Assembly (NCBI GenBank): GCA_015492435.1
Contig: WGFB01000014.1
Coordinates: 15,728 to 79,727, forward strand
Source of the DNA: Gammaproteobacteria bacterium
GTDB taxonomy: Bacteria; Pseudomonadota; Gammaproteobacteria; SZUA-140
Direction of reading: 5' to 3'
Length of the DNA stretch: 64,000 bases
In this document: positions 1 to 64,000 of the stretch, one piece after another
Layout: the number at the start of each line of letters is the position of its first letter
How positions within the stretch are numbered: the stretch's first letter is position 1
The notes under the pieces: model-generated
Seen by the model: the letters and a program-made list of their open reading frames with translations, nothing else
Told to the model about the DNA's origin: nothing
The model's database searches: none
Made by a program: the position numbers and the translations under genes

Positions 1-833
1 TCCCTGATCATCTCCTCGGTCACGATACCTTTCTCCACGCACTCCTTGAGGAGCCCGAAGAAGAACCTTTCCTGATTGGGATCCGGGTGCGGCTTGTAAT
101 GCCCCATCAACCCGTACTCGCCGAACAGCTTGCGGCGCAGTGACTGAATCCACCCTTGGGGGGAGAAGCCCCGCACGCGCTCGGGAGGCCTGAAGTCAAC
201 GGGCAGGCCCGTCTTCCATGGCTGGGTCTTGCGCTTGGTGGTATGGAGCATCTTGGTCTTCTCGGTCAGCTTGTCGAAGTCGTTCCACTCATTCTCCAGC
301 AGGCCGATGGTTTCGCGCGGCTCGAGCTTGACGCAGATCCAGTCCATGTAGTCGCGCTTGAATTCGAACATCTCGTTAAACTGTTCCTCGACCCGCCAGT
401 GGGTCAGCTTGGCGCAGTCCAGCAGCATGACGCTGCTGGCGAGGCAGCCGTAGACCTTGCCCTTTCTGCCCGACCGGGGACGGCACATGATGGCCTTTCC
501 TTCCATGTCGCGGGACAACAGCTCCCAGACATCCCCCACGGCGAACACGTCGGGATCGATGACCACCGCCCTGCCCTGGTACCCCATCAGCTCGGGCGGC
601 ATGAACCGGGTGAGGGTGAACGACTGCAGATCGTCATTGAGCCAGGTGCGCTTGGCGCCGTCGCGCAGATAGAGCTGCCCTTCCTTCGCCTGGAAAAAAG
701 GATAGTCCTTCATATGCATGATGCGCACATCGAACTTGTCCGCGTGCCTGGAGTTCCGTTTCAGCGCGTATTCCGCAACCAACGCGCCAATGTATTGCTT
801 GTGATTGGTTTGGATGAATACACAGTGGTCCAT
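1..833 (-). CDS. Hypothetical protein, possible DXD-motif nucleotide-sugar transferase (gene runs off window start; start codon at 833)
   Basis: Own translation of the minus strand from ATG at 833..831 gives a stop-free protein to the window edge (MDHCVFIQTNHKQYIGALVAEYALKRNS...VVIDPDVFAVGD...EYGLMGHYKPHPDPNQERFFFGLLKECVEKGIVTEEMIR). It is absent from the ORF table because it is truncated. The overlapping plus ORF 156..980 has antisense-artefact composition (A/L/G/H/Q-rich). Function guessed only from the DPD motif and the neighbourhood. Confidence 0.5.
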   Translation of the reverse strand, partial: MDHCVFIQTNHKQYIGALVAEYALKRNSRHADKFDVRIMHMKDYPFFQAKEGQLYLRDGAKRTWLNDDLQSFTLTRFMPPELMGYQGRAVVIDPDVFAVGDVWELLSRDMEGKAIMCRPRSGRKGKVYGCLASSVMLLDCAKLTHWRVEEQFNEMFEFKRDYMDWICVKLEPRETIGLLENEWNDFDKLTEKTKMLHTTKRKTQPWKTGLPVDFRPPERVRGFSPQGWIQSLRRKLFGEYGLMGHYKPHPDPNQERFFFGLLKECVEKGIVTEEMIR

Positions 834-909
834 TGCTCAGACTCCCTTGGGGTTGAATGCCGTAGAATATATCACACTGAAAGTGTGGTTTATATCCACA
901 ATGCGGACT

Positions 910-1845
910 TCAGCCACTGGCGGCGCGGCCTGGGGCTTCCGCCCCGTGGTAACCAAAGACCGGCGACAGGGACTCATTGACCAGCCCCTCGATCGCGGTA
1001 ATCTGCCTCTCGTCGAAATAATCGCTGTAGCCCCCTACCTTGGCGCGCCGCACCTTGTAGGAATTGGGGTTCTTGCGGTCCTTGGGCGCCATGCGCGTGC
1101 CGCTGAGCCAGAAGGTCCGTTTCTCCTCCAGCTTTTTCATATTCTCCACCGAGGAAAACTCCACGGCCTGGCGGATTTCCTCGTCGCTTCCGGGAGTCCC
1201 AATGAATTCAACGATTTGCCCCAGGACCTCGGCCGTCCTGGCCCGCAGGTCCTCATAGCGCACCACGAGCAGGTCGTCCATGCGCGGCAGTTCTTCCGCC
1301 CACAGGTTCATGAATGCAATGATCTTGGGCAGGCCGGCATCGGGGTCCATCACGAAGTCATAGATGGAGACGTCCCTGCCGTGTTCCGGATAGCGGTTGA
1401 GCTGCTTTTTTCTGGCGCGCATGCGGTACTTCCATTGGAAATACTGGGAAACCGCCACGTCGCGCGGGTCACGCACCAGGAGCACCACCTTTTTCCCAAG
1501 ATAATCCTCTTTTGAGTCATAGTGTTGGGTATAGTCCTTGAGATAGTTGTCATGGGTGAAATAAATCACGGGAACCGTGGGATTTCTGCGATGCAGATTA
1601 TCGTAGCTCATGAGCTGCCTCATGGACAGGCCGTGGCGAACCTGGTAGAAACGCGACAGCATCACCCGCAGCCAGGTGCGCCCGCTCTTGCCGTAGGAGA
1701 CCACCACGCAATCGGCCCGCCTGATCCAGCGCAGTTCCTCGCGCCCCCGCAACCATCGTTCGAGGGCGGTCTTTTTCTCCCGGGGCAGAAAAAACAACAA
1801 AAACAGGACTGTCTCCCGGGTCAGTTTGTTCAGAATAACGTGCAT
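910..1845 (-). CDS. Sulfotransferase family protein (PAPS-dependent)
   Basis: 311 aa. It has a 5'-PSB-like motif YGKSGRTWL (cf. canonical PKSGTTW) and a later RDPRDVAVS region typical of the 3'-phosphate-binding part of cytosolic-type sulfotransferases. Confidence 0.75.
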   Translation of the reverse strand: MHVILNKLTRETVLFLLFFLPREKKTALERWLRGREELRWIRRADCVVVSYGKSGRTWLRVMLSRFYQVRHGLSMRQLMSYDNLHRRNPTVPVIYFTHDNYLKDYTQHYDSKEDYLGKKVVLLVRDPRDVAVSQYFQWKYRMRARKKQLNRYPEHGRDVSIYDFVMDPDAGLPKIIAFMNLWAEELPRMDDLLVVRYEDLRARTAEVLGQIVEFIGTPGSDEEIRQAVEFSSVENMKKLEEKRTFWLSGTRMAPKDRKNPNSYKVRRAKVGGYSDYFDERQITAIEGLVNESLSPVFGYHGAEAPGRAASG

Positions 1846-1860
1846 AGTTTCCTCGGCGGT

Positions 1861-1895
1861 TAACCCGCATTTCTCACCAATATGGCGGGCAATCA
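1861..1895. repeat. ~30-bp conserved hairpin motif, copy 1
   Basis: TAACCCGCATTTCTCACCAATATGGCGGGCAATC, immediately upstream of the sulfotransferase start. Confidence 0.5.
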
Positions 1896-2168
1896 GGGTT
1901 CCATGGCCTTTTCGACGGCATCAGCCGTTGAGATACGCGCGGGTCGGCAGGACAGGCCGGATTGTCTCCCACCGGCCGGCATCATGCAAGGTTCGCAGGC
2001 CGCGCGGAGGCCAAGTATAAAAGAAAACCGTGCCTTTCGTAAGAGCGTGCGCGCCGCTCCGCGCCTGGCGCACCGGCCTTGGGAGCCGCCAGAAATTGTC
2101 CTCCGCGAAACAAATTTGCTATGTTCTCGTCTTCAGTGCATCTCTGGGAACCCGCCCCCGCCAGGTTC

Positions 2169-3236
2169 ATGAATCCGACATCCCCCGAAAAGCTCATTGT
2201 GGCAGTGTGCACCTATCACCGCCCCCACGGTCTGCGCCTGCTCCTGCGGGCGCTTGAGGCGCAGCGCTTCGAACATAATCCAGCGCCTGATATGGAAGTC
2301 CTGGTGGTCGATAACGGGGGTGATGCCGAAACCCGGCGCCTGTGCCAGGACTTCGGAAGCGGGCAGGCACCACTCCCCCTGCGCTATATCCAAGAACCCC
2401 GCGTGGGCATATCCCACGCCCGCAACGCGGTGCTCGATCACATTCCCGCCCACTGCGACTACGTGGCCCTGATAGACGACGATGAGATTCCATGTCCGCG
2501 CTGGCTGGATGAATTGCTGGCGCTCCAGCGCGCGACGGGCGCCGATCTGGTGCGGGGACCGGTGATCCCCCGGTATGCGCCCGGCACGCCGGCCTGGATC
2601 ACGCGGGGAAATTATTTCGGCTGGCCCCGCCCCGAACAGCGCATCACGGACGGCCAGAACCTGGAGCAGGGGGCGACGAACAACATGTTGCTGCGCTGGT
2701 CCGCGGTGCGCGCCACCGGCGCGCGCTTCGACACCGGGCTTGCCCGTACCGGTGGCGAAGACACGGTCTATTTTCATCAGTTGATTCACGCGCACAAACT
2801 GAAAATGGTCTTTGCCGCCCGCGCCTGTGTCACCGAGACAATCCCCCCCACCCGCACATCCCTGCGCGCCTTGCTGAGGCTTCACTTCCGGCTGGGCGCG
2901 AACAGATTGTTGAAGAAAACACTGCGCGCTTCTCCCGGAGACAACAAGGTCATGCTGACGATCGTGCACGCCGGCAAGGGCGTACGGCACGTTCTCCTCG
3001 GCACCGCGGGCCTGTTCACATGCTGGCTCCCCGGGGGGGGCGGGCGGATGCGGGCCCTGGATTCACTGCTGCGCCTGGCGAGAGGCGCGGGACACTTCGC
3101 CGGCCTGCTTGGCCTGCGCTACCGCTATTACGGCGGCATCCCCCATAGCCTGGCAAGCGACGTTCATGCCCCGCCCGAGGAATGGGATACCCGCCGGGAA
3201 AAGTCCGCCTCGAAGCGCCGCAGGCGGTCACAATAG
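2169..3236 (+). CDS. Glycosyltransferase family 2
   Basis: IVAVCTYHRPHGLRLLLRALEAQ...VLVVDNGGDAE...ALIDDDEIP (DXD) is the GT-A fold signature. Start moved to the ATG at 2169 (MNPTSPEKLIVAV). Confidence 0.8.
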   Translation: MNPTSPEKLIVAVCTYHRPHGLRLLLRALEAQRFEHNPAPDMEVLVVDNGGDAETRRLCQDFGSGQAPLPLRYIQEPRVGISHARNAVLDHIPAHCDYVALIDDDEIPCPRWLDELLALQRATGADLVRGPVIPRYAPGTPAWITRGNYFGWPRPEQRITDGQNLEQGATNNMLLRWSAVRATGARFDTGLARTGGEDTVYFHQLIHAHKLKMVFAARACVTETIPPTRTSLRALLRLHFRLGANRLLKKTLRASPGDNKVMLTIVHAGKGVRHVLLGTAGLFTCWLPGGGGRMRALDSLLRLARGAGHFAGLLGLRYRYYGGIPHSLASDVHAPPEEWDTRREKSASKRRRRSQ

Positions 3237-4060
3237 CCGCGATCCCGCTTCGAAGCCCCCTTGGGATACCAGATCAGCCCTCCGCCGCCAAATCTCAGGT
3301 CCACGATACTGTCGTCGAGCGACATGAACTTCAGGCGGGGCGTCTTCCGGTTGAAGCGCAGGAAAAAGTCGTAGATGACCATCTGGTCGAGCTTCTCAAG
3401 CAGGTGGCCATGCGCCACGAAGCGCCCGATCTGCCCGCCGACGGCGCGCAGAAAGGCCATGGCCTGACGCGATGGGGAAATGTACAGCGTGCCCGCCAGC
3501 AGCTTCGTGTTCCCGCCATGTTTGTCAAAGCGCGCATAGAAAGCCAGATCCGCTGCCCCAACTTTGTCTTTCAGTTCCTCGATGGGACCCACCAGCAGCG
3601 CGTCGATATCCAGGCACAGGCAGGGCGCGCCCGCCCCTGCCGCGATCTCCGCAAAGCGCACAAAACGCACGGAATAGTAATACCGCCCGCGCCGCTCGTC
3701 ATCATGGCGGTCCAGATCGACATGCTCCCAGGTATGGGAGAAATGGGGCACCGCCCCGCCGGAGAGTTCCGCAAGCAGTTGCAATTGCGCCGGCGCGGGA
3801 TTGAACAGATGAATATGGATGCCCGAGCCAGGCGCATTGGCCAGCAAGGCGGCGATGAAGGCGCGCCCGTATCGCTCGAAATAGGCGGCGTCGGCCGCGG
3901 CAAAAAAAAGCAGAGGCGCGCCGATACCAGAAGGCATGTGGCCTTCCAGCGGGGGAAGCGCTGTCTCACGCCTGGCATCCTCCACCGCGGGCAACCACTT
4001 GTCCAACCACCGGTAGGAAAGACTGCCCCATGTCTTGCGCAGATATTTACCAAGCTTCAT
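3164..4060 (-). CDS. Hypothetical protein (possible DXD-containing transferase; CLCLDIDALLVGP)
   Basis: 298-aa ORF with coding-like composition and no recognisable family. It sits among glycosyltransferase genes. Its 3' end overlaps the GT2 3' end convergently by 73 nt. Confidence 0.45.
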   Translation of the reverse strand: MKLGKYLRKTWGSLSYRWLDKWLPAVEDARRETALPPLEGHMPSGIGAPLLFFAAADAAYFERYGRAFIAALLANAPGSGIHIHLFNPAPAQLQLLAELSGGAVPHFSHTWEHVDLDRHDDERRGRYYYSVRFVRFAEIAAGAGAPCLCLDIDALLVGPIEELKDKVGAADLAFYARFDKHGGNTKLLAGTLYISPSRQAMAFLRAVGGQIGRFVAHGHLLEKLDQMVIYDFFLRFNRKTPRLKFMSLDDSIVDLRFGGGGLIWYPKGASKRDRGYCDRLRRFEADFSRRVSHSSGGA

Positions 4061-4175
4061 GGGCTTCTTCCAGCGTGGTTGAAGGGCCGTTCACCGGGCA
4101 TGCGCGGGCACAAAGGGACACGGCATGGCGAGTGGCGGCGGGAACAGCGGCCCACAGGCGGCCACTCCGCCAGGT

Positions 4176-5066
4176 TTAAAATGACAGGGAATCTTCATCA
4201 CCGTGACGCGCCCGCGCCTCCATGACATCGATGTAATGCCATCCCTCGACCTCGATTCTGTCAGGAAGCCAAAGACGCGATGGCCATCCCAGGTGATACT
4301 TGGGAGCGATGATGGTCCTGCCGCTGACCTCGTTGAGCCACCCGCCCCACCAGGAGAAACTGCTGTTGGCGATGATATTATATTTGCAGCGCGTGAACAA
4401 AAACATGTCGACCACGCCGGGGTTTCCCCGCGTGACAACCTTGTTGCTGATACCGGAAAAGACCCGTGACGCAAACTCCACGTCATCACTGACAATGACA
4501 TGGAACAGATCGCCGGGAAGCCGGGAAAGCGCTTCCTTGTAATATGCCAGCGGCAATATCCAGCCTATGCCATCGCCCTTGCGGGCCATCTCCATATAAT
4601 CTCCCCGCCTGATATGGATGCAACACCGCCTGGAGCTGGGCGCGGGCCATTGCGCCTCTATCTCGCCGATCAGGCGCCTGTAGCGGGGGCGGGGAGTAAA
4701 CCATTGCAGGACCTGCCGCCTGTTTTCCGCGAAATAGAGAGGGGACTGGAAGAAGCCCCGCACGGTCACGCCGTCGCTGACATCGAAGAACCGGCTGTCG
4801 AAACACTCGTCGTGTATGCCTCGGCTGTAATGCTTTCTGCGCGGCCGGAACGTCTCTCCCCCCAAGGGATGGCGCAGGCGGTAACGCAGCCGGTTGGCGG
4901 CCAGGGACAAGGTTGTCTCGCCATCCAGCTCGAAATACCTGTGCAGGGAACCCTTGCGCCCCCCGCGGAAGCAGAACGCGTAGCCTTTTTGCCCGGCCAG
5001 TGTCTTGCAGGCCGCGTACTGGAACATATTGTTCCCGGTCTGGGCGATCAGCTTCAGCATGATCAT
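4176..5066 (-). CDS. Glycosyltransferase family 11 (alpha-1,2-fucosyltransferase-like)
   Basis: Motifs IHIRRGDY and NSSFSWWGGWL match GT11 motifs I and III (HxRRGD; SxFSWW). The N-terminal GNNMFQYA matches GNQMFQYA. Start probably the internal ATG (MIMLKLIA). Confidence 0.75.
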   Translation of the reverse strand: MIMLKLIAQTGNNMFQYAACKTLAGQKGYAFCFRGGRKGSLHRYFELDGETTLSLAANRLRYRLRHPLGGETFRPRRKHYSRGIHDECFDSRFFDVSDGVTVRGFFQSPLYFAENRRQVLQWFTPRPRYRRLIGEIEAQWPAPSSRRCCIHIRRGDYMEMARKGDGIGWILPLAYYKEALSRLPGDLFHVIVSDDVEFASRVFSGISNKVVTRGNPGVVDMFLFTRCKYNIIANSSFSWWGGWLNEVSGRTIIAPKYHLGWPSRLWLPDRIEVEGWHYIDVMEARARHGDEDSLSF

Positions 5067-5162
5067 GATGGCAGCCCCCGGCGGCGACATTGCAACAACG
5101 CGGGCAAGCCTATTCCATATCGGCAATCTGAACGCAGCGCTCCGCGGGACCTTTGCATGGAA

Positions 5163-6278
5163 TCAGTCCGTCTCTTCAAGCAGCGCCTTCAGGCGCGCCA
5201 CCACGCGCGGCAACTCATCCGCGGGCCTGTTTCCCGCGGGAAGGAAATCCTCTCCCAGGGATACCGCCAGCCCCCTGTCCAGCAATACCCGGTGCAAGGC
5301 GGTGAGATCGCGCGCATACCCCAGTATTCCCAGGCGGCGGAATAGCGCGCCCAGCGCCTCACCGAGGGCGCCGCCATTCCCGCCTCCCGCCAGCCTGGCC
5401 ACCCATTGTTGCAGGCGGCTCGCGGGATCTTCCCTGACGGGCAGAGGGAAAATCGCCAGCGGCCTGCCCAGGCGCGCCACTTCCACCATCATGGAAACGC
5501 TGTCGCCGGTCACGATGAAATAGTCGGCCAGGCCGAGCAGCGCACGGTAGGGATTGTCCTTGCCGTCCCTGCGCCACTGGTAGAAACGGGCGTTTCCCGG
5601 CAGCGCGTCCTGGACAGCCTTCACCACCGGCAGCGGCGTGCGCCTGCTGGTAGTGGCATAAAGCGTCCCCCCCGCCTTATCAGCAAGGGCGGAGGCCCTG
5701 CCCACCAGGTCCCGCGCCACGCTTGCATCGAACACAAAGGGCTTGGTGGCGCCGCCGATCATGAGCGCGAAAACGGGACGTTGCAAGGCGGCGAAACGTT
5801 CGCGCCAGGAAGCAGCCGCCTCGGCAATGGCACGCTCGTCCGGCCGCATGAGAGGCAGGTCGAGGCGCAGCACATTGGGCCTGTCGGGCAGATGATACTG
5901 AGATGGCGCGATGATCAGGGCGTAGTCATCCAGGCCCCGCTTGGGGCGTCCCACCAGCACGACCCGGCTCCGCCCTCCACTCTGTTTGCGTATCCACATG
6001 GCCACCATCGCGGAGCGGCGCCCGATGGTGAGGATGAGATCCGGCCATGGCGGCTGCAACGCGTCCGATTTTTGCCGGTCGATGTGATAGAGAGAGGCCT
6101 TGAAGGGAGGCTTGCCCAACACATATTGTTCCAGGGGATAGACACGCTTGGTCTCGCAGGGCAGCCCCAGGGCCTCGGCGATGATTTCCACCTGGGCATT
6201 GTCGCCCAGCTTGTCACTGAGCACCAGCCAGATGCGGGGCGCCTGGCGCGCGTTGTCGGGGACAAAGGGAGTGGACAT
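5163..6278 (-). CDS. ELM1/DUF1022 family protein (predicted GT-B-like transferase)
   Basis: 371 aa. PWPDLILTIGRRS...VVLVGRP...YALIIAPSQYHLP...FALMIGGATKPFVFD...NPYRALLGLADYFIVTGDSVSMMVEVARLGRPLAIF fits the mitochondrial-fission ELM1-like family seen in LPS-core clusters. Confidence 0.6.
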   Translation of the reverse strand: MSTPFVPDNARQAPRIWLVLSDKLGDNAQVEIIAEALGLPCETKRVYPLEQYVLGKPPFKASLYHIDRQKSDALQPPWPDLILTIGRRSAMVAMWIRKQSGGRSRVVLVGRPKRGLDDYALIIAPSQYHLPDRPNVLRLDLPLMRPDERAIAEAAASWRERFAALQRPVFALMIGGATKPFVFDASVARDLVGRASALADKAGGTLYATTSRRTPLPVVKAVQDALPGNARFYQWRRDGKDNPYRALLGLADYFIVTGDSVSMMVEVARLGRPLAIFPLPVREDPASRLQQWVARLAGGGNGGALGEALGALFRRLGILGYARDLTALHRVLLDRGLAVSLGEDFLPAGNRPADELPRVVARLKALLEETD

Positions 6279-6411
6279 GAAATTCGCCGGATTTCGGGTA
6301 CTCAGTATATCAGGACCAACACGGCGTGTTCCATCCTGAGAAATCGTTTTTCCATAGCGGGTACGGCCTTGCTAACATACGCAATACTATTCTGTCCTCC
6401 ACCGCCACAAC

Positions 6412-7536
6412 ATGAACGATTTGTCATCCTCCATCGGCGTCCCGGCCGACCCGCCAACCGTCTGGATCATCACCGGCTACCGCGCCGGGGAAGATACGCA
6501 GATTCTCGCCCTCGCCGAGGCCCTGCAATGGCCCTTCTCCACCAAGCGCCTCGTTTACCAGGCCCATGATTTCATACCCGGCCTGCTGCGCCTGGCCTCG
6601 CTGAAGGGCATCAATCTGGCCCGCTCCAGCCCCCTTGTCCCGCCCTGGCCGGACCTGGTCATCTCCGCGGGCATGCGCAATGAACCCGTATGCCGCTGGA
6701 TCAAGGCGCAATCCGGGGGGAGAACGCGCATTGTCCTGCTGGGCAGGCACTGGGCGCGGCTGGAGCACTTCGATCTCGTCATCACCACTCCCCAATACCG
6801 CCTCCCGCAAGATACAAAAATTCTGCACAATATCACGACCCTGCACCGGGTCAACGAAAACATGCTGCGGGAGGCCTGCACCCGGCATGCCGCCACCCTG
6901 GCCGGCTTGCCGCGCCCCCACATCGCGGTGATCATGGGCGGCAGCAGCGGTCCCTATACCCTTGGGCGGCGTGCCGCGCGGCGCCTGGCCCGCCAGGCCT
7001 GCGCAATGGCACGCGCCCAGGGAGGCGCCCTCCTCGTCACCAGCAGCTCGCGCACCCCCGCCGCCGCCATCGATGCCTTTTCCGCGGCCGCCGCATGCCC
7101 CATGCGCTTCTACCGGTGGAAACCGGCCGACAAGGCCAACCCCTATTACGCCTTCCTGGCCTCGGCCGACGCCATTATCGTCACGGGTGACAGCATCGCC
7201 ATGCTCTCGGAAGCCTGCGCCACGGGAAAACCCGTCTATATTTTCGACCTGGGAACGGGCAGGGAGGCCATGCGCCCCCTGCCAGCAGGCTCAAGGCACG
7301 CCCGCGGCAGCGCGGAGCGGAACGATTTCCGGCTGGGCGCGTTGCTCTACAAGCTGCTCATGCGCCACGGCCCGCAACGGCTGACACGCGACATCCGCCT
7401 GGTACACAGTCAATTGACCGCCTCGGGGCTGGCCACCTGGCTGGACGAAACATGCACGCCACCCTCCCCGGGCCAACGCCCCCCCGACAGCATCGAGCGC
7501 GCCGTGGCGCGGGTACGCTCAATGCTCGGCCGGTGA
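6412..7536 (+). CDS. ELM1/DUF1022 family protein (paralog of 5163..6278, divergently transcribed)
   Basis: 374 aa with the same motif series as its neighbour (PWPDLVISAGMRN...IVLLGRH...DLVITTPQYRLP...IAVIMGGSSGPY...NPYYAFLASADAIIVTGDSIAMLSEACATGKPVYIF). Confidence 0.6.
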   Translation: MNDLSSSIGVPADPPTVWIITGYRAGEDTQILALAEALQWPFSTKRLVYQAHDFIPGLLRLASLKGINLARSSPLVPPWPDLVISAGMRNEPVCRWIKAQSGGRTRIVLLGRHWARLEHFDLVITTPQYRLPQDTKILHNITTLHRVNENMLREACTRHAATLAGLPRPHIAVIMGGSSGPYTLGRRAARRLARQACAMARAQGGALLVTSSSRTPAAAIDAFSAAAACPMRFYRWKPADKANPYYAFLASADAIIVTGDSIAMLSEACATGKPVYIFDLGTGREAMRPLPAGSRHARGSAERNDFRLGALLYKLLMRHGPQRLTRDIRLVHSQLTASGLATWLDETCTPPSPGQRPPDSIERAVARVRSMLGR

Positions 7537-9255
7537 GCGCACCGGGATGAGCCGCTCGTCCTGCAGGCGGTAGACCCGGTCGGCGATGTCCACCAGCGCC
7601 GTCTGGTGCGAGATGGACAGAACCGTCAGCCGCCCCGCCAACTGTTTCAAGGTGTCGCAGATGGCGCCCTCGCTCTTGGGATCCAGGGCGCTTGTCGCTT
7701 CATCCAGGATCAGCAGCTCCGGCCGGTGCGCCAGCGCGCGCGCGATCATGATGCGCTGGCGCTGACCGCCGGAAAGGCTGGCGCCACGCTCCCCGACCAC
7801 GCTGTACATACCGTCACGCAAATCTGAAACGAACTCCCAGGCCCCGGCCGCCCGCAAGGCGTATTCCGCGTCCGCTTCATCCAGCCCGGGATCGCCCAGA
7901 GTGACATTGTGAAACACGTTGTCATGAAGGAGCAGGTTTTCCTGGGGCACATAGCCGATCTTTCTGCGCCACTGGCGCAGATCCATCTCTCTCAGATCCA
8001 CGCCATCTATGAGTATGGCGCCATGCTGGGGTTGCAGCAGGCCGGTGATGAGGTCGACAATGGTCGTCTTGCCGGCCCCGGAAGGACCCGTCAACGCCAC
8101 CAGGGAGCCCTTGGGTATCACCGCCGAGGCATCGCGCAGGACGACTTTCTCACCATAGGCAAAATCGACGCCCTGCAGGCGGATGTCCCGCTCAAATCTC
8201 GGCGGCAGCGTGCCCGTGGAGATCTCGCGGGTTTCCTGCGCCTCGCGAGTGGTCTGATCGATGGACCAGAAGGCGCTTTCCGCGGTCACCATCTTCTGAT
8301 ACCAGCGCTGTATCTTTCCCATTTGCGCCATGATGCGCCCCAGCAACAGGGCCAGCATGAGCATGGTGGAAGCCGGCACTTCCCACATCACCAGGGCCAC
8401 ATAAATTCCGATGGCTATGAATCCCACGAACATGGGTTCCTGGATGGCCTGCAGCACGGCCTTGCTGAAGACCTCCTTCTGCAGGGCACGATTGAGTTTC
8501 GATGTCTCGGCCGCCATCACTTCGTCGGCCAGGTCTTCCCTGCCCATGGCCTTGAGTGGCTTGACGGACTGCAGGGTGTCGGTAAGGCGGCCGAGGAGAG
8601 ACTTCAGCAGCTTGGTCTGGCGCTTGCCGGCGCGGCGCGACATTCTCACCAGGGCATACGTGACGACGAGCACCAGCAACCCCGCACCCAACGCGGCCAG
8701 GGTGGCTTGCCAGGAAATCAGCAGGGCCACGATGATATAGACGACCGCTTCGATACAGCGGGCGATCATGGTCGTGCCATAGATATAGGCCTCCGAAGCG
8801 CGCATGGCCTCGGTGGTCATGGCATTGGCCATGCGCCCCGCCGGCTGCCGGATGAAGTATTCCCAACGGGAGGCCAGCACGGCGCGCAGCAGGGACAGGC
8901 GCAGATCGGTGGTGACCTGCGCGGCGGTGTAGCCGATCTGCTTGCGCGCCGCCAGCAGGAGCAGATTCTTGACCACAATCCCCACCATCACGATGATCAG
9001 CAACACACCAATGGAGGGCGTCAGGCCGACGTCATGCAACACGCCGCGCACGATCTCCTCCAGTCCACTGCCATCCTGGCCGCCTCCATCCGTCCCCGGA
9101 ACTTTGTCCCCCTCCCCCTGATCCAGGGCCAGGCTGAGCAGGGGCAGCAAGGCGGAGAGGCTGATCCCCTCGGAAATACCCGCCAGCAACAGGGCGAGCA
9201 GCATCAGGACGGACTGCCAGGGATATACGCGGAAGAATTTCAGAAGTATATGCAT
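7519..9255 (-). CDS. ABC transporter permease/ATP-binding protein, MsbA-like lipid exporter
   Basis: 578 aa. N-terminal 6-TM domain followed by an NBD with Walker A GPSGAGKTT, signature LSGGQRQR and Walker B LILDEATSALD. Confidence 0.85.
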   Translation of the reverse strand: MHILLKFFRVYPWQSVLMLLALLLAGISEGISLSALLPLLSLALDQGEGDKVPGTDGGGQDGSGLEEIVRGVLHDVGLTPSIGVLLIIVMVGIVVKNLLLLAARKQIGYTAAQVTTDLRLSLLRAVLASRWEYFIRQPAGRMANAMTTEAMRASEAYIYGTTMIARCIEAVVYIIVALLISWQATLAALGAGLLVLVVTYALVRMSRRAGKRQTKLLKSLLGRLTDTLQSVKPLKAMGREDLADEVMAAETSKLNRALQKEVFSKAVLQAIQEPMFVGFIAIGIYVALVMWEVPASTMLMLALLLGRIMAQMGKIQRWYQKMVTAESAFWSIDQTTREAQETREISTGTLPPRFERDIRLQGVDFAYGEKVVLRDASAVIPKGSLVALTGPSGAGKTTIVDLITGLLQPQHGAILIDGVDLREMDLRQWRRKIGYVPQENLLLHDNVFHNVTLGDPGLDEADAEYALRAAGAWEFVSDLRDGMYSVVGERGASLSGGQRQRIMIARALAHRPELLILDEATSALDPKSEGAICDTLKQLAGRLTVLSISHQTALVDIADRVYRLQDERLIPVRSPAEH

Positions 9256-9299
9256 GAAAGAACCTGGCGTGGCTAAATGATATCAGCCTGTCGGGGCGT

Positions 9300-10502
9300 T
9301 CAATTTTCCAGGATTCTCCCGCTCAGGGCGCCAAAGGCATCGACGACGGCATCGATCTGGGCGGCGCTGTGGGCCGCGCTGAGGCTGCAACGCAACAGGC
9401 ATTCCGTGGTCGGCGAGGCGGGTGGCATCACCAGGTTCACATAGACCCCCTTGTCCAGAAGGTCATGCCAGACTTTCAGGGCGCTGTCCTTCGATCTGCC
9501 CAGGGTGACGGCAACGACCGGGCTGGATTCGGGTCCCATCCTGAAACCGAAGGCCTTGAGCCCCTGGTACAGGCGGTGAGCGTTGTCCCACAGGCGCTTG
9601 CGCAGCTCAGGACCCTGTTCCCGCAGGATACTCAGGGCGACGCGGGTGGAGGCAATGATGGAAGGCGACGAGGAGGCCGTAAAAATATAGGGACGCATGG
9701 CATAGCGTGCATGCTCCAGTTCCTGCCACCTGCTGACGCAGAACCCGCCGATGGCCCCCAGGCTCTTGCTGAAGGTGCCGACGATGAAATCCACGTCCTC
9801 CTCCACGCCCGCCTGCTCCACCAGTCCCCGCCCTCGCTCCCCCAGAACGCCCAGGGAATGGGCCTCGTCCACCATCAGATAGGCTCCGTGGCGGCGCTTG
9901 ACTTCCACGATCTCCTGGAGGGGCGCCTGATCGCCGATCATGCTGTAGATGCCTTCCACGACAACGAGGGCCGATTCCGCCTTGTCTCCCAGGCGCCTGA
10001 GACGCTTATCCAGATCGGCGGGGTCGTTGTGACGAAAGCGGATGACCTCCGCATTGCCGAGACGGCAGCCATCATAGATGCTGGCATGGCTGTCCGCGTC
10101 CAGGAGAATGGCGTCCGAGGCGCCTGGTATGGTGGACAGTATACCCAGGTTGGCGATGTAACCCGTCGAAAACACGATGGAGGCCGGCAGTCCGAAAAAC
10201 TCCGCCAGTTCCCTTTCCAGCGCCAAGTGGCCGGCATAGGTGCCATTGGCCATGCGGGATCCCGTGGTGCCGGTTCCCTCCTCTTCCAGCGCCTTCCTGC
10301 CCGCGGCGATGCAGCGTGGATCGAAGGTCAGCCCCAGGTAGTTGTTGGTGCCCGCCAGGATGGTGCGGCGGCCGTTGACAATGGCCTCCGTCTCCGAAAG
10401 CACCTGCTCGACGACGACGTTGAAGGGATTGGCATCCAGTCTTGCCACATCTTCTCGCAGGTTGGCATAGTACTGGAACTTATCAAAGATCGACCGTGTC
10501 AT
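9300..10502 (-). CDS. spt: Serine palmitoyltransferase (alpha-oxoamine synthase family)
   Basis: 400 aa and very close to Sphingomonas SPT: ILAGTNNYLGLTFDP...GSRMANGT...IVFSTGYIANLGILST...ILLDADSHASIYDGCRLGNAEVIRFRHND..DLDKRL...GTFSKSLG (the PLP lysine). Confidence 0.85.
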   Translation of the reverse strand: MTRSIFDKFQYYANLREDVARLDANPFNVVVEQVLSETEAIVNGRRTILAGTNNYLGLTFDPRCIAAGRKALEEEGTGTTGSRMANGTYAGHLALERELAEFFGLPASIVFSTGYIANLGILSTIPGASDAILLDADSHASIYDGCRLGNAEVIRFRHNDPADLDKRLRRLGDKAESALVVVEGIYSMIGDQAPLQEIVEVKRRHGAYLMVDEAHSLGVLGERGRGLVEQAGVEEDVDFIVGTFSKSLGAIGGFCVSRWQELEHARYAMRPYIFTASSSPSIIASTRVALSILREQGPELRKRLWDNAHRLYQGLKAFGFRMGPESSPVVAVTLGRSKDSALKVWHDLLDKGVYVNLVMPPASPTTECLLRCSLSAAHSAAQIDAVVDAFGALSGRILEN

Positions 10503-10753
10503 TCACTCAGTTCCTGGAGGCTGACCGCCAGGTCCCTGACCGTGTTGATATCGGGCAACCGATTGAGAGGTATGGAGATATCCAGATGATCCTCGATCTC
10601 CATGAGCAGTTCAAGCAACCTGACGGAATCAATATCGAGATCGGCGACAAGCTGGGTTTCTTCGTTCAGCCGCTGGTTGGCCTCGCTGGCAAAAGGCTTT
10701 AACACTTCATAGAGTGCGTCGAGTATTTCCTGATATTGTTTCATGTCGTTCAC
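10499..10753 (-). CDS. acp: Acyl carrier protein (sphingolipid-dedicated ACP)
   Basis: 84 aa, acidic. DLDIDSVRLLEL is a phosphopantetheine attachment motif. The gene overlaps the spt start by 4 nt. Confidence 0.8.
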   Translation of the reverse strand: MNDMKQYQEILDALYEVLKPFASEANQRLNEETQLVADLDIDSVRLLELLMEIEDHLDISIPLNRLPDINTVRDLAVSLQELSE

Positions 10754-10804
10754 GCATCCAGACTAATAGGGCTCAGCTTGTCCGATCCTGCCCTTAAAAA
10801 CAAG

Positions 10805-10963
10805 GGAAACTCTGATTAATTCTGGACCGGATGGATGGCGAGATGAAATGTTCCGGACCAAGGCGAAAAGCACAGGTAATAGCGCGCTATTGCCAAGATT
10901 TTCAACGCAGAGCCGGGACATTTCAGCCGCCAGACGCCGGTTTATGAATTGATCAGAGGTTCC
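10805..10963. mobile_element. 159-bp palindromic MITE (Correia-like), copy 1
   Basis: Terminal inverted repeats GGAA(A/C)CTCTGAT(T/C)AATTC ... GAATTGATCAGAGGTTCC. The internal arms and centre are near-identical to copies at 39421..39579 and 42132..42290. Confidence 0.75.
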
Positions 10964-11036
10964 CAAGCCATGATCAATTCAACCCGCGGGAAAGGCGGCA
11001 TTTTAGCGCGATTCCTTGCCGAATTCTAACCCGCCT

Positions 11037-11070
11037 TTCTCACCGGGATGGCGGGCTGACCTGAGCCTGC
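11037..11070. repeat. ~30-bp conserved hairpin motif AACCCGC(A/C)TTTCTCACC(R)GGATGGCGGG, copy 2
   Basis: Near-identical to 1861..1895 and 14364..14398. Stem CCCGCC/GGCGGG. Confidence 0.5.
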
Positions 11071-11112
11071 CTGCGCCGGCCCGTCATCCCGCGGTAATGG
11101 AGTGAACGCAGG

Positions 11113-12057
11113 CTACCGCGTCCCGTGGGAGGGATACAGGGTTTTTCTCAGCCCTTCCGAAAGTGAAATACGCGGCGCCCAGCCACAGGCATCCCGCCAG
11201 GGCGAGGTGTCATGGCATACCCAGTCTTCATGGAGCAATTCCCGCGCCTTGCCAGGGGTCAGCATGGGGGCGTATCCGGCCACGCGGGCCATCTGTCCAT
11301 TGAGCGCGGCGAGGCCACGCAGCGCCCAGGAGGGAAGATAGCATTTCCTCACCCTGGCACCACGGAGGCTGGCAACCGCTGCCACCACATCTTCCCAGCC
11401 ATAACCACCAGCCCGTCCGTCATCCAGTTCATAGACCCCGCTCCGGCCGGATGGCATCTCCAGGCCACATAGAATGGCCCGCACCAGATCATCGACATAG
11501 AGCAGGGAAAAACGCGCTTGCCTGGAGCCGGGAATAAGGGCCAGGCCACGGGCCATCCACTGGAACAAGGGCAGGAGTTCACGGTCGCCGGGACCGTAGA
11601 CCGCCGGCGGACGCAACGCCAGCCACTCCAGCTTCTCTCCCAGAGCGAGAAGGACTTCCTCTCCTCCGCGCTTGCTGGCGGCATAGTGGGACAAGGCGGG
11701 CTCGCGGGCCGCCAGGGAAGACAGCGCGATGAGGCGGGGCGGGCAGGGTTGCGCCAGCACGGCACTGGCCATTTTCCTCACACCTTCCACGTTGACGCGG
11801 TCGAACTGGGCCTGGGTACGGCCGCGCACGGCGCCGGCACAATGGATCACGGCCCTGACACCGCGCGTCAGGTGTTCGAGGCAGTCCTGATCGTCCAGGT
11901 CCCCGCTGATCCATGCGAGGCCCGGCCGGGCCGGTGATTCCAGGGGACGGACGGCCCGCCTGAGGGCGCGCACTTCCCAACCCTGGTCCAGCAACGCCTT
12001 GACCAGGGCGCGCCCGATGAATCCCGTCGCGCCGGTGACTGCTACGCTGCGGGACAC
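11113..12057 (-). CDS. cerR: NAD-dependent epimerase/dehydratase family reductase (bacterial 3-ketodihydrosphingosine/ceramide reductase CerR candidate)
   Basis: 314 aa. N-terminal Rossmann motif VTGATGFIGRALV. It sits between acp and the acyl-ACP synthetase, as in the Caulobacter ceramide cluster. Confidence 0.6.
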   Translation of the reverse strand: MSRSVAVTGATGFIGRALVKALLDQGWEVRALRRAVRPLESPARPGLAWISGDLDDQDCLEHLTRGVRAVIHCAGAVRGRTQAQFDRVNVEGVRKMASAVLAQPCPPRLIALSSLAAREPALSHYAASKRGGEEVLLALGEKLEWLALRPPAVYGPGDRELLPLFQWMARGLALIPGSRQARFSLLYVDDLVRAILCGLEMPSGRSGVYELDDGRAGGYGWEDVVAAVASLRGARVRKCYLPSWALRGLAALNGQMARVAGYAPMLTPGKARELLHEDWVCHDTSPWRDACGWAPRISLSEGLRKTLYPSHGTR

Positions 12058-12090
12058 GGGAGCACCCCTGTCAGGATACGGGGGATGGCC

Positions 12091-13896
12091 TTATTGATCT
12101 CCCGCTGCCGCGGTCTGCGTTTCCCAGTCGTGCGCCTCAATGAAATTCTGGCGCGCCTTGGACCGCGAGAGCTTGCCGGAGGAGGTGCGCGGCAGGGTAT
12201 GCAGGGGCACCAGCTCCACATAGCAGTCGATGCCCAGTTCGGAACGCACGCGCTGCTTGAGGCGGCTGACCAGGCAGGCCTGGACCGCGGGATCCTTCTT
12301 GCGGCACTGAACCACCATCACGGTGGTCTCCTTGCCGCCCGGACCGGGCGCCGAGAAGGCCAGGGCATCGCCCGTGCGCACTTCGGGCTGCTGCTCGGCC
12401 AGATACTCCAGATCCTGGGGCCAGATGTTGCGCCCGTTGATGATGATAAGGTCCTTCTCCCGGCCCGTGATCACGAGCTGGCCGTCGAGGCGGTATCCGA
12501 TATCACCCGTGTTCAGCCAGCCGTCCGCGGACAGGGTCCGGCGCGTGATCTCGGGCTCGTTGAAGTAGCCGGACATGACGCTGGGGCCACGCAAGTAGAT
12601 CGTGCCGCTGTGACGCTCTGGCAGGGCATTACCCTCCTGATCACGTATTTCCACTTCGAAACCCGGCAGCGGGGTTCCGCAGACAACGAAGGATCGGGTG
12701 CGGGGGGACAGATCTTCCTTGTTACCGCCCGGCACCTCACGTGCCTCGTGACACTTGGCCAGATGATCGGCGTCGATGCGATCCACCTGCAGGCCCGTGT
12801 TGAGGGGCGCGAAACTGATGGCCAGGGAACATTCGGCCATGCCGTAGCAGGCCAGGAAGGCCTTGGGATCGAAGCCGCTGGGTTCCAGCGCCTTTGCGAA
12901 TCTCAGCAGCGGCTCGGAGCGGATCATCTCCGCACCGACTCCGGCAATGCGCCATGCGCTGAGGTCCAGCTTGCTGGCCTCGCCCGCGCGTATGCAGCGC
13001 TCCACCAGTTCATAGCCGAAGGGCGGGCCGAAGGAAATGGTCGCCTTCGTTTTGCTCATCAGGGACAACCATTGACGCGGGCGCATGGCGAATTCGCGTG
13101 TGCCGAGATAGTCGACGGATACCTGAGAAGTGACGGGCACGAGCACCAGCCCCACGAATCCCATGTCGTGATAGAACGGCAGCCAGGACACGTAACGGTC
13201 TCCTGGAACCATTTTCAGGCCGTGCTTGATGATGCCCGCCAGATTGTCCAGCACTGTTTCCTGGGTGATCATGACGCCGCGCGGGAAGCGGGTACTGCCG
13301 GAGGTGTATTGTATGTAAGCCAGTTCGTCGGACTCCAGGGGACGCAGGGCCTGCTGGCTTTCGGGGAAGTTCTCGAAGTCCACCGGATCGCCGACGAAGG
13401 CCATGTCCAGGCCCTCGGCCGCTTCCTCCAGATAGGGCAGGAAACCCGCGGCGGAGACGCCTACCGAGGCATTGCAACTGGTCAGCATGGAACGCAGATG
13501 AGCGACGTAGGCCTCGTGTCCGCCCAGGCTGATGGGGATGGGGAGCGGCACGGGCACCAGGCCCGCGTACTGACATGCAAAGAAGAATCGCAGGAAGTCC
13601 GGATGCGTCTCGGCAATCAGCGCGACGCGCGCGCCGCGTTCCAGTTCCAGGCCGAGAAAACGGCGGGCCAGTATTCGTGCTTCCTGACGCAGCCTGGCAT
13701 AGGAGAGTACGGCATATACTTCGCCTCGCCCGGTATAGAAATTACAACCGGTTTCCCCTTGAGCCGCATAGTCCAGGGCTTCCGCAAGATTGGAAAAGTC
13801 GGCTGCACGGAATGGCAAAGTATTATGGGTAGGTGTCGTCTCCAGATCCAAATTAACCTCCTTAATACTTCTCCTGTTGGTTTCTGTCCCTAGCAT
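12091..13896 (-). CDS. Fatty acyl-AMP ligase / acyl-ACP synthetase
   Basis: 601 aa. AMP-binding motifs YTSGSTRFPRGV, YGMAE, TGDIG and the C-terminal SSGKLSR lysine motif. Good RBS (AAGGAGG) upstream. Confidence 0.8.
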   Translation of the reverse strand: MLGTETNRRSIKEVNLDLETTPTHNTLPFRAADFSNLAEALDYAAQGETGCNFYTGRGEVYAVLSYARLRQEARILARRFLGLELERGARVALIAETHPDFLRFFFACQYAGLVPVPLPIPISLGGHEAYVAHLRSMLTSCNASVGVSAAGFLPYLEEAAEGLDMAFVGDPVDFENFPESQQALRPLESDELAYIQYTSGSTRFPRGVMITQETVLDNLAGIIKHGLKMVPGDRYVSWLPFYHDMGFVGLVLVPVTSQVSVDYLGTREFAMRPRQWLSLMSKTKATISFGPPFGYELVERCIRAGEASKLDLSAWRIAGVGAEMIRSEPLLRFAKALEPSGFDPKAFLACYGMAECSLAISFAPLNTGLQVDRIDADHLAKCHEAREVPGGNKEDLSPRTRSFVVCGTPLPGFEVEIRDQEGNALPERHSGTIYLRGPSVMSGYFNEPEITRRTLSADGWLNTGDIGYRLDGQLVITGREKDLIIINGRNIWPQDLEYLAEQQPEVRTGDALAFSAPGPGGKETTVMVVQCRKKDPAVQACLVSRLKQRVRSELGIDCYVELVPLHTLPRTSSGKLSRSKARQNFIEAHDWETQTAAAGDQ

Positions 13897-14363
13897 GCGT
13901 CAAATTTTGCCAAATATACATTTAATAATCTGATATATCAAGCGGTTATTCAGTTCAATTTGGTGTCCGAATTTAGTATATGATCTGTTGTTTTTTTACA
14001 ACACTGCAAACACAAAAAAATACCGGCCTGGATGTCATGCCAGCGCCTGGTACCCGGCCCTTGCTTCGGGGCACATTCTTGCGCTTTTCAATCTAAAACG
14101 CAAATTAAATATAGTACATGTAAGGGTCCGTCCGCGTCTGACGACCCTGTCACGGAAATTCCCGCCATCACATCCGCCAGCATCCTTGATTTTCTTTCCC
14201 CGCACCCGGCACGCGCAACCCAGGACCGGATTGCTTCCACGGCTCGCCCACAGCCGCAGACTTCTAATGTAGAACGCTGACTTTCCTGGGAATGTTCCAT
14301 GCAGAAAAGGAGAATTCCTCAGACAAGCAAGAATCCCCCTATCGGCCCAAGGGCTTTCAACTG

Positions 14364-14398
14364 CAACCCGCATTTCTCACCAGGATGGCGGGATGACC
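14364..14398. repeat. ~30-bp conserved hairpin motif, copy 3
   Basis: AACCCGCATTTCTCACCAGGATGGCGGGATGACC, ~300 bp upstream of the bCerS candidate. Confidence 0.5.
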
Positions 14399-14703
14399 GC
14401 GCAGCGAATTGGATTCACAAAGGATTTTGCGATGGAGCGGAATACCCGCGTGTGTTTCCGGCTGAGTTGGGTGCAAGGATCAAGCGAGGGCCCGCCATCC
14501 AGGAAGCAAGGCAGGTCTGAAAGGGGCAGCGGAAGCGCGTCCACCCGGCGCAGGGAGCGCATTTGATCCTGCCCCCGAAAATCCTGATTTTGGAACTGCA
14601 AAGAAAAACATTTATCGGTACACTACTGCCATCATCAACAAAGACCCATGGCCTGCCCCGAACATGATACCGCCCGAGCCCCGCCCGCTCCTACCAACCG
14701 ACC

Positions 14704-15858
14704 ATGGAAAACTGCTGCGCCATGTCTGAATCATCAAGGTTTCACATCGTACCCGTCGGGAACGCCAGGCAACTGGAAACATTTATCCGGATGCCATGGC
14801 CCATCTACCGCGATGACCCGGCCTGGGTTCCCCCGCTCATATACGAGCGCAAGGAACACCTGTCGGAAAAAAACCCTTTTTTCCAACACGCCCGCTGGCA
14901 GGCCTGGCTGGCCATGGACGAAGACCGCCCAGTGGGACGCATCAGCGCCCAGATTGACCAGTTGCACCTGGAACGCTATGACGACAAGTGCGGCCATTTC
15001 GGCATGCTGGAAGCCATCGACAACCCGGCGGTTTTCTCTCTGCTGCTGAACACGGCGGAGCAATGGCTGCGCGATCAGGGCATGGCCCTGATCCGCGGTC
15101 CATTCAACCTCTCCATCAATGAAGAATGCGGGCTCCTGGTGGAGGGCTTCGACACACCGCCCTCCCTCATGATGGGACATGCCCGGCCTTACTACGGCCC
15201 GCATGTGGAAGGCCAGTCCTACAGCGTGGTTAAGCAATTGCTGGCCTATCGTATTGCCACCAGGAAACAGCCTCCGGAAATCATGCAAAAGCTGACGCGC
15301 AAGGCCGGCCGCACCGCGACGGCGCGCCCCCTGAGACGCAAGGAAATCGACAAGGAGCTGGAGATCATGCAGGACATCTTCAACGATGCCTGGTCCAACA
15401 ACTGGGGATTCGTTCCCTTCACCGCCGAGGAATTCAAGGAGGTCGGGCGCAACCTCCTGATGCTGGTCAGCGACGACTTCGTGCAGATCGCGGAGATCGA
15501 CGGCGAGCCGGTGGCCATGATGGTTGCCCTGCCCAATGTCAACGAGGCCATCAAAGACCTGGATGGCAGACTCTTTCCAACGGGATTTCTGAAGCTGCTG
15601 TGGCGTCTCAAGGTCAAATATCCGCGCAGCGGGCGCATCCCCCTCATGGGGGTGCGCAAGCGTTATCATCATACCCCCCTGGGGCCCGGACTGGCTTATC
15701 TGATGATTTCCGCCATCCGTGACGCCGTCTTGAAACGCGGCATCCAGGATATGGAAATGTCCTGGATACTGGAGGACAATGCCGGCATGCGCCATATCTT
15801 GGAAACCGCCGGCGCCGAAATTTACAAGCGCTACAATATTTATCAGAAATCATTGTGA
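14704..15858 (+). CDS. GNAT-fold N-acyltransferase, bacterial ceramide synthase (bCerS) candidate
   Basis: 384 aa with coding-like composition. It is divergently oriented to the spt-acp-cerR-ACP-synthetase block across an AT-rich control region. The family call rests on context and size, not on clear motifs I could verify by eye. Confidence 0.5.
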   Translation: MENCCAMSESSRFHIVPVGNARQLETFIRMPWPIYRDDPAWVPPLIYERKEHLSEKNPFFQHARWQAWLAMDEDRPVGRISAQIDQLHLERYDDKCGHFGMLEAIDNPAVFSLLLNTAEQWLRDQGMALIRGPFNLSINEECGLLVEGFDTPPSLMMGHARPYYGPHVEGQSYSVVKQLLAYRIATRKQPPEIMQKLTRKAGRTATARPLRRKEIDKELEIMQDIFNDAWSNNWGFVPFTAEEFKEVGRNLLMLVSDDFVQIAEIDGEPVAMMVALPNVNEAIKDLDGRLFPTGFLKLLWRLKVKYPRSGRIPLMGVRKRYHHTPLGPGLAYLMISAIRDAVLKRGIQDMEMSWILEDNAGMRHILETAGAEIYKRYNIYQKSL

Positions 15859-16679
15859 CAGCGCGCACACGGGCCACACCCCTGCCTGACCAGCCCCGTT
15901 TCAGTGCCATCATCCTGGCGGGGGACCGCCGCCCCGGGGACCCACTCGTTCTGAAGGCGGGGGTCGCCGGCAAGGCCTTGATCCCCGTCGCCGGCATTCC
16001 CATGGTCCAACGCGTCGTCAGCGCCCTTGAGGAAAGCCGTTTCATCGGCAGGCGCATACTCTGCGGGCCGCCCCGCGACGCCCTGATAAGCGCCCCCCGC
16101 CTCCTGGAGATGATTCAGGCGGGTGAAGTCGAATGGATGGAGAGCCAGCCTTCCCCATGCCTCAGCGCCATCCACTCCATGGCGCGCATTCCCGATACGG
16201 AACCCGTGCTGCTCACCACGGCGGATCACGCACTGCTGAGCACGGAGATTCTTGACGAATTCTGCCGCCACGCACTCGACCACAAGCATGATGTGATGGC
16301 GGGCCTGGCACGCCACGAGGACATTCTGCGCGCCTACCCGGAAACGAACAGGACGTCCCTGCGCTTTCGCGATGGCGCTTTCAGCGGCTGCAACCTGTTT
16401 GCCTTTCCCACTCCGGCAGGCCGCCGCATCACGGCATTCTGGCGCCGCGTGGAGCAACAACGCAAGAACCCCTTCCGGGTCGTGAGCGCGGCGGGCTGGA
16501 TGGCTGTCCTGCGCTATGCCTTGGGCCGGCTGACCCTGGAAGAAGGACTGCAGCGCATCTCCCGGCGCCTGGATCTGCGTGTCGGGGTCGCTGTCTTGTC
16601 CCAGCCCGAAGCAGCCATCGACATCGATACTGTTGAAGACTGGAAATTGGCCGACAAAATAGCCAGGGAACGCCCGTAA
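15855..16679 (+). CDS. MobA-like NTP-transferase domain protein (nucleotidyltransferase)
   Basis: 274 aa. The N-terminus AIILAGDRRPGDPL...KALIPVAGIPMVQRVV is typical of MobA-like and sugar-phosphate nucleotidyltransferases. It overlaps the bCerS stop by 4 nt (ATGA), which implies translational coupling. Confidence 0.7.
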   Translation: MTARTRATPLPDQPRFSAIILAGDRRPGDPLVLKAGVAGKALIPVAGIPMVQRVVSALEESRFIGRRILCGPPRDALISAPRLLEMIQAGEVEWMESQPSPCLSAIHSMARIPDTEPVLLTTADHALLSTEILDEFCRHALDHKHDVMAGLARHEDILRAYPETNRTSLRFRDGAFSGCNLFAFPTPAGRRITAFWRRVEQQRKNPFRVVSAAGWMAVLRYALGRLTLEEGLQRISRRLDLRVGVAVLSQPEAAIDIDTVEDWKLADKIARERP

Positions 16680-16686
16680 CGGACGT

Positions 16687-17709
16687 TTGCGAACACCCAT
16701 ATTGCCTGACTACCCGGGGATGACCAGACAACAACAGCACAAACCCTGCACCGCGCGGAGCATCACCCACCTGCTGCCGGCACGGATGACTGCCCTGCTG
16801 CTGTTGCCCATGCTGATGATGCCGGTGGTCAAGCTTCAGGCCGCTCCCAGCACGGGAGAACAGGCGGCTCCACCATCCTATGACCTCAATTCCCTGACAT
16901 GGCGTGCATTGCATTTCGCAACCTCCATCATGGGCATGCCGCTTCACGCCAAAATGAAGGCCCGGATTCTTTCAAGGGACGAGGCACAGCGGCATCTGGT
17001 TTCCCCGGGCGAGGGGCACGGTATGCCACCCGCTGACGCCGTGCTGCAATTGGAGGTATTCTCCTCGTTCATCAATGACAAAGACATTCACACCCGCCTG
17101 ATGATCAATCCCGGTGACGCCGCGGCGCTGCAGCGCACCCGCGTCGAACTGACCCCGGGAGACGAGCGCTACAAGGCATACCGTTTCACCGGGGAAGGGG
17201 TTTTCATCCTGCGGCGCGTCCCCAGGCGGGGCGAGGCTGAAAAGCCCTTTACGGAATGGACGGGCACACACGAATCCTTCATCCCCTATCCCGGCCGTCA
17301 CCGCCGCCCGGACCTCGCCTCGGACACGGCCGCGCTGCTCTACATGGGTTCAGCCGCGAACTTCACAGCACCCGGCGACAGCAAAAGCTTCATTGCCTAT
17401 TTCGATGACAGCTTTCACGTGATTACGATGGAGTACCAGGGTATCGAAGGCGTACGGGCGGATTTCCAGGCCGGGCGCCAGGATGCGGGGTCACGGCGCA
17501 TCCTGAGCTACCGGGACGCCCTGCGGCTGACGATCCGCGCCCATCCCCTGGAACGCCCCAATGAAGAAAGCACGCTCCAGATCGCGGGCCTGGAGCCCCC
17601 GGTGGAGCTGTTCATCGATCAGGAAATGCGTGTCCCCCTGGAATTGCGCGGCCGCTTCGGTTTCATCGGGGAAATCTCCCTGCGCCTGGACAGGGCAGAG
17701 CTGCGGTGA
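16687..17709 (+). CDS. Secreted/periplasmic hypothetical protein
   Basis: 340-aa ORF. A likely signal peptide starts at the internal Met (MTALLLLPMLMMPVVKLQAAP, ~16786). No family recognised. It is the last gene of the bCerS operon. Confidence 0.5.
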   Translation: MRTPILPDYPGMTRQQQHKPCTARSITHLLPARMTALLLLPMLMMPVVKLQAAPSTGEQAAPPSYDLNSLTWRALHFATSIMGMPLHAKMKARILSRDEAQRHLVSPGEGHGMPPADAVLQLEVFSSFINDKDIHTRLMINPGDAAALQRTRVELTPGDERYKAYRFTGEGVFILRRVPRRGEAEKPFTEWTGTHESFIPYPGRHRRPDLASDTAALLYMGSAANFTAPGDSKSFIAYFDDSFHVITMEYQGIEGVRADFQAGRQDAGSRRILSYRDALRLTIRAHPLERPNEESTLQIAGLEPPVELFIDQEMRVPLELRGRFGFIGEISLRLDRAELR

Positions 17710-17773
17710 GTGATGTAATAATTATCCGGAATACCAAGTCCAAACAAGGTACAAGATGCAAAAGGCTGCTTCC

Positions 17774-17885
17774 CTTGTACCGTGTACCTTGTACCTTGTA
17801 CCTTGTAACTTGTAACTTGTACCTTGTAACTTGTACCTTGTACCTTGTAACTTGTAACTTGTACCTTGTACCTTGTACCTTGTAC
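17774..17885. repeat. Heptanucleotide tandem repeat (CTTGTAC/CTTGTAA)x16
   Basis: Directly visible: 16 contiguous 7-bp units with two alternating variants and one CGTGTAC variant. It lies between convergent gene ends. Confidence 0.95.
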
Positions 17886-17916
17886 CTTACTTAGATTGCG
17901 CCAGACTCAGCCCTGG

Positions 17917-19410
17917 CTACCCCTGCCAGGACAGGCCCTGGCCCGCCATGGACACGGCGCGGAACATGGCCCGCCCCTTGTTCAGCGTCTCCTCCCATTC
18001 GTTCGCCGGCACGGAATCCGCCACAATACCCGCGCCCGCCTGGATATGGAGCGTTCCATCCTTGATGACCGCCGTCCGGATGGCGATCGCCGTGTCCATA
18101 TTGCCCTGCCAGCCGATATAGCCCACGGCGCCCGAATAGATGCCGCGCTTGACGGGCTCAAGTTCGTCGATAATCTCCATGGCGCGTATCTTGGGCGCGC
18201 CCGACACCGTGCCGGCGGGGAAAGTGGCGCGCAGCACGTCCATCGCCGTCATATCCGGCCTGAGTTCTCCGGTTACGTTGGACACGATATGCATAACGTG
18301 AGAATAACGTTCCACGACCATTTTCTCGGTCAACTTCACCGTGCCGGTACGCGCCACACGGCCGGTATCGTTGCGGCCCAGATCGATCAGCATGAGATGT
18401 TCGGCCAGTTCCTTGGGATCGGATAACAATTCCTCCTCCAGGCGGCGGTCCTCTTCCTCGGTCGCACCGCGCGGGCGCGTGCCGGCAATAGGCCTCACGG
18501 TCACCACGCCATCCTCGAGCCGGGTCAGGATCTCGGGGGAGGAACCGACAATGTAAAAATCCCCCATGTTCATGTAATACATATAGGGGGAGGGATTCAG
18601 GGTGCGCAGGGCGCGGTAAACATCCAGCGGCGGGGACACATAGGGAATGGACATGCGCTGAGACAGCACGGTCTGCATCACGTCCCCCGCTACAATATAA
18701 TCCTTGATGCGCAATACGGCCTTTTCAAAGCCTTCACGGGTGAACCCCGAAATGAAAGCCTTTTCGTCCACGGCCCCGCCGCGCGCCCCAGGCACGGGAT
18801 ATTCCAGCGGCTCCCGCAAGCGTGACGCCAGTTCATCCAGGCGCCGCTGGACCGTCTCCCAGGCATCGCTGCGCGCGGTGTCGGCATGCACGATCAGGTA
18901 AAGCTTCCCCGACAAGTTGTCGAATACGGCCACTTCTTCCGAGACCAGCAGCATGATATCCGGCGTACCCAGAGTATCCCGCGGCGGGTCCGTACCCAGA
19001 CGGGGCTCGATATAACGAATGATGTCATAGGCAAAATACCCCACCAGCCCTCCCGAGAAGCGCGGCATGCCAGCTACTTCCGGAACCCTGAATCCATGAA
19101 CATAGTCGGCGATCCACGCCAGGGGATCGTCATGGCTTACCTGCTCGATGATGGTGTCGCCCTGTTCAACGGTTATCTCCTTCCCGCTGACACGCACTTT
19201 ACGGACACAAGGCAGGCCGATAATGGAGTACCGCCCCCACTTCTCTCCCCCCTGAACCGACTCCAGCAGATAGGAATAGGGCCGGTCACCGGCGAGCTTC
19301 AGGAAAGTGCTCAGTGGCGTGTCGAGATCCGCCAGCACCTCGCGCATCAGGGGGACGCGGGTATATCCGGCCTTCCTGAATGACTCGAACTGTTGAAGCG
19401 TGACTGTCAC
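17917..19410 (-). CDS. trpE: Anthranilate synthase component I
   Basis: 497 aa. [27 protein letters not shown] and [20 protein letters not shown] match the TrpE C-terminal chorismate-binding region. Apparent GTG start. Confidence 0.9.
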
Positions 19411-20132
19411 TATGGGAGCACCGTCCTCATCTGCTCCATGCTGTCGATGACCACATCGGGACCGGCTTCACGAATATCCATGCCATGATTGTAGCCATAG
19501 CTGACACAGACGACCTCGAAGCCCGCAGCCCGCGCGGCCTTCACGTCACTGATTGAATCGCCAATCAACAGGCTCTTCTCCGGCGCCACCCGGAAAAATT
19601 CCGCCGCGTGCAGCAAGGGCGCCGGGTCGGGTTTCTTGACCGGCAACGTGTCACCGCTGACAATGATCCCGAAAAATTTTGCGAGGCCGAGTTTGTCAAG
19701 GAGAGGCTCGGTAAAGCGTGCCGCCTTGTTGGTGACGCAACCAAGGGGATATCCGGCGTCGGACAGAAATTTCAGGCCGGCCTCCACGCCAGGATAGGGC
19801 CTGCTGCCCACACAGACGTTCTTTTCGTAGGCTTCGAGAAAAACAGGCAGGGCCTTTTTGAACAATGCCTCTTCAGGCTCGCCCTCATAGGCGCCCACCA
19901 GGGCGCGCTTCACCAGGCGCTCCACGCCATTCCCGATCCATTCACGAACCCGCGCCTCTCCGCGCTCCGGCAGTCCCAGGTGGCGCATCATGATATCCAC
20001 ACACAGGGCCAGGTCCGGAACACTGTCCACCATGGTCCCGTCGAGATCGACGAGTATCATCTCCGGCTTGACCGAAAGCATGCCTGGAGAAGCCCCCATA
20101 CTCCGGGCGCCCTTCCCTGCCGGAACGCTCAT
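19410..20132 (-). CDS. gph: Phosphoglycolate phosphatase (HAD family)
   Basis: HAD motif [13 protein letters not shown], plus C-terminal [10 protein letters not shown]. True start probably at an internal Met. Confidence 0.8.
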
Positions 20133-20818
20133 CGCGCCACCTTGGCCAGTTCCTGTCGCATGGCGTCGATGGTAACCTTGTAGTCATCAGTGTTGAAGAT
20201 GGCCGAGCCGGCGACAAAGGTATCGGCGCCCGCCTCGGCGATCTCACGGATATTGTCGATCTTCACGCCGCCATCGATCTCCAAGCGAATATCGAGCCCG
20301 CTGTCGTCGATAATGCGCCGCGCCTCGCGCAGCTTGTCCAAGGTGGCGGGGATAAAGCTCTGCCCCCCAAAACCCGGGTTGACCGACATCAAGAGCACCA
20401 TGTCCACCTTGTCCAGCACGTAGTTGAGGTAATCCAGGGGCGTGGCCGGGTTGAACACCAGCCCAGACTTGCAGCCATGGTCGCGGATGAGCTGCAGGGT
20501 ACGGTCAATATGCTCGCTGGCCTCCGGATGAAACGTGATATAGCTCGCGCCGGCCTTGGCAAAATCCGGGATGATCCTGTCCACGGGCTTGACCATGAGG
20601 TGTACATCGATATCGGCCGTGATACCATGCTTGCGCAGGGCCTCGCAGACCAGGGGGCCAATGGTCAGGTTGGGTACATAGTGATTGTCCATCACATCGA
20701 AATGAACGATATCGGCGCCACTGGCCAGGACATTGGCCACTTCTTCGCCCAGGCGGGCAAAGTCGGCGGAGAGAATGGATGGAGCGATCAAATAATCTTT
20801 CATGGCAAACCTCTTCAT
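20129..20818 (-). CDS. rpe: Ribulose-phosphate 3-epimerase
   Basis: [16 protein letters not shown]...[14 protein letters not shown]...HLMV...VNPGFGGQ is the classical Rpe signature. Confidence 0.9.
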
Positions 20819-20935
20819 ATAGATAGACTGGATTCTTTACGTTGAATGACCCTGCCGGCTGTCGGTTACTTTACCCGATCGGCAGCGACATTTCACATCG
20901 ACCACCCTGGCTCCGGTCCACATCTTGCGTGCACA

Positions 20936-20964
20936 AAAGAAAAGGGGCCTTGCCGGCCCCTTTT
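20936..20964 (-). terminator. Rho-independent terminator downstream of actF (bidirectional hairpin)
   Basis: GGGGCCTTGCCGGCCCC stem-loop with an A-run on the plus side (a T-run on the minus strand) and TTTT on the plus side. It sits 27 nt after the actF stop. Confidence 0.6.
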
Positions 20965-20990
20965 CCCGATGCCTGTTGGATCTGAGGCAT

Positions 20991-22031
20991 TCAAGTGGTA
21001 CTGCCGCGGACCAGACCGTAACGCTGCAGGGTCTTTTGCATGGCCCACCACGCGGCGCCGAAAACAGCCAGTGTGACGATGAAATCGAACATGGACGTCA
21101 TGGGATAGTGATAATACTGGCTGTCCACCGATCCCGCAATCCATGTGTATCTCTCGATCCAATAGCCCAGGGCTATGGAGAAGGCCACCATGGTGATGAT
21201 GGTCGGATTGTGGCGGTTCCCGGTGAAAATCAGCGTCACGAACGGGAAAATGAACTTGAGGAACAGGAATGTCCACCACAGGGGTCCGAAACCTTCCAGC
21301 ATCATGCTGTTGAAGCGGTGCATTTCCTCGGGCAGGCGGCCATACCACATGATCAGATACTGCGTGAAGTAGAGGTAGGTCCACAGTATGGTCATGGCCA
21401 GCATGAACTGGGCCATATAATTGAAGATATATGGCTGGAAAGGCTTGGTCAGTTTGCCCGAGTTGTACAGAAAATAGAGAAAGATGGTAAACACCGCCAG
21501 GAACATATGAAAGCCACTCTGGAAATGGTAGGCGGCATAGCTGGCGCTGTGCCAGTTGGGCACCATGGTCATCTCGAAATCCCAGGCCACCATGGAACCA
21601 TAGCCGAAATACGCAAATGGGATCAACAAGGCGATGTTCCTGAAACGGCGCTGTGTCTTGTAAGACTTGTCCACTTCGCTCAGGTGCTGGTATTTGATGA
21701 ACAGGCCGTACAGGGTGACAACGGCGATGAAGCCCAGTATTTCGCGGGATACCAGAAAGGCATAATTATGCCATCCGTTCAGATGCACGCCCTCGTCATG
21801 CGCGGTCGCCTTCCACTGAAAGGTGGCATCACCGTTGGCCAGCAGTATGAGCAGCAACACGCCGGCGATGGGAAACAAGGCGGCGAAGGAACATGCCAGA
21901 TTGCGAACCTGAAAACGCCACTGTCCATTGCACAGGTGGAGTACGGCGGACAATGTCACGCCGCCCAGTGCTATGTACAGGATGATCAAAAAGTTTGTCG
22001 TCAAGACTGACCAACTGCCGAAATCTTCCAT
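20991..22031 (-). CDS. actF: Alternative complex III subunit ActF (NrfD-like membrane protein)
   Basis: 346-aa polytopic membrane protein. Last gene of the actABCDEF order. Confidence 0.7.
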   Translation of the reverse strand: MEDFGSWSVLTTNFLIILYIALGGVTLSAVLHLCNGQWRFQVRNLACSFAALFPIAGVLLLILLANGDATFQWKATAHDEGVHLNGWHNYAFLVSREILGFIAVVTLYGLFIKYQHLSEVDKSYKTQRRFRNIALLIPFAYFGYGSMVAWDFEMTMVPNWHSASYAAYHFQSGFHMFLAVFTIFLYFLYNSGKLTKPFQPYIFNYMAQFMLAMTILWTYLYFTQYLIMWYGRLPEEMHRFNSMMLEGFGPLWWTFLFLKFIFPFVTLIFTGNRHNPTIITMVAFSIALGYWIERYTWIAGSVDSQYYHYPMTSMFDFIVTLAVFGAAWWAMQKTLQRYGLVRGSTT

Positions 22032-22070
22032 TATACCCCTCGCTTATATTTTTCGTGCCTTGAATGGATT

Positions 22071-22622
22071 TTACTTGGCCGAGGCCGTGCGCGTCCCCGA
22101 TGCCTGGGCATCCTTCAACAAGCCGTGCTTGACATAATTCACCACATGCCAGCGTTCTTCCACGGACAGATCGTTGGAACCACGGAGATCGTCGCGGCCG
22201 CGCGGCTTGCCATAAGCTGGCATGACAAAGCTGCCGAATGTGATGGTGCCAAAGATCCAGCCTTCCGTGAGCGTTTCCTGCACATAATCGTCCACCAGGC
22301 TGATGGCGCCGATCTTGCCCGCGACTGGCGAGTCGGCCTTGCCCGTCAGGCCATGACAGGCCGCGCAGTAGATCTTGAACAAGGTGCGTCCCTTGTTCAG
22401 CGAGGCATCGCTGACCGGAATCGGGCTGGTAAGCGGCTTGGCCTCGTCGCGGTTGCTCACCGTCGTGGGAATACCGGACACGGGGACCGAGCGGTTGGGA
22501 AAGGGTGTCATGACGCCTTCCTGCGGCTTGATGCTCGGCTGATTGACCATGTCGATGGACCACGGCCATGCGAAGGCCAGCGTTGGAAAAAGAATCAGAC
22601 CCAGTATTAGCTTTGTTTTCAT
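22071..22622 (-). CDS. actE: Alternative complex III monoheme cytochrome c subunit ActE
   Basis: Signal peptide plus a single CAACH heme motif. Confidence 0.75.
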   Translation of the reverse strand: MKTKLILGLILFPTLAFAWPWSIDMVNQPSIKPQEGVMTPFPNRSVPVSGIPTTVSNRDEAKPLTSPIPVSDASLNKGRTLFKIYCAACHGLTGKADSPVAGKIGAISLVDDYVQETLTEGWIFGTITFGSFVMPAYGKPRGRDDLRGSNDLSVEERWHVVNYVKHGLLKDAQASGTRTASAK

Positions 22623-23146
22623 CTGATAACCTCGTGTCTTATTTCCAGCGCCTCGTGCTGATTGAACAGGCTTTTCAACGGCTCCAGGTATTTCTCATCG
22701 ACTTCCAGCTCGATACCCACCTGGTCAAGGGTAACCTTCTCGCTGTACAGGCTCTTGCGCTTGCGCAGCAGCCGCGCTCCGATCAGGAATCCCACCAGGG
22801 TGAACAGCACGCTGAAGAGGATCATCATTTCGTAAGTCAGCACGAAATTGGACGGCAACGGTATGACCGGCTTTCCTCCCTGCGGCTGGACCGTGAAGTT
22901 CGCCTGGGCAGAGGCCAGGAACGTGAACCCGAAGGTGATTCCGAAGATCCCGCCAGCCAGCGTGAACTTTGGCACGTGGGCGGGCCGCTCCCCCAGAATC
23001 TCCTCGATCTCCGGATGTTCTATGGGTGAGATCACCGTAACGTCGTCTACGGATACGCCAGGTATCTTGTAGTGCCGTATGTCCGATATGGCGGCAAAGG
23101 CCTCATCGAAGTTACTGAACAATGCCATGATTCGGGCTTTTTGCAT
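22619..23146 (-). CDS. actD: Alternative complex III subunit ActD (DUF3341)
   Basis: 175 aa with two TM helices. Position between actC and actE. Confidence 0.65.
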   Translation of the reverse strand: MQKARIMALFSNFDEAFAAISDIRHYKIPGVSVDDVTVISPIEHPEIEEILGERPAHVPKFTLAGGIFGITFGFTFLASAQANFTVQPQGGKPVIPLPSNFVLTYEMMILFSVLFTLVGFLIGARLLRKRKSLYSEKVTLDQVGIELEVDEKYLEPLKSLFNQHEALEIRHEVIR

Positions 23147-23148
23147 GT

Positions 23149-24564
23149 CTACGCTCCCTCCAATCCAGGTGATTCCGAGGCCGGTTTCGGTTTCTTATCC
23201 GTGGCGCGCCGGTGCATGACCTCGGCAATGTCCTTGTTGGCCATGTGACGGCGGTGGAAGATCATTTCCTTCACTTCATACATGGAAACAGAAGGTATGA
23301 CCTTGACGAAAATCAGGAACAAAAGGCCGAACCAGCCGAAGCTGCCCAGGACGATGAACCACTGCACCCAGCTTGGCCACATGACATCGTGAGCGGCTGG
23401 TGCGTAGGCCAGGGACAGGGTCGGCGTCACGATCATCCAACGCTCCAGCCACATGCCGAGATTCAGCAACAGTGAGACCACCAGCATGACCGGTATGTTG
23501 CGCCTGAGTTTCTCGAATGCCAGGGTAAAGGGCAACACCGAGCCCAGGAATATCATGGCCCAGAAGTAGGGGGCATACGGTCCCGTGAACTTCGCCCACA
23601 ACAGTTCCTTGGCGATGGGATCGTGGCCGTACCAGACGGAGCTGAACTCGATGATGTTCAGGTAGGTCCAGACCATGGCGATGGCGAAGGTCAGCTTGCA
23701 GGTCTTCTCCAGAATGGGAATGGTCATGTAGTCTTCGAAGCGGAAGAAGTAGCGCAGCATGATGAACAGCGTGATAATGGCCGCGCATCCAGAATACAGC
23801 GCGCCCGCGACGAAGTACGGCGGGAACGTGGTCACGTGCCAGCCGGGCATGATGGAGACCGCGAAGTCAGACGACACGATGGAGTGCACCGACACCGCCA
23901 GGGGAATCAGAAAGCACGCCATGAGCAGGTAGGCCTTGCGGAAATGGCGCCATTGCCGGTCGTCGCCGCGCCATCCCAGGGACAGCACCGTGTAGAGCTT
24001 CTTGCGCCATCCCTTGGCCGTGTCACGGCAGATGGCCAGGTCGGGTATGGACCCCATGTACAGGAACAGCGCCGATGATGTGAGATAGGTCGAGATGGCA
24101 AAGGCGTCCCATACCAGCGGAGACCGGAAATTGGGCCAGATGCCACGGTCGCTGAAATAGGGCAGTACCCAGTACATGTTCCACAGGCGTCCGATGTGGA
24201 TGATGGGAAACAGCCCCGCGGTCATGAGCGTGAAGGTCGTCATGGCTTCGGCGAAGCGGTAGATGGGCTTGCGCCAGTCGGCATGGATGATATGCAGAAT
24301 GGCCGACAGCAGCGTCCCAGAATGGCTCATGCCGATCCAGAAAATGAAAGTAGCGATATAAAGATCCCACATGTGCGGCCAGTTGAGGTTGGCCGGCCCC
24401 ATGCCCACGTTGTACTGGTAAATCTCGGCCACAACGGCGAATGCCAGCAGGATCAGACAACCCGCCACAGCCATCCAATACCCCTTGCGCGGGTTCTCCA
24501 TGGAGCGGAGCACATCCTCGTTGATCTTCGCCCATCTAATGTCTTCGTTGATATCTTTGCTCAT
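23149..24564 (-). CDS. actC: Alternative complex III quinol-oxidising membrane subunit ActC (NrfD/PsrC family)
   Basis: 471-aa, ~10-TM NrfD-like protein directly downstream of the Fe-S subunit. Confidence 0.8.
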   Translation of the reverse strand: MSKDINEDIRWAKINEDVLRSMENPRKGYWMAVAGCLILLAFAVVAEIYQYNVGMGPANLNWPHMWDLYIATFIFWIGMSHSGTLLSAILHIIHADWRKPIYRFAEAMTTFTLMTAGLFPIIHIGRLWNMYWVLPYFSDRGIWPNFRSPLVWDAFAISTYLTSSALFLYMGSIPDLAICRDTAKGWRKKLYTVLSLGWRGDDRQWRHFRKAYLLMACFLIPLAVSVHSIVSSDFAVSIMPGWHVTTFPPYFVAGALYSGCAAIITLFIMLRYFFRFEDYMTIPILEKTCKLTFAIAMVWTYLNIIEFSSVWYGHDPIAKELLWAKFTGPYAPYFWAMIFLGSVLPFTLAFEKLRRNIPVMLVVSLLLNLGMWLERWMIVTPTLSLAYAPAAHDVMWPSWVQWFIVLGSFGWFGLLFLIFVKVIPSVSMYEVKEMIFHRRHMANKDIAEVMHRRATDKKPKPASESPGLEGA

Positions 24565-24623
24565 GACTATCGCGATTCCATTTATAGATTGTTATCACAT
24601 ACCCCTGGCGGCTCAGGCTGGGC

Positions 24624-25496
24624 TCACACTTCGCGCACGCGCTCCAGGAACATTACGCAAGGATCCGTGTTCAGCCCCTCGAACACGCGGTATCCCCGCA
24701 GATCGGGATTCTGCTTGTTCTGCCGGGTGACCCTGAGTTCGACCTGGTGAGCCCTCCACGTCTTCACCACCTTGGTTTCAGGTGCGTCCGTATCCGGGTC
24801 GTAGTGCTTGAGCAAGTCGCCGAACACGATGGCCGAGGTGGGGCAGGTCTGGGCGCAGGCCGGCATGGCCTCGCCGTCGGCAACCGGCCGATTCTCCATC
24901 TTGGCCTTATCCTTCACCGTGCGGATTCTCTGCACGCAGAAGGTGCATTTCTCCATCACACCCTTGTCACGCACGCTGAGATCGGGATTGAGCTGCATCT
25001 CCAGAGGGGCCGGCCAGGACTCCTCGTAGTAGGAGTAGAAGTTGAAGAATCTCAGGCGGTAGGGGCAGTTGTTGGAACAGTAGCGGGAACCGATGCAGCG
25101 GTTATACACCTGTGCGTTGAGACCGTCTGGCGTATGGTAGGTGGCCGCCACGGGACACACCGGCTCGCAGGTGGCCGCGTTGCACTGCTGGCAGTTCATG
25201 GGTATGAAGTTGGCGCCGTGCTGGTTGAATTCACTGACCCTGTCGTCACCCAGGTCGGGCTCGTCCCAGTAGCGCTCAATGCGCATCCAGTGCATGGCCT
25301 GGCCCTTGGAGAATTTTTCGCGCCCTACGACCGGCAGATTGTTTTCGGCATAGCAGGCGACGGAGCATGCATTGCAGCCGATACATTTGTTGAGGTCGAT
25401 GGCCATGCCCCACATGTGTTCATAGTCATGGAAACCGCCCTGCTCATGTCCCTTGCGGTACCTGCTCCAGTCTTCGAGTATATTACTTAGCGACAT
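24624..25496 (-). CDS. actB2: Alternative complex III iron-sulfur subunit (ActB2, 4Fe-4S ferredoxin-type)
   Basis: Multiple Cys clusters (CIGCNACSVAC, CQQCNAATCEPVCP, CIGSRYCSNNCPY, CTFCVQR...CAQTCP) of the DmsB/PsrB type. Confidence 0.8.
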   Translation of the reverse strand: MSLSNILEDWSRYRKGHEQGGFHDYEHMWGMAIDLNKCIGCNACSVACYAENNLPVVGREKFSKGQAMHWMRIERYWDEPDLGDDRVSEFNQHGANFIPMNCQQCNAATCEPVCPVAATYHTPDGLNAQVYNRCIGSRYCSNNCPYRLRFFNFYSYYEESWPAPLEMQLNPDLSVRDKGVMEKCTFCVQRIRTVKDKAKMENRPVADGEAMPACAQTCPTSAIVFGDLLKHYDPDTDAPETKVVKTWRAHQVELRVTRQNKQNPDLRGYRVFEGLNTDPCVMFLERVREV

Positions 25497-27697
25497 TATG
25501 CCTCTCCTTCAGTACGCTCATAGACGTCAGCGGTCACAGTTGCAACGATCTTGCGGCCCAGTTGCGTCTCGCTGCCGCCAAAGATGACCATGGAATCCCT
25601 GACGCGGGTTTTGCTGACCTGAACCTGGGTGCTGTGATGCGCCAGCTCGCCCGTCTTACCATCCGTGTTCAGCGCCAGAATCTTGACGGGATTCACACCG
25701 CGGCCCTTCGCGAAACGGCCATAGGTTTCGTGTCCCTGCCCCATGGGCACGGCAATCGCATCGGGGTGTATGCCCTTGTAGACGTAGACGTTGGCCTCGA
25801 TCGAGCCGTTGGCGGAAGTGATCTTTATGGCGTCACCCGTTTTCACACCCAGTTTGCGCGCCGTGCGGGGATGCATCTCCGCCCACGAATCCCATACCAC
25901 CTTGCTGATCTGATCCGGTGCTTCCTGCAACCAGGGAATGTTGGCGTGCCGCCCGTCCCACAGGCCCAGGCGGGCCGAGGGCACGAGCGTGTAGGCGCCT
26001 TCGCTGGCAGGATTCTCCGGCAGGTCGAAGTCAACCACCTTGGCCGTCAGGCTGCCGCCGCCCGTCGCCACCTCCAGTACGCCTCTCTGCAGGGCGGAAG
26101 CCCAGAATTCATCGTTGCTGGCGCCATTCTTCAGGCTGTCGGGGAGCGCGCTGAAAGCATCCCGCAGATAGGCATAGTAGTCCGCATAACCGTCGTATCC
26201 GGGCACCTTGCGCATCTTCAGCAGGCTCAGCATGACATCCCCGAAACCGCGCGTCTGTTCGTAAAGCGGCTGCATGAGGGGCTGCTGTATGCCTATGACG
26301 GCCTGCCCCGCCTGGTACGCGGCCACATGCGTGCCCCAATCCTCCATGGCGGAGTACATGGGCAGCACGACATCGGCCAGGCGGGTGGTTTCATCCTCGA
26401 ACTGGGAGAAGGCCACCTTCAGCCCCACCTTGCCGAGCTTGTCTCTCAGCCCCAGGGATTCGGGCGCGGTGAAGACCGGGTTCGCGCCACGAAAGAAAAC
26501 GGCATCCAGCTCTTTATTATCCAGGGCCTTGGCGAAATCCATAACATCACGGGTGCCGCCCGTCCTCGCTACGAGCTGAGGAAAGGGGAATGCGCCGGAA
26601 GCCTCGATGGTTTCGCCGATGTTGCCGAGGATGACGTTCAGCAACATGATGGCCGCGACCGTATCGTAGCCATGCCCGTGCCCTTCCGCGGAAGCGCCCG
26701 CCACCACCAGGCTGGGCGAACGCTCGGCCAGCCATCCCGCTGTTTTGACGATGTGCTCGCCTGCGGCGCCGGTAATGCGGCTGGCTTTCTTGATGTCATA
26801 ACGCCTGACGAGTTGCTTCGCCTTGTCGGGCAGCCCGTCCAGCATGGCGGGGTTCTTGGCGCTCAGCGCATTGGCCACCGCCAGGGCGAACACACCCTCG
26901 GTGCCTGGGCGCACGGCGACCCACAGGTCGGCGTTGGCGCCCGTCAGGGTCATCTTGGGCTCCACCTGGACCAGGACGCCGCGCGGCGCCTCGCGGAAAG
27001 CGGCATATTCGACGGCGTTGTGGACCGGGGACTGCCAGGTTCCCAGAAAATCCGCGCCGAAGGACAGGACGACGCGCGCCTTGTCGAAACGCAGGCGCGG
27101 CTGGGGATCGCCCAGCATGTCCTGATTGACCTGACGCGAGACGCTGTTGTTGATGATCTCGTGAACATAGTGACGGCTGGATCCGACCGCCTCGCGGTAG
27201 GCATCCATCAAGACCGCCTGGTGGCCGCTCACCGTATCCGTGAACCAGGCAAAGCGGTCGCCGGATACGCCTTCCATCTTGCTCTGGATATGGGTCAGCG
27301 CCTCGTCCCAGGAAACCGTGGTCAGGCCGCTGCCCTTTCTCATCATGGGACGGGTAATGCGGTCCGGATTGTAGTGGGCCTGAACGCCCGCCTGCCCCAT
27401 CTGACACAGCCTGCCCCGGTTGATAGGCGATTCAGGATTACCCTCCAGCTTCAGCACGCGGCCTTCCCTGACGCGGCCATGCAGCCCGCATCCCGCCGGG
27501 CATTGCTGGCAGGTGGAGGCATAATACACGCCCACGCCGGGTATGACGTACTCTTCCGGGATCATGTAGGAGGTAACTTCCTCCTTGCCTTCCTCCAGCG
27601 TCACGGTTGTGGGCATGTCGCAGCCGGCCAGTGTGGCGCCGACACCACCCCAGCCCATGATCTTCAGAAAATCCCTGCGGTTTACTTTATTGCTCAT
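25496..27697 (-). CDS. actB1: Alternative complex III molybdopterin-oxidoreductase-like subunit (ActB1) with Tat signal
   Basis: Twin-arginine signal NRRDFLKIMGWGGVGATLAGC. 733 aa with complex-iron-sulfur-molybdoenzyme-like architecture. Confidence 0.8.
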   Translation of the reverse strand: MSNKVNRRDFLKIMGWGGVGATLAGCDMPTTVTLEEGKEEVTSYMIPEEYVIPGVGVYYASTCQQCPAGCGLHGRVREGRVLKLEGNPESPINRGRLCQMGQAGVQAHYNPDRITRPMMRKGSGLTTVSWDEALTHIQSKMEGVSGDRFAWFTDTVSGHQAVLMDAYREAVGSSRHYVHEIINNSVSRQVNQDMLGDPQPRLRFDKARVVLSFGADFLGTWQSPVHNAVEYAAFREAPRGVLVQVEPKMTLTGANADLWVAVRPGTEGVFALAVANALSAKNPAMLDGLPDKAKQLVRRYDIKKASRITGAAGEHIVKTAGWLAERSPSLVVAGASAEGHGHGYDTVAAIMLLNVILGNIGETIEASGAFPFPQLVARTGGTRDVMDFAKALDNKELDAVFFRGANPVFTAPESLGLRDKLGKVGLKVAFSQFEDETTRLADVVLPMYSAMEDWGTHVAAYQAGQAVIGIQQPLMQPLYEQTRGFGDVMLSLLKMRKVPGYDGYADYYAYLRDAFSALPDSLKNGASNDEFWASALQRGVLEVATGGGSLTAKVVDFDLPENPASEGAYTLVPSARLGLWDGRHANIPWLQEAPDQISKVVWDSWAEMHPRTARKLGVKTGDAIKITSANGSIEANVYVYKGIHPDAIAVPMGQGHETYGRFAKGRGVNPVKILALNTDGKTGELAHHSTQVQVSKTRVRDSMVIFGGSETQLGRKIVATVTADVYERTEGEA

Positions 27698-27746
27698 CTT
27701 GTTTCACCCCGTTTTCGTCACACACATTGCGTGTGTACAACGTGAA

Positions 27747-28385
27747 TTACTTATGACACTTCCAGCAGTCGAAAGGCCCTTCATTGGCTTCGTGGCACCT
27801 TCTGCAGAAACCCATGTTCAGTGGCTTGACCTTGTGGGCAACAGTCATCTTCTTGACCTCGCCATGGCAGAATGCGCAGACCTCGGCGACGTTTTCTACC
27901 TGCATCCCCTCGTTGTCGAACACAAACCGCTTCAGGTGCTTCTCATGGGTGAAGTGGACGTAGTCGGGCACATCGTGAACCTTCCTCCAGGGAGGCGGCT
28001 CCTTGTTTTCCCAATACTCGGTGAGTTTCTTGATGCGCGGCTTGTCGGTCGCAATGACGCTGTGACAACCCATGCACTTGCTGGTCGGGGGTATCCCCGC
28101 CACTTTGCTGCGCCGCGCGTAGGTGTGACAATACATGCAGTTGATCTGATTCACGTCTGCATGGGTATTGTGAGGAAATTCGATCGGTTGCGGAACATCA
28201 TCGCCCTTGTGCGTGCCGACAGGCGGCACGGCGTTGGGGACTCCGCTTTCGGCCCGCGCGGCGCCGCTCCCGAGAACCAGGGCGATGACGGCAAGCCAGA
28301 ACAAGGATGGTGTCAGGAAACGATTAACGAAACGTGCACCGCGGTGAGTGATATGCCCTGACGGCAATTGCAGAGTATTAAACAT
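27747..28385 (-). CDS. actA: Alternative complex III pentaheme cytochrome c subunit ActA
   Basis: Five CxxCH motifs (CMYCH, CMGCH, CAFCH, CRRCH, CWKCH). Start placed at MFNT, which follows a GAGGGGGGAG RBS. Confidence 0.8.
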   Translation of the reverse strand: MFNTLQLPSGHITHRGARFVNRFLTPSLFWLAVIALVLGSGAARAESGVPNAVPPVGTHKGDDVPQPIEFPHNTHADVNQINCMYCHTYARRSKVAGIPPTSKCMGCHSVIATDKPRIKKLTEYWENKEPPPWRKVHDVPDYVHFTHEKHLKRFVFDNEGMQVENVAEVCAFCHGEVKKMTVAHKVKPLNMGFCRRCHEANEGPFDCWKCHK

Positions 28386-28845
28386 CTCCCCCCTCAATAC
28401 CTATTTGAATTTGTCTCAAAAAAGCAGAAGCCGCCGGAGATCCTATGGAAAATCTTTAGGGATTCCGGTCAGCCAACCCAGTTCATTTCAGTTGGTGGCA
28501 ACTGCTTATTATTATTGTCGTCCACCCTGCCGGATACCGCTGACAATCAGGGCCCCCTCCGGCCTGGCTCGCGCCAGCCGGTTTCAAGCCTGCATACCCT
28601 GGTGAGTGTACAACTCCAACGTCATTTTGGATACTGCCACCGGCCCTCGTTTTAATAATCATTTGTTATTAGGCATTCCCGCGAAACCGCGGGGCTGCCC
28701 AGGCAATGATTATCCGCTTGCTCAGGCCATGAAAGGACAATGCTAGTCCAATTCAAACCGCCCTGTCAATATCCTCGCATTGCAATCAACATTTTGTTCT
28801 TGGAGGAAAAACCTGAATCACTGCCAGGAAATATACCCATGCGTG

Positions 28846-29604
28846 TCATACAGGATTGTCAATTTCAACATAATGGCATGTCAGGGAAAAATGCGCTTGA
28901 AGGTGGCTGGCAAGCGCCTGCACACCGTAGCGCTCCGTGGCATGATGGCCGGCCGCAAAAAAATGCGCCCCGGTTTCCGCGGCCACGTGCGCGGCCTGTT
29001 CCGATACTTCTCCTGTCAGATAGGCATCCACGCCCCGCATGGCGGCTGCCTCGAAATAACTCTGCGCGGCACCGCTGCACCATGCCACACGCTCGATGGA
29101 GGATGACGCTCCCATCAGATGCAAGGGCGCCCGCCCCAGGCTGGTTTCGATCCGCCTGGCAAACATTTCCGGACTCAGAGGCCCGGCCAGCCGCCCATGC
29201 AATACCAGGCCATTCGCGAGATCCGGCGCCAGCGGGCCATGCACCTCGATACCCAACCGCCCGGCCAGCATGACATTGTTACCATAGCGTGGATGGGCAT
29301 CCAGCGGCAGATGATAGGACAACAGGCTGATACCGTTGCCCAGCAGCAGTTCCAGGCGGCGCTTCTTCATGCCCGTGACGCAAGGATGCTCGCCCCTCCA
29401 GAAATAGCCGTGATGAACCAGGATGGCATCCGCCCGCATGGCAATGGCAGCCTGGATCATCGCCTCGCTGGCGGTCACGCCCGCCGCAATGATGGAGACT
29501 TCCCGCCTTCCTTCCACCTGCAGCCCGTTGGGCGCGTAGTCGGAAAAGGCGGCAACATCGAGCAGATCGTCCAGATAGCGGCACAACACGTCAAGATCGA
29601 CCAT
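28846..29604 (-). CDS. Nif3-like dinuclear metal centre protein (YqfO/GTP cyclohydrolase 1 type 2 family)
   Basis: 252 aa. DYAPNGLQVEG...ILVHHG...LLSYHLPLDAHP...AAGHHATERYG are NIF3 family signatures. Confidence 0.8.
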   Translation of the reverse strand: MVDLDVLCRYLDDLLDVAAFSDYAPNGLQVEGRREVSIIAAGVTASEAMIQAAIAMRADAILVHHGYFWRGEHPCVTGMKKRRLELLLGNGISLLSYHLPLDAHPRYGNNVMLAGRLGIEVHGPLAPDLANGLVLHGRLAGPLSPEMFARRIETSLGRAPLHLMGASSSIERVAWCSGAAQSYFEAAAMRGVDAYLTGEVSEQAAHVAAETGAHFFAAGHHATERYGVQALASHLQAHFSLTCHYVEIDNPV

Positions 29605-29656
29605 GACAAGCTAAGCCTCCTCACATTTCCGCGGATTCGTGCTACAGTACCGCCAC

Positions 29657-30817
29657 ATGAACATGTTCAAAACCTATCCATCTTTTTTCAAGGGCGCCCT
29701 GGCGGGCTTTGTTATCGGATTCGTCGTCTACCTCGCAACAAGCACGGATGCCTTCAAACCCACCCATGTGGTCGAGATCAAGGAAACCTCCCAGCCGGCC
29801 AATCACCCCGGCATACCATCAGAAGGCGCCGTCTCCTATGCCGCCGCGGTGAATATCGCCGCACCCGCCGTGGTCAACATATATACCACAAAGGTCATCA
29901 CCCGTCGCGCCACGCCCTTTTTTGACGATCCTTTCTTCCGGCGGTTTTTCGGCAACCCGCCCCGTCCCAGGCAGCAGCGTCAGACCAGCCTGGGATCCGG
30001 CGTCATCGTCAATGATGAGGGCTACATCCTTACCAACAATCACGTCATCGACGGCTCCGATGAAATACTCGTGGCGCTGCATGATGAACGTACCGTTGAA
30101 GCCACTGTTGTCGGCACCGATCCGGAGACGGATCTTGCCGTCCTCAAGATCGCCCTCGACGACCTGCCCAGCATCGTCATGGGCAACTCCGACGAGTTGC
30201 GCGTGGGGGACGTGGTGCTGGCCATCGGCAATCCTTTTGGCGTCGGCCAGACCGTGACCCAGGGTATCGTCAGCGCCAAGGGGCGCAGTCAACTGGGCAT
30301 TTCCACCTTCGAAAATTTCATCCAGACCGATGCCGCGATCAACCCCGGCAACTCCGGGGGCGCCCTGATCAACGCCTACGGATCGCTGGTAGGCATCAAC
30401 ACCGCCATTTTCTCCCGTTCCGGAGGTTCACAAGGTATCGGCTTCGCCATCCCCGTCACCCTGGTCAAGTCCATCATGAAACAGATCATTGAACACGGCG
30501 AGGCCGTGAGAGGCTGGCTGGGCATCGAGATTCAGACCCTGACGCCGGCGCTGGCCGAGTCCTTTGGCCTGAAGGACACCAAGGGCATCATCGTTGCGGG
30601 CATCCTGCGCAACGGGCCGGCCGACCATGCCGGCCTTCAGGCGGGAGATATTATCACGGCCATCGGCGGCAAGGCGGTGCTGGACGCCAACAATGCCCTC
30701 AACCTGATTGCCCAGGCGATGCCCGGCAAGACCGTGGAACTGCAGGGCCTGCGCAACGGCAGGGAATTCACCATCGAGGCCACCATAGGACGCCGCCCAA
30801 CCATGCGCAACCGCTGA
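29657..30817 (+). CDS. DegS/AlgW-type periplasmic serine endoprotease (trypsin domain + one PDZ)
   Basis: N-terminal TM anchor, catalytic triad context (TNNHVID, DLAVLKI, GNSGGAL) and one C-terminal PDZ (GIIVAGILRNGPADHAGLQAGDIITAIGG). Confidence 0.8.
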   Translation: MNMFKTYPSFFKGALAGFVIGFVVYLATSTDAFKPTHVVEIKETSQPANHPGIPSEGAVSYAAAVNIAAPAVVNIYTTKVITRRATPFFDDPFFRRFFGNPPRPRQQRQTSLGSGVIVNDEGYILTNNHVIDGSDEILVALHDERTVEATVVGTDPETDLAVLKIALDDLPSIVMGNSDELRVGDVVLAIGNPFGVGQTVTQGIVSAKGRSQLGISTFENFIQTDAAINPGNSGGALINAYGSLVGINTAIFSRSGGSQGIGFAIPVTLVKSIMKQIIEHGEAVRGWLGIEIQTLTPALAESFGLKDTKGIIVAGILRNGPADHAGLQAGDIITAIGGKAVLDANNALNLIAQAMPGKTVELQGLRNGREFTIEATIGRRPTMRNR

Positions 30818-30908
30818 CCGGCGGACCGATGATCAAACCGTCATTGAGAGGGATGTAAGTTCAAGGTACAAGATGGCAGCCCTTTGCGCTCTGTGCCGGC
30901 GGCGGTTG

Positions 30909-31691
30909 TCACTCCGCGCGCCCGGCCTCGTCCTCCTCCCGCGGCGGCACCATCATGCGGGCTGCGACCACTCCGAGTTCGAACAACAGCCAGATTGGCA
31001 CGGCAAGCAGGGTCTGCGAGATCATGTCGGGCGGTGTGAGCAGCATGCCGATGACAAAGGCGCCCACAATGATATAAGGACGCTTGGCAATCAGCCTGTC
31101 AGGAGTGGTGACACCCGCCCATACCATAAGAACGGTCGCGACCGGCACCTCAAAAGCCGCCCCGAAGGCAAAGAAAAGCTTGAGCACGAAATCCAGATAC
31201 TTGCTGATATCTGTCATCACCGCCACCCCCTCGGGCGCGGTACTGATGAGGAAGCTGAACACCAGGGGAAAAACCACGAAATAGGCGAACGCCATGCCCA
31301 GGTAGAACAACAGCGAACTGGAAACCAGCAGGGGAACCACAATGCGCTTTTCCGTCTGGTAGAGCCCCGGCGCCACGAAGGCCCACAACTGGTAGAGGAC
31401 ATAGGGTATGGTCACGAAGAAGGCGAAGACCAGGGTAAACTTGAAGGGTGCCAGAAAAGGCGAGGCCACTTCCGTGGCGATCATGGTGCTGCCTTCCGGC
31501 AACTCACTCAACAGCGGCTTTGCCAGCGCCTCGTAGAGCTCGTTGGCGAAGGGCAACAGCAGCAGGAATACCGCGGCGATTCCGATCAGCATGCGTATCA
31601 GGCGGTTACGCAGCTCGATCAGATGTGTGATCAGCGGTTGCTCGGGTTCAGGGGGATACTTCTTTTTTGGTCTCGCCATGGGAGGATTCAT
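30909..31691 (-). CDS. tatC: Twin-arginine translocase subunit TatC
   Basis: 260 aa, 6 [20 protein letters not shown] is the TatC N-terminal signature. Confidence 0.85.
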
Positions 31692-32046
31692 CGGCTGTGG
31701 AAGTTGTTGACGGTGTCAACTGGCCGTCCTGGCCCTCTTGCGGCCTGGCAGCGCCGATGTCATTGAGTTTCTTACGTGTCTCGCCATCGATGGGAATGCG
31801 GGCATTGGCCTGTTCGGCAATCCTGTGGAGTTCGGCGATGCGCGCCTCCTGCTCGATAAGCCGCTTCAACTCCTCCGCCTTGCCCGCCTCCTTTTCCAGT
31901 TCGGTCCTGGCATCGTTCATGAAGCCGCGGATCTTGCCCAGCCATGACCCGATGGTGCGCACCAGGGCGGGAAACTCCTCCGGCCCCACCACCAGCAGCG
32001 CCACCACCGCAATTACCGCGATCTCCCAAAATCCTATATCGAACAT
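31648..32046 (-). CDS. tatB: Twin-arginine translocase subunit TatB
   Basis: [26 protein letters not shown] is the TatA/B family N-terminus. The longer acidic tail fits TatB. Confidence 0.8.
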
Positions 32047-32078
32047 GCGCCCTTCACTGCGCCACGTCTGTCAGACCG

Positions 32079-32360
32079 CTATACCTGGCCCTTTTCTTTT
32101 TCCTTGTCATTGCCGCCAGCAGCCGTGTTAGTGGCGGAGGTTTCCTCCTTCGTTACCTCGGCGTCGATGACCCGGTTGGCCTCGGCATGTTCCAGTTCCT
32201 GGGGTTGCTTGTCCTGTTTGTCGTCACGGTCCTCCATGGCGTCTCTGAATCCCTTGACGGCGCCCCCCATGTCCCTGCCGATGGTGCGCAATTTCTTGGT
32301 GCCGAATATCAACACGATAATCAACAGGATAATCAATAATTGCCAGACACTAATTCCCAT
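32079..32360 (-). CDS. tatA: Twin-arginine translocase subunit TatA
   Basis: [42 protein letters not shown] is the TatA signature. Start placed at MGIS. Confidence 0.8.
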
Positions 32361-32444
32361 GCTCAAATCCTCTGTCACTCATTTGATAAAGATCCTGAAT
32401 CCGTGGATTCAGGAAGATGTCACGTCCGCCGGCGGGCAACGCAA

Positions 32445-32759
32445 CTATTTCCGCGCGGCCTTCTCCTCTATGCCGGACGTGCCGAAGCGCCGCTCCAGCT
32501 CCGCCAGGACATCCTCGGAACTCAGTCCCTGGTGACTCAACATGACCAGGGTGTGGAACCAGAGATCGGCGGTTTCATGGATGACCTGACCCCGGTCGCC
32601 GTTCTTGGCGGCAATGATGGTCTCGGCGGCCTCTTCCCCCACCTTCTTGAGAATGGCGTCCATCCCCCGCTCGTGAAGAGAGGCCACGTAGGAGCTGCCC
32701 GGATCTGCGTGGCGCCGCGCCTCCAGTACCCGCGTCAATTGTTGCAGTATATCACTCAT
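32445..32759 (-). CDS. hisE: Phosphoribosyl-ATP pyrophosphatase
   Basis: SYVASL...[18 protein letters not shown]...[13 protein letters not shown] is the HisE signature. Start at the internal Met MSDILQQL. Confidence 0.8.
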
Positions 32760-32763
32760 CCTT

Positions 32764-33192
32764 TTATTTATCGGCCTCCCTCCGGGCTTTGTTACGGCTT
32801 TTCCGGTAAATCTCGTCTGGAGACCGCAAAACGGGCTCGACGGTTTCCCAGGCATGGTCCGTCAGACGGCGGTAGAAACAGTGACGGCGTCCCGTGTGAC
32901 AGGCGATTCCACCCTGTTGCTCCACCAGCAGCAGGACGGTGTCGCCATCACAATCGAGACGGATCTCCCTGATCTTCTGACGATGACCGGACTGTTCCCC
33001 CTTGCTCCAAAGCTTCCGGCGGGAGCGGGACCAGTATACGGCATGACCCGTTTGCGCCGTGCGCGCCAGCGCCTCGCGGTTCATCCAGGCCAGCATGAGC
33101 ACCTGTCCGGTCGCCTGCTCCTGGGCAATCACGGGCACCAGGCCGTCGGCATTCCAGCGCACCTCATCCAGCCATGAAGGTGTATGATCCAT
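32764..33192 (-). CDS. hisI: Phosphoribosyl-AMP cyclohydrolase
   Basis: GLVPVIAQ...[11 protein letters not shown]...YWSRSR..LW.KGE.SG...DCDGDTVLL...G.ACHTG is the HisI signature. Confidence 0.85.
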
Positions 33193-33195
33193 CGG

Positions 33196-33969
33196 CTACA
33201 ATCTGACCTCTATGCCCCGCTCCGCCAGGTAGCGCTTGGCTTCGCCCACGGTATATTCGCCATAATGAAAGATGCTGGCCGCCAGCACGGCATCCGCCTT
33301 GCCCTCGGCAATCCCTTCGGCCAGGTGCCGCAAGGTACCCACCCCGCCCGATGCAATCACCGGAATGGTGACCGCCTCGCTGACGGCCCGGGTGAGGGGC
33401 AGATCATAGCCGTCCTTGGTGCCGTCCCGGTCCATGCTGGTCAGCAGGATCTCGCCGGCGCCGAGGCGGACCATTCTGCGCGCCCATTCCACCGCGTCGA
33501 TGCCCGTGGGATTGCGTCCGCCGTGGGTATAGATCTCCCAGCAGGGCTTTCCGCCATTCTCCACCTGCTTGGCGTCGATGGCAACGACGATGCACTGACT
33601 GCCGAAACGCTCGGCCGCCTGACGCACGAATTCGGGGTTGTTGATGGCGGCCGTGTTGATGGCCACCTTGTCGGCGCCCGCATTGAGCATGCGGCGGATA
33701 TCCTCCAGTTCCCGTATGCCGCCGCCTACCGTCAGGGGGATGAAGACCTGACTGGCCACTTCCTCCACCACATGCACCATGGTGTCGCGCCGCTCGTGAC
33801 TGGCCGTAATGTCCAGGAACACCAGCTCGTCGGCGCCCTGTTCGTCATAGGCTCGGGCGACCTCCACGGGATCGCCGGCATCCACGATGTCCACAAACCG
33901 CACCCCCTTGACCACGCGCCCCTTATCCACGTCCAGGCAGGGAATGATGCGTTTGGCCAGTCCGGTCAT
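33196..33969 (-). CDS. hisF: Imidazole glycerol phosphate synthase cyclase subunit
   Basis: [20 protein letters not shown]...[11 protein letters not shown]...GGGIR are classic HisF motifs. Confidence 0.9.
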
Positions 33970-34703
33970 GGGGCGAAGCTGTCGGCCAGGCGCTGGCACT
34001 CGGCAAAATCCACCGTGCCCTCGTAGAGCGAGCGCCCCAGGATGGCGCCCATGATGCCCTCCTCCGCCACGGCGCCCAGAGCCTGGATGTCGTCCATGCT
34101 GGAAATACCGCCCGAGGCGATCACAGGGATGGTAATGGAGCGCGCCAGCTTCACCGTCGATTCCACATTGACGCCGCTGAGCATCCCGTCACGGTTGATG
34201 TCCGTATAAATTATGGCCTCTACCCCGTCTCGCTCGAAGTGCTGGGCGATATCGATGACGTCGTGATGGGACAGCTTGGACCAGCCATCGATGGCCACCT
34301 TGCCATCCCTGGCATCGAGGCCCACGATGATGTGCCCGGGGTAGGCAATGGCCATGTCGGCCACGAAATGAGGTTCGTTGACAGCCGCGGTACCGATGAT
34401 GACATACCGCACGCCGGCATCCAGATAAGTCTCGATGGTTTCTTCGTCGCGGATGCCCCCGCCCACCTGGACAGGCAGATCGGGGAAGGTATTCGCAATC
34501 TCCCGGATGACGCCGATATTGACCGGCCTGCCCGATACCGCGCCATCCAGGTCCACCAGATGGAGGCGCCGCGCGCCCTCATCCACCCAGCGCCGCGCCA
34601 TGGCGACGGGATCGTCGGAAAAGACCGTATCGTCATCCATCCTCCCCTGGCGCAGACGCACACACTGCCCACCCTTCAGGTCTATGGCCGGAATCAATAA
34701 CAT
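33966..34703 (-). CDS. hisA: 1-(5-phosphoribosyl)-5-[(5-phosphoribosylamino)methylideneamino] imidazole-4-carboxamide isomerase
   Basis: [18 protein letters not shown]......DP...A..W...[11 protein letters not shown] is the HisA signature. Confidence 0.9.
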
Positions 34704-34825
34704 TTTTCAACACCCCGAATCATTGTCTTTACTTTGTATCAGTCCTCACCACCCTGGGCACACGCACACGCCCCGGCACCATCCCGGTATCCAATGGACT
34801 TAACCACGCCCAACCCAACCTACAG

Positions 34826-34895
34826 CCCCTTTCCCCTTTACTCTTTCCCCTTTCCCTTTACTCTTTTCTCTTTGCTCTTTTATCTTCCCCTGCCC
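34826..34895. repeat. Pyrimidine-rich low-complexity tract (polypurine on the transcribed strand) inside the his operon
   Basis: CCCCTTTCCCCTTTACTCTTTCCCCTTTCCCTTTACTCTTTTCTCTTTGCTCTTTTATCTTCCCCTGCCCC. It is part of a 192-bp non-coding spacer (34704..34895) between hisH and hisA. Confidence 0.9.
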
Positions 34896-35531
34896 CTACC
34901 GTCCATCCCACCGCAAAAAATTACGCAGCAGCGTCAACCCCGCCTGCTGGCTCTTCTCGGGATGAAACTGCACGGCAAAGATATTGTCCCGCGCCAGGGC
35001 GGAGGTGAACTGCACGCCATAGTCGGTGGTGCCGACCATCACTTCCGGCGCATCGGGACAGACGAAATAGCTGTGCACGAAATAGAAACGGCTGTCCTGG
35101 GGAATGTCCTTCCACAAGGCGTGAGGCCGTGTCTGATGCACATGATTCCAGCCCATGTGCGGAATCTTCAGGCGCGCCTCGCCGTGGCCGGCACTGAAAT
35201 GCCTCACCGTGCCAGGCACGATGGACAGGGCAGGCGTGCCCTCGTTTTCCTCGCTGCTGTCCAGGAGAGCCTGCATACCCAGGCAGATGCCCAGGAACGG
35301 GCGGCTGGCGATACACTCGCGGATGACCTCCTCCAGCTCCAGGCGCTGCAGTTCCTGTATGCAATCCCGCAAGGCTCCCACACCGGGGAATACCACGCGC
35401 TGTGCCGCCAGGATCTCCCCGGGGCGGTTGGTCACGACAACCTTGCACCCTCCCTCACCGGCATGTTCGAGCGCCCTGGACACGGAACGGATGTTGCCCA
35501 TGCCGTAATCGATGACTGCCACAGTATCCAT
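34896..35531 (-). CDS. hisH: Imidazole glycerol phosphate synthase glutaminase subunit
   Basis: VAVIDYGMGNIRSV...GVGA...FLGICLGMQ...PHMGWN..H is the class-I GATase triad. Confidence 0.9.
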   Translation of the reverse strand: MDTVAVIDYGMGNIRSVSRALEHAGEGGCKVVVTNRPGEILAAQRVVFPGVGALRDCIQELQRLELEEVIRECIASRPFLGICLGMQALLDSSEENEGTPALSIVPGTVRHFSAGHGEARLKIPHMGWNHVHQTRPHALWKDIPQDSRFYFVHSYFVCPDAPEVMVGTTDYGVQFTSALARDNIFAVQFHPEKSQQAGLTLLRNFLRWDGR

Positions 35532-35564
35532 TGGTCTATCTTTCCGAAACAGCGATGGTGGAGG

Positions 35565-36155
35565 TCAGAGCGCCCCCTTGGTCGAAGGTATGACACCGGC
35601 CATGCGCGCGTCCTCTTCGAGGGCCATGCGCAAGGCGCGGCCGAAAGCCTTGAAAACCGTCTCGGCCACGTGATGGGCATTGGCGCCCCGCAGGCTGTCG
35701 ATGTGCAAGGTCACCGCCGCATGATTCACGAAGCCCTGGAAGAACTCCCGGAACAGGTCCACGTCCATCTCGCCGATCCGGGCGCGCGGGAACGCCACGT
35801 GGTACTCCAGGCCGGGACGGCCCGACAGATCCAGGACGACCCGCGCCAGGGCCTCGTCCAGCGGCACATAGGCATGGCCATAGCGGCGGATGCCCTGCTT
35901 GTCGCCCACGGCCCGGGCAAGGGCCTGCCCCAGGGTGATGCCGATATCCTCGACGGTGTGATGGGCGTCGATATGCAGATCTCCCTGGGCGCGCACGGAG
36001 ATATCCATCATGCCGTGCCGGGCCACCTGGTCCAGCATGTGATCGAGGAAGGGAACCCCGGTAGCGAAATCCGCCTTGCCGGTGCCGTCCAGATTCAGAC
36101 TCACCTCGATATCGGTCTCAGCCGTTTTACGTTGTACGGTAGCGGTGCGTTGCAA
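35565..36155 (-). CDS. hisB: Imidazoleglycerol-phosphate dehydratase
   Basis: [16 protein letters not shown]...G.PFLDHML..A.HG..D......[16 protein letters not shown] is the IGPD signature. Monofunctional, 196 aa. Confidence 0.9.
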
Positions 36156-36207
36156 TTTCAGGTTTCCTCATTCCCGGCCGCCAAAGGAGGCCTTGCGCAC
36201 AAGATTA

Positions 36208-37338
36208 TCACGATCCCGCGCCCAAGTCCTGCAAAGCCTTTTGCAGCGCCTCCAGAAAGGCGCGGTTTTCCTCTTCGGTCCCCACCGTGACGCGCAGGCA
36301 ATCGCGCAGCAGACCCTCGTCGCGGTGCAGGTTCTTGATCAGCACTCCTTCCTCGCGGATGCGCTCGAACACCTCGGCAGCACGGCCGGGCAACACGCGG
36401 AAGAGTATGAAGTTGGCGTCGCTGGGATAGGCCGTGATTCCCGGCAGGGCCGCCATGGACTCGGTGAGTCGCGCCCGGTCACGGCGGATGGCCGCGGCCT
36501 GGGCATCGAGCATGGCCTGATGGCTGAGGGCGAAATCCGCGCTGAGCTGGGCAAGGATATTGATATTGTAAGGCAAGCGGATCTTGTTGACTTCCTCCAG
36601 CCAGCGGGAATCTCCTGCCAGAATACCCAGGCGCAAGCCGGCCAGCCCCATCTTCGAAAGGGTACGCAGCACAAACAAATGCTCGTATGCTTCGAGACGG
36701 GGCATGAAGGTGGCCTGCGCAAAGGTGTGATAGGCCTCGTCGATCACCACGATGCCCGGCGCCGCCTCGATGATGGCCACCAGGTCCCGGGTATCGAACA
36801 GGCGCCCGCTGGGATTGTTGGGATAGTCGATAAATACGATGGCGGGATCATGGCGCGCCATGGCTTCCAGCATGGCCTCCCTGTCGAGAGTGAAATCCTC
36901 CCGCAGGGGAACGGTAACAAATTCCATGCCGCTGAAAATGGTGATCATGCGGTACATGCTGAAGGCGGGATCCGGCGCCAGCACGGTCCTCCCCGGCCGC
37001 GTCACCGCCATGGTGAGTAGCTGGATCAGTTCGTCGGAGCCATTGCCCAGCATGATACCCTTGTCTCCGGGCACCTCGAACAGGCGATGCAGGCGCGCGC
37101 TCAGCTTGCGCGACGCGGGATCGGGATAGCGGTTGAGGCTGGCATCGCGCAAAACGGAAAGCCACTCCTCCACGACTTCCTCGGGCCAGGTGTAGGGATT
37201 CTCCATGGCATCCAGCTTCACGAAGCCCGACGCATCGGGCACATGGTAGGCCGTCAGATCGAGAATCTCCGGACGCACCCACTGCCGTATGCGGCGCTGT
37301 GTCTCATCACCCGTGGTGGCTTGTTTCGGCTTGGACAT
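36208..37338 (-). CDS. hisC: Histidinol-phosphate aminotransferase
   Basis: 376-aa class-II aminotransferase (LDAMENPY...YPD...GNGSDE...TLSKMGLAGLRLG) in the hisD-hisC-hisB order. Confidence 0.85.
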   Translation of the reverse strand: MSKPKQATTGDETQRRIRQWVRPEILDLTAYHVPDASGFVKLDAMENPYTWPEEVVEEWLSVLRDASLNRYPDPASRKLSARLHRLFEVPGDKGIMLGNGSDELIQLLTMAVTRPGRTVLAPDPAFSMYRMITIFSGMEFVTVPLREDFTLDREAMLEAMARHDPAIVFIDYPNNPSGRLFDTRDLVAIIEAAPGIVVIDEAYHTFAQATFMPRLEAYEHLFVLRTLSKMGLAGLRLGILAGDSRWLEEVNKIRLPYNINILAQLSADFALSHQAMLDAQAAAIRRDRARLTESMAALPGITAYPSDANFILFRVLPGRAAEVFERIREEGVLIKNLHRDEGLLRDCLRVTVGTEEENRAFLEALQKALQDLGAGS

Positions 37339-37369
37339 GACAGACTGTGATCAGAAACGGTATTCCGGG

Positions 37370-38677
37370 TCAGGCCTCCGCGTCGCGGCGGTATTCGGCT
37401 GAGCGGGCATGGGCCGTCAGGCCCTCGCTGCGCGCCAGCAGGGCGGCGGTATCGCCCAGCACCCTGGCACCCTCGCGTGAGCATTTGATGAGACTGCTGC
37501 GCTTCTGGAAATCGTAGACGCCCAGGGGCGAGGAAAAACGCGCCGTGCGCGAGGTGGGCAATACATGATTGGGTCCTGCCACGTAGTCGCCCACGGCCTC
37601 CGCCGTGTAGCGCCCCAGAAAGATGGCCCCGGCGTGACGGATCTTCTTGGCCAGCGTCATGGGCTCGGCAACCGACAGTTCGAGATGCTCGGGGGCGATG
37701 GCATTGGCCACCTCCGCGGCCTCGTCCAAGTCCCTCACCTGTATGAAGGCGGCGCGCCGGCTCATGGAGGCGCGGATGATTTCCGCGCGCTCCATCTCCG
37801 GCAACAGGCGTTCGACACTGTTCCCGATCTGATCGATATAGCCAGCATCGGGACACACCAGGATGGACTGGGCGTCCTCATCATGTTCGGCCTGGGAGAA
37901 CAGGTCCATGGCGATCCAATCGGGGGGGGTATGACCATCGCAGACCACCAGGATCTCGGAGGGACCCGCGATCATATCGATACCCACCGTGCCGAAGACC
38001 ATACCCTTGGCCGTGGCCACGTAGATGTTGCCGGGACCCACGATCTTGTCGACGCGGGGAATGGTCTGCGTGCCATAGGCCAGCGCCGCCACGGCCTGGG
38101 CGCCGCCGATGGTAAACACCCGGTCCACGCCCGCGACGGCGGCGGCAGCCAGCACCAGCTGGTTGATCACCTTGTCGGGGGTGGGTACCACCATGACCAG
38201 CTCGGGAACGCCGGCCACCTTGGCGGGTATGGCATTCATGATGACCGAAGAGGGATAGGTGGCCTTGCCGCCCGGGACATACAACCCGACCCGGTCAAGG
38301 GGCGTCACCTGCTGCCCCAGCAGGGTGCCATCAGGCTCCGTATAGGACCACGAGGAAACCTTCTGATGTTCATGATAGCGCCTGACACGCTCGGCCGCCT
38401 GTTCCAGGGCCAGGCGCTCTTCCCCTGGAATATTGTCCAGGGCTTCCTGGAGTCTTTCCGGCGCCAGCTCCAGCTCGCTTGCTCCGCCCGCATCGAGGCG
38501 GTCAAAGCGATTGGTGTATTCCACGAGGGCCGCGTCTCCACGCCGCCTGATATCGTCAAGGATTCCGCGCACCGTTTGATTGATGGCCTCATCCGAGACA
38601 TTTTCCCACGCCAGCAAGTCTTCCAGTTGCGCCTCGAAATCGGCATCCGTGGTGTTCAAGCGCCTGATATCCAGCAT
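37370..38677 (-). CDS. hisD: Histidinol dehydrogenase
   Basis: 435 aa. ...VRRYT..FD.......EL......ALD...GA..LLVT...G.HAEHD...IAGPSE is the HisD signature. Confidence 0.9.
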
Positions 38678-38680
38678 CCC

Positions 38681-39328
38681 TCAGCCTCCCGTTTCCTGGT
38701 TTGCAACGGCCTCTTCCAGCAGCCCGATGAGCTGCTTGACCTTTTCGTGTTTCATTTTCATCGACGCCTTGTTGACGATGAGGCGCGAACTGATTTCGGC
38801 AATCGTCTCCATGGGTACCAGGCCATTGGCCTTCAGCGTATTGCCCGTGTCCACCAGGTCCACGATGCCATCGGCGAGCCCCACCAGGGGGGCCAGTTCC
38901 ATGGAGCCATAGAGTTTGACGATCTCCACCTGAATGCCGCGCGCCGCGAAATAGCGCCGTGCGGTTTCCACATATTTTGTGGCAATGCGCAGGCGTGTGC
39001 CCTGGCCGGTCCACCCCTCCCGCCCGGCGGTCATCAGGCGGCAACGGGCAATCTTCAGATCCAAAGGCTCATAAAGGCCATTGCCACCGTATTCCATGAG
39101 CACGTCCTTTCCCGCCACGCCCAGGTCGGCAGCGCCATTCTCCACGAATGTTGGCACATCTGCCGCCCTGATGACAATCACATGAATGTCATCACGGCTG
39201 GTTTCGAAGATCAGCTTGCGGCTGGTAAAAGGATCATCCTTGAGGATGATGCCCGCATGCGCGAGCAATGGCAGGGTATCCTTGAGAATGCGTCCCTTGG
39301 AAAGGGCCACGGTGATTGGCATATTCAT
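38681..39328 (-). CDS. hisG: ATP phosphoribosyltransferase (short form, HisZ-dependent type)
   Basis: 215 aa. [11 protein letters not shown]...L...G...........R.L.......I.V...RA.DVPT.V..G.AD.G..G.D. The length indicates the HisG-short class. Confidence 0.85.
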
Positions 39329-39420
39329 TGTCGACCTGTTAGGTAATCAAAATACCGGCAACCCGCTTCCGCCGCCCGCCTCTCCCAAAAAGCTTGAGCA
39401 GGTTGGTCTTGAACGCTTTA

Positions 39421-39579
39421 GGAACCTCTGATCAATTCTGGACCGGATGGATGGCGAGATGAAATGTTCCGGATCAAGGCGAAAAGCGCAGGTAATAGCA
39501 CGCTATTGCCAAGCTTTTCAACGCAGAGCCGGGACATTTCAGCCGCCAGACGCCGGTTCATGAATTGATCAGAGGTTCC
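39421..39579. mobile_element. 159-bp palindromic MITE (Correia-like), copy 2
   Basis: Perfect TIRs GGAACCTCTGATCAATTC / GAATTGATCAGAGGTTCC. The interior is >90% identical to copy 1. Located in the hisG-murA intergenic region. Confidence 0.8.
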
Positions 39580-39627
39580 TTTATTATTAACCCGGCAACA
39601 ATAGCCGTCGCGCGCCGGTTCACCAAT

Positions 39628-40887
<1,260 letters not shown>

Positions 40888-41157
40888 TCAGGTGACGCGC
40901 AGATGGCGCGCCTGATCCCATTGCCGCGGGGTATAGGAGCGGATGGAAAGAGCATGAATTTCCGACTGCATGCGGTCTCCCAGCGTGGCATAGACCATGC
41001 GATGCTGTTCCAGCATGCTCTTGCCTTCGAAGGCGGCGGCAACGACCGAGGCCTCGAAATGGGTGCCATCGCCCGTGACGTTGACCTCACTGCCGGGAAT
41101 ACCCGTCTCTATCAAGCGTTTGATATCTTCACATTGCATTATCCGGATCGCCTCCAT
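40888..41157 (-). CDS. BolA/IbaG family protein
   Basis: ...DGTHFEASVVAAAFEGKSMLEQHRMVYATLGDRMQSEIHALSIRSYTPRQW is the BolA fold signature. The gene directly follows murA, as in the murA-ibaG arrangement. Start uncertain (internal Met). Confidence 0.7.
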   Translation of the reverse strand: MEAIRIMQCEDIKRLIETGIPGSEVNVTGDGTHFEASVVAAAFEGKSMLEQHRMVYATLGDRMQSEIHALSIRSYTPRQWDQARHLRVT

Positions 41158-41216
41158 GGAAGAAGCACTGGAATTATTGTAACCTGAATGTGCGGATTCA
41201 GGTGTAACAGAAACCT

Positions 41217-42053
41217 TCAAGCGCCCGTCTGCGAGGGCGCGATCTGCAGCCTGCGGTGACTGATGGAGGGAAATCCCCGCCGGATGCCGCGCAGGCGTTC
41301 AAGATCGATATCCGCCACCACCACCCCGGCGCCATTGGGCAGGCGTTCCAGCACCACCCCCCAGGGATCAACGATCATGCTGTCGCCAAATGTTTCCCGT
41401 CCATTGATGTGGTATCCCCCCTGCGCCGGCGCGATGACGTAACACAGATTCTCTATGGCGCGCACCCGCACCAGGGATTCCCAATGCGCCTTTCCCGTGT
41501 GAGCAGTGAAGGCGGAAGGCACCGCGAAGATCTCCGCGCCCTGATCCAGCATATAGCGGAAAAGCTCGGGAAAGCGCAAATCGTAGCAGACCGCCAGGCC
41601 TATCCTGCCAAAGGGCGTATCCGCCACCACCACCTCGTCACCAGGAAGAATGGTCAATGATTCGGTATAGCTCTCCATGCTGGCCTCGATATGCACGTCG
41701 AACAAATGCATTTTGTCATAGCGGGCCACGCGCGCTCCGCTTCCGTCATACAGCATGCACGCAGCATAGACCTTGCCGGGATCGTCCGTGCTCAGCGGGA
41801 CCGTGCCGCCAACAATCCAGACATCATGAAGGGCGGCCTGGCGGGAGATGAATTCCTGTATGGGACCCTCGCCGTCCTGCTCGCGGCATTTGACCTTGTC
41901 CTCTTCTTCCAGACCCATAATGGCGAAATTCTCCGGCAGAACCACCAGGTCCGCGCCGTGCTCGGCAGCCAGCCCGATAAGCCTTTCCGCCTCGATCAAA
42001 TTGGCGCTGATATTGGGACCCGAGGCCATCTGTACCGCAGCCACGCGACTCAT
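41217..42053 (-). CDS. Carbon-nitrogen hydrolase family protein (nitrilase/omega-amidase-like)
   Basis: 278 aa. Catalytic triad context LVVLPENF (E), YDKMHLFD (K), GLAVCYDLRFPE (C). Confidence 0.8.
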   Translation of the reverse strand: MSRVAAVQMASGPNISANLIEAERLIGLAAEHGADLVVLPENFAIMGLEEEDKVKCREQDGEGPIQEFISRQAALHDVWIVGGTVPLSTDDPGKVYAACMLYDGSGARVARYDKMHLFDVHIEASMESYTESLTILPGDEVVVADTPFGRIGLAVCYDLRFPELFRYMLDQGAEIFAVPSAFTAHTGKAHWESLVRVRAIENLCYVIAPAQGGYHINGRETFGDSMIVDPWGVVLERLPNGAGVVVADIDLERLRGIRRGFPSISHRRLQIAPSQTGA

Positions 42054-42131
42054 TGCATAACCCTCATATTGCTTGCCACCTGAAAAAAATCACAGGCCGT
42101 TGACCATAGCATATTCAGCGATTCAAATTAA

Positions 42132-42290
42132 GGAACCTCTGATCAATTCATGAACCGGCGTCTGGCGGATGAAATGTTCCGGATCAAGGTGAAAAGCGCA
42201 GGTAATAGCGCGCTATTGCCAAGCTTTTCAACGCAGAGCCGGAACATTTCATCTCGCCATCCATCCGGCCCAGAATTGATCAGAGGTTCC
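42132..42290. mobile_element. 159-bp palindromic MITE (Correia-like), copy 3, with arms exchanged relative to copies 1 and 2
   Basis: Same TIRs and same central 57 bp in the same orientation as copies 1 and 2, but the two internal arms are present as reverse complements in swapped positions. Confidence 0.8.
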
Positions 42291-42457
42291 TTGAGTGCTC
42301 CGCAGAACTCGCGAAATATCATGGAGAACAAATACATACGCCGAGGCCTTGCCACCGGGCGCCGCAAGGCGCGACGTATCCCCTGCGGCACCAGGGCGCC
42401 TGTCCTGTTTTTTCTTTCAGGCACAATCCGGCCTGGTTATTTCGATCAACGGGCCTT

Positions 42458-45400
42458 CTACTCCAAAGGCGTTACTTCCGGATCGTCCCAGGAACCCTTC
42501 ACGGAATACCTGACCCGCGTCGCCTTCTCGATCTCCGGCTTGAACAATTGCTCCGCCAGGAGAATCGCGGCTCCCACGCCCACCCCCCCCACTACCGCGC
42601 CGGCAACGGGCAGGCCGGAGGAAACCTCGGGCATCACTGTCACCACCTGATCATAGGTGCGCGCCATCAGATCGATTTTTCCCTCGACCTCCACCTTCGC
42701 GGCAGGCCCCTTGATTTTCAGGTCGCGGGTGGACGCAATACCCCGCGCAAAGTTGAAGTTGCCCTTGACGCTGTCGAAGGTGAATCCCTTGTCGAACAAG
42801 TCGCTGAAATCCAGGGACAAGCGTCTCGGCAGAGCGCGCAGGTTGACCAACCCGAAGATTCGTCCCGCGCCCGGCTCGATATCCACCAGGCGCCCGTCCT
42901 CGATAAGCAACGCCATGCTGCCCACGGCCTTGTCGCGGGAAAACGACATGGGCGACCCCCGCCAGCGCGCTGAAAAATGGATGCGCCCCTTCCCTTCCTC
43001 GATACTTTCCGCAAAGCCCAGCAGGCCCAGAGCCCGTCCGAGATCGCTGCTGTCGATGATGACATTGAAGTCCGACCAGGGATCCCCTTGCTCATTCAGC
43101 AGCCAATCGCCGGTGGCGGTGACGTTCATAGGGACTGACCGCAGACTGACCTTGTCAATATGCATTCCCCGCGGGCGGGGGCTGGTGCGCAGGGTCAGGG
43201 CGCCCAGGCGGGCATCATAGAGGGTAAACTCCTTGCTGTCGATGCGTATCGCGGGCATATCCCGGGGATCCATGTCGCCACTCCCGTCATCGCTGGATTC
43301 CCCGATATGTAAATAGTCGAGATTCATGACCAGCGCCCGGCCTTCCTTGCGGGGGTACTCGATATCGCCCTTCAACTCCTGGCTGACGGCGCTGATGTCC
43401 CAATATTCCGGGCGCCACAAAGCCCTTACCTCGGCATCGTGAAAGGCATGGCCGAATAATTCCACCTGCCCCACCGCCATGGCGACACTCCTTACCAGAG
43501 ACTGGCTGTTGTCTCTGGAATCAGCGGGAGCCTCTTCCTCCAGGTAGGGCATCCATTCACTGAAAGAGAAAAAAGGCGTGCTGCCCGACAGGCGCAATCC
43601 ATAATGATCGGGCAGGCGCGCCATATCGTCCCCGAACACAATCTCTCCCCGCTCAATGCTCATGGATTCGTCCACGTCGAGCACGCCATGCAATATATTT
43701 CCAAGACGGAAGGTCAGGGGAACATCCCGGGAGCGCGGCAGGGGTATATTGAGCTTCAGGTCGAGTGTGTCCGCGACTGGCTTGTTGAGGGGAAAGGGCA
43801 AATTGACGGCTAATCCCTTGAGGTCGGACTGAATCATCAGGCTGGCGTCGACGCGTCCCGATTCGTCCGCCGGCGGTATGGCGATGGATGCATTCCACAG
43901 GGCCTGCCCCTCCAGGTTGGAAAACAGCGGATCGGGCAGCAGTTCGGCGATTTTGGCGGCATCGGCGCTCCCCACCGAATAAAGATAGGTATGGGTCTGT
44001 CCCGCCTCCTGGACTGTCTGAATATTGATATCCGCGCGCATGCCCAGGACGGTGGCTTCGATATCATGGGCATACACGCCCTCATGGGTGAAGCGCAGCT
44101 CGCCCACGATATCCTCTACCGCCAGGCCATCCTCGTACAGATCGAGACGGTTGCCGTCAAGGTCGAGGCGGCCGTCAATCTCCGGCAAACTCGCGGGCGC
44201 CAGCCACTTATTGAGCTGCAGCTTCACGATGGCCGTTCCGGAGGCCGTTGCTTCTCCGAAATAAGGGCCAAACTTTTTCTCGAGCGGACTTTCCACAAGA
44301 TAACGCAATACATCAGAGGCAGGACCGGCCGCCTCTCCCCGCACCTGCAGGAAGGCGGGATCCGCGGCCAGGTCATCTATGACGATGCCGGCCTCGAGCA
44401 GCTTCGAAGACAGGCTTCCGCCACCCAGGATCGCGACATCCATGCGCTTGTTCCTGAACACCACCTCGGCGCCGACTTCCTCCAGGCGGGGCCAGCCCGG
44501 AGCATAATCGAGAATGCCGTCCTCCACGTTGAGCCGCACTTCGAACACACCTTCATCGTTCGTGAAGGGAAAGGCGCGCAGAGGCCCGTAGAACATCACC
44601 TCGCCATAGGGCACCCGGCCCGCGACCAGGGCGCGGTCAAGCCAAGCCACCAGACCGGGCTTCATGATGCCCGCGGGCAGATAGCCGGACGTCCTGCTGA
44701 TATCCGGCACCTCCAGGCTGGCCAGCAAATCCACCCATGGGGACCGGGCCGGATCCTCGGGCCATTCGACGACGGCCGAGGCACGCAGCAACAGGTCTTC
44801 GTTCAAGATGCGCAGGTCCCGGGCCCTTATCTTCCACGCCTGTCCGCGCTTCAACCAGGTAACGCTGCCATCGATATGTTCGATGAGCAGAGGCAAGCGC
44901 AACACATCCTTGTAGGCCACGCGCGTGGCAGTGGAGCTGAGCTGCAGCATGCCCGATTGTTCATTGGCGGTAAAGCTCCCCGAAATACCATGGATGCGGG
45001 GCATGTTCCCTCCGGCGTGAAACCCCATGTCTCTCATGGAACCGGTGATCTCAAAACGGCCGCCCACGACACGCCCGGCAAGCTGATACAGGTGCCCGGA
45101 AGGCCGCAACTTCCCAAGCGCCTCCGATACCGCATCGGGCACGGCATCCAGGAAAGCAGCCAGATCCACCACGTCCCGGATATCCATATAGGACAGACGC
45201 GCCGCGGCCAGCAGAGGCGCTCCCTCGTCAGTGGAAACGGAAAGCTGCAAGTCCGACAGTGGCCACCGACGCCCTGCCCGCTCTACCATGAAATTCCGCA
45301 GGGCCAGCCCCCATCCCCGGCGCTGGCGCTGCCAGAGAAAGTCGCCACTGGCGCGGTCCAGCGCAAAGCGCGGCGATCCTGCCCCGGTCCTGGCCAGCAT

Positions 45401-46246
45401 CAGGTCGTCGACTCTTGCCCGCCCGGCGATGGAACGCAGCTCGCCACGCCTCCAGCTTGCCCAGAGTTTCGCCGAGGCCACGCCACGCTCGGAACGCAGG
45501 CCTGCCTGGAACAGGCCCTCAGGCAACTGATCCAGGCGTATTTCCTCCACTTCCACATAGACTTCACCCTGCCAGTTATCCGACCCCAGAACATTTCCCC
45601 GGAAATCCGCCGCAAACCAGACGCGCTGATTCTCGAATTCCGGCAGCAGCGCCGCACCGTCCAGTTGGTGGCGGCGGCCGTCATTGCGCAGCTCGATGTT
45701 GAGTTCGTGAATGTGATAAGTGGCGCCACCCTTCATCCGGTCCTGCCACCTGATCTGATTGGCCGAGATTGCGATCCGGTCCCGGCTCAACAGCCACGCC
45801 GCGAACAACCGCCCCCCCCTTCCCGAATCCGCCTGTCCGGCCGGGCCAAACCCCTCTATGGAGATCCTGCCCTGCTCGTCGCGCATGATGGACAACCCGA
45901 TGCCATCGAGAGTCACACTGTCGATCTGCAGGGATCCGGTCAACAGGGACTTGAGGGCATCGATACCCACGACGATGCTGTTGAGCACAAGCAGGGGCGC
46001 GCCGCTTTCCTTGTCGAGCAGCATCAAGCCCACCAGGCGGATGCGGGGACCCATGCCATGCCACTCGGCCACGATGGCGGTCACATCCAGAGGCTGGTCC
46101 AGTTGCTCGGAGAAATAGGTGATAAGTTCCTCGCGGTATTCGTTCAGAAACGGCAGCGAAAAGCGGGCAAGGGATATGGCAATGGCCAAAAGGATGGTCA
46201 GCGTGGCAATCGACAACCAGAGCCTGTAGCCAATTTTGCGTATCAT
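42458..46246 (-). CDS. yhdP: YhdP/AsmA-like family protein (large inner-membrane-anchored periplasmic protein implicated in phospholipid transport)
   Basis: 1262 aa (E. coli YhdP is ~1266 aa). N-terminal TM anchor, then a long predicted beta-rich periplasmic body and a C-terminal DUF3971-like region. Confidence 0.65.
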   Translation of the reverse strand: MIRKIGYRLWLSIATLTILLAIAISLARFSLPFLNEYREELITYFSEQLDQPLDVTAIVAEWHGMGPRIRLVGLMLLDKESGAPLLVLNSIVVGIDALKSLLTGSLQIDSVTLDGIGLSIMRDEQGRISIEGFGPAGQADSGRGGRLFAAWLLSRDRIAISANQIRWQDRMKGGATYHIHELNIELRNDGRRHQLDGAALLPEFENQRVWFAADFRGNVLGSDNWQGEVYVEVEEIRLDQLPEGLFQAGLRSERGVASAKLWASWRRGELRSIAGRARVDDLMLARTGAGSPRFALDRASGDFLWQRQRRGWGLALRNFMVERAGRRWPLSDLQLSVSTDEGAPLLAAARLSYMDIRDVVDLAAFLDAVPDAVSEALGKLRPSGHLYQLAGRVVGGRFEITGSMRDMGFHAGGNMPRIHGISGSFTANEQSGMLQLSSTATRVAYKDVLRLPLLIEHIDGSVTWLKRGQAWKIRARDLRILNEDLLLRASAVVEWPEDPARSPWVDLLASLEVPDISRTSGYLPAGIMKPGLVAWLDRALVAGRVPYGEVMFYGPLRAFPFTNDEGVFEVRLNVEDGILDYAPGWPRLEEVGAEVVFRNKRMDVAILGGGSLSSKLLEAGIVIDDLAADPAFLQVRGEAAGPASDVLRYLVESPLEKKFGPYFGEATASGTAIVKLQLNKWLAPASLPEIDGRLDLDGNRLDLYEDGLAVEDIVGELRFTHEGVYAHDIEATVLGMRADINIQTVQEAGQTHTYLYSVGSADAAKIAELLPDPLFSNLEGQALWNASIAIPPADESGRVDASLMIQSDLKGLAVNLPFPLNKPVADTLDLKLNIPLPRSRDVPLTFRLGNILHGVLDVDESMSIERGEIVFGDDMARLPDHYGLRLSGSTPFFSFSEWMPYLEEEAPADSRDNSQSLVRSVAMAVGQVELFGHAFHDAEVRALWRPEYWDISAVSQELKGDIEYPRKEGRALVMNLDYLHIGESSDDGSGDMDPRDMPAIRIDSKEFTLYDARLGALTLRTSPRPRGMHIDKVSLRSVPMNVTATGDWLLNEQGDPWSDFNVIIDSSDLGRALGLLGFAESIEEGKGRIHFSARWRGSPMSFSRDKAVGSMALLIEDGRLVDIEPGAGRIFGLVNLRALPRRLSLDFSDLFDKGFTFDSVKGNFNFARGIASTRDLKIKGPAAKVEVEGKIDLMARTYDQVVTVMPEVSSGLPVAGAVVGGVGVGAAILLAEQLFKPEIEKATRVRYSVKGSWDDPEVTPLE

Positions 46247-46335
46247 GTAAAGTAGTCTGTCGGAAAATATCTCGGGAGCGGTTGATCACCCATCATGGTG
46301 AAGGAGGGCGCGGCGCGCCATCTCCACCGGCCGGC

Positions 46336-47808
46336 TTACATCATGACCACATCGAACTGTTCCTGGGTATAGTGAGTCTCGACCTGCAGCTTCACGGGCT
46401 TGCCGATGAACTCCTCCAGTTCCGCCACGCTGGTGGATTCCTCATCGAGCAGCATGTCGACGACTTCCTGAGAGGCCAGCACGAGAAACTGCTGAGCCTC
46501 GAACTGGCGCGCCTCCCGCATGATTTCACGGAAGATCTCGTAACAGGTCGTCTCACGGGTCTTGATGGAGCCTCTTCCAGCGCAGGTAGGACACGGTTCG
46601 CACAAAATGTGCTCCAGGCTCTCACGGGTGCGTTCACGGGTCATTTCCACCAGCCCCAGTGGCGAAACTTCGCAAATGCAGTGCCTGGCACGGTCGGCCT
46701 CCAGGCTCTTCTCCAGGGCTCGTAACACCTGGCGCTTGTGCTCTTCGTCCACCATGTCGATGAAATCGAGAATGATGATGCCCCCGAGGTTTCGCAGGCG
46801 TAATTGCCGCGCGATGGCCTGGGCCGCTTCGAGATTGGTCTTGAAGATAGTCTCCTCCAGATTGCGGTGACCGACGAAGGCCCCCGTGTTCACATCAATG
46901 GTGGTCATGGCCTCGGTCTGGTCGATATAGAGATACCCGCCGGATTTCAGTTGCACCTTGTGCTCCAGAGCCTTCTGGATCTCGTCCTCCACCGAATTGA
47001 GATCGAAAATCGGGCGCTCCCCTGGGTAGTGCTCGATGCGGGACACCAGATCGGGAATGAACTTCCTGGCGAACTCCACCACCGACTGGTAAGTCTCACG
47101 AGAATCGATGCGCACCTTGTCGATGCCCTCGCAGGGCAGGTCGCGCAGAATGCGCTGTGCCAGGGGCAGAGCCGAATAGACGAGCCGCCCCGAGCCCCCA
47201 TCCTCGATGGTGTCCCGGGTCGAGGCCCACAGCTTGCGCAGAAAATCCATGTCATCCAGTATTTCGCCGGCCCCCACACCCTCGGCCGCGGTGCGCACGA
47301 TGAAGCCGTCACCGCCGTCCTCTCCGCGGGCCTCCTCGATGAGCGCGCGCAGGCGTTCCCGCTCCCCTGGATCCTCGATTTTCTGGGATACGCCGATATT
47401 GCCGACCCCTGGCATCAGCACTAGGTAGCGGGAAGGAATCGTGACATGGGTGGTCAGGCGCGCGCCCTTGCTCCCCAGGGGATCCTTGATCACCTGAACG
47501 AGCACTTCCTGGCCTTCGCGCAGAATCTCGGAAATGGCCACCTCGTTCCGTTTGTCGCCACCTCCATCGGCTTGGGTTTCCGGCACCAGGATATCCGCCA
47601 CATGCAGGAAGGCCGTTCTTTCCAGACCCACATCGATGAAGGCCGCCTGCATGCCAGGCAACACACGGCTCACGGTTCCCTTGTAGATGTTGCCGACCAG
47701 ACCGCGCTTCTTGGCACGTTCGATATATACCTCCTGCAACAACCCGTTCTCGACAATGGCCACCCGGGTCTCTCGGGGCGTCACGTTTACCAGAATCTCG
47801 TCACTCAC
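46336..47808 (-). CDS. rng: Ribonuclease G (RNase E/G family)
   Basis: 490 aa. S1 domain with GNIYKG.V..V.PG..AAF.D.G, then the RNase E/G catalytic core. Followed by maf, as in the rng-maf arrangement. Confidence 0.85.
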   Translation of the reverse strand: MSDEILVNVTPRETRVAIVENGLLQEVYIERAKKRGLVGNIYKGTVSRVLPGMQAAFIDVGLERTAFLHVADILVPETQADGGGDKRNEVAISEILREGQEVLVQVIKDPLGSKGARLTTHVTIPSRYLVLMPGVGNIGVSQKIEDPGERERLRALIEEARGEDGGDGFIVRTAAEGVGAGEILDDMDFLRKLWASTRDTIEDGGSGRLVYSALPLAQRILRDLPCEGIDKVRIDSRETYQSVVEFARKFIPDLVSRIEHYPGERPIFDLNSVEDEIQKALEHKVQLKSGGYLYIDQTEAMTTIDVNTGAFVGHRNLEETIFKTNLEAAQAIARQLRLRNLGGIIILDFIDMVDEEHKRQVLRALEKSLEADRARHCICEVSPLGLVEMTRERTRESLEHILCEPCPTCAGRGSIKTRETTCYEIFREIMREARQFEAQQFLVLASQEVVDMLLDEESTSVAELEEFIGKPVKLQVETHYTQEQFDVVMM

Positions 47809-48419
47809 AGTTCATACCCAAAATTATCGTGTGGTATCGCCATAAGCCGGATACCGCACCTTTCCAGCAGTTCCGCCGTCTCGAACAAGGGCAGGCCCAT
47901 GACACCTGAATAACTGCCCTCGATGTGGCGCACGAAAACCGCGCCGAGCCCCTGGATGGCATAACCACCGGCCTTGCCGCGAGGCTCTCCACTGCGCCAA
48001 TAGGCCAGGCGCTCGCCAGGCGCAATGTCGCGAAATGTCACCCTCGTCTCGCTGAGGCGCGAATGCTCCCGCTCTCCAAGCAGCGTCACCGCGGTATAGA
48101 CATGATGGCATTTGCCGGAAAGTTTCTCCAGCATGGCCATGCCCTCCCCCTGGTCCCGCGGCTTGGTGAGAATCTCGCCCCCGCTCTCTACCACCGTGTC
48201 CGCCCCCAGCACGGGCCATCCACCGGCAGCGGGCAACCGTTCCAACACGGCCCTCGCCTTGGCCCGGGACAACCGCAGGGCGTAGTCGCGGGCGCGCTCG
48301 CCCTGACGCGGCGTCTCGTCGATATCCGCGCGCACCGCCTCATGGGCGACCCCGATCTGTTCCAGCAGGGCGCGGCGCCTGGGTGATGCCGAGGCAAGAA
48401 TAATTTTCCGTTCAGTCAC
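47805..48419 (-). CDS. maf: Maf-like nucleoside triphosphate pyrophosphatase (septum formation protein)
   Basis: ILASASPRRRALLEQ and downstream Maf motifs. GTG start inferred at 48419 (VTERKIILASASPRR). Confidence 0.8.
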   Translation of the reverse strand: MTERKIILASASPRRRALLEQIGVAHEAVRADIDETPRQGERARDYALRLSRAKARAVLERLPAAGGWPVLGADTVVESGGEILTKPRDQGEGMAMLEKLSGKCHHVYTAVTLLGEREHSRLSETRVTFRDIAPGERLAYWRSGEPRGKAGGYAIQGLGAVFVRHIEGSYSGVMGLPLFETAELLERCGIRLMAIPHDNFGYEL

Positions 48420-48882
48420 GATGATAGGGGTGGTTGCTGTTGAGGGACCAGGCGCGGTAGAGCTGTTCCGCAACGACAATACGCACCAGGGCATGGGGCA
48501 GGGTCAGCGGAGACAGGGACCAGGCCCGATCGGCCCGCTCACGGCATGCCGGCGCCAGGCCATCGGGCCCGCCCACCAGCAGGGCCACGTCCCGCCCCTG
48601 CCGCATCCAGGCCTGCATCTCGGACGCCAGGCGGCGGGTGTTCCACGCCTCTCCCCCCTCGTCCAGGGCGATGATCCAGGCCCCGCGCGGAAGCGCGTCC
48701 AGCATGCGTTTCCCCTCCGCTGCCACGATGGATGGAACGCTGGCATTCCTGGACCGCCGCCCGGCCGGTATTTCGGTCAACCGCAGCGCGCACTCGCGCG
48801 GCATGCGGCGTGAATATTCCCGCCACGCCTCGGCCACCCAGGCCGGAGGCTTGAGACCGACCGCAATGAGGTGAATGCGCAT
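48412..48882 (-). CDS. rlmH: 23S rRNA (pseudouridine1915-N3)-methyltransferase
   Basis: MRIHLIAVG...EIPAG.R......LVGGPDGL......W.LS.LTLPH.LVR...AEQLYRA.S.....PYHR aligns along its length with E. coli RlmH. Confidence 0.85.
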   Translation of the reverse strand: MRIHLIAVGLKPPAWVAEAWREYSRRMPRECALRLTEIPAGRRSRNASVPSIVAAEGKRMLDALPRGAWIIALDEGGEAWNTRRLASEMQAWMRQGRDVALLVGGPDGLAPACRERADRAWSLSPLTLPHALVRIVVAEQLYRAWSLNSNHPYHRD

Positions 48883-48887
48883 GAAGG

Positions 48888-49247
48888 TCAGGCGGGCGGC
48901 GCGGCCTGCTCGCCACTGGAGGCGGAGTCCATGCTCCAGAATTTCTCCAGTTGATAGAACTCGCGCACCTCGGGAAGCATGACATGGACCACGACATCCC
49001 CTACATCCACCAAGCACCACTGAGCGTCCTTTTCCCCCTCCACGCCCAGGGGCTTGACGCCGTGCTCCTTGATCTTTTCGATTACGTTGGCGGTGAGTGA
49101 CTTGACGTGGCGGTTGGAAGTGCCGCCCGCGACGATCATATAATCGGTGATGCTGGTCATGTTTCTGACATCCAGCACGGAGATGTCCACGGCCTTGAGG
49201 TCCTCCAGGGCAGCAATGGCGATGCTCTTCAATTCTTCGGCGTTCAT
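48888..49247 (-). CDS. rsfS: Ribosome silencing factor
   Basis: 119 aa. A....L.D.K..DI..LDV......TDYM.I..G.S.RH........V....K......GVEG......W.L.D.GDV.VH.M....R.FY.LE..W is the RsfS/Iojap signature. Confidence 0.85.
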
Positions 49248-49263
49248 GTACTCCTTTCCAGTT

Positions 49264-49890
49264 TCAGCGGTACAGGGATTCTTTCTGTATATAAGACCAG
49301 ACCGTGTCCGGCACGAGATAGCGCGGGCTGCGTCCCGCCGCGATCACCTCGCGCACCAGCGTGGCGGAGATCGACAGGCGGGTCACCGGCCATGTCAGCA
49401 CCGATCCGGCGTCGCGGCCATGCAAGGCCATGGGGTCGTCCACCCGGCGCCCTTCCAGCAGTTCGGCCACGGCGGGGGAAGGCTGCCCGGGAACATCGGG
49501 GCGTTCGGCAACGACAATATGCGCCAGTTCGATCAAATGCCGCCAGCGATGCCAGGTATCCAGCCTGTCGAACGCGTCCCGGCCCACGATCATGCACAAC
49601 GGAGTGCCACCCCCGCTGTTCCGCAGCGATTCCAGGGTATCTACCATATAGGACAAGCCCGGGCGTGCGAGTTCCCTGTCATCGATGACGAAGCCCCGCT
49701 GACCGGCAATGGCCCGTTCCAGCATGGCGAGGCGCTGGCGGGGAGAGGCCACCGCCTCGCCGCGATGAGGCGGATTACGGCAGGGTATGAAACGCACCTC
49801 GTCCAGGGACAAGTCCTGGAGCAACTCCAGGGCAATACGCAAATGCCCGTGGTGAACCGGATCGAAAGTTCCGCCCAGTATGCCGATCAT
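49264..49890 (-). CDS. nadD: Nicotinate-nucleotide adenylyltransferase
   Basis: [19 protein letters not shown] is the (H/T)xGH nucleotidyltransferase motif, with a later ISAT motif. Start at the internal Met. Confidence 0.85.
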
Positions 49891-49999
49891 GGCATGTGGC
49901 CGGACACGCGGCATGGAAGCGGGATACGCTCAGCGGTGACGCCGGGCACAACCCGCCCCAGGGCCGGGGAATTCACCCCCTGTCCTTCCTCAGGCCACA

Positions 50000-51262
50000 T
50001 CAGCTTCTGACATGCCCGTCGCCGATGACGATGTATTTCAAAGATGTGAGCCCTTCCAGCCCCACGGGCCCCCGCGCATGGAGCTTGTCCGTGCTGATGC
50101 CGATCTCGGCGCCCAAGCCATACTCGAAGCCATCGGCGAAGCGGGTGGATGCGTTGACCATCACGGAGCTGGAATCCACCTCGTGGAGGAAGCGCTGCGC
50201 CCGCGAGAAAGACTCGGTGACGATGGCATCCGTATGGGCCGAGCCGTAGGCACGGATATGCGCAATGGCCTCGTCGAGTCCCTCCACCACGCGGATCGCC
50301 AGGACAGGCGCCAGATATTCCTCGCGCCAGTCCTCCTCGGTGGCCACGGCAATGCCCGGCAGGATGTCCCGCGTCTCCTGGCAGCCCCTCAACTCGACGC
50401 CCGCCTCCTGGTACATCCCTCCCAGCACGGGCAGGATGTCGCCGGCAATGCCCCGCGCCACCAGCAGGGTCTCCATGGTGTTGCAGGTACCATAGCGCTG
50501 GGTCTTGGCATTGTAGGCCACCGCCAGGGCCTTGTCATGATCGGCCGCGTCGTCGATGTAGACGTGACAGACGCCGTGAAGATGCTTGATGACCGGCACC
50601 TGCGACTCCCGCGACACGCGCTCGATCAATCCCTGCCCGCCGCGGGGCACGATGATATCCACGTAATCCTTCATGCGCACAAGTTCGCCCACAGCCGCCC
50701 GGTCGGTAGTCGCCACCACCTGCACGGCATCCGCCGGCAGATCATTCTCGGCCAGGGCCTCGCGGATACAGGCCGCAATGGCCTGGTTGGAATGGATGGC
50801 CTCTGAGCCACCGCGCAGGATGGCGGCATTGCCCGACTTGAGGCACAATCCCGCGGCATCGGCGGTCACATTGGGGCGCGATTCGTAGATGATCCCGATC
50901 ACGCCCAGGGGCACCCGCATGCGCCCCACCTGGATGCCCGAGGGCCGGTAGGCCATCCCGCTGATCTCCCCCACGGGATCCGGCAGCTTGGCGATCTCAC
51001 GCAAGCCCTCGGCCATGGCCAGGATGCGTGCATCCGTGAGGGCAAGGCGGTCCAGAAGGGCTTCGCCGAGGCCATGCGCCCGCCCGGCCTCCAGATCGCG
51101 CTCGTTGGCTTCGCGCAGATCGGTCCGGGTACGCTCCAGGGCATCCGCCATGGCCGCCAGGACGTTGTTCTTGGCCGCCGTGGGCGCGCGCGCCATCTCC
51201 ACCGCCGCGGCCCGCGCCCGTTGCCCCAGTTCTGTCATGTATGTCTTGATTTCTTCAACCAT
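50000..51262 (-). CDS. proA: Glutamate-5-semialdehyde dehydrogenase (gamma-glutamyl phosphate reductase)
   Basis: 420-aa aldehyde dehydrogenase-like protein with catalytic Cys context NASTRFADG. Confidence 0.9.
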
Positions 51263-51391
51263 TGTATACTCGCACCGATTTGTTGGATGGATTGCTCACC
51301 GAAACCACGGGGTTCGCCAACCGCACGGCTGTAACGCCCGACAGGCTCCCGGCGGTAATTATACAGGGGAAATCCGGCTTTCTCCGCCTGA

Positions 51392-52414
51392 TCAGGCGGA
51401 CTCCGCCACCTTCCGCCCCGCCATGCGCAGCACCAGCGACATCAGGCCATCCCAGCCGTTGCCCGGCGCCTGCCCCTTGAGGCAACGGTCTATTCCCGCC
51501 GCCTTTCCAAGCATGGCCAGCCACTCCGCACGGCTTCCGCGCCGCAGGGCCTGGCCGACGGCGGGCTTGCGCTTGTCCCATACCCGGTGGCGGGCCAGCA
51601 CCTGAGCCGGTGCCTGCCCCTGTTCGAGGTCACCATGCATGCGCGCCAGCAGGCGGATCTCCCGCGCCAGGGCCCACAACACCAGGACGGGATCCACCCC
51701 CTCGGCGCGCAGGCCATCGAGCATGCGCGCGCTGCGCCCGGCATCACCGGCCAGGGCACTGTCCACCAGGCCAAAGACATCATAACGGGCGCTGTCGCTC
51801 ACCGCCGCCAGCACGTCGTCCGCGGAAATCGCCCCCGCCCCATGAAGCATGTGAAGTTTCTCGATTTCCTGGGCGGCTGCCAGCAGATTGCCCTCCACGC
51901 GCTCGGCCAGAAGCGTCACTGCCTCGCGGCTGGGTTGCAGGCCGGCCTGCCGCATGCGCCGCCCGATCCACTCAGGCAACTGCCGCGGGGCCAGGGGCCA
52001 CACCTGGATCGCAACACCCGCGCCCTCCAGAGCCTTGAACCAGCGGGTGCGCTGGCTGGTGGCGTCGAGCTTGCCGCAGATCACCAGCAGGATATTCTCG
52101 CCACCGCCATCCGTGGCATAGGCCTGCAAGGCTTTGCCGCCCGCGTCACCGGGCTTTCCCGTGGGCAGGCGCAATTCCAGCAGGCGCCGCCGGGAAAACA
52201 ACGACATTCCGCAGGACTCCCGCAGCAGGCTGTTCCAGTCGAAATTACCGTCGGCGTGCATCACGATACGCTCCTCGCACCCCGCCTCGCGGGCATACCG
52301 GCGCACCAGGTCGCAGGTCTCCTGCATCAGCAGGGGTTCATCGCCGGAGACGCAATAGACAGGCGCCATGCCTTGCCGCAAGTGCCGCTCCAGTTGCTGG
52401 GGCGCCAGTTTCAC
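51392..52414 (-). CDS. holA: DNA polymerase III subunit delta
   Basis: 340 aa. N-terminus L.....P.Y...G.E..L..E..D.......G. Positioned between lptE and nadD-proximal genes, as in the lptE-holA arrangement. Confidence 0.8.
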   Translation of the reverse strand: MKLAPQQLERHLRQGMAPVYCVSGDEPLLMQETCDLVRRYAREAGCEERIVMHADGNFDWNSLLRESCGMSLFSRRRLLELRLPTGKPGDAGGKALQAYATDGGGENILLVICGKLDATSQRTRWFKALEGAGVAIQVWPLAPRQLPEWIGRRMRQAGLQPSREAVTLLAERVEGNLLAAAQEIEKLHMLHGAGAISADDVLAAVSDSARYDVFGLVDSALAGDAGRSARMLDGLRAEGVDPVLVLWALAREIRLLARMHGDLEQGQAPAQVLARHRVWDKRKPAVGQALRRGSRAEWLAMLGKAAGIDRCLKGQAPGNGWDGLMSLVLRMAGRKVAESA

Positions 52415-52950
52415 CGCGCCCCGGTCCCGCTCAGGCCGTTGAACTTCTGCAGACGGCGCGCCAGGTCGCGCACGGCGGAACGCCGCATGTCGTCATAGAG
52501 CTGCTCGGACTCCGAAACGATGGAATTGACCTGGGTCTCGTCGAACTGGATGGCCAGCACCTGCTGGATCGTCTGGTTGCTCACCAGCGTCTTGCCCTTG
52601 GCGTCCGCCACGCCGTAGACGAAGGAGTAAATGAGTTCATATTCCTCCGCGCGGCCCGAGGCATTGACGGACAGCACGCGCCGTTGTTTCTTTTCAGAGG
52701 AGAGCGAAACGACCAGGGCCGCCTGCTCGATGTCGTCCACCACCGGGGTTTTCATGTCACGCAGAACCTGGCGGACCTCGTCATTCAGGGCCGTGCTTTC
52801 ATCACCTTTCACCAGCGTGGGGGGCAGGGAGGCCAATGGGCCGGTCGAACCCCTCAGGTGATAACCACAGCCCTGAGGCAGCGTTGCCAGCAGTATCAAC
52901 AAAAGAGGGACAAGAAGCCCGGGAGTTCCTTTTACGGCACCGTGGATCAT
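52411..52950 (-). CDS. lptE: LPS-assembly lipoprotein LptE
   Basis: 179 aa. Lipobox LPQGCGY, then GY.LRG. Located immediately downstream of leuS. Confidence 0.8.
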   Translation of the reverse strand: MIHGAVKGTPGLLVPLLLILLATLPQGCGYHLRGSTGPLASLPPTLVKGDESTALNDEVRQVLRDMKTPVVDDIEQAALVVSLSSEKKQRRVLSVNASGRAEEYELIYSFVYGVADAKGKTLVSNQTIQQVLAIQFDETQVNSIVSESEQLYDDMRRSAVRDLARRLQKFNGLSGTGAR

Positions 52951-52953
52951 GGC

Positions 52954-55431
52954 TCATCCCGCAACGATATTGACCAGCCGGCCCGGCACGACGATCACCT
53001 TTCTGACCGTCTTGCCCTCCACGTGGCGCTGGACGTTGTCATCCGCCAGCGCCATCTCCTCGATGGCATCACGCGGGGCGCCGGCAGGCACCTCGATCCT
53101 GGCCCGCAGCTTGCCATTGACCTGCACCACCAGCTCCACGGTGTCGCGCCGCAGCGCCTCCTCGTCGGCCTGCGGCCAGCCGGCGCCGAGAATGTCCTCG
53201 CCATAGCCGAGATCCCGCCAAAGGACGTGGGTGACATGGGGAATCACAGGCGCCAGCAGGCGCAGCAGAATCCCCAGCCCCTCCGATACCAGCGCCATGC
53301 CCGCTCCCTCACCGGGGACCTTCTCCAGCACATTGAGGATTTTCATACCCGCCGAGACCACGGTATTGAACTGCAGTTTCTCGTAATCGTGATTGGCCTG
53401 CTGCAAAGCGGCATGGATATCGTGGCGCTGGGCCTTGAACTGATCCATAGACTGGTCCGGCCCTGATCCAGCGGCAGCCTCGCGCAACCGTTTCAACGCC
53501 CCTTCGTGACCACGGGCGAAATTCCACAGACGGCGGATGAAGCGGTGGGCGCCCTCCACACCGCTGTCCGACCACTCCAGGGACTGTTCCGGCGGGGCGG
53601 CGAACATGGTGAAGAGACGCACCGTATCGGCGCCATAGCGGTCGATGAGATCCTGGGGATCGACCGTATTGCCCTTGGATTTGGACATCTTGGCCCCGTC
53701 CTTGAGCACCATGCCCTGGGTGAGCAGCCGGGTGAAAGGCTCGTCGCACTCCACCATCCCGGCGTCGCGCAACAGCTTGTGATAGAAGCGTGCATAGAGC
53801 AAATGGAGAATGGCATGCTCGATGCCGCCGATGTAGTAGTCCACCGGCAGCCAGTAGCGGGCGCGCCCGTCCAGCATCTGTTCCCCATTGTCGGCGCAAG
53901 CGTAGCGTGCGTAATACCATGAAGACTCCATGAAGGTGTCGAAGGTATCGGTCTCCCGCTCGGCCTCCGTCCCGCAGCGCGGGCAGGGGACGCGCGAGAA
54001 TTCCAGCATGGCCTTGAGGGGTGAGCCGCTGCCGTCGATCTCCACCGATTCAGGGAGCACCACCGGCAGGTCCCCGTCGGGTACGGGCACGGCGCCGCAG
54101 GACGCACAATTGATGATGGGGATGGGCGCGCCCCAGTAACGCTGACGCGAGACGCCCCAGTCGCGCAGACGGTAATTGACACGGCGGCTTCCCTTGCCCG
54201 CTTTCTCCAGAAAATCGGCGATGGCCTCGCAGGCCCGGGCGGAGGCGAGCCCGTCGAAGCGGCCGGAATTGCGCAATACACCCGGCTCCGTATAGGCCGC
54301 TTTGGCGATATCCATCTCGCTGCCGCCGGCGGGAAAGATCACTTGGCGAATGGGCAGATGGTAGCGGCGGGCGAAATCGTGATCCCGCTGGTCATGGGCG
54401 GGCACCGCCATCACGGCGCCGGTGCCGTAGCCCATGAGGACGAAATTCGCCACCCATACGGGCACCTCCTCGCCAGAGACGGGATGCACGGCGGTCAGCC
54501 CGGTGGGCATGCCCCGCTTCTCCATGGATTCCAGCTCCGCCTCCGAGGTGGACACATGGCGGCATTCCTCGATGAAGGCGGCCAGCCGGGCATCGCTCTG
54601 CGCCGCCTCCAGCGCCAGAGGATGCTCGGCGGCCACCGCCACGTAGGTAACGCCCATGAGCGTGTCGGGGCGTGTGGTGAAGACCGTCAGCCCCCCGGCC
54701 TGACCGCGGATTTCAAAAGTCAGCTCCACGCCCACGGAGCGGCCGATCCAGTTGCGCTGCATGGTGCGCACCTGTTCCGGCCAGCCATCCATCCGCTCCA
54801 GGTCCTCCAGCAGCTCGTCGGCATAGGCCGTGATGCGCATGAACCACTGGGGGATCTCCTTGCGCTCCACCAGGGTGTCGCAGCGCCAGCAGCGGTCGTT
54901 GATCACCTGCTCGTTGGCGAGCACGGTCTTGTCATGAGGACACCAGTTGACGGGCGCGGTCTTCTTGTACACCAGGCCCTTCTCGAACAGGCGGGTGAAC
55001 ATCCACTGCTCCCAGCGGTAATAGGCGGGATCGCAAGTGGCCAGCTCGCGGGACCAGTCGTAGCCGAAGCCCAGGCGCTTGAGCTGGGCGCGCATGTAGT
55101 CGATGTTGCGGTAGGTCCATTCCGCCGGGGGAACCCTGTGCTGCAGGGCCGCGTTCTCCGCCGGCAGGCCGAAGGCGTCCCAGCCCATGGGCTGGAGGAC
55201 GTTCCTGCCCTGCATGCGCTGATAGCGGGCGATGACATCGCCAATGGTGTAGTTGCGCACATGGCCCATGTGGAGCTGCCCGCTGGGATAGGGGAACATG
55301 GACAGGCAATAGTATTTCTCCCCCGCGGCATCCTCCCGGGCCTTGAAAGTCTCTGCTGCCTCCCACTCCTGCTGTACTTCACGCTCCAGAGTCTGCGGGC
55401 TGTAGGCTGCCCGTGTGTCGTGTTCGCTCAT
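52954..55431 (-). CDS. leuS: Leucine--tRNA ligase
   Basis: 825 aa. HMGH motif ([15 protein letters not shown]) and KMSKS. Confidence 0.95.
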
Positions 55432-55462
55432 GATCTGTCTGCAATCATCTTTACCTGTTCGA

Positions 55463-57013
55463 TTATCGTTTGCCCGCCCTGCGCCGCAGGCCCATGCCCG
55501 CGAGTATCATAGCACTCAACAACACAATGGGAATATTGCCGAGGCGCACATAGGGGGTGGCGCCCTCCATGGGTTCGACGGTTGCGCTGAGCACGGTTTC
55601 CTTGAACTGGGGCGCCACGGCGGCGAGCTTGCCGCGCGGATCGATGATGGCCGTGATCCCCGTATTGGTGGCCCGCAGCAGATAGCGCCCCGTCTCCAGG
55701 GCGCGCATGCGCGCGATCTGCAGGTGCTGCGGCGGGGCGATGGAGCCACCGAACCAGGCATCGTTGCTGACATTGACCAGCAGCGTCGCCTCGGGCAGGG
55801 CGCGGATCACTTCTTCCCCGAAGGCGTCTTCATAACAAATGGAGACGCCCACCTTCTGCCCCGCCACCCGCAGGGGCGGCTGATCGTGGCCGCCTTTCGA
55901 AAAATCGGACATGGGGACATCCATGAAATCCACTACCGCGCGCAACAGGGAGGAAAACGGCAGATACTCGGTAAAGGGCACCAGATGGTCCTTGTGATAC
56001 ATGCCGGGTTCCCCGCCCACGGCCACCATGGTGTTGTAATATGCCGGGGAATCCGGCGCCTGGTAGACCAAACCCACCAGCATCTCGGCACCATGCTCCC
56101 TGGCCAGGTCCTCAAGGCCCCGCAGATAGGGAAGCGCCTGCCCGTAGAACATGGGGATGGCGGTTTCCGGCCAGACGATCAGGTCGCTGTCCCAGTACGC
56201 ACTGCTGAGACGGGTATAGAGTTCGACGGTAGGCTCGCGCATGGAAGGCCGCCATTTGATCTCCTGGGGAACGTTGCCCTGCACCAGGCTGACGCTGAGG
56301 GTCTCGTCCAGGGGACGGGTCCAGTCGATCTTGCCCAGCAGGGCCCCCACCAGCCACAGAGCCACTCCGGCGGTAAGATACCCGCCCCGGATCTCCCGCC
56401 CGCCATTGACGAAGGCGGCCACCAGCAGAGCCGCCGTGAGAGCCACGAAATAGGACACCCCATACACACCCAGCACGGGCGCCAGTCCCGCCAGGGGGGC
56501 GTCTATCTGGCTGTATCCCACATTCAGCCAGGGAAAGCCCGTCAAAAACCAGCCCCGCACCCATTCCAGCAGCACCCAGGCTGCGGGATAGACCAACACC
56601 ACGCCCAACCAGGGCGCGGAAAGACGCCGGGAGCGGGACAGGCGCACGGCCAACCAGCCGCAGAGCGCGGGAAAACAGGACAGCACCAGCACGAACAGAG
56701 CGGTCAGAAACAGTGACAGCGCCAGGTTGACGTAGCCGTATTCATGGATGCTGATGAAAATCCAGGTGACGCCGACCCCGAACATGCCAATGCCGAACAG
56801 GCCGCCACGCAGCAGGGCGCGCCGCGCCGTGATGCCTTGCCAGCAGAGGAACAGCAGCGCCAGGGCCATGAACGCAACGGGATACAACTCAAACGGCGCG
56901 AAGGCCAAGGGAGTGGCCGCGCCCGCCAGCAGGGCGAGTACGTCCCCGTGCCAGCGGGTGAGCGGGCGGAGAGGCAGACTCATGAATCCGGCCCCCGTCC
57001 CCATGCGCAACAC
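55463..57013 (-). CDS. lnt: Apolipoprotein N-acyltransferase
   Basis: 516 aa. N-terminal multi-TM region plus a C-terminal CN-hydrolase domain (E...K...C triad region [12 protein letters not shown]). Confidence 0.85.
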
Positions 57014-57069
57014 CGTGCGGACCGGATCCGCGCGGCGGACGCCGCTGTTTTCAGCGCGGCCAAGGGAGC

Positions 57070-57972
57070 TCAGTCCTGGATCGTGGAGATGGCCGGCGCC
57101 TCATCCCTGTCACCGGCCGGATCGATAATCAGGCGCAGCAGATGAATGCGGCGGCTGTCGGCATGCAGCACGACAAAGCGGAAGCGGCCGATGCGCAGTT
57201 CCTCCCCGCGCCTGGGCAGGTGGGCGAACTCACGCATGACATAGCCGCCGATGGTGTCGAATTCCTCGTCGCTGATGTTGGCCCCGAAATATTCGTTGAA
57301 CTCTTCGACGGGGGTCAGGGCCTTGACGGTGTAATTGGTGTCGCTGTGTTTCATGATGTAGGACTCCCCTTCCACATCATGCTCATCGGTGATCTCCCCC
57401 ACGATCTGCTCGAGCACATCCTCGATGGTCACCAGGCCGTCCACGCCGCCATATTCGTCTACCACAATGGCCATGTGGTTGCGGCTGGAGCGGAACTCCT
57501 TCAACAGCACGTTGAGGCGCTTGCTCTCGGGGATAAAGGCTGCCGGCCTGAGAATATCGCGCATATTGAAGGGGCGCTTGCCCTCGCCGGAGAAGTAACC
57601 CAGCAGGTCCTTGGCGAGCAGGATGCCCACCACCTCGTCCTTGTTGTCCCCGATGACGGGAAACCGGGAGTGAGCCGACTCGGTGATCACGGGCAGAATC
57701 TCCTCCAGGGAGGCGTCCCGCTCGACCACCACCATGCGCGCCCGGGGAATCATGATGTCGCGCACCTGCATCTCGGCGACTTCCAGAACGCCCTCTATCA
57801 TGGCCAGGGCCTCGTAATCCAGCAAGTGGCGTTGCTGGGCCTCGCGCAGGATCTCGACCAGTTCCCGGCGGTCCTTCGGCTCGCCGCCCAGCACCTTGCC
57901 CAGGCGGCCCAGCCATGATCGTGGGGTTTCAGCCTGGCTCGTTTGGTTCGTGCTCATCAGAGTCTTGTTCAA
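57070..57972 (-). CDS. corC: HlyC/CorC family transporter-associated protein (CBS pair + CorC_HlyC domain)
   Basis: 300 aa. Two CBS domains and the C-terminal transporter-associated domain. Confidence 0.85.
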
Positions 57973-58032
57973 CCTCGCTTGTTTAGATAGAAGATCAACG
58001 GTTAACCCGTATTTCCCGCCAGCATGGCGGGG

Positions 58033-58530
58033 TCATTGCCCGGGAGCCCGGGCAGCCATCTCCCCGGCATAGGGATCGGGAAACCCCAGCCCGGCCATCA
58101 GCTTCCGCTCGCGGGCCTCCATGCGCGCCGCCTCTTCACCCGTCTCGTGATCGTAGCCCCGCAGGTGCAGCACCCCATGAATCACCAGATGGGCCCAGTG
58201 GGACTCCAGGCGCTTGCCCTGCTCCCGGGCCTCCGCCTCCACCCGCCCAGCGCAGATCACCACATCGCCAAGCAGCGGTGGATCCATCCACTCCGGCCGC
58301 TCGAAGGGAAAAGACAGAACATTGGTGGCGCCCTTCCGGCCGCGGTAGGTTTCGTTGAGGCGCCTGCTCTCCCCCTCCCCGACGATCCTTACCGTGAGTT
58401 GCGCGCCCGCCGCGCTGCCGTCCACGGCCGCCTCCACCCATGCCTGTATCCGCGCCGCGTCCGGCAGCTCATGGGGGTTGCGGACCTCGTCTCCATACTG
58501 CAGGTCCACCACGACTTTCCGCTCACTCAT
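58033..58530 (-). CDS. ybeY: rRNA maturation endoribonuclease YbeY
   Basis: HLVIHGVLHLRGYDH is the zinc-binding HxxxHxxxxxH motif. Start likely at the internal Met [11 protein letters not shown]. Confidence 0.85.
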   Translation of the reverse strand: MSERKVVVDLQYGDEVRNPHELPDAARIQAWVEAAVDGSAAGAQLTVRIVGEGESRRLNETYRGRKGATNVLSFPFERPEWMDPPLLGDVVICAGRVEAEAREQGKRLESHWAHLVIHGVLHLRGYDHETGEEAARMEARERKLMAGLGFPDPYAGEMAARAPGQ

Positions 58531-59501
58531 GTTCGCTCTTGTTCCGTGCCGCCATGTCATAGGCCTCGACGATGCGTTGCACCAGGGAATGACGAACCAC
58601 GTCGCGGGCCTGGAAGAACGTGAAGCTGATGCCGGAAATGTCCTTCAACACCTCGATCACGTGGCGCAGGCCCGAGCTGCGCTCGCGGGGCAGATCGATC
58701 TGGGTGATGTCCCCGGTGACGACCACCGTGGAACCGAAACCGATACGGGTGAGGAACATCTTCATCTGTTCCACCGTGGTATTCTGGGCTTCGTCGAGGA
58801 TAATGTAGGATTCGTTCAGGGTGCGCCCGCGCATGTAGGCAAGGGGCGCCACTTCGATGACGTGGCGGTCGATGAGCCTGGCCACCCGTTCGAAGCCCAG
58901 CATCTCGTACAGGGCGTCATAGAGGGGGCGCAGGTAGGGGTCGATCTTCTGCGCCAGGTCGCCGGGCAGGAAACCCAGGCGCTCCCCCGCCTCCACCGCC
59001 GGGCGCACCAGCAGGATACGCTGCACCTCCTCCCGTTCCAGGGCCTGCACGGCGCAGGCCACGGCGAGATAGGTCTTGCCGGTCCCCGCGGGACCGATGC
59101 CGAAATTGATGTCGCAATCGAGGATATTCTGCACGTACTGGCGCTGGTTGCGGCCGCGCGGCACGATCACTTTCTGCCCGGCGCGCACGGCCTGTTCCGC
59201 GCGGGCCTTCTCGGGCGCCGTCACTTCCGCTTCCGCGGTCTGCAGCAGGAGATGGATGCGCGCGGGGGTCAGCTGGGAACTGGCCGTCTCGTCGTACATC
59301 TGCTGCAGCAGGCGCCCCGCCGCCCGCGCCGGGCGGAGATCGCCGATGATGCGGAAAATGTTGCCACGGTTATTGACTTCCACCCCCAGGTGGCGCTCCA
59401 CCTGCCTGAGGTTTTCGTCGAACTGGCCGCACAGGCTGGCCAGTCTTTGGTTGTCGGCGGGCTCCAGTACGAGATCGAAGGATTGCAGGTGGGCGTTCAA
59501 A
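58523..59501 (-). CDS. ybeZ: PhoH-like ATPase (YbeZ)
   Basis: Walker [12 protein letters not shown]. The N-terminal region aligns with E. coli YbeZ (…LEPADN.RL.SLCG.FD.N…). TTG start inferred at 59501, overlapping the miaB stop (TTGA). Confidence 0.8.
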
Positions 59502-60861
59502 GTGGCAATGCGCGTTTGGCAGGAAGATCGGCGTCGTGGCGCGCCAGTTCGCCGCGCAGGGAATGAGGCAGGGCCTCCGTGATGCGTACATCCACGAAGG
59601 TACCGATACATTCCCGCGGCGCACTGAAGTTCACGCTGCGGTTGTTGGAGGTGCGCCCGGTCAGTTGCCGGTCCGACTTGCGCGACACCCCCTCCACCAG
59701 CACGCGCTGCGCGCTGCCCACCATGGCCTGGCTGTAGCCCGCGGCCAGTTCGTTGATGCGGGCCTGCAGGCGCGCCAGCCGCTCCTGCTTGACTTCATGG
59801 GGCACGTCGTCGGGCAGTTCCGCCGCCGGCGTGCCGGGGCGGGGACTGTAGATGAAGCTGTAGGAATGATCGAAGGCGATGTCGTCGATGAGCGCCAGGG
59901 TTGCCTGGAAATCCGTCTCCGTCTCGCCGGGGAAGCCGACAATAAAATCGGAGGAGATGCTGATATCGGGACGGGCCGCCCTGAGCCGGCGAATGATGGA
60001 CTTGTATTCCAGCGCCGTATGCCCGCGTTTCATCATGGCCAGGATACGGTCGGACCCACTCTGCACCGGCAGGTGCACATGGCTGGCCAGCGCCGGGACG
60101 TCCTCGTAGGCCTTGATCAGGCTGGGCCCGAACTCGCGGGGGTGCGAGGTGGTGAAGCGGATGCGCCCGATGCCTTCGATAGCGGCCAGGTACTCGATGA
60201 GCAGGGCCAGGTCCGCCTCGCCGTCCGCGCCCATGGCGCCACGGTAGGCGTTGACGTTCTGGCCCAGCAGGGTCACCTCGCGCACGCCCCCGGCCGCCAG
60301 GCCGGCCACCTCGGCGATGACGTCGTCGAAGGGCCGGCTGACCTCCTCGCCGCGCGTGTAGGGCACCACGCAGAAAGTGCAGTACTTGCTGCAGCCCTCC
60401 ATGATGGAGACGAAGGCGCTGGGTCCCTTGGCATGGGGCTGGGGCAGGCAGTCGAACTTCTCGATTTCCGGAAAGGAGATGTCCACGACGGGCGCCCGGC
60501 GCGCGCGCGCCTCCTCCAGCATGGCGGGCAGGCGGTGCAGGGTCTGGGGACCGAAGATGATATCCACATAGGGCGCGCGGCGGCGGATGGCCTCGCCCTC
60601 CTGGCTGGCCACGCAACCGCCCACGCCGAGGACCAGGCCGGGCCGGCGCAACTTCCACTGGCGCCAGCGGCCAAGCTGGGAGAAGACCTTTTCCTGGGCC
60701 TTCTCGCGCACCGAGCAGGTGTTCAGCAACAAGACATCGGCTTCCTCGGCGTCGCTGGTCAGTTCAAGCTGGTGGGATTCCGCCAGGACATCCGCCATCC
60801 TGGCGGAATCGTACTCGTTCATCTGACATCCGAATGTCTTGATATATAACTTCTGGGCCAT
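59497..60861 (-). CDS. miaB: tRNA-2-methylthio-N6-dimethylallyladenosine synthase
   Basis: [19 protein letters not shown] is the MiaB N-terminus. Radical-SAM motif [11 protein letters not shown] and TRAM C-terminal domain. Confidence 0.9.
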
Positions 60862-61033
60862 GTATTCCTGAAAATTACCTCAACAGGCAACAAGTTACAC
60901 GTTTTTCAGGAAAATATCCACCCGCCGCGCGCGGCACGGCGCCCGGTCGGCCACTGTATCCCTATGTATTAAAAGAGAAATTTCCTGTTGCCACAAGGGA
61001 AAACCATGGCGCGATGAATTGAATCACCAGGCG

Positions 61034-62242
61034 CTACTCGCCATAGGGCGACTCGGCGCTGATCTTGTGAATGCTCAGGTCGGCGCCTTGATATTCCTCT
61101 TCCTGGCTGAGGCGGATGCCCATGGTCGCCTTGAGAAAGCCGTAGACGGCCGCGCCACCGGCCAGGGCGATGACGACGCCCAGCGCCGTGCCCGCGACCT
61201 GCGACAGCAGGGAGACACCGCCCAGCCCTCCCAGCGCCGCGGAGCCGAAAATCCCCGCGGCCAGTCCACCCCAAACGCCACACAAGCCATGGAGCGGCCA
61301 CACGCCCAGCACATCGTCGATGCGCCACTTGTTCTGGGCCAGGGTGAAGGTATATACGAACAGCGCGCCGGCCACCAGCCCCGTCAACAGGGCGCCGATG
61401 GGATGCATGATGTCAGAACCGGCGCATATGGCCACCAGCCCGGCCAGGGGGCCGTTGTGCACGAATCCCGGGTCGTTCTTGCCCGCCAGGAGCGCCGCCA
61501 GCACGCCCCCGATCATGGCCATGAGAGAATTGACCGCCACCAGTCCGCTGACGGCATCGATGCTCTGGGCGGACATCACGTTGAATCCGAACCAGCCCAC
61601 GGTAAGGATCCGGGCCCCCAGGGCAAGAAAGGGGATACTGGAGGGAGGATGGGCGAAAATCTCGCCATTTTTGCCGTATCGGCCATGGCGCGCGCCCAGC
61701 AGCAAGACCGCCGCCAGGGCCAGCCATCCGCCCATGGCATGCACCACAACGGAACCGGCAAAGTCATGGAAGGGCGCGCCGAAAGTGGCTTCCATCCAGC
61801 CCTGTATGCCAAGCAGCCCGTTCCAGGTGATGCCTTCGAACAGGGGATAGATCAGGGCCACGATGATGAAGCTGGCAATGAGCTGGGGCGCGAACTTGGC
61901 CCGCTCGGCGATCCCCCCCGAAATAATGGCGGGAATCGCGGCGGCAAAAGTCAGAAGAAAGAAGAATTTGACCAATTCATAGCCGTTTTTTTCCGTGAGG
62001 GTACTGGCTCCGGTCAGAAAATCAATGCCATAGGCGATGCCGTAGCCGATAAAAAAATAGGCGATGGTGGAAACGGAAAAATCCGCGATGATTTTCACCA
62101 GCGCATTGACCTGGTTCTTGCGCCGCACCGTCCCCACCTCAAGAAAGGCGAAGCCAGCATGCATGGCCAGCACCATAATGGCCCCTAACAAGACAAAAAG
62201 TACATCACTCCCCGATTTCAGAAATTCCATAGCTGTCGTCAC
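61034..62242 (-). CDS. amt: Ammonium transporter (Amt family)
   Basis: 402 aa, ~11 TM. Conserved Amt stretches (GFAFLEVG..R.KN, D.AGS.VVH..GG). Confidence 0.8.
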   Translation of the reverse strand: MTTAMEFLKSGSDVLFVLLGAIMVLAMHAGFAFLEVGTVRRKNQVNALVKIIADFSVSTIAYFFIGYGIAYGIDFLTGASTLTEKNGYELVKFFFLLTFAAAIPAIISGGIAERAKFAPQLIASFIIVALIYPLFEGITWNGLLGIQGWMEATFGAPFHDFAGSVVVHAMGGWLALAAVLLLGARHGRYGKNGEIFAHPPSSIPFLALGARILTVGWFGFNVMSAQSIDAVSGLVAVNSLMAMIGGVLAALLAGKNDPGFVHNGPLAGLVAICAGSDIMHPIGALLTGLVAGALFVYTFTLAQNKWRIDDVLGVWPLHGLCGVWGGLAAGIFGSAALGGLGGVSLLSQVAGTALGVVIALAGGAAVYGFLKATMGIRLSQEEEYQGADLSIHKISAESPYGE

Positions 62243-62548
62243 CCCGGATCAATGATCGTGAGATTTTTCACTTACAAGAGAAGCACCGGACCGGAGTCTT
62301 CCTCATTAAAATCAAATAAATATCATAACCCTCCGCCCGCCCGGCCTTCCCCGCCCCATGCGCGCGCCCGGGACCCGCACATTTTGGTGCGATCCGGACA
62401 CAAGTGCACCAGTTTAAAGCAATACCGTATTTTTTGTACAGAACAGGTCCCGGTCTTTCCCCCTGCCCGGCGACCCGGAAAAAACTGAACCCGGCTCATC
62501 CTTCGCCGATAAAGGAAAAAAGTAAGGTATTTCGATTCACCGGTTGCC

Positions 62549-63802
62549 ATGAAACAGAACAAGCAGACAAATTACTTGCGCCAGAAAGTCAGCGTCGAGC
62601 ATCTCAAAATGGGTATGTATGTGTCCGCCCTGGACCGCCCGTGGCTGGAATCCGACTTTGTTTTCCAGGGCTTCCATATTCGCAGATTGAGCGATATCGA
62701 GCGCCTGAAAATACAATGCGAATATGTTTTCGTGGACCCCGAGCGCGGGGTCCCGGTCCCGCCGGAGCATGAACTTGATCCCTCGCCCGACGCCATGGAT
62801 GAATTGGCCGAGATATTCAAGAGCCCGTGCGGCAACGAACGCTACCCCGTCCAGACCTCAGTGGATGAAGAGATCGGCCTTGCCAGGGCCGGTTACAACG
62901 ATGCCCTGGAGCTGGTTTCCGACCTCTGCAAGGAAATCGCTTCGGGCCAGGTCGTCCGGACCCAGCATATCAAGCAAGCCCTGGATAAAATGATTGCCAG
63001 CATCCTGCGCAACCCCGACGCCTTCATGTGGTTGAAGCAACTCAAGGAAAAAGACAGCTATGCCTACTCCCACTGCGTGGACGCCTGCGGCCTGGCAGTG
63101 GCATTCGGGCGGCACCTGGGACTCCCCAAGGCGGAACTCGACAACCTCGCCGCAGGGACCTTGCTGTTCGACATAGGCAAACTGCAACTGCCGGCGGAAT
63201 TGCTGAACAAGCCCGGCCCTCTTACGGAAAAGGAATATGCCCTGATCAAGCGTCACGTGGAGTTCGGCGCGCGCATCGTCAGCGAGATGAAGGGGCCGAC
63301 CAAGGACATCCTGGAAGTCGTGCTGCACCACCATGAGCGCCACGATGGCAAGGGCTATCCCCGGGGCGTCATGGGACACCGCATCCCCGTCAATGGCAGG
63401 ATTGCGGCATTGGTGGACTGTTATGACGCCATCACGAGCGACCGCCCCTACCGGGAAGCCATGCCATCCCACGAGGCCATACAACTCTTGTATGAGTTTC
63501 GCGGCAAGGACTTCCAGGCCGACATGGTGGAGCAGTTCATCCAGTGCATTGGCCTGTATCCCGTGGGCACCCTGGTGGAGCTGAGCACGGGCGAGGTGGG
63601 TCTCGTCATGGCCCAGAACCGGTTGCGCCGGTTGCGCCCCAAGGTCCTGCTGATCCTGGATGGGAACAAAACCCCCTATGACTTCAATCCCGTGCTCAAT
63701 CTCCTCGAGGATCCTGCCGACAAGGACGGAAAGAGCATAGAGATCAGCCGTCCACTTCCAGCCCATTCATTTGGCATCGACGCCAGGGACTATTATTTGT
63801 GA
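62549..63802 (+). CDS. HD-GYP domain c-di-GMP phosphodiesterase with N-terminal DUF3391-like domain
   Basis: HD…HHERHDGKGYPRG contains the HD-GYP signature. 417 aa. Confidence 0.8.
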   Translation: MKQNKQTNYLRQKVSVEHLKMGMYVSALDRPWLESDFVFQGFHIRRLSDIERLKIQCEYVFVDPERGVPVPPEHELDPSPDAMDELAEIFKSPCGNERYPVQTSVDEEIGLARAGYNDALELVSDLCKEIASGQVVRTQHIKQALDKMIASILRNPDAFMWLKQLKEKDSYAYSHCVDACGLAVAFGRHLGLPKAELDNLAAGTLLFDIGKLQLPAELLNKPGPLTEKEYALIKRHVEFGARIVSEMKGPTKDILEVVLHHHERHDGKGYPRGVMGHRIPVNGRIAALVDCYDAITSDRPYREAMPSHEAIQLLYEFRGKDFQADMVEQFIQCIGLYPVGTLVELSTGEVGLVMAQNRLRRLRPKVLLILDGNKTPYDFNPVLNLLEDPADKDGKSIEISRPLPAHSFGIDARDYYL

Positions 63803-64000
63803 GACTTGCAAGCAGCGAGACAAGCCCCGGAGAACCCAGCGTCGCCCCCCGGCGTGACGAACTGCTGTCCGCCATCGACCACCTCGTTTCGAGGGCCGCC
63901 ACCCATGACCAGAAATTCGCCCTGCTGGTACTGAATCTGCTGGAATTCCGGGAGTTTAATATCCATTTCGGCCACCAGCAGGGGGATTTCCTGCTGCGCG
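63799..64000 (+). CDS. Partial ORF, possible GGDEF-domain protein (5' end only)
   Basis: Own translation from the GTG at 63799 (overlapping the HD-GYP stop: GTGA). It gives ...KFALLVLNLLEFREFNIHFGHQQGDFLLR, which resembles the GGDEF core (allliDlD.FK.iNd..GH..GD.vL). It runs off the window. Confidence 0.35.
   Translation, partial: MRLASSETSPGEPSVAPRRDELLSAIDHLVSRAATHDQKFALLVLNLLEFREFNIHFGHQQGDFLLR

What the first reader, a model, noticed from the sequence alone, without database searches (positions are those of the whole stretch)
9300..15858. Complete bacterial ceramide synthesis gene set in a betaproteobacterium-like genome
spt is strongly similar to Sphingomonas SPT, including the PLP-lysine context GTFSKS. 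It overlaps a dedicated acp by 4 nt. These are followed by an NAD-dependent epimerase/dehydratase-family reductase and an acyl-ACP synthetase (FAAL). The GNAT-type N-acyltransferase is divergent.

This matches the convergently evolved bacterial pathway described in Caulobacter (Spt to CerR/bCerS). The his-tat-murA synteny here is betaproteobacterial, a lineage not classically known for sphingolipids.
Basis: partly seen in the sequence, partly recalled or inferred. Interest (0 to 1): 0.75.

Follow-up and report, generated by a model that had tools for sequence, protein, structure and literature searches.

The report
Bacterial ceramide gene cluster, gammaproteobacterial
The window does carry the complete five-gene bacterial ceramide (sphingolipid backbone) set, but this cluster is already described in alpha-, beta- and gammaproteobacteria, and the host is a gammaproteobacterium rather than a betaproteobacterium, so the core finding is ordinary.

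Summary
On the minus strand lie aasR (an acyl-ACP synthetase of the fatty acyl-AMP ligase type), cerR, acpR and spt. The ceramide synthase gene bCerS is transcribed divergently.

Spt passes NCBI's curated serine palmitoyltransferase cut-off and fails those of BioF, Kbl and CqsA. Its best solved relative is Sphingomonas SPT. The fifth protein has no Pfam hit, but it is 50% identical over its full length to E. coli YghO, the published orthologue of Caulobacter bCerS. It is 44% identical to the Sphingomonas counterpart, and its model is a tandem GNAT.

The gene order matches E. coli yghO|aasR-cerR-acpR-spt and recurs in most of the 80 genome loci fetched.

The taxonomic and novelty claims fail. 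The best named MurA relatives are all Gammaproteobacteria (Chromatiales-like). The set is already published for Nitrosomonas eutropha, E. coli, Azotobacter and Pseudomonas.

The flanks are more interesting:
- An MsbA-like ABC exporter lies directly downstream of spt, as in 16 of 44 loci.
- A CC_1153-like nucleotidyltransferase is coupled to bCerS.
- ELM1-type glycosyltransferases and a sulfotransferase recur in sphingolipid loci, including that of cultured Thiogranum longum.
- The Caulobacter phospho-head-group genes are absent from the window.

The parts
9300..10502 (-). spt, serine palmitoyltransferase (400 aa)
   Evidence: NF047599 scores 627.9 bits against a cut-off of 500. BioF scores 329 (cut-off 426), Kbl 317 (460) and CqsA 213 (428). 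The best PDB match is Sphingomonas SPT 2x8u, E 1.8e-132, against Kbl 6e-68 and CqsA 2.5e-35; GTFSKS, SHAS and DEAH are aligned. It is 57% identical to E. coli Spt.
10499..10753 (-). acpR, dedicated acyl carrier protein (84 aa from a GTG start; 81 aa in relatives)
   Evidence: PF00550 E 5.5e-9. It carries a DIDS serine motif and is 42% identical to the E. coli cluster ACP. The ATGA overlap with spt is confirmed.
11113..12057 (-). cerR, NAD(P)-dependent extended-SDR reductase (314 aa)
   Evidence: PF01370 E 5e-28. It is 42% identical over its full length to the E. coli cluster epimerase/dehydratase protein. It is 38% identical to the Sphingomonas parapaucimobilis gene in the equivalent position.
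12091..13896 (-). aasR, fatty acyl-AMP ligase type acyl-ACP synthetase (601 aa)
   Evidence: NF006624 scores 788 bits against a cut-off of 600. tblastn gives 47% identity to E. coli and 65% to Thiogranum longum.
13897..14703 (.). 807-bp divergent intergenic region between aasR and bCerS
   Evidence: A sigma-70-like site lies at 13941-13913(-). Blocks are conserved with relatives L002 and L007, including the inverted repeats TGTTGT-T6-ACAACA and TTGCGCTTTTC...AAAACGCAA. No Rfam match was found.
14704..15858 (+). bCerS / cerS, tandem-GNAT N-acyltransferase (384 aa; the true start may be the ATG at 14722)
   Evidence: It is 50% identical over its full length to E. coli YghO, E 2e-135. It is 44% identical to the Sphingomonas N-acetyltransferase that lies in an spt locus. 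The AF2 model has pLDDT 86.4; Foldseek matches tandem GNATs 5kf1, 7q3a, 2wpw and MshD, E down to 4.5e-15.
15855..16679 (+). MobA-like nucleotidyltransferase, probable counterpart of Caulobacter CC_1153 (274 aa)
   Evidence: PF12804 E 3.2e-10. A GTGA overlap with bCerS is confirmed. The gene lies directly downstream of bCerS in 67 of 86 loci. CC_1153 and Neut_1101 are MobA/CofC-like and adjacent to cerS (PMC11324152 supplement).
16687..17709 (+). 340-aa protein of unknown function with a hydrophobic N-terminal segment
   Evidence: No Pfam or NCBIfam hit. It is found only in the closest relatives, always after the nucleotidyltransferase.
7519..9255 (-). MsbA-like ABC exporter half-transporter (578 aa), 44 nt downstream of spt
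   Evidence: PF00664 and PF00005. It is below the curated MsbA cut-off (255 bits against 602). PDB relatives are ABCB1, ABCB4, PglK, Sav1866 and MsbA. It is the next same-strand gene after spt in 16 of 44 loci.
5163..6278 (-). ELM1/GtrOC1-family putative GT-B glycosyltransferase (371 aa)
   Evidence: PF06258 E 5.9e-54. The AF2 model has pLDDT 89.5; its best folds are MGD1 and MurG. It is 57% identical to the Thiogranum longum ELM1 gene that follows cerK and the Tam41-like gene.
6412..7536 (+). second ELM1-family protein (374 aa)
   Evidence: PF06258 E 1.3e-56. The pair is conserved in L002, L005, L007 and L015.
910..1845 (-). sulfotransferase (311 aa)
   Evidence: PF00685 E 1.1e-24. It is 66% identical to a sulfotransferase inside the Thiogranum longum sphingolipid locus. 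In L002 the homologue lies next to the ABC gene.
3..833 (-). ORF cut by the window edge, homologous to two unknown 312-315 aa proteins of the Thiogranum longum locus
   Evidence: tblastn gives 77% and 71% identity. The T. longum proteins have no Pfam hit.
2079..5126 (.). GT2 glycosyltransferase 2079-3236(+), unknown ORF 3164-4060(-) and GT11-like protein 4176-5126(-); membership of the locus is uncertain
   Evidence: PF00535 E 5.4e-17 and PF01531 E 4.2e-17. Only the GT11-like gene is shared, and only with the near-identical L005.

Best explanation
This is a functional locus for the ceramide backbone of bacterial sphingolipids, in an uncultured sulfur-oxidiser-like gammaproteobacterium.

Inferred mechanism, by homology to the Caulobacter and E. 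coli systems:
1. AasR adenylates a long-chain fatty acid and loads it on the dedicated carrier AcpR.
2. Spt, a PLP enzyme, condenses acyl-AcpR with L-serine to give 3-oxo-sphinganine.
3. The tandem-GNAT bCerS N-acylates this product in the cytoplasm to give oxidised ceramide.
4. The extended-SDR CerR reduces the 3-keto group to give dihydroceramide.

Shown here: gene content, gene order, family membership and conserved synteny. Inferred: substrates, the order of reactions, the localisation of the enzymes and the final lipid.

A less secure extension concerns the flanks. The ABC exporter downstream of spt probably moves the lipid across the inner membrane. The CC_1153-like nucleotidyltransferase, the ELM1-type glycosyltransferases and the sulfotransferase probably build a polar head group that differs from Caulobacter's ceramide di-phosphoglycerate.
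For: - Family assignments with curated cut-offs.
- PDB ranking of Spt: SPT far above Kbl, BioF and CqsA.
- Pairwise identity to the E. coli yghO|aasR-cerR-acpR-spt cluster of 42-57%, in identical gene order.
- Identity to the Sphingomonas locus.
- Tandem-GNAT fold of bCerS.
- Translational coupling by ATGA and GTGA overlaps.
- Co-localisation of the five genes across Gamma-, Beta- and Deltaproteobacteria and Nitrospirota-labelled loci.
- Near-identical synteny in independent metagenomes.
- Biochemistry from the literature. AasR, AcpR and Spt together give 3-oxo-sphinganine, and five genes are required for dihydroceramide (PMC9386255). Spt and bCerS are cytoplasmic and CerR is periplasmic (PMC11087976).
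Against: - No lipid data exist for this organism.
- The window protein could not be compared directly with CCNA_01212, because no tool gave access to that sequence. The link runs through YghO and the Sphingomonas orthologue plus published tables.
- bCerS has no Pfam or NCBIfam hit of its own.
- CerR begins directly at its Rossmann motif with no visible signal peptide. A periplasmic location is therefore only an extrapolation.
- The order of reactions is still disputed in the literature.
Confidence: 0.85

Rival explanations
1. The alpha-oxoamine synthase uses a substrate other than serine, for example cysteate, glycine or alanine. The cluster would then make a sulfonolipid, a 1-deoxy-sphingoid base or a signalling ketone rather than ceramide.
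For: The superfamily is promiscuous. Cysteate-C-fatty acyltransferase (28eh) and CqsA appear among the PDB hits. Sulfur-related enzymes (sulfotransferases) lie nearby.
Against: SPT structures score E 1e-130. Cysteate acyltransferase scores 9e-59 and CqsA 2.5e-35. Only the SPT equivalog model passes its curated cut-off. The four partner genes are the ceramide partners, in the same order as in E. coli.
Confidence: 0.06
2. One reading: a betaproteobacterial genome, so the cluster extends sphingolipid synthesis to a lineage not known for it.
For: The gene order murA-hisGDCBHAF...tatC is common in Betaproteobacteria. The best Spt model is named 'BetaP'.
Against: Every named MurA relative in the top 120 is gammaproteobacterial. 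The closest bCerS loci are 'Gammaproteobacteria bacterium' MAGs, Thiogranum and Sedimenticola. E. coli Spt also hits the 'BetaP' model. The betaproteobacterial cluster is already published for N. eutropha.
Confidence: 0.05
3. The flanking ABC exporter, ELM1 proteins, glycosyltransferases and sulfotransferase belong to an unrelated LPS-core or exopolysaccharide locus. They sit beside the ceramide genes by coincidence.
For: NCBI names ELM1 homologues 'ELM1/GtrOC1 family putative glycosyltransferase', after an outer-core gene. The GT2 and GT11 genes are not conserved beside spt in other loci. The ELM1 gene at 6412-7536 converges on the ABC gene.
Against: The ABC gene is the next same-strand gene after spt in 16 of 44 loci spanning several classes. 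In Thiogranum longum, ELM1 and a sulfotransferase directly follow cerK and the Tam41-like gene on one strand with 13-27 nt gaps. The window's sulfotransferase and its edge ORF are 66-77% identical to genes of that locus.
Confidence: 0.3

Closest known systems
E. coli B / ETEC yghO | aasR-cerR-acpR-spt cluster (ECD_02850-02854; PMC9386255)
   Same: Same five genes in the same order and orientation, including the divergent bCerS/yghO. Identities are 57% (Spt), 50% (YghO), 47% (AasR), 42% (CerR) and 42% (AcpR).
   Different: In E. coli, spt is followed by a convergent lptG/lptF pair, a Wzx-like 'lipopolysaccharide biosynthesis protein' and P-loop proteins. Here it is followed by an MsbA-like ABC exporter and ELM1-type genes. 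E. coli also has no nucleotidyltransferase after yghO.
Caulobacter crescentus sphingolipid locus CC_1152-CC_1168 (spt CCNA_01220, acpR 01221, cerR 01222, aasR 01223, bCerS 01212, CC_1153 = 01211)
   Same: Same five structural genes for dihydroceramide. bCerS is followed by a MobA/CofC-like nucleotidyltransferase. The presumed chemistry is the same.
   Different: The 64-kb window has no ceramide kinase and no CC_1161, CC_1159 or CC_1152 homologue. It also has no LptF2/G2 pair. Here bCerS is adjacent to the spt operon rather than eight genes away. Caulobacter's candidate flippase CC_1166 is Wzx-like, not an ABC protein.
Nitrosomonas eutropha C91 Neut_0458-0461 plus Neut_1100/1101 (published betaproteobacterial example)
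   Same: The aasR-cerR-acpR-spt operon and the cerS-CC_1153 pair.
   Different: In N. eutropha the two groups are far apart, and cerS is followed by LptF2/G2, CC_1159, cerK and CC_1161. Here the groups are adjacent and those genes are missing from the window.
Thiogranum longum sphingolipid locus (cultured gammaproteobacterium; locus L090)
   Same: cerR-aasR | bCerS-nucleotidyltransferase, followed by ELM1, sulfotransferases and unknown 312-aa proteins. Identity to window genes is 45-77%.
   Different: T. longum has a metallophosphoesterase, cerK and a Tam41-like gene between the nucleotidyltransferase and ELM1. It has LptF/G nearby. Its spt and acp genes are not within 10 kb.

Membership tests
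Five-gene bacterial ceramide synthesis set (spt, acpR, cerR, aasR, bCerS/cerS) | An alpha-oxoamine synthase that scores as serine palmitoyltransferase rather than BioF, Kbl, HemA or CqsA | tested here: met
   NF047599 scores 627.9 bits against a cut-off of 500; all other AOS models fall below their cut-offs. PDB SPT hits reach E 1.8e-132, against 6e-68 for the best non-SPT.
Five-gene bacterial ceramide synthesis set (spt, acpR, cerR, aasR, bCerS/cerS) | PLP-binding lysine and catalytic His/Asp motifs of SPT | tested here: met
   GTFSKS, DADSHAS and VDEAH align to the same motifs in Sphingomonas SPT 2x8u. The catalytic roles of these residues come from established knowledge of S. paucimobilis SPT.
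Five-gene bacterial ceramide synthesis set (spt, acpR, cerR, aasR, bCerS/cerS) | A dedicated ACP gene immediately upstream of spt | tested here: met
   PF00550, ATGA overlap with spt and 42% identity to E. coli AcpR.
Five-gene bacterial ceramide synthesis set (spt, acpR, cerR, aasR, bCerS/cerS) | An adenylate-forming acyl-ACP synthetase (AasR) in the same operon | tested here: met
   NF006624 fatty acyl-AMP ligase scores 788 bits against a cut-off of 600. The gene is conserved next to cerR in 50 or more loci. The acyl-ACP synthetase activity itself was not tested.
Five-gene bacterial ceramide synthesis set (spt, acpR, cerR, aasR, bCerS/cerS) | An extended-SDR / NAD-dependent epimerase-family reductase (CerR) | tested here: met
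   PF01370. It is 42% identical to the E. coli gene and 38% to the Sphingomonas gene in the equivalent position.
Five-gene bacterial ceramide synthesis set (spt, acpR, cerR, aasR, bCerS/cerS) | A protein of about 380 aa homologous to bCerS (CC_1154/CCNA_01212, YghO, Swit_3908, Neut_1100) | tested here: met
   It is 50% identical over its full length to YghO and 44% to the Sphingomonas parapaucimobilis orthologue in an spt locus. It has a tandem GNAT fold. The equivalence of YghO and CC_1154 is taken from PMC9386255. Direct comparison with CCNA_01212 was not possible.
Five-gene bacterial ceramide synthesis set (spt, acpR, cerR, aasR, bCerS/cerS) | Production of 3-oxo-sphinganine and dihydroceramide | not testable with these tools
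   This needs lipid extraction and LC-MS, or heterologous expression.
   bioF scores 329 bits (cut-off 426), Kbl 317 (460) and CqsA-type 213 (428).
Caulobacter-type ceramide (di)phosphoglycerate pathway (cerK CC_1160, CC_1161, CC_1159, CC_1152, CC_1153, LptF2/G2) | Ceramide kinase, a Tam41-like gene (provisionally taken here as the CC_1161 counterpart), CDP-alcohol transferase, the CC_1152 nucleotidyltransferase and an LptF/G pair in or near the locus | tested here: not met
   tblastn with representatives from other bCerS loci finds nothing in the 64-kb window. Only a CC_1153-like PF12804 gene is present. The rest of the genome was not available, so absence from the organism is not shown.
Betaproteobacterial host | Housekeeping proteins closest to Betaproteobacteria | tested here: not met
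   Named MurA relatives in the top 120 are Chromatiales, Endothiovibrio, Tenderia, Thiotrichales and 'Gammaproteobacteria bacterium' only.
MsbA (lipid A flippase) | A score above the curated MsbA equivalog cut-off | tested here: not met
   TIGR02203 scores 255 bits against 602, and NF008381 scores 188 against 867. The protein is MsbA-like in architecture only.

The most novel reading that the evidence does not exclude
The MsbA-like ABC exporter encoded 44 nt downstream of spt is the missing inner-membrane flippase for bacterial (oxidised) ceramide. In other lineages it is interchangeable with a Wzx-like flippase or an MmpL transporter in the same slot. In this sulfur-oxidiser-like gammaproteobacterial lineage, which includes Thiogranum, ELM1-type GT-B transferases and PAPS-type sulfotransferases build a glycosylated or sulfated sphingolipid head group that has not been described in bacteria.
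Probability: 0.3. Interest if true: 0.65.

Novelty: new member of a known kind. Interest (0 to 1): 0.3.

Why it matters
The core result only adds one more uncultured gammaproteobacterium, related to hydrothermal-vent MAGs, to the long list of predicted sphingolipid producers.

The flanks matter more. Two recent papers state that no flippase for bacterial sphingolipids has been identified (PMC11087976; bioRxiv 10.64898/2026.04.12.717747). An ABC exporter placed as if co-transcribed with spt, in 16 of 44 loci from several classes, is a concrete and testable candidate.

The recurrent ELM1 and sulfotransferase genes suggest head groups beyond the known phosphoglycerate and hexosyl types. Thiogranum longum, a cultured species, carries them and can be used to test this.

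Tried and rejected
- Direct comparison with the Caulobacter proteins failed. The Stankeviciute 2022 paper is not held, and no collection available here gave me the Caulobacter sequences. The link was made through E. coli YghO, the Sphingomonas orthologue and published orthologue tables.
- Pfam and NCBIfam give nothing for bCerS or the 340-aa and 298-aa ORFs. NCBIfam also gives nothing for the ELM1 proteins or the nucleotidyltransferase.
- A sequence search of bCerS against the PDB gave only marginal GNAT hits (E 0.25-0.47). The fold search was needed.
- Rfam and tRNA scans of the window found nothing, so no riboswitch or RNA marker explains the long intergenic region.
- A literature search on GtrOC1/ELM1 returned only yeast Elm1 kinase papers.
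- I considered that the minus-strand ORFs 14734-15795 and 15843-16700, or the plus-strand ORF 12085-13893, might be the real genes. They have no family hits and lie opposite well-supported genes.
- I considered a CqsA, BioF or sulfonolipid reading of spt and rejected it on scores.

Full report

- spt, 9300-10502(-).
- A PP-binding acyl carrier protein, 10499-10753(-).
- An NAD-dependent epimerase/dehydratase-family protein, 11113-12057(-).
- A fatty acyl-AMP ligase, 12091-13896(-).
- A 384-aa ORF, 14704-15858(+), divergent across an 807-bp gap.

The acp stop and the spt start overlap as ATGA. GTFSKS is present and aligns to the same motif of Sphingomonas SPT, as do the SHAS and DEAH motifs.

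**Is spt really an SPT?** Yes.
- It scores 627.9 bits on NCBIfam NF047599, serine palmitoyltransferase (cut-off 500).
- It stays below the cut-offs of BioF (329 against 426), Kbl (317 against 460), the CqsA type (213 against 428) and HemA.
- Against solved structures, Sphingomonas SPTs score E 1e-130 to 1e-132. The best Kbl scores 6e-68, cysteate acyltransferase 9e-59, BioF 3e-55 and CqsA 2.5e-35.

**Is the fifth gene bCerS?** The protein has no Pfam or NCBIfam hit and only marginal sequence hits in the PDB. It nevertheless belongs to a very large family. More than 7,900 homologues were scored, and many carry the name 'N-acetyltransferase' or a precomputed PF00583 hit.

The literature gave the bridge. 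Padilla-Gomez et al. (PMC9386255) list E. coli yghO (ECD_02850) as the 'aca' orthologue of Caulobacter CC_1154. It lies next to aasR, epi, acpR and spt (ECD_02851-02854). I fetched that cluster from an ETEC genome. Its layout is yghO(-) | FAAL, epimerase, ACP, spt(+), the same architecture as the window.

Identities to the window proteins are as follows.

| Protein | Identity to E. coli counterpart |
|---|---|
| YghO / bCerS | 50%, full length, E 2e-135 |
| Spt | 57% |
| AasR | 47% |
| CerR | 42% |
| AcpR | 42% |

A Sphingomonas parapaucimobilis replicon carries cerR-acp-spt-...-lptF-lptG-desaturase-N-acetyltransferase. That acetyltransferase is 44% identical to the window protein, and its cerR is 38% identical to the window's.

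An AlphaFold model (pLDDT 86.4, pTM 0.85) matches tandem GNAT enzymes. These include glucosamine N-acetyltransferase 5kf1, MAB_4324, the clavulanate tandem GNAT and MshD, with E down to 4.5e-15. The second refutation test also fails to refute. A direct comparison with CCNA_01212 could not be made.

**Is the clustering more than chance?** A scan of one genome per species with a bCerS alignment found at least 597 loci. The best 80 were kept. Among the 86 loci held, counts within 10 kb of bCerS were as follows.

| Gene | Loci (of 86) |
|---|---|
| aasR | 62 |
| cerR | 55 |
| spt | 48 |
| acp | 44 |

Many contigs were too short to show more. Two independent metagenomes carry the same block at 83-99% protein identity.

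**Host.** The window is ordinary chromosome. It holds trpE, rpe, an alternative complex III operon, tatC, hisFAHBCDG, murA, yhdP, leuS-lptE-holA and lnt-corC-ybeY-phoH-miaB.
- MurA is 100% identical to a protein of MAG GCA_027049415.1 and 99% identical to one from a 'Chromatiales bacterium' MAG.
- The best cultured relatives are Endothiovibrio diazotrophicus (73%) and Tenderia electrophaga (72%), both Gammaproteobacteria.
- No betaproteobacterial name occurs in the top 120.
- The closest bCerS loci are 'Gammaproteobacteria bacterium' MAGs, Thiogranum and Sedimenticola.
- E. coli Spt also passes the 'BetaP' model, so that model name says nothing about the host.

The betaproteobacterial reading is not supported.

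**Novelty of the core finding.** Olea-Ozuna et al. [quoted passage not shown] They tabulate orthologues for N. eutropha (Neut_0458-0461, Neut_1100, Neut_1101), Azotobacter vinelandii and Pseudomonas luteola. A Black Sea study found Spt-like genes in MAGs of 38 phyla (PMC11334938). The window is a new member of a known kind.

**Mechanism, inferred from those papers.**
1. AasR loads a fatty acid on AcpR.
2. Spt condenses acyl-AcpR with serine to give 3-oxo-sphinganine.
3. bCerS acylates that product in the cytoplasm.
4. CerR reduces it. In Caulobacter this happens in the periplasm.

The window's CerR begins at its Rossmann motif with no evident signal peptide. Its location here is therefore open.

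bCerS overlaps by GTGA a MobA-like nucleotidyltransferase, 15855-16679 (PF12804). This gene follows bCerS in 67 of 86 loci. By domain and position it corresponds to Caulobacter CC_1153 and Neut_1101. CC_1153 is needed for ceramide di-phosphoglycerate.

**The ABC exporter.** An MsbA-like ABC half-transporter, 7519-9255, lies 44 nt downstream of spt.
- It fails the curated MsbA cut-offs.
- It resembles ABCB1, ABCB4, PglK, Sav1866 and MsbA.
- It is the next same-strand gene after spt in 16 of 44 loci with enough sequence. These are labelled gamma, beta and delta proteobacteria, Geobacter, Desulfosarcinaceae and Desulforhopalus.
- In five betaproteobacterial loci the same slot holds a Wzx-like PF01943 protein. 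Caulobacter's candidate flippase CC_1166 is described as a Wzx-like oligosaccharide flippase (IPR002797).
- A 2026 preprint notes an MmpL gene after spt in Myxococcus. It says transport will vary between taxa, and it names no ABC exporter of this kind.
- The Klein laboratory states that no flippase has been identified.

This makes the exporter a reasonable candidate flippase, but the case rests on gene position alone.

**Other frequent neighbours.** Clustering all ORFs of the fetched loci shows which genes commonly accompany bCerS. Family names come from Pfam scans of representatives. The CC_ numbers in the table are my provisional matches by domain; they were not tested against the Caulobacter sequences.

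| Neighbour | Loci |
|---|---|
| Metallophosphoesterase | 41 |
| Tam41-like protein (possibly CC_1161) | 34 |
| LptF/G pair | 34 |
| DAGK-type ceramide kinase | 30 |
| CC_1152-like nucleotidyltransferase | 24 |
| HIT protein | 20 |
| CDP-alcohol transferase (possibly CC_1159) | 18 |

None of these is anywhere in the 64-kb window.

**The window's left flank.** In place of those genes the window has two ELM1/GtrOC1-family proteins, GT11- and GT2-type glycosyltransferases and a sulfotransferase. The ELM1 model (pLDDT 89.5) has a GT-B fold. Its best matches are the lipid glycosyltransferases MGD1 and MurG, with modest TM-scores.

In cultured Thiogranum longum the locus reads cerR, aasR | bCerS, nucleotidyltransferase, (metallophosphoesterase), cerK, Tam41-like, ELM1, sulfotransferase..., sulfotransferase, two unknown 312-315 aa proteins, GT4, Wzy_C, ELM1, LptF, LptG. 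The window's sulfotransferase is 66% identical to one of these. The ORF cut by the window edge (3-833) is 71-77% identical to the unknown proteins.

The left flank of the window is therefore probably the head-group and transport part of the same locus. An adjacent LPS-core locus remains a live alternative.

**Intergenic region.** The 807-bp aasR|bCerS intergenic region contains blocks conserved in relatives that share only 78-83% bCerS identity. These include two inverted repeats. No Rfam family matches.

**Verdict.** The pathway interpretation is supported. The taxonomic and novelty claims are not. Interest in the core finding is low. The flanking exporter and the ELM1 and sulfotransferase genes give a moderate, testable lead.

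Noticed in passing
window 7519-9255 (-): An MsbA-like ABC exporter lies 44 nt downstream of spt on the same strand. The same arrangement occurs in 16 of 44 loci from several classes. Five betaproteobacterial loci have a Wzx-like PF01943 gene in that slot instead. The literature says no sphingolipid flippase is known.
   Followed up: partly
window 5163-6278 (-) and 6412-7536 (+); L090 10001-11056 and 18749-19864: Two ELM1/GtrOC1-family proteins with a predicted GT-B fold (nearest folds MGD1 and MurG) flank the locus. Homologues sit directly after cerK and the Tam41-like gene in Thiogranum and related loci.
   Followed up: partly
window 910-1845 (-) and 3-833 (-); L090 11084-16177: A sulfotransferase and an edge-truncated ORF of unknown family are 66-77% identical to genes inside the sphingolipid locus of cultured Thiogranum longum. 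This hints at a sulfated head group.
   Followed up: partly
window 15855-16679 (+) and 16687-17709 (+): A MobA-like nucleotidyltransferase is translationally coupled to bCerS and is probably the CC_1153 counterpart. It is followed by a 340-aa protein with a hydrophobic N-terminus and no family hit, found only in the closest relatives.
   Followed up: partly
window 13897-14703: This unusually long (807 bp) divergent intergenic region has blocks conserved in relatives, including the inverted repeats TGTTGT-T6-ACAACA and TTGCGCTTTTC...AAAACGCAA. These are possible regulator binding sites. No Rfam match was found.
   Followed up: partly
whole window 1-64000: No homologue of ceramide kinase, the Tam41-like protein, CDP-alcohol transferase, the CC_1152-type nucleotidyltransferase, the metallophosphoesterase, the HIT protein or a second LptF/G pair was found, although these accompany bCerS in 18-41 of the other loci.
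   Followed up: yes
window 20991-28397 (-): This looks like an alternative complex III-like operon. It holds a multihaem cytochrome c, a molybdopterin-family subunit, a 4Fe-4S protein, an NrfD-like protein, ActD and a cytochrome c. It is conserved next to the sphingolipid locus in the hydrothermal-vent relatives.
   Followed up: no
window 42458-46246 (-): A 1262-aa YhdP/AsmA-like protein, from a family implicated in phospholipid transport to the outer membrane, lies in the same window. No link to the sphingolipid locus was examined.
   Followed up: no

What the first reader, a model, noticed from the sequence alone, without database searches (positions are those of the whole stretch)
15855..17709. 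NTP-transferase and secreted protein of unknown function translationally coupled to the ceramide synthase candidate
The bCerS-candidate stop overlaps the start of a MobA-like nucleotidyltransferase (ATGA). That gene is followed 8 nt later by a 340-aa protein with a predicted signal peptide and no recognisable family.

A nucleotidyltransferase in a lipid head-group context suggests activation of a polar head group (CMP-/CDP-/NDP-X) or of ceramide-phosphate. The secreted partner could be the transferase that installs it on the periplasmic side. Neither is part of the described core ceramide pathway.
Basis: inference. Interest (0 to 1): 0.7.

Follow-up and report, generated by a model that had tools for sequence, protein, structure and literature searches.

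The report
Sphingolipid operon: ceramide synthase, nucleotidyltransferase, periplasmic barrel
The nucleotidyltransferase overlapping the bacterial ceramide synthase gene belongs to a family already shown genetically to be needed for an anionic sphingolipid head group in Caulobacter. The secreted protein after it looks like a periplasmic lipid-binding barrel, not an enzyme.

Summary
The three + strand genes are real and form one unit. They are the bCerS homologue (14704-15858), a PF12804 nucleotidyltransferase (15855-16679) and a secreted protein (16720-17709).

**Nucleotidyltransferase**
- Its GTG start overlaps the bCerS stop as GTGA, not ATGA.
- It is 48% identical (E 8e-81) to the Pseudomonas luteola gene directly after cerS.
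- Olea-Ozuna et al. 2024 list that gene as the orthologue of Caulobacter CC_1153/CCNA_01211. CC_1153 is required for ceramide diphosphoglycerate, and its biochemistry is still unknown.
- It is not MobA, CofC, CobY, KdsB or CpgD.
- At least 597 species genomes carry the family.
- In 72 of 74 loci that contain a bCerS homologue, bCerS lies directly upstream on the same strand.
- This holds even in clusters with no CpgA-D nearby.

**Secreted protein**
- It has no Pfam hit, but it belongs to a family of at least 529 sequence clusters, distantly linked to DUF3108.
- It sits inside sphingolipid clusters in three lineages, each with a different gene arrangement.
- I read it as a lipid-binding or trafficking factor, not a head-group transferase.

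**Verdict:** a new member of a known kind, with one undescribed accessory candidate.

The parts
14704..15858 (+). bCerS-type ceramide synthase homologue (GNAT-like, 384 aa), first gene of the unit
   Evidence: 52% identical to the P. luteola cerS orthologue. At least 8000 homologues, some carrying PF00583. No Pfam hit for the window protein itself.
15855..15858 (+). GTGA overlap of the NTase start codon (GTG) with the bCerS stop codon (TGA)
   Evidence: Read directly from the sequence. The bCerS-NTase junction overlaps or has a gap of at most 20 nt in 48 of 64 scorable loci from other species.
15855..16679 (+). PF12804 nucleotidyltransferase (274 aa) of the CC_1153/CCNA_01211 family; predicted cytoplasmic and soluble
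   Evidence: PF12804 at 40.8 bits. 48% identity and E 8e-81 to P. luteola L079:9941-10804, which the paper names the CC_1153 orthologue. Closest solved structure is TTHA0179, 2DPW. No hydrophobic segment. Conserved R25, K40, D124-H125, D256 and D258.
16680..16719 (+). 40-nt spacer before the ATG of the third gene (an alternative TTG start lies at 16687)
   Evidence: Sequence. Public gene calls give 329 aa. The corresponding gap is 38 nt in L096.
16720..16842 (+). Predicted Sec signal peptide (residues 1-41, cleavage after KLQA)
   Evidence: Hydrophobic core at residues 23-37, K/R-rich n-region. N-terminal hydrophobic segment kept in homologues. No lipobox.
16720..17709 (+). Secreted 329-aa beta-spiral/barrel protein, from an unannotated family distantly related to DUF3108
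9300..13896 (-). Divergent core ceramide genes: spt (9300-10502), ACP (10499-10753), CerR-like SDR (11113-12057), acyl-ACP synthetase AasR (12091-13896)
   Evidence: NF047599 serine palmitoyltransferase at 628 bits. Pfam families on public gene calls.
5163..9255 (.). Context: two ELM1-like PF06258 putative glycosyltransferases (5163-6278 -, 6412-7536 +) and an MsbA-like ABC exporter (7519-9255 -)

Best explanation
The region is the downstream two-thirds of a three-gene transcription unit, bCerS - nucleotidyltransferase - secreted beta-spiral protein. It is transcribed divergently from aasR-cerR-acp-spt.

**Nucleotidyltransferase.**
- Shown: it is the local orthologue of Caulobacter CC_1153/CCNA_01211.
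- Inferred: it is a soluble cytoplasmic, Mg-dependent enzyme that joins an NMP from an NTP to a phosphorylated substrate, releasing PPi. This would supply or process an activated intermediate for building the anionic or polar head group on ceramide.
- Shown: its start codon overlaps the bCerS stop, so it is made together with bCerS. The pairing is kept across many phyla. It occurs in clusters of the CpgA-D (phosphoglycerate) type and also in ABC-exporter/ELM1-type clusters like this one.
- Inferred: its role is therefore more general than the CPG-to-CPG2 step seen in Caulobacter.

**Third gene.**
- Inferred from signal peptide and fold: the product is exported by Sec and folds into an EipB/LolA-like beta-spiral.
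- Inferred: it most likely binds the lipid and helps move or insert the finished sphingolipid between inner and outer membrane. It is probably not a catalyst.

**Basis.** Orthology and gene linkage are shown. The enzyme chemistry, the substrate and the carrier role are inferred.
For: **NTase: family and orthology.**
- PF12804 hit above its cut-off.
- 48% identity over 259 aa, E 8e-81, to P. luteola L079:9941-10804.
- The gene order of L079 was checked by Pfam: HIT, cerS, NTP_transf_3, CpgD-like, LptF/G x2, CDP-OH_P_transf, DAGK_cat, Tam41-like.
- That order matches locus tags FOB45_16300-16340 in Table S2F of PMC11324152. There FOB45_16310 is the CC_1153 orthologue (35% identity, E 9e-39).
- Deleting CC_1153 abolishes CPG2 and raises CPG and ceramide (PMC11324152).

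**NTase: linkage to bCerS.**
- At least 597 species genomes encode the family.
- 74 of the best 80 loci hold a bCerS homologue, and 72 of those have it directly upstream on the same strand.
- The junction overlaps or is at most 20 nt in 48 of 64 loci.
- 16 of 40 full-length loci have no CpgA-D within 10 kb but keep the pair.

**NTase: likely active.** The Arg/Lys/Asp and D-x-D-T motifs typical of this fold are invariant or nearly so.

**Secreted protein.**
- N-terminal signal peptide.
- Confident model, pLDDT 88.9 and pTM 0.81.
- Foldseek top hits are 6NTR, YmcC, LolA3 and LprG.
- EipB is a periplasmic protein with a largely hydrophobic lumen that is needed for envelope integrity (10.1101/551135).
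- The bCerS-NTase-barrel trio is kept in all five close homologues.
- True homologues (hhalign 99.7%, E 5e-26) lie inside complete cpg clusters in four Desulfobulbaceae and one Syntrophus genome, in different orientations.
Against: **NTase.**
- No biochemical activity is known for any member of this family, CC_1153 included.
- The window protein was never aligned to CC_1153 itself. The orthology chain runs through P. luteola and a published BLAST table.
- The glycine-rich NTP loop is altered (LAGDR in place of LAGGxxxR), so the substrate or even catalysis could be unusual.
- CpgA and CpgD, the partners proposed for the CC_1153 step in Caulobacter, are absent from the window and its contig.

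**Secreted protein.**
- It is next to the NTase in only 7 of 80 loci.
- Seven more distant family members sampled (L089-L095) show no sphingolipid genes nearby. Several of those contigs are short.
- Lipid binding is inferred from the fold only.
Confidence: 0.6

Rival explanations
1. The NTase is a non-catalytic or regulatory partner of bCerS. It would be a subunit that hands ceramide on to head-group enzymes or controls bCerS, rather than a working nucleotidyltransferase.
For: Start/stop overlap and near-universal adjacency to bCerS fit stoichiometric co-production. The canonical GGxGxR loop is changed to GDR. The CC_1153 mutant accumulates ceramide and grows more slowly than the other head-group mutants (PMC11324152).
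Against: K40, D124-H125, D256, D258, R166 and R203-K204 are invariant across the 34 aligned sequences (48-94% identical to the window protein). Such sequences come from Proteobacteria, Desulfobacterota, Nitrospirota and other phyla. This pattern fits a conserved active site. No bCerS-NTase fusion proteins appear among the listed homologues.
Confidence: 0.15
2. The NTase is a second CpgD-like CTP:phosphoglycerate cytidylyltransferase, or a MobA/CofC/CobY cofactor enzyme that merely happens to lie here.
For: Automated annotations of homologues call them CobY-, MobA- or MocA-like. There are weak NCBIfam hits to KdsB, MobA, CofC and MocA models. CofC relatives are known to accept phospholactate, PEP or 3-phosphoglycerate (my own knowledge), which resembles the glycerate head group.
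Against: All four NCBIfam hits score 16-18 bits against cut-offs of 105-193. There is no similarity to the P. luteola CpgD orthologue (E 1.4), and both genes coexist in 37 of 80 loci. A profile search of the PDB finds only TTHA0179 convincingly, with no MobA, CofC or CobY chain at E up to 1. No mobB or cofactor genes lie next to it.
Confidence: 0.07
3. The secreted protein is a periplasmic enzyme that installs or trims the head group.
For: It is co-transcribed with biosynthetic genes. The family has no assigned function.
Against: The fold matches non-enzymatic lipid- or ligand-binding barrels: EipB, PA1994, YmcC, LolA, LprG. VioE is the only enzyme among the near hits. There is no match to sulfatase, PAP2 or LicD families. 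Conserved positions are W61 and W180, then Q138, R155 and Y208 plus Gly/Pro/Leu.
Confidence: 0.1
4. The secreted protein is an integral outer-membrane beta-barrel, or an envelope housekeeping protein unrelated to sphingolipids that sits at the cluster edge by chance.
Confidence: 0.15

Closest known systems
[quoted passage not shown] 2024, PMC11324152)
   Same: Same Pfam domain and similar length (274 against 291 aa). Same position directly downstream of cerS/bCerS. The window protein is 48% identical to the P. luteola protein that the paper lists as the CC_1153 orthologue.
   Different: In Caulobacter it works alongside CpgA and CpgD to make ceramide diphosphoglycerate. Here CpgA, CpgD and LptF2/G2 are not found in the window or its contig. 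The cluster instead carries an ABC exporter, ELM1-like and other glycosyltransferases and a sulfotransferase. The window protein was not compared directly with CC_1153. The biochemical function is unknown in both.
CpgD / CCNA_01210, CTP:phosphoglycerate cytidylyltransferase (PMC12275187)
   Same: A nucleotidyltransferase of the same broad fold class in the same sphingolipid clusters. It is often the convergent neighbour of the CC_1153-type gene (26 of 71 loci).
   Different: A different family (COG1213-type; PF00483 and PF01128 hits). No detectable pairwise similarity to the window NTase (E 1.4). No CpgD homologue in the window.
TTHA0179 of Thermus thermophilus (PDB 2DPW, hypothetical protein)
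   Same: The only solved structure with clear sequence similarity (E 6e-18 for the single sequence, 3e-30 for the profile). The match covers the C-terminal helical extension and the D-V-D motif.
   Different: No known function. It keeps the canonical LAGG loop. No known sphingolipid context.
MobA, MocA, CofC/FbiD and CobY cofactor nucleotidyltransferases
   Same: Same PF12804-type fold. Automated annotation labels homologues this way.
   Different: Equivalog models score 16-18 bits against cut-offs of 105-193. There are no cofactor-pathway neighbours.
Brucella EipB (DUF1849, PDB 6NTR), periplasmic 14-stranded beta-spiral needed for envelope integrity
   Different: 7-9% sequence identity and no DUF1849 Pfam hit. 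EipB is found in Alphaproteobacteria and is genetically linked to TtpA, not to sphingolipid genes. The function of EipB is also unresolved.
DUF3108 (PF11306; YmcC-like fold) and LolA/LolB/LprG lipid carriers
   Same: 14 of 80 family members reach PF11306 (best E 1.9e-5). YmcC, LolA, LolA3 and LprG appear among the fold matches.

Membership tests
PF12804 MobA-like NTP transferase domain (superfamily level) | Score above the Pfam gathering threshold | tested here: met
   40.8 bits against a cut-off of 27, E 3.2e-10, residues 36-238.
CC_1153/CCNA_01211 sphingolipid-cluster NTase family | Full-length homology to a published orthologue of CC_1153 | tested here: met
   48% identity over 259 aa, E 8e-81, to P. 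luteola L079:9941-10804. The gene order of that locus matches FOB45_16300-16340, where FOB45_16310 is the listed CC_1153 orthologue.
CC_1153/CCNA_01211 sphingolipid-cluster NTase family | Located directly downstream of cerS/bCerS on the same strand | tested here: met
   4-nt overlap in the window. Same arrangement in 72 of 74 loci that hold bCerS. The same order is published for Caulobacter, Hyphomonas, N. eutropha, A. vinelandii and P. luteola.
CC_1153/CCNA_01211 sphingolipid-cluster NTase family | Direct reciprocal best match to CCNA_01211 itself | not tested
   No Caulobacter sequence could be obtained. An exact search with a published deletion primer found nothing in genome contigs.
CC_1153/CCNA_01211 sphingolipid-cluster NTase family | Required for formation of the complex phosphosphingolipid (loss of CPG2 on deletion) | not testable with these tools
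   Genetic evidence exists only for Caulobacter (PMC11324152).
MobA (molybdenum cofactor guanylyltransferase) | Equivalog model score, and a mobB or Mo-cofactor gene context | tested here: not met
   NF002741 scores 17.4 bits against 179. MocA TIGR03310 scores 16.3 against 186. The neighbours are sphingolipid genes.
CofC (2-phospho-L-lactate guanylyltransferase) and KdsB | Equivalog or subfamily model score | tested here: not met
   TIGR03552 scores 17 bits against 105. NF003952 scores 18.4 against 193.
CpgD (CTP:phosphoglycerate cytidylyltransferase) | Sequence homology to CpgD orthologues | tested here: not met
   BLASTP E 1.4 against the P. luteola CpgD orthologue.
DUF3108 (PF11306) | Pfam match of the protein itself | tested here: not met
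   No hit even at E 10. Only 14 of 80 distant relatives reach the model. The relationship is therefore remote.
EipB/DUF1849 beta-spiral | Fold similarity to 6NTR | tested here: met
EipB/DUF1849 beta-spiral | Sequence-family membership (DUF1849 Pfam hit) | tested here: not met
   No Pfam family was found. A profile search of PDB sequences found nothing at E up to 1.
Sec-exported periplasmic protein | N-terminal signal peptide with a charged n-region, a hydrophobic core and a small-residue cleavage motif | tested here: met
   Manual and Kyte-Doolittle analysis, with the feature conserved in homologues. No dedicated predictor was available.
Outer-membrane beta-barrel | C-terminal beta-signal ending in an aromatic residue; best fold matches to integral barrels | tested here: not met

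The most novel reading that the evidence does not exclude
Two linked readings remain open.

1. The CC_1153-type nucleotidyltransferase is an obligatory partner of bCerS in essentially all bacteria that use the bCerS route. It would act at a step common to every head-group type, for example activating the first phospho-intermediate or working in a complex with bCerS. It would not be a CPG2-specific enzyme.

2. The beta-spiral protein is a dedicated periplasmic sphingolipid chaperone, a LolA-like carrier for sphingolipids. This would be a previously unrecognised route for moving sphingolipids to the outer membrane.
Probability: 0.2. Interest if true: 0.7.

Novelty: new member of a known kind. 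Interest (0 to 1): 0.42.

Why it matters
**Open questions this bears on.** How bacteria decorate ceramide and carry it to the outer membrane is only partly worked out. In Caulobacter the enzymatic role of CC_1153 is the least understood step, and no periplasmic carrier is known.

**What this locus adds on the NTase.**
- The CC_1153 family travels with bCerS across Proteobacteria, Desulfobacterota, Nitrospirota, Methylomirabilota and other phyla.
- It does so even in clusters without CpgA-D nearby. This argues that its function is broader than the published CPG2 phenotype suggests.
- That narrows the substrates worth testing in vitro.

**What this locus adds on the secreted protein.** An unannotated EipB/LolA-like periplasmic protein family recurs inside sphingolipid clusters. 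It is a concrete, testable candidate for sphingolipid trafficking.

**Caveat.** Both points are comparative-genomic leads, not demonstrated functions.

Tried and rejected
**Attempts that failed or gave nothing**
1. Fetching the Caulobacter locus with the published CC_1153 deletion primer (22 nt, exact) found no match in genome contigs. Orthology had to be routed through P. luteola.
2. AlphaFold with only the five close homologues gave an unusable model (pLDDT 44). It was replaced by a run with 80 sequences.
The 10-sequence alignment returned only four loci.
4. The afdb50 fold library was not available.
5. Rfam found nothing credible over 13500-18200.

**Ideas considered and rejected**
6. MobA, MocA, CofC, CobY and KdsB identity for the NTase, because scores fall far below the cut-offs.
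7. CpgD identity.
8. Sulfatase, PAP2 or LicD identity for the secreted protein, because there is no family hit and the fold is unrelated.
9. The 285-aa ORF on the opposite strand (15843-16700), because all the homology and domain evidence found lies on the + strand.
10. TTG 16687 as the start of the third gene. It cannot be excluded, but public gene calls and homologue N-termini favour ATG 16720.
Full report
**What is in the sequence.** Window 14704-17709 carries three + strand genes.

- The first gene (14704-15858, 384 aa) ends in TGA at 15856-15858.
- The second gene starts at GTG 15855, so the two overlap by four bases, GTGA. GTG 15855 is the only canonical start upstream of the conserved N-terminal motif.
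- The second gene ends in TAA at 16677-16679.
Public gene calls on identical metagenome contigs, and all five close homologues, start at the ATG at 16720 instead. That gives 329 aa after a 40-nt gap.
- No terminator-like site lies on the + strand between the three genes.
- On the other strand, transcribed divergently, lie an acyl-ACP synthetase, an SDR of the CerR type and an acyl carrier protein. Next comes a serine palmitoyltransferase that passes the NCBIfam equivalog NF047599 (628 bits, cut-off 500), followed by an MsbA-like ABC exporter.

**The first gene is a bCerS homologue.** It has no Pfam hit of its own. It has at least 8000 homologues, many carrying the GNAT domain PF00583. It is 52% identical to the Pseudomonas luteola gene that Olea-Ozuna et al. 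2024 (PMC11324152, Table S2F) list as the orthologue of Caulobacter cerS, CC_1154.

**The nucleotidyltransferase: family.**

- The 274-aa protein passes PF12804, the MobA-like NTP transferase domain (40.8 bits, cut-off 27).
- NCBIfam models for KdsB, MobA, CofC and MocA score only 16-18 bits against cut-offs of 105-193. It is not an orthologue of any of these.
- The only solved structure with clear similarity is the uncharacterised Thermus protein TTHA0179, PDB 2DPW. It scores E 6e-18 for the single sequence and 3e-30 for a family profile. IspD, GlmU and KdsB appear only at E of 1e-3 or worse, and no MobA, CofC or CobY chain appears at all.
- In a 34-sequence alignment of 48-94% identity, K40, D124-H125, R166, E200, R203-K204, D256 and D258 are invariant and R25 is nearly so. 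The N-terminal loop reads LAGDR rather than the usual LAGGxxxR.
- The protein has no hydrophobic segment.
- By position, R25, K40 and D124 parallel the Arg, Lys and Asp that are catalytic in related cytidylyltransferases. The CpgD paper cites R16, K26 and D112 for the Thermotoga enzyme IMPCT and says they are conserved in CpgD (PMC12275187). This parallel is my inference and was not checked on a structure.

**The nucleotidyltransferase: link to the literature.** In Caulobacter the gene immediately after cerS (CC_1154) is CC_1153/CCNA_01211. [quoted passage not shown] Deleting it abolishes ceramide diphosphoglycerate (CPG2), while CPG and ceramide accumulate (PMC11324152). The next gene, CC_1152/CCNA_01210, is CpgD, a CTP:phosphoglycerate cytidylyltransferase of a different family (PMC12275187).

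I could not retrieve the Caulobacter sequence, because an exact search with a published deletion primer found nothing. A genome scan with the NTase alignment did return P. luteola NBRC 103146 as locus L079. I checked the gene order of L079 by Pfam:

- HIT protein
- cerS
- NTP_transf_3
- a PF00483/PF01128/PF12804 NTase on the opposite strand
- two LptF/G permeases
- a CDP-alcohol phosphatidyltransferase
- a DAGK_cat kinase
- a Tam41-like protein

This is exactly the published order FOB45_16300 to 16340. It corresponds to CC_1157, cerS, CC_1153, CpgD, LptF2/G2, CpgA, CpgB and CpgC. The window NTase is 48% identical over 259 residues (E 8e-81) to the P. luteola CC_1153 orthologue. It shows no similarity to the P. 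luteola CpgD orthologue (E 1.4). I conclude that the window gene belongs to the CC_1153 family. As of a May 2026 preprint from the group that characterised CpgD, that family is not mentioned, and I found no assigned activity for it.

**How general the bCerS-NTase pair is.**

- The best 80 loci come from Gammaproteobacteria, Desulfobacterota, Nitrospirota, Nitrospinota, Methylomirabilota/Rokubacteria, Geobacter and Syntrophus.
- 74 of these loci contain a bCerS homologue within the flank, and in 72 it lies directly upstream on the same strand. At least two of the six loci without one start at the NTase, so the upstream DNA is missing.
- Where a start codon could be assigned, the junction overlaps or is at most 20 nt in 48 of 64 loci.
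- The commonest downstream neighbour is a convergent CpgD (26 of 71 loci). LptF2 follows with 13.
- Among the 40 loci with a full 10 kb on both sides, 15 hold all of CpgA-D. Another 16 hold none of them. Most of those 16 instead have the ABC exporter and ELM1-like (PF06258) genes, as the window does.
- The window and its contig have no CpgA, CpgD, LptF2/G2 or HIT homologue.
- A CpgB fragment and a CpgC homologue (42% identity) lie just upstream of the window start on the same contig. With them are a third ELM1-like gene, a sulfotransferase, a GT2 and a GT11.
- PF06258 proteins are treated as putative outer-core glycosyltransferases in Acinetobacter lipooligosaccharide loci (PMC10327509).

The NTase therefore stays with bCerS regardless of which head-group machinery surrounds it. 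From this I infer that its role is not confined to the CPG-to-CPG2 step.

**The secreted protein: family and fold.**

- The word-indexed search found only five homologues, all in the same bCerS-NTase-X arrangement.
- The exhaustive phmmer search found 529 representative clusters at E up to 1e-3, of which 308 were at E up to 1e-10. All listed hits are about 300 aa.
- Neither the window protein nor the cluster-embedded deltaproteobacterial copies hit any Pfam family, even at E 10.
- 14 of 80 aligned relatives reach DUF3108, PF11306, with a best E of 1.9e-5.
- The N-terminus has a K/R-rich stretch, a 15-residue hydrophobic core and the motif KLQA|AP, with no lipobox.
- A five-sequence AlphaFold run failed (pLDDT 44). 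The 80-sequence run gave pLDDT 88.9 and pTM 0.81, an almost all-beta protein of about 16 strands.
- Foldseek ranks 6NTR first, followed by YmcC, LolA3 and LprG.
- EipB is a monomeric periplasmic 14-stranded 'beta-spiral'. Its lumen is about two-thirds hydrophobic, it resembles LolA and LolB, and it is required for envelope integrity (10.1101/551135).
- Across the 80 sequences only W61 and W180 are invariant. Q138, R155, G160, P168, L206, Y208, G290, G311, G317 and L323 are nearly invariant. This does not look like a catalytic constellation.
- The C-terminus (…RLDRAELR) lacks the aromatic end typical of outer-membrane barrels.

I therefore read the protein as a soluble periplasmic ligand- or lipid-binding protein.

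**The secreted protein: is it tied to sphingolipids?** A family HMM searched against all ORFs of the 80 NTase loci gave seven clean hits (E 1e-50 to 1e-94) and nothing weaker.

- L007 and L008 are relatives of the window organism, and there the gene follows the NTase on the same strand.
- In four Desulfobulbaceae loci (L013, L015, L016, L018) it lies alone on the opposite strand, between the NTase and either cpgD or aasR. That places it in the interior of complete clusters.
- In one Syntrophus locus (L023) it is the last gene of the cpgD-lptFG-cpgA-cpgB-cpgC strand, 66 nt after cpgC.
- The deltaproteobacterial proteins are true homologues: hhalign probability 99.7%, E 5e-26, over 274 columns at 19% identity.

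Three lineages with three different arrangements argue for a functional link. Against this, seven further family members at 28-40% identity (L089-L095) have no sphingolipid genes on their contigs. Several of those contigs are short. In addition, 73 of the 80 NTase loci have no copy within 10 kb. The association is therefore real but partial. The carrier role rests on fold and neighbourhood only.

**Proposed mechanism, with shown and inferred steps marked.**

- Shown: bCerS and the CC_1153-type NTase are produced from overlapping reading frames in one operon with the exported barrel protein. The NTase family is genetically needed for a complex phosphosphingolipid in Caulobacter.
- Inferred: the NTase is an active cytoplasmic NTP:phospho-X nucleotidyltransferase feeding head-group assembly. 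Candidates for X are phosphoglycerate-like metabolites or a phosphorylated ceramide derivative.
- Inferred: CpgB and CpgC homologues, ELM1-like and other glycosyltransferases and a sulfotransferase build the head group in this organism.
- Inferred: the ABC exporter flips the lipid, and the beta-spiral protein binds it in the periplasm on its way to the outer membrane.

The main rival for the NTase is a non-catalytic partner of bCerS. The main rivals for the barrel protein are a periplasmic enzyme, an integral outer-membrane barrel, and an unrelated envelope protein.

**Novelty and score.** Two things go beyond what I found in print. One is the near-universal, often overlapping, pairing with bCerS across phyla, including clusters with no CpgA-D nearby. 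The other is the recurrent presence of an unannotated EipB/LolA-like periplasmic family inside sphingolipid clusters. Both are testable leads of moderate interest and neither is a surprise in kind. I score interest at 0.42.

Noticed in passing
window 17773-17888: A 7-nt tandem repeat (CCTTGTA/ACTTGTA, 16.6 copies) lies between the converging secreted-protein gene and trpE. The perfect run is 14 units in the window and 6, 13, 7 and 3 units in four metagenome copies of the same population. It is absent from relatives at 91% or lower protein identity, so it is a fast-changing VNTR. A GGTACAAG…CTTGTACC hairpin sits at its left edge.
   Followed up: partly
window 910-7536, and L005:1-2506 (just upstream of the window start): The sphingolipid cluster continues upstream. 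It holds a sulfotransferase (910-1845 -), a GT2 (about 2121-3236 +), a GT11 (4176-5066 -), two ELM1-like PF06258 genes inside the window and a third outside it. CpgB-like (DAGK_cat) and CpgC-like (Tam41-like, 42% identical to P. luteola) genes lie beyond the window edge. This suggests a glycosylated, possibly sulfated, phosphosphingolipid rather than CPG2.
   Followed up: partly
loci L007-L086: Sphingolipid clusters fall into two types. One has CpgA-D plus LptF2/G2 (15 of 40 full loci). The other has none of CpgA-D within 10 kb and usually carries an MsbA-like ABC exporter and ELM1-like genes (16 of 40). The second type includes marine Haliea and Porticoccaceae MAGs and the window's clade.
   Followed up: partly
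window 7519-9255 (-): An MsbA/HepA-like ABC exporter lies directly beside spt. A homologue is present in 34 of 80 loci. It is a candidate sphingolipid flippase, distinct from the Wzx-like CC_1166 proposed in Caulobacter.
   Followed up: no
window 13897-14703: An intergenic region of about 800 nt separates the divergent aasR and bCerS genes. A small ORF of 59-68 aa is called on the - strand in some identical contigs. Rfam finds nothing. One sigma-70-like site faces aasR.
   Followed up: partly
L090:7020-7942: The metagenomic copy of the beta-spiral family in L090 matches in two different frames, so it looks frameshifted. It is either a pseudogene or an assembly error.
   Followed up: no
window about 21000-29000 (-): Genes for ActD, NrfD-type membrane, 4Fe-4S and molybdopterin-oxidoreductase subunits, together with a c-type cytochrome, form an alternative-complex-III-like cluster downstream of rpe-gph-trpE.
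   Followed up: no
supplementary growth data of PMC11324152: The Caulobacter CC_1153 deletion grows more slowly than the other head-group mutants in plain medium (OD600 0.35 against about 0.8 at 8 h). This hints at a role beyond CPG2 synthesis, or at a toxic intermediate.
   Followed up: no

What the first reader, a model, noticed from the sequence alone, without database searches (positions are those of the whole stretch)
17774..17885. Sixteen-unit heptanucleotide microsatellite (CTTGTAC/CTTGTAA)
This is a perfect head-to-tail array of 7-bp units. Two variants alternate in blocks (CC and AC) and one unit carries a point variant (CGTGTAC). It sits between the convergent 3' ends of the bCerS operon and trpE.

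Heptamer arrays are classic slipped-strand mispairing substrates. Here the array is not in a promoter or ORF, so it more likely acts as a protein-binding array (the reverse strand reads GTACAAG/GTTACAAG repeats) or a genomic instability hotspot. The spurious ORF 17706..17894 merely translates the repeat.
Basis: seen in the sequence. Interest (0 to 1): 0.55.

Follow-up and report, generated by a model that had tools for sequence, protein, structure and literature searches.

The report
Unstable seven-base repeat between converging genes
A real, fast-changing run of sixteen 7-base repeats lies in the gap between two converging genes of an uncultured gammaproteobacterium. It is a new example of an already described class of bacterial heptamer repeats and shows no sign of a sequence-specific function.

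Summary
Window 17774-17885 is a gap-free array of 16 heptamers (10 CTTGTAC, 5 CTTGTAA, 1 CGTGTAC) between the stop codons of an orphan 329-aa gene and trpE.

Contigs of the same population (99.7-99.9% identical flanks) carry 10, 11, 16 or at least 18 units, with different unit orders or assembly gaps. A degenerate heptamer array 17 kb away is identical in all of them. A sister lineage (about 95-96% DNA identity, same gene order) lacks the whole 159-bp module, and two more distant relatives also lack it.

Arrays of this heptamer occur in many phyla. Same-composition control heptamers are about as frequent, and period 7 dominates tandem repeats in those loci.

Verdict: a young, slippage-prone heptanucleotide repeat of the type described by Mrazek 2007, and as inverted pairs in Xanthomonas. 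Instability is supported; a protein-binding array is not. One curiosity is unexplained: inverted pairs occur in only one arrangement.

The parts
17774..17885 (+). Heptanucleotide array, 16 units (10 CTTGTAC, 5 CTTGTAA, 1 CGTGTAC). It is the expanded, pyrimidine-rich 3' arm of the palindromic module.
17742..17762 (+). Inverted, degenerate left arm: AAACAAG GTACAAG ATGCAAA. Bases 17744-17755 (ACAAGGTACAAG) form a perfect 12-bp stem with 17788-17799 (units 3-4).
   Evidence: match on the - strand at 17742-17755; RNA MFE -24.6 and -23.9 kcal/mol, z -4.6 and -3.8
17763..17773 (+). Spacer or loop AGGCTGCTTCC between the two arms.
17886..17897 (+). Degenerate tail of the array (CTTACTTAGATT), the last part of the lineage-specific block.
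17739..17897 (.). Whole 159-bp block present in this lineage. In the sister lineage a single base stands in its place, and the flanks align on both sides.
   Evidence: alignment A1; the BLAST alignment to L130/L131 breaks at 17738 and resumes at 17898
16720..17709 (+). Upstream convergent gene: a 329-aa orphan protein (340 aa from the TTG at 16687). It has no Pfam or NCBIfam match and only 7 relatives in 5.8 billion proteins.
17917..19410 (-). trpE (anthranilate synthase component I), last gene of an rpe-gph-trpE run.

Best explanation
The feature is a young, hypermutable heptanucleotide simple-sequence repeat. It is the over-expanded arm of an inverted heptamer pair, (NNACAAG)3 - 11 nt - (CTTGTAM)16.

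The whole 159-bp palindromic block is present in this lineage and absent from its sister and from two more distant relatives. It was therefore most likely gained recently in the non-coding gap between two converging genes.

Since then it has changed length and unit order by replication slippage, in steps of one to several units (7 to 42 bp). The hairpin that the left arm can form with any register of the array may promote this slippage.

It has no sequence-specific function. Its only likely molecular effect is that both converging transcripts, if they extend into the spacer, end in or run through a moderately stable AU-rich hairpin.

Shown: the array, the inverted arm, the hairpin potential, the polymorphism and the absence in relatives. 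Inferred: slippage as the mechanism, gain rather than loss, and neutrality.
For: Array and inverted arm.

Hairpin: a 12-bp perfect stem, z -4.6 on the + strand and -3.8 on the - strand. The equivalent sister spacer has no significant structure (z +0.9 and +1.1).

Polymorphism:
- 10 units in three independent assemblies (L002, L003, L126).
- 11 units in L128.
- 16 units in the window.
- At least 18 units in L124.
- Different unit orders in L123 and L125.
- 100-N scaffold gaps inside the array in four distinct scaffolds (L001=L122, L123, L124, L125).
- L003 and L128 come from the same assembly but carry different alleles.
- Flanks are 99.5-99.9% identical to the window, apart from the gapped L126 alignment at 98.9%.

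Internal control: the degenerate heptamer array in the hisH-hisA spacer shows 0 differences over 192 nt in six contigs of the same population.

Lineage specificity:
- Sister contigs L130-L132 (329-aa protein 91% identical, DNA 95-96%) have a 49-bp spacer whose flanks align across the missing block.
- More distant relatives have spacers of 5 bp and 3 bp.

Generic class:
- (CTTGTAM)3 occurs in at least 118 stretches across many phyla.
- Period 7 dominates: 67 non-seed arrays of 57 different units, against 14 of period 8 and 7 of period 9.
- Control heptamers of the same composition give 29 and 7 hits against 17 for this one in viral contigs.

Literature: heptamers are the most abundant long SSR class and polymerase slippage has been proposed as the cause (Mrazek 2007, as summarised in PMC4679880, and PMC4692102). 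Inverted heptamer pairs with length variation between close relatives are described in Xanthomonas (PMC4692102).
Against: - Most variant contigs are short-read metagenome assemblies, which can collapse or break repeats. The exact allele lengths above about 11 units are therefore uncertain.
- Gain versus precise loss in the sister cannot be polarised rigorously, because the more distant relatives have almost no spacer.
- Neutrality is an absence-of-evidence argument. No expression or 3'-end data are available.
- The strict one-way arrangement of inverted pairs (39 to 1) shows that some constraint or bias acts on this class, and pure slippage does not explain it.
Confidence: 0.65

Rival explanations
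1. The module is a functional RNA 3'-end element that works like a REP sequence or a weak bidirectional terminator. The heptamer hairpin would stop or pause converging transcription, or protect both mRNAs from 3' exonucleases. Array length would tune this effect.
For: - It lies between convergent 3' ends, and no canonical terminator is found in the spacer.
- A stable hairpin forms on both strands. On the trpE strand the stem is followed by UUUGGACUU.
- Across the 118 loci, hairpin-type arrays are rare between divergent genes: 3 of 30 intergenic cases. Xanthomonas shows a similar pattern (7-8% divergent).
- The one-way arrangement puts the A-rich arm 5' and the U-rich arm 3' on both strands, as in bidirectional terminators.
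- Acidobacteriota copies enclose a GC-rich hairpin followed by TTTGAA.
Against: - The stem is AU-rich and the enclosed region is 32 nt long.
- The tail has no run of U, and the terminator scan finds nothing there.
- The sister lineage and two more distant relatives manage without the module.
- Single arrays show no orientation bias relative to co-directional genes: 17 sense against 22 antisense.
- Sequence just upstream of arrays folds no better than sequence downstream (mean z -0.21 against -0.12, p 0.49).
- Most of the 16 units are unpaired and are not needed for the hairpin.
Confidence: 0.2
2. The 159-bp block is a copy of a small non-autonomous mobile or templated element, comparable to a MITE, a REPIN or a telomere-like addition. 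Its ends are heptamer arrays. It spreads within and between genomes, which would explain the same inverted architecture in many phyla.
For: - The block is present or absent as a discrete unit with clean flanks.
- The same (KTACAAG)n-spacer-(CTTGTAM)n architecture appears in about 25 genomes of at least 6 phyla, always in one arrangement.
- Acidobacteriota metagenome-assembled genomes carry many copies with 28-nt perfect inverted arms.
Against: - There is no target-site duplication.
- Spacers differ in length and sequence between copies, so there is no conserved cargo.
- There is only one copy in this 64-kb window.
- The arm-plus-loop sequence was not found anywhere in the metagenome collection.
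- No transposase or reverse transcriptase is evident among the flanking ORFs of 150 aa or more; those scanned or annotated are metabolic or respiratory genes.
- The pre-existing flank ATACCAAG already resembles the unit, which is compatible with origin in place.
- The heptamer is no more frequent than control heptamers.
Confidence: 0.1
3. The array is a protein-binding array. Contiguous heptads would be bound cooperatively by a DNA-binding protein, as the omega repressor binds WATCACW heptads.
For: Sixteen contiguous heptads plus inverted heptads formally resemble omega-type operator or centromere arrays. This comparison rests on my own knowledge of pSM19035 and was not tested here. GTAC palindromes recur every 7 bp.
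Against: - The module is not conserved in a sister lineage with identical gene order.
- Unit number and order are variable.
- There is no promoter to regulate, because both neighbours end here.
- No partition gene or small DNA-binding gene was found among the neighbours.
- The heptamer is not over-represented against controls.
Confidence: 0.04
4. The array, or its variability, is an assembly artefact.
For: Scaffold gaps of 100 N and contig ends fall inside the array in several assemblies.
Against: - The array is seen in the window and in 12 other independent contigs with the same flanks.
- The 70-bp and 77-bp alleles are shorter than a typical short read (inferred; the read lengths of these assemblies were not checked). 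The 10-unit allele recurs in three separate assemblies.
- A degenerate array is assembled identically in the same samples.
Confidence: 0.01

Closest known systems
Xanthomonas GGGAATC heptamer repeats, including their inverted pairs (Rehm et al. 2015, PMC4692102)
   Same: - Intergenic heptamer arrays of 2 to 26 units.
- Many occur as two arrays in convergent orientation separated by a short spacer, with the purine-rich arm first, so they can form stem-loops.
- They lie mostly between co-directional or convergent genes and rarely between divergent ones.
- Length differs between close relatives.
   Different: - The unit is different (GGGAATC is G-rich and forms quadruplexes, whereas CTTGTAC cannot).
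- The Xanthomonas repeats are dispersed in about 185 copies per genome. Only one (CTTGTAM)n array is seen in this 64-kb window.
- Here one arm is strongly over-expanded (16 units against about 3).
Long simple sequence repeats with 5-11 bp units, heptamers most abundant (Mrazek et al. 2007, as summarised in PMC4679880 and PMC4692102)
   Same: A tandem heptamer array much longer than chance, intergenic, in a free-living bacterium. Polymerase slippage is the proposed cause.
   Different: None in kind. The present case adds population-level allele data and a presence/absence comparison with a sister lineage.
TAACTGA direct repeats of marine Beggiatoaceae, Cyanobacteria and Bacteroidetes (MacGregor 2015, PMC4679880)
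   Same: One heptamer recurs as tandem arrays in distant phyla with no evident transfer mechanism. Some (CTTGTAA)n arrays in Chloroflexi also lie directly upstream of a ribosome-binding site and ATG.
   Different: TAACTGA sets have 2 to 6 copies, lie just upstream of start codons and almost never occur as inverted pairs (1 of 170). The array here lies downstream of two stop codons and has an inverted partner.
Short tandemly repeated repetitive (STRR) heptamers of heterocystous cyanobacteria
   Same: Tandem heptanucleotide arrays in non-coding DNA, mentioned for Calothrix PCC 7601.
   Different: The units and the host group are different, and STRRs are a dispersed multi-copy family. This comparison rests partly on my own knowledge.
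REP / REPIN elements (repetitive extragenic palindromes)
   Same: An extragenic imperfect palindrome at gene 3' ends that can form an RNA hairpin. It is present or absent between close relatives.
   Different: REPs are fixed sequences of 20 to 40 nt, dispersed in tens to hundreds of copies and linked to a RAYT transposase. Here the arms are tandem heptamers of variable number, and neither multi-copy dispersal nor a RAYT gene was seen.
Omega (pSM19035) heptad operator/centromere arrays
   Same: Seven or more contiguous 7-bp units in direct and inverted orientation. This comparison is from memory and was not tested.
   Different: The sequence is different (WATCACW), the setting is a plasmid promoter or partition locus, and those arrays are conserved. 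None of this applies here.

Membership tests
Heptanucleotide long SSR / VNTR (Mrazek-type LSSR) | Head-to-tail copies of one 5-11 bp unit, longer than expected by chance | tested here: met
   TRF finds 16.6 copies, 0% indels, score 190. The two-unit pattern gives 17 matches against 0.29 expected.
Heptanucleotide long SSR / VNTR (Mrazek-type LSSR) | Copy number differs between closely related genomes | tested here: met
   10, 11, 16 and at least 18 units in contigs whose flanks are 99.5-99.9% identical.
Heptanucleotide long SSR / VNTR (Mrazek-type LSSR) | Non-coding location | tested here: met
   It lies between two stop codons. The only ORF over it is absent from the sister lineage.
Inverted heptamer-repeat pair (Xanthomonas type, Rehm 2015) | Two arrays of the same heptamer on opposite strands, convergent, a short distance apart | tested here: met
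   The left arm at 17742-17762 is the reverse complement of the array, 11 nt away. The left arm is short and degenerate.
Inverted heptamer-repeat pair (Xanthomonas type, Rehm 2015) | Dispersed in many copies in the same genome | tested here: inconclusive
   Only one (CTTGTAM)n array occurs in 64 kb. The rest of the genome is not available. A second, unrelated heptamer array is present at 34826-34891.
Contingency locus (phase-variable SSR) | The repeat lies in an ORF, promoter or 5' UTR, so that length changes switch a gene | tested here: not met
   Both neighbours end at the spacer, and no promoter-like site was found.
Intrinsic (Rho-independent) terminator | GC-rich stem with a short loop, followed by a U-tract | tested here: not met
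   The scan finds no such site in 17710-17916. The hairpin is AU-rich, encloses 32 nt and is followed by UUUGGACUU or by repeat units.
REP / REPIN | A conserved palindromic unit dispersed in many extragenic copies, with an associated RAYT gene | tested here: inconclusive
   A palindrome at gene 3' ends is present. No second copy was found in the window and none in the metagenome collection. A RAYT gene was not searched for genome-wide.
Heptad operator/centromere bound by an RHH protein (omega type) | Heptad consensus WATCACW, in promoters of partition or copy-control genes, conserved | tested here: not met
   The unit is CTTGTAM. No promoter or par gene is nearby. The module is absent from the sister lineage.
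Known RNA families (Rfam 15) | Match to a covariance model | tested here: not met
   No hit at gathering score in the whole window. Only chance-level hits with E above 1 in 17600-18000.

The most novel reading that the evidence does not exclude
Inverted heptamer-array hairpins of the form (purine-rich heptamer)n - short spacer - (pyrimidine-rich complement)n may be a distinct, cross-phylum kind of genomic element. They would be gained as discrete palindromic blocks and exist in only one of the two possible arrangements. The cause would be a specific generating mechanism (strand-biased fold-back synthesis, or templated 3'-end addition) or a shared function (a bidirectional RNA 3'-end structure). 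The window's module would then be a freshly inserted, still-expanding copy.
Probability: 0.15. Interest if true: 0.6.

Novelty: new member of a known kind. Interest (0 to 1): 0.3.

Why it matters
Taken alone it is an ordinary variable repeat. It could serve as a strain marker for this uncultured gammaproteobacterium, and it warns that assemblies break here.

Its wider value is as a clean natural example of how heptamer arrays are born and age:
- A near-perfect, polymorphic array is absent from a lineage only about 4-5% diverged.
- A degenerate, stable array lies 17 kb away and is shared with that lineage.

The strict one-way arrangement of inverted heptamer pairs is seen here across phyla and was reported earlier for an unrelated heptamer in Xanthomonas. 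It remains unexplained. It could point to the still unknown mechanism that makes 7 bp the favoured repeat unit in bacteria.

Tried and rejected
- **Rfam.** Searching at gathering score and at permissive E-values on the spacer found nothing.
- **Promoter and terminator scan of 17000-18600**. It found no site in the spacer.
- **Is CTTGTAM a privileged motif?** No. Viral-contig counts are 17 against 29 and 7 for two same-composition permutations. The seed loci hold 57 other heptamer units.
- **Is the array the U-rich tail of an independent terminator hairpin?** Not in general. Upstream and downstream 45-nt windows fold equally.
- **Orientation of single arrays relative to co-directional genes.** No bias was found.
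- **Paralogous copies of this module.** The arm-plus-loop sequence gave 0 hits in the metagenome collection, and there is no other array in the window.
- **Reverse arrangement, (CTTGTAC)2 - N5-35 - (GTACAAG)2.** There were 0 hits in the metagenome collection, viral contigs and all fetched loci. The forward strict pattern hits 3 loci but also gave 0 in viral contigs. No forward count exists for the metagenome collection.
- **Literature search for the repeat sequence itself.** It returned 0 papers.
- **The Mrazek 2007 paper is not held**, so it is cited through two papers that summarise it.
- **'bCerS' could not be checked.** The 384-aa protein has no Pfam or NCBIfam hit even at E up to 5.
- **The organism could not be named below class.** The closest named HisH relatives are metagenome-assembled 'Gammaproteobacteria bacterium' entries, with Nitrosococcus and Thioalkalivibrio at 63-64% identity.

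Full report
**1. The observation**

Window 17774-17885 is a gap-free array of 16 heptamers. Unit by unit it reads CTTGTAC, CGTGTAC, then C C A A C A C C A A C C C C, where the letter is the seventh base of CTTGTA_. That gives 10 CTTGTAC, 5 CTTGTAA and 1 CGTGTAC. Units 3-8 and 9-14 differ at one base, so a 42-bp block has been duplicated inside the array.

The array is far beyond chance. A two-unit pattern matches 17 times against 0.29 expected. It is the only strongly periodic stretch of any period from 4 to 12 in the 64 kb.

It lies between the stop codon of a + strand gene (ends 17709) and the stop codon of trpE on the - strand (ends 17917). ORF 17706-17894 only translates the repeat.

**2.

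Directly upstream, at 17742-17762, the sequence AAACAAG GTACAAG ATGCAAA is a degenerate inverted copy of the repeat. It is separated from the array by 11 nt. Bases 17744-17755 form a perfect 12-bp stem with units 3-4.

A 66-nt segment folds at -24.6 kcal/mol on the + strand (z -4.6) and at -23.9 kcal/mol on the - strand (z -3.8). Over the whole 207-nt spacer the left arm can pair with many registers of the array (z -1.9 and -3.0). The object is therefore an imperfect palindrome in which one arm has expanded to 16 units.

**3. Surroundings and organism**

- Upstream genes: a fatty acyl-AMP ligase, an NAD-dependent epimerase, a 384-aa protein and a 329-aa protein with no family match, and a MobA-like nucleotidyltransferase.
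- Downstream: rpe-gph-trpE and alternative complex III genes.
- The 329-aa protein has only seven relatives in 5.8 billion proteins.
- 'bCerS' could not be verified.
- Protein names of close relatives place the organism among uncultured Gammaproteobacteria.
- No Rfam family, promoter-like site or canonical terminator lies in the spacer.

**4. Variation within the population**

Exact-protein look-ups of TrpE and the 329-aa protein returned 12 other contigs of the same locus. Their flanks are 99.5-99.9% identical to the window, apart from the gapped L126 alignment at 98.9%. The array differs between them:

| Contigs | Array |
|---|---|
| L002, L003, L126 (three separate assemblies) | 10 units, no CGTGTAC |
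| L128 | 11 units |
| Window | 16 units |
| L124 | at least 18 units |
| L123, L125 | different unit orders at the right end |
| L001 (same scaffold as L122), L123, L124, L125 | 100-N gaps inside the array |

L003 and L128 come from the same assembly but carry different alleles.

As an internal control, a degenerate heptamer array 17 kb away (hisH-hisA spacer, window 34826-34891) shows no difference over 192 nt in six contigs of the same population. The perfect array is thus specifically unstable. The caveat is that short-read assemblies cannot size the longer alleles.

**5. Variation between lineages**

A sister lineage has a 329-aa protein 91% identical and DNA 95-96% identical, with the same gene order. 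Its spacer is 49 bp, and both flanks align to the window across the missing block.

The whole 159-bp module (17739-17897: left arm, spacer, array and degenerate tail) is replaced there by a single base. There is no target-site duplication. Two more distant relatives have spacers of 5 and 3 bp.

Gain in the window lineage is the simpler reading, but precise loss of a palindrome in the sister is not excluded. The flank ATACCAAG, which the sister also has, already resembles the unit. An origin in place is therefore possible.

The second array, in the his operon, is shared by the window and the sister with different units. It is absent from the next relative. It is older, degenerate and stable. 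Together the two arrays show the young and the old stage of the same kind of repeat.

**6. Is this heptamer special?**

These came from Acidobacteriota, Bacteroidota, Chloroflexota, Planctomycetota, Patescibacteria, several proteobacterial classes and others, often with several loci per genome.
- In the 821 kb fetched, tandem repeats of at least 3.5 copies are overwhelmingly of period 7. There are 67 arrays of 57 other units, against 14 of period 8 and 7 of period 9.
- In viral contigs the heptamer gives 17 hits, against 29 and 7 for two permutations of the same bases.

The unit is therefore not privileged. The phenomenon is the general excess of heptamer repeats first described by Mrazek et al. 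2007, who proposed polymerase slippage (as summarised in PMC4679880, and PMC4692102).

**7. The inverted architecture is recurrent and one-way**

Arrays were oriented to read CTTGTAM, and an inverted two-unit match with at most 3 mismatches was sought within 120 nt. It lies upstream in 39 of 112 arrays and downstream in 1.

The upstream cases come from about 25 genomes, including Thioalkalivibrio, Acidiferrobacterales, Gallionella, Thiobacillus, Bacteroidetes, Planctomycetota and Acidobacteriota. The two arrangements contain the same duplex, so stability cannot explain the bias.

The reverse arrangement gave no hit in 241 million metagenome records or in any fetched locus. The forward strict pattern occurs in 3 fetched loci. 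No forward count could be made in the metagenome collection.

Rehm et al. 2015 reported the same for an unrelated heptamer: 70-75 GGGAATC pairs per Xanthomonas genome, always convergent, again with the purine-rich arm first. They also reported length differences between close species and few cases between divergent genes. My rough gene-context count agrees: 3 of 30 intergenic hairpin-type arrays lie between divergent genes.

I tested one explanation, that arrays are U-rich tails behind independent terminator hairpins. It is not supported in general, although Acidobacteriota copies do enclose a GC hairpin followed by TTTGAA. The bias remains unexplained.

**8. Mechanism and rivals**

Best supported (confidence 0.65): a recently gained palindromic heptamer module whose right arm expands and contracts by replication slippage in steps of 7 to 42 bp, without a sequence-specific function. 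Its incidental effect is a moderately stable hairpin in both converging transcripts, if they extend into the spacer.

| Rival | Confidence |
|---|---|
| Functional REP-like or terminator-like RNA 3' element | 0.2 |
| Small mobile or templated element | 0.1 |
| Protein-binding heptad array | 0.04 |
| Assembly artefact | 0.01 |

The protein-binding idea fails on conservation, on context and on the lack of any excess of this unit.

**9. Verdict**

The one-way arrangement of inverted heptamer pairs is the only part that might lead somewhere new.

Noticed in passing
window 34826-34891 (spacer 34704-34895 between hisH and hisA, - strand operon): A second, degenerate heptamer array: (CCCCTTT/ACTCTTT)n on the + strand, (AAAGGGG/AAAGAGT)n in the mRNA sense. 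It sits inside the his operon. It is identical in six contigs of the same population, present with different units in the sister lineage and absent from the next relative. It has no inverted partner.
   Followed up: yes
L004-L121 (for example L018 6480-6620, L030, L077 6538-6610, L091, L119, L008): Inverted heptamer pairs occur in only one arrangement, (KTACAAG)n - spacer - (CTTGTAM)n. The count is 39 against 1 in about 25 genomes of at least 6 phyla. The reverse arrangement gave 0 hits in the metagenome collection. Xanthomonas GGGAATC pairs follow the same purine-arm-first rule (PMC4692102). The cause is unexplained.
   Followed up: partly
L006 6802-6921, L046 3308-3422, L054 3617-3725, L057 2725-2857, L084 7649-7752, L089 2527-2650, L090 6058-6141: Several Acidobacteriota metagenome-assembled genomes carry many dispersed elements of the form AG(TTACAAG)3-4 TTCAAAG ... 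CTTTGAA(CTTGTAA)3 CT. The arms are near-perfect 28-nt inverted repeats, and the inner part (50-90 nt) is variable. It often holds a GC-rich hairpin followed by TTTGAA. They look like REP-like or terminator-flanking elements.
   Followed up: partly
L045 150-420 (Thalassotalea sp. ND16A); L029 1400-1650: Arrays of different heptamers lie side by side in one intergenic region. L045 has GCTCGTA, CTTGTAC and GTTCCTA. L029 has GGGATGT, GGAGCAT, CTTGTAC and CCTGACA/CCTGAAA.
   Followed up: no
L096 2800-2890, L092 6100-6170, L033 6145-6200, L071 (Chloroflexota/Anaerolineae): (NNCGTAA/CTTGTAA)n arrays end a few bases before a ribosome-binding site and ATG. This recalls the TAACTGA repeats upstream of start codons in Beggiatoaceae (PMC4679880).
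   Followed up: no
window 14704-17709 (+) and 11113-13896 (-): A conserved cluster next to trpE holds a fatty acyl-AMP ligase, an NAD-dependent epimerase, a 384-aa protein and a 329-aa protein with no Pfam or NCBIfam match, and a MobA-like nucleotidyltransferase. The 329-aa protein has only 7 relatives in 5.8 billion proteins, all in the same gene order.
   Followed up: partly
L003 (WFPY01000457.1) and L128 (WFPY01000387.1), both from GCA_015487295.1: Two contigs of one assembly overlap at the array but carry different alleles: 10 units without CGTGTAC and 11 units with it. This indicates heterogeneity within the sample, and it is why the assembly breaks here.
   Followed up: yes
window 30859-30872 (- strand): An isolated two-unit match, CTTGTACCTTGAAC (1 mismatch), is the only other trace of the motif in the window. 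It is probably chance.
   Followed up: no

What the first reader, a model, noticed from the sequence alone, without database searches (positions are those of the whole stretch)
42132..42290. MITE copy 3 has its two internal arms swapped while the centre keeps orientation: evidence for recombination or inversion within the element family
In copies 1 and 2 the order is TIR, arm A (TGGACCGGATGGATGGCGAGATGAAATGTTCCGGA), centre, arm B (GGGACATTTCAGCCGCCAGACGCCGGTTCATG), TIR. In copy 3 the A position holds revcomp(B) and the B position holds revcomp(A), yet the 57-bp centre is in the same orientation.

The centre is bounded by a 12-bp inverted repeat (GAAATGTTCCGG … CCGG(G/A)ACATTTC). The pattern is what inversion of the centre between these inner IRs would produce, after whole-element insertion in the opposite direction. 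The alternative is arm exchange by recombination between copies, analogous to alpha/beta end combinations of Neisseria Correia elements.

This points to an active or recently active DNA rearrangement mechanism, possibly an invertase acting on the inner IRs.
Basis: seen in the sequence. Interest (0 to 1): 0.7.

Follow-up and report, generated by a model that had tools for sequence, protein, structure and literature searches.

The report
One MITE copy with flipped core
One copy of a small hairpin-shaped mobile DNA repeat has its 56-bp middle flipped relative to its ends; this is a real but one-off replication or recombination accident between short internal inverted repeats, not a working DNA switch.

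Summary
Copy 3 (42132-42290) has the outer arms of copies 1 and 2 in reverse orientation, while its 56-bp centre is in the same orientation. So the centre is inverted between the inner repeats GAAATGTTCCGG/CCGGRACATTTC.

The repeat is a 159-bp MITE of IS5 type: an 18-bp terminal inverted repeat (TIR), a 4-bp YTAR target-site duplication (TSD), and the same TIR on a 1169-bp IS5-family element. It is widespread in uncultured marine Gammaproteobacteria.

Every other classifiable copy in the sequences retrieved has the canonical arrangement: 67 close copies and about 45 diverged ones. Copy 3 is the only inverted copy.

The inversion is identical in five independent assemblies. The insertion is absent from a strain that is 93-95% identical.

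Of copy 3's three rare substitutions, two are exactly the two mismatches of the inner repeat, both changed on the B side to complement the A side. Replacing positions 53-123 with the reverse complement of positions 38-108 turns a consensus ancestor into copy 3 exactly.

This is the footprint of a replication template switch (loop inversion plus compensatory changes). A conservative invertase would not leave it. No recombinase domain, no promoter-like site in either MITE locus scanned and no second orientation were found.

Verdict: a real feature with an ordinary mechanism; low to moderate interest.

The parts
42132..42290 (-). MITE copy 3 (159 bp). Its arms are in canonical A-to-B order on the minus strand, and its centre is inverted relative to them.
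   Evidence: The locus is identical in five other assemblies. The site is empty in the related strain L123.
42128..42131 (.). Left target-site duplication of copy 3 (TTAA).
   Evidence: The empty site in L123 reads AAATTA|AGCGCC. Close copies have a 4-bp YTAR duplication.
42291..42294 (.). Right target-site duplication of copy 3 (TTGA, one mismatch to TTAA).
42132..42149 (+). Terminal inverted repeat GGAACCTCTGATCAATTC at the B-arm end of copy 3.
   Evidence: The same TIR lies on the IS5-family element L063:6629-7797.
42150..42167 (-). Outer part of arm B, read here as its reverse complement (ATGAACCGGCGTCTGGCG).
42168..42182 (.). Inner inverted repeat on the B side (GATGAAATGTTCCGG). Bases 42169 and 42178 are the two changes that make it the perfect complement of the A-side repeat.
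   Evidence: canonical positions 113 G>A (seen in 1 of 37 copies) and 122 G>T (0 of 37)..
42183..42238 (+). The 56-bp centre, in the same orientation as in copies 1 and 2 and so inverted relative to copy 3's own arms. It has a private C>T at 42190.
   Evidence: 54/56 identical to c2 on the plus strand.
42239..42253 (.). Inner inverted repeat on the A side (CCGGAACATTTCATC), unchanged from the family consensus.
42254..42272 (-). Outer part of arm A, read here as its reverse complement.
42273..42290 (-). Terminal inverted repeat at the A-arm end of copy 3.
39421..39579 (+). MITE copy 2, canonical arrangement. Its TSD is TTTA at 39417-39420 and 39580-39583. It lies between hisG and murA.
   Evidence: It folds as one long hairpin: DNA minimum free energy -52.9 kcal/mol, z-score -11.5.
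10805..10963 (+). MITE copy 1, canonical arrangement. Its TSD is CAAG at 10801-10804 and 10964-10967.

Best explanation
The repeat is a 159-bp non-autonomous transposable element (MITE) of the IS5 family that folds into one long imperfect hairpin.

Copy 3 is a recent insertion. A single mutational event flipped its 56-bp centre between the 12-15-bp inner inverted repeats.

The most likely event is an inter-strand template switch during DNA replication:
1. The nascent strand copied the A-side inner repeat.
2. It then paired with the complementary repeat on the other strand.
3. It copied the centre and the A-side repeat backwards.
4. It returned to the original template.

This inverts the centre and also rewrites the B-side repeat as the exact complement of the A-side repeat.

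Shown: the inversion; its uniqueness in the sequences retrieved; the two co-converted bases; and that one reverse-complement copy reproduces copy 3 exactly.

Inferred: that replication template switching, rather than recombination, did it, and whether it happened before or after insertion at this site.
For: Family identity:
- 44 close full-length copies have 4-bp, mostly YTAR, target duplications.
- The orthologous site in L123 (93-95% identical) is empty.
- The same TIR bounds a 1169-bp element with a TTAA duplication and a DDE_Tnp_1 + DUF772 transposase.

Hairpin:
- The DNA fold has a z-score of -10 to -11.5.
- 35 of 62 pairs show compensatory changes across 28 diverged members.

Uniqueness: 65 metagenome copies plus c1 and c2 are canonical. 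All diverged members are canonical. An HMM-based reclassification gives 46 + 84 canonical centre hits and only c3 inverted.

Footprint:
- With its centre re-inverted, c3 differs from c2 at 5 sites.
- Its three rare changes include positions 113 (seen in 1 of 37 copies) and 122 (0 of 37).
- These are exactly the two mismatches of the inner repeat, and both changed on the B side.
- My rough estimate of this happening by chance is about 1e-4.
- Replacing positions 53-123 with the reverse complement of positions 38-108 of a consensus-type ancestor yields c3 exactly.

Same process elsewhere in the family:
- In L153:2054 the B-side inner 21 nt have been converted to the perfect complement of the A side without an inversion.
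- L129, L135 and L105 gained an A that extends the TIR.

Literature: template switching producing compensatory changes together with loop inversion is described in PMC8794818. Quasi-palindrome template-switch mutations in E. coli are described in PMC7202029 and PMC6357072.
Against: - The ancestor of c3 may already have had a perfect inner repeat. L153 shows that such copies exist, and it shares the rare AAGGTG variant. In that case any repeat-mediated mechanism fits and the footprint does not discriminate.
- Homologous recombination followed by mismatch repair of heteroduplex could also homogenise the repeats.
- Documented template-switch loop inversions are mostly 4-8 nt (PMC8794818). This event involves 71 nt.
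- The rest of the source genome could not be surveyed. The close copies come from two metagenomes holding related populations, so other inverted copies in this genome cannot be excluded.
Confidence: 0.6

Rival explanations
1. Intramolecular homologous (RecA-type) recombination between the inner inverted repeats flipped the centre. The repeats were either already perfect or were homogenised by mismatch repair of the heteroduplex.
For: - The geometry is identical to that of an inversion between inverted repeats.
- A canonical copy with a perfected 21-nt inner repeat exists (L153), so a perfect-repeat ancestor is plausible.
- c3 and L153 share the rare AAGGTG variant.
Against: - From general knowledge, not tested here: 12-15 bp with two mismatches is far below the length normally needed for efficient RecA-dependent exchange.
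- A simple reciprocal crossover from a c2-type ancestor would leave hybrid repeats, not two A-type repeats.
- L153's conversion tract differs from c3's (it has an extra T and a longer tract), so it is not the direct ancestor.
Confidence: 0.2
2. Ectopic exchange between two copies: gene conversion or a double crossover, with a second copy aligned antiparallel through the inner repeats, replaced the centre. This corresponds to the reader's 'arm exchange' analogy with Correia alpha/beta ends.
For: - The genome carries many near-identical copies: 3 in 64 kb, and 70 metagenome stretches carrying the A-arm motif.
- A conversion tract covering the centre plus the donor's A-side repeat would also make the B-side repeat A-like.
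Against: - It needs two exchange points within very short homologies.
- The tract would have to end within 4 nt of the centre on the A side yet extend at least 14 nt on the B side.
- A single crossover would give A/A or B/B chimeras. None was seen in the roughly 67 close copies.
- No mosaic arm combinations were found in the family.
Confidence: 0.12
3. The inner repeats are sites for a serine or tyrosine invertase and the centre is a programmed invertible switch.
For: Inverted repeats flank the segment that is flipped. That is the only supporting fact.
Against: - 1 inverted copy against more than 100 canonical ones, across deep divergence.
- A single orientation of c3 in five assemblies.
- No Resolvase, Phage_integrase or transposase domain in 50 predicted proteins of the window.
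- No promoter-like site in either MITE locus scanned (c3; c2).
- The repeat co-conversion footprint is not what a conservative exchange gives.
Confidence: 0.03
4. Assembly or consensus artefact: repeat collapse produced a chimeric copy.
For: Copies of this MITE often break contigs. L191 and L194 start inside the element, L188 has an N gap over it, and many copies lie at contig ends.
Against: Five independently assembled contigs from different samples carry exactly the same sequence as the window across the whole element and its flanks.
Confidence: 0.01

Closest known systems
Template-switch mutations in hairpins and quasi-palindromes (Loytynoja & Goldman 2017, PMC5453318; Monttinen & Loytynoja 2022, PMC8794818; E. 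coli quasi-palindrome mutagenesis, PMC7202029 and PMC6357072)
   Same: - One event makes a reverse-complement copy of adjacent sequence.
- The loop is inverted in place.
- Mismatches in the stem are corrected at the same time, and length is preserved.
- c3 fits the published category 'compensatory mutation + loop inversion'.
   Different: - The inverted 'loop' here is 56 nt (71 nt copied), and it is itself a structured quasi-palindrome. Most published loop inversions are 4-8 nt.
- The substrate is a mobile element, not an RNA gene.
IS5-family-derived bacterial MITEs (for example BrickBuilt and MITEPgRS of Porphyromonas, ATR of Neisseria; PMC4596501)
   Same: - Short and non-coding.
- TIRs shared with full-length IS5-family elements.
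- Multi-copy and mostly intergenic.
   Different: - A different TIR sequence (GGAACCTCTGATCAATTC).
- Clean 4-bp YTAR duplications.
- The whole 159 bp is a single long hairpin with a strongly conserved asymmetric arrangement.
- The hosts are uncultured marine and sediment Gammaproteobacteria.
Correia repeat-enclosed elements (CREE/NEMIS) of Neisseria
   Same: - A hairpin-forming MITE of roughly 100-160 bp.
- Subtypes are defined by end and core combinations.
- In-situ inversion of the element has been reported (Elbeyioglu et al. 2017, as cited in PMC10969869).
   Different: - From my own knowledge, Correia inversion is between the terminal repeats and swaps the alpha/beta ends. Here the ends stay and the core flips between internal repeats.
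- From my own knowledge, Correia makes a TA duplication. Here the duplication is 4-bp YTAR.
- There is no sequence relationship.
- Here the inversion is a single case, not a recurrent polymorphism.
Small hairpin-associated inversions in chloroplast non-coding DNA (my own knowledge: Kelchner & Wendel 1996)
   Same: A loop or spacer between short inverted repeats flips, while the stem stays.
   Different: In plastids these inversions are recurrent and homoplasious. Here the canonical orientation is conserved in every other copy examined.
Programmed invertible DNA switches (Hin/Gin, fim; 'invertons')
   Same: An inverted-repeat-bounded segment is found in the opposite orientation.
   Different: No recombinase domain in the window, no promoter-like site, no second orientation at the locus, and only one inverted copy among more than 100.

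Membership tests
IS5-family-derived MITE | Short, non-coding, multi-copy element with terminal inverted repeats | tested here: met
   - 159 bp with an 18-bp TIR.
- 3 copies in the window.
IS5-family-derived MITE | TIRs shared with a full-length IS encoding an IS5-type DDE transposase | tested here: met
   - L063:6629-7797 is 1169 bp, with TIRs matching 15/18 and 18/18.
- Its 318-aa ORF hits DDE_Tnp_1 (1e-30) and DUF772.
- A partial homologue lies next to the TIR in L073.
- Caveat: no such IS was found in the window or in the close-relative loci.
IS5-family-derived MITE | Target-site duplication typical of the IS5 group (4 bp, YTAR) | tested here: met
   - 44 close copies have mostly CTAG, TTAA, CTAA or TTAG on both sides.
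- c1 has CAAG, c2 TTTA and c3 TTAA/TTGA.
- That YTAR is the IS5 target is from my own knowledge (ISfinder).
IS5-family-derived MITE | Presence/absence polymorphism with an intact empty site | tested here: met
   L123 lacks c3 and reads AAATTA|AGCGCC at the site. The hisG-murA spacer of L123 has a copy at a different site and in the opposite orientation.
IS5-family-derived MITE | Mobilisation by the cognate transposase | not testable with these tools
   Needs a transposition assay.
Template-switch mutation with loop inversion | All clustered differences from the ancestor are explained by one reverse-complement copy of nearby sequence, with length preserved | tested here: met
   Replacing positions 49-53 through 122-123 with the reverse complement of positions 38-39 through 108-112 gives c3 exactly (10 equivalent solutions).
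Template-switch mutation with loop inversion | Ancestral state established from relatives | tested here: met
   - The consensus of 37 close 159-bp copies has G at position 113 in 36 of 37 and G at position 122 in 37 of 37.
- The canonical arrangement holds in all diverged members.
Template-switch mutation with loop inversion | Dependence on replication rather than on recombination | not testable with these tools
   Needs genetics (recA, exonuclease and replication mutants) with a reporter carrying this element.
Programmed invertible switch (invertase-driven) | Both orientations present at the locus or among copies | tested here: not met
   - Five assemblies show one orientation.
- None of more than 100 other copies is inverted.
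- Minor read-level variants could not be examined.
Programmed invertible switch (invertase-driven) | Serine or tyrosine recombinase encoded nearby | tested here: not met
   No such Pfam domain at E<=1e-5 in 50 of the 54 predicted proteins of the 64-kb window. The other four are hisD, hisG, murA and the AsmA/YhdP-like protein. The rest of the genome was not available.
Programmed invertible switch (invertase-driven) | Functional cargo (promoter or coding end) in the invertible segment | tested here: not met
   No sigma-70-like site in either MITE locus scanned, c3 or c2. This is a consensus scan only.
Correia element (CREE/NEMIS) | Correia-type TIR with alpha/beta variants and a TA duplication | tested here: not met
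   The TIR sequence is unrelated and the duplication is 4 bp. The Correia features themselves are from my own knowledge and PMC10969869.

The most novel reading that the evidence does not exclude
The element family is under strand-specific structural constraint: it functions as an RNA or a single-stranded DNA hairpin of one defined strand. The evidence is that the canonical strand folds about 21 kcal/mol better than its complement in 27 of 28 diverged and 44 of 44 close copies, and that G.T pairs outnumber A.C pairs 181 to 28 in the stems.

On this reading the fixed arm-to-centre orientation is functionally required. Copy 3 would then be a natural 'core-flip' mutant, and template switching would be the process that both maintains the hairpin and occasionally generates new MITE subtypes.

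A still more novel reading is that the inner repeats are recombinase sites making a MITE-borne switch. This is not formally excluded but is very unlikely.
Probability: 0.2. Interest if true: 0.5.

Novelty: new member of a known kind. Interest (0 to 1): 0.28.

Why it matters
As a DNA switch this would have mattered, but the evidence is against that.

What remains is a clean natural example of a large (71-nt) templated inversion in a bacterial repeat. The ancestral state is well defined by more than 100 relatives, and a two-base footprint discriminates between mechanisms. It shows how quasi-palindromic MITEs can generate 'mosaic' subtypes without any dedicated enzyme, and how template switching may keep their hairpins intact.

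In practical terms:
- Mosaic MITE copies should not be read as evidence for invertases.
- This MITE family breaks metagenome assemblies.
- It also seeds spurious ORF calls.

Tried and rejected
- **Rfam.** Nothing reached gathering score in the window. A permissive scan of c2 gave only chance-level hits, to a plant miRNA hairpin model and a leader.
- **Protein-database survey for other inverted copies.** I used the peptide translated through c3. It gave only 3 hits, all canonical, so its power is low.
- **Viral-contig scans.** Junction motifs specific to the inverted and to the canonical arrangement found no copies at all.
- **First orientation classifier.** Arm scores against c2 mis-called five diverged elements. 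They were corrected by end motifs, by the alignment and by an HMM-based classifier. One HMM 'inverted' call (L128) was a truncated canonical copy.
- **Orientation of copies relative to co-directional flanking genes.** This was a test for an RNA-level function. Close copies gave 15 same to 5 opposite and diverged copies gave 5 to 7, which is inconclusive. It also rests on a crude GC3-based gene caller.
- **Promoter and terminator scans of both MITE loci.** Nothing was found inside the elements.
- **Pfam scan for an invertase in the window.** None found.
- **The complete source genome.** It could not be retrieved.
- **Elbeyioglu et al. 2017 (Correia inversion).** The paper is not in the library and is cited only through PMC10969869.

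Full report
**1. The observation**

The window holds three 159-bp copies of one repeat: c1 10805-10963 (+), c2 39421-39579 (+) and c3 42132-42290. Neither arm sequence occurs in 100 shuffles of the window.

I split each copy at the inner repeats GAAATGTTCCGG / CCGGRACATTTC and compared the segments:
- c3 on the minus strand matches c2 at 40/41 and 39/40 in the outer arms, but only 38/58 in the centre.
- c3 on the plus strand matches 54/56 in the centre, but only 35/42 and 33/42 in the arms.

The multiple alignment shows the same thing.

**2. What the repeat is**

With the element defined as GGAACC...GGTTCC, each copy is flanked by a 4-bp direct repeat: CAAG for c1, TTTA for c2 and TTAA/TTGA for c3.

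Most come from uncultured marine or sediment Gammaproteobacteria, including Sedimenticolaceae, Candidatus Thiodiazotropha, Chromatiales, Woeseiaceae and Thiotrichales.

A metagenome scan with the A-arm 28-mer returned 70 stretches from two JGI metagenomes.

Forty-four close full-length copies have 4-bp duplications, mostly CTAG, TTAA, CTAA or TTAG. From my own knowledge this is the YTAR target of the IS5 group.

The same terminal repeat bounds a 1169-bp element in L063. That element has a TTAA duplication and a 318-aa transposase hitting DDE_Tnp_1 (1e-30) and DUF772. A partial homologue sits next to the repeat in an Ectothiorhodospiraceae MAG.

The element is therefore an IS5-family-derived MITE. 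IS5-related MITEs are known elsewhere (PMC4596501).

The whole element folds as one long hairpin: DNA minimum free energy -52.9 kcal/mol, z-score -11.5 for c2, and -53.9 kcal/mol, z-score -10.1 for c3. Across 28 diverged members, 35 of 62 predicted pairs show compensatory changes.

**3. Is c3 real, and how old is it?**

The nitrilase-like protein next to c3 is encoded on nine other public contigs. In five independent assemblies the whole c3 locus is base-identical to the window, inverted centre included. Two further contigs start inside the element, one has an N gap over it, and one (L193) ends 53 bp upstream of the gene, short of the element.

L123 is a metagenome contig 93-95% identical to window 38913-45620. 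Its c3 site is empty (AAATTA|AGCGCC), so c3 is a comparatively recent insertion. In the same contig the hisG-murA spacer carries a copy at a different site and in the opposite orientation to c2.

**4. How common is the inverted arrangement?**

Using outer-arm against centre orientation, 65 metagenome copies plus c1 and c2 are canonical and c3 is the only inverted copy. Nineteen fragments or insertion-bearing variants could not be classified by score, but by eye they read as canonical or too truncated to tell.

In all diverged members (67-94% identity to c2, from many different MAGs) the arrangement is the same. The end GAT(T/C)AATTCTGG is linked to the TCAAGGCG side of the centre, and the end CATGAATTGATC is linked to the AACGCAGAG side.

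An independent classification used profile HMMs of arm A, centre and arm B. It gave 46 canonical centre hits in the genome loci and 84 in the metagenome loci, with c3 as the only true inverted case. The one other flag was a truncated canonical copy.

The upper 95% bound on the frequency of the inverted form among the other close copies is about 4% (0 of 67).

The canonical arrangement is thus stable across deep divergence.

**5. The footprint of the event**

With its centre re-inverted, c3 differs from c2 at five sites. Two are common polymorphisms. Three are rare:
- position 60, C>T;
- position 113, G>A (seen in 1 of 37 close copies);
- position 122, G>T (seen in 0 of 37).

Positions 113 and 122 are precisely the two mismatches between the A-side inner repeat (GATGAAATGTTCCGG) and the B-side repeat (reverse complement GCTGAAATGTCCCGG). 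Both changed on the B side to complement the A side.

With roughly 477 possible single substitutions in the element, my rough estimate is that two of three rare changes landing on those two mismatches has a probability of about 1e-4.

I took a consensus-type ancestor and replaced canonical positions 53-123 with the reverse complement of positions 38-108. This reproduces c3 exactly, and ten equivalent choices of switch points exist.

This is the pattern expected from an inter-strand replication template switch: X-IR-centre-IR'-Y becomes X-IR-rc(centre)-rc(IR)-Y. [quoted passage not shown] Template-switch mutagenesis at quasi-palindromes is well established in E. coli (PMC7202029, PMC6357072).

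A conservative reciprocal exchange by an invertase, or a simple crossover, starting from a c2-type ancestor would give either unchanged or hybrid repeats. It would not give two A-type repeats.

**6. The same process elsewhere in the family**

L153:2054 is a canonical copy whose B-side inner 21 nt have become the perfect complement of the A side (G>A, G>T and +T) without an inversion.

L129, L135 and the Sedimenticolaceae copy L105:6357 each gained an A that extends the terminal repeat.

These are templated, multi-base corrections of a quasi-palindrome. L153 also shows that a perfect-repeat ancestor of c3 is possible. That is why recombination between pre-perfected repeats stays as a rival.

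**7. Tests of the invertase idea**

- None of 50 predicted proteins of the window has a resolvase, integrase or transposase domain. The window is ordinary chromosome: lipopolysaccharide/glycosyltransferase genes, trpE, an ACIII-like oxidoreductase cluster, tatABC, the his operon, murA, rng, leuS, lnt and amtB.
- There is no promoter-like site in either MITE locus scanned.
- Only one orientation of c3 is seen.
- No other copy is flipped.

I put this reading at about 3%.

**8. Comparison with known systems**

In mechanism, c3 resembles the published template-switch loop inversions and the hairpin-loop flips of plastid spacers, but with a much larger 'loop'.

In kind, the element is an IS5-family MITE. 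It is not a Correia element. According to PMC10969869, in-situ inversion has been reported for Correia elements. The geometry there, between the terminal repeats rather than internal ones, is from my own knowledge. The primary paper is not in the library.

**9. Verdict**

The best explanation is a single template-switch inversion in one recently inserted MITE copy (confidence about 0.6). The main rival is repeat-mediated recombination.

This is a new member of known kinds, both of MITE and of mutation, and interest is low to moderate.

The most interesting loose end is a family-level property, not the inversion. The canonical strand folds about 21 kcal/mol better than its complement in 27 of 28 diverged and 44 of 44 close copies, and G.T pairs outnumber A.C pairs 181 to 28. 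This suggests that one specific strand is the constrained molecule. The orientation of copies relative to neighbouring genes did not settle this.

Noticed in passing
window 10805-10963 and 39421-39579; alignment A4 (28 family members); 44 close copies in L116-L185: Strong strand asymmetry of the hairpin. With RNA parameters the canonical strand folds about 21 kcal/mol better than its complement in 27 of 28 diverged and 44 of 44 close copies. G.T pairs outnumber A.C pairs 181 to 28 in the stems (85 to 27 without the five majority-wobble columns). This suggests constraint on one specific single strand, RNA or ssDNA.
   Followed up: partly
L153:2054-2213: A canonical copy whose B-side inner 21 nt are the perfect complement of the A side (G>A, G>T, +T). 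This is a quasi-palindrome correction without an inversion. It shares the rare AAGGTG centre variant with c3.
   Followed up: partly
L124:8957-9152, L137:6448-6648, L157:11194-11385, L160:11635-11826, L119, L121, L127, L159; also L045:6675-6873: A subfamily carries an insertion of about 43 bp (CCCCAGGGCACCCTCTCTCGCGCCAGCGCGATTCACCTTGTAG) at the apex of the centre loop. It is always in the canonical arrangement, and it occurs in both close and distant hosts.
   Followed up: no
window 39587-39603; L133:9773-10048, L134:4328-4485, L143:2645-2895, L123:6097-6111: A second MITE-like repeat family has inverted ends AACCCGGCA(A/G)CAATA lying 158-276 bp apart. A solo end lies right next to c2. In L134 one copy splits a copy of the first family.
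   Followed up: partly
L006, L024, L047, L106 (Binatia OZ241979); L018, L027, L065; L029, L059, L076 (Pseudohongiella): The same 18-bp terminal repeat bounds unrelated interiors of 109-110 bp, 149-151 bp and about 262 bp, in several phyla. One transposase type apparently mobilises several MITE families.
   Followed up: no
window 17773-17888: A tandem array of a 7-bp unit (CCTTGTA, 16.6 copies, 92% matches) lies in the spacer upstream of trpE.
   Followed up: no
window 1862-1889, 11028-11055, 14365-14392, 58004-58031: Four copies of a 28-nt REP-like palindromic repeat (AACCCGCATTTCTCACC..ATGGCGGG). One lies 65 bp downstream of c1.
   Followed up: no
window 42150-42650 (+) and 42143-42424 (-); P0001-P0003; L187:2404-2904: The element is open in one frame on each strand, so gene callers extend or start spurious ORFs in it. 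Examples are a 166-aa 'protein' beginning MNRRLADEMFR, and database proteins made largely of translated MITE.
   Followed up: yes
L116-L194 contig ends (e.g. L191, L194, L164-L170): Many contigs begin or end inside a copy, and one scaffold has an N gap over c3. The family fragments short-read assemblies of these organisms.
   Followed up: no
L129:7401-7560, L135:20-179, L105:6357-6516: Independent gains of one A after the left terminal repeat (TTC-TGG becomes TTCATGG) extend the perfect terminal inverted repeat. This again looks like a templated correction.
   Followed up: no
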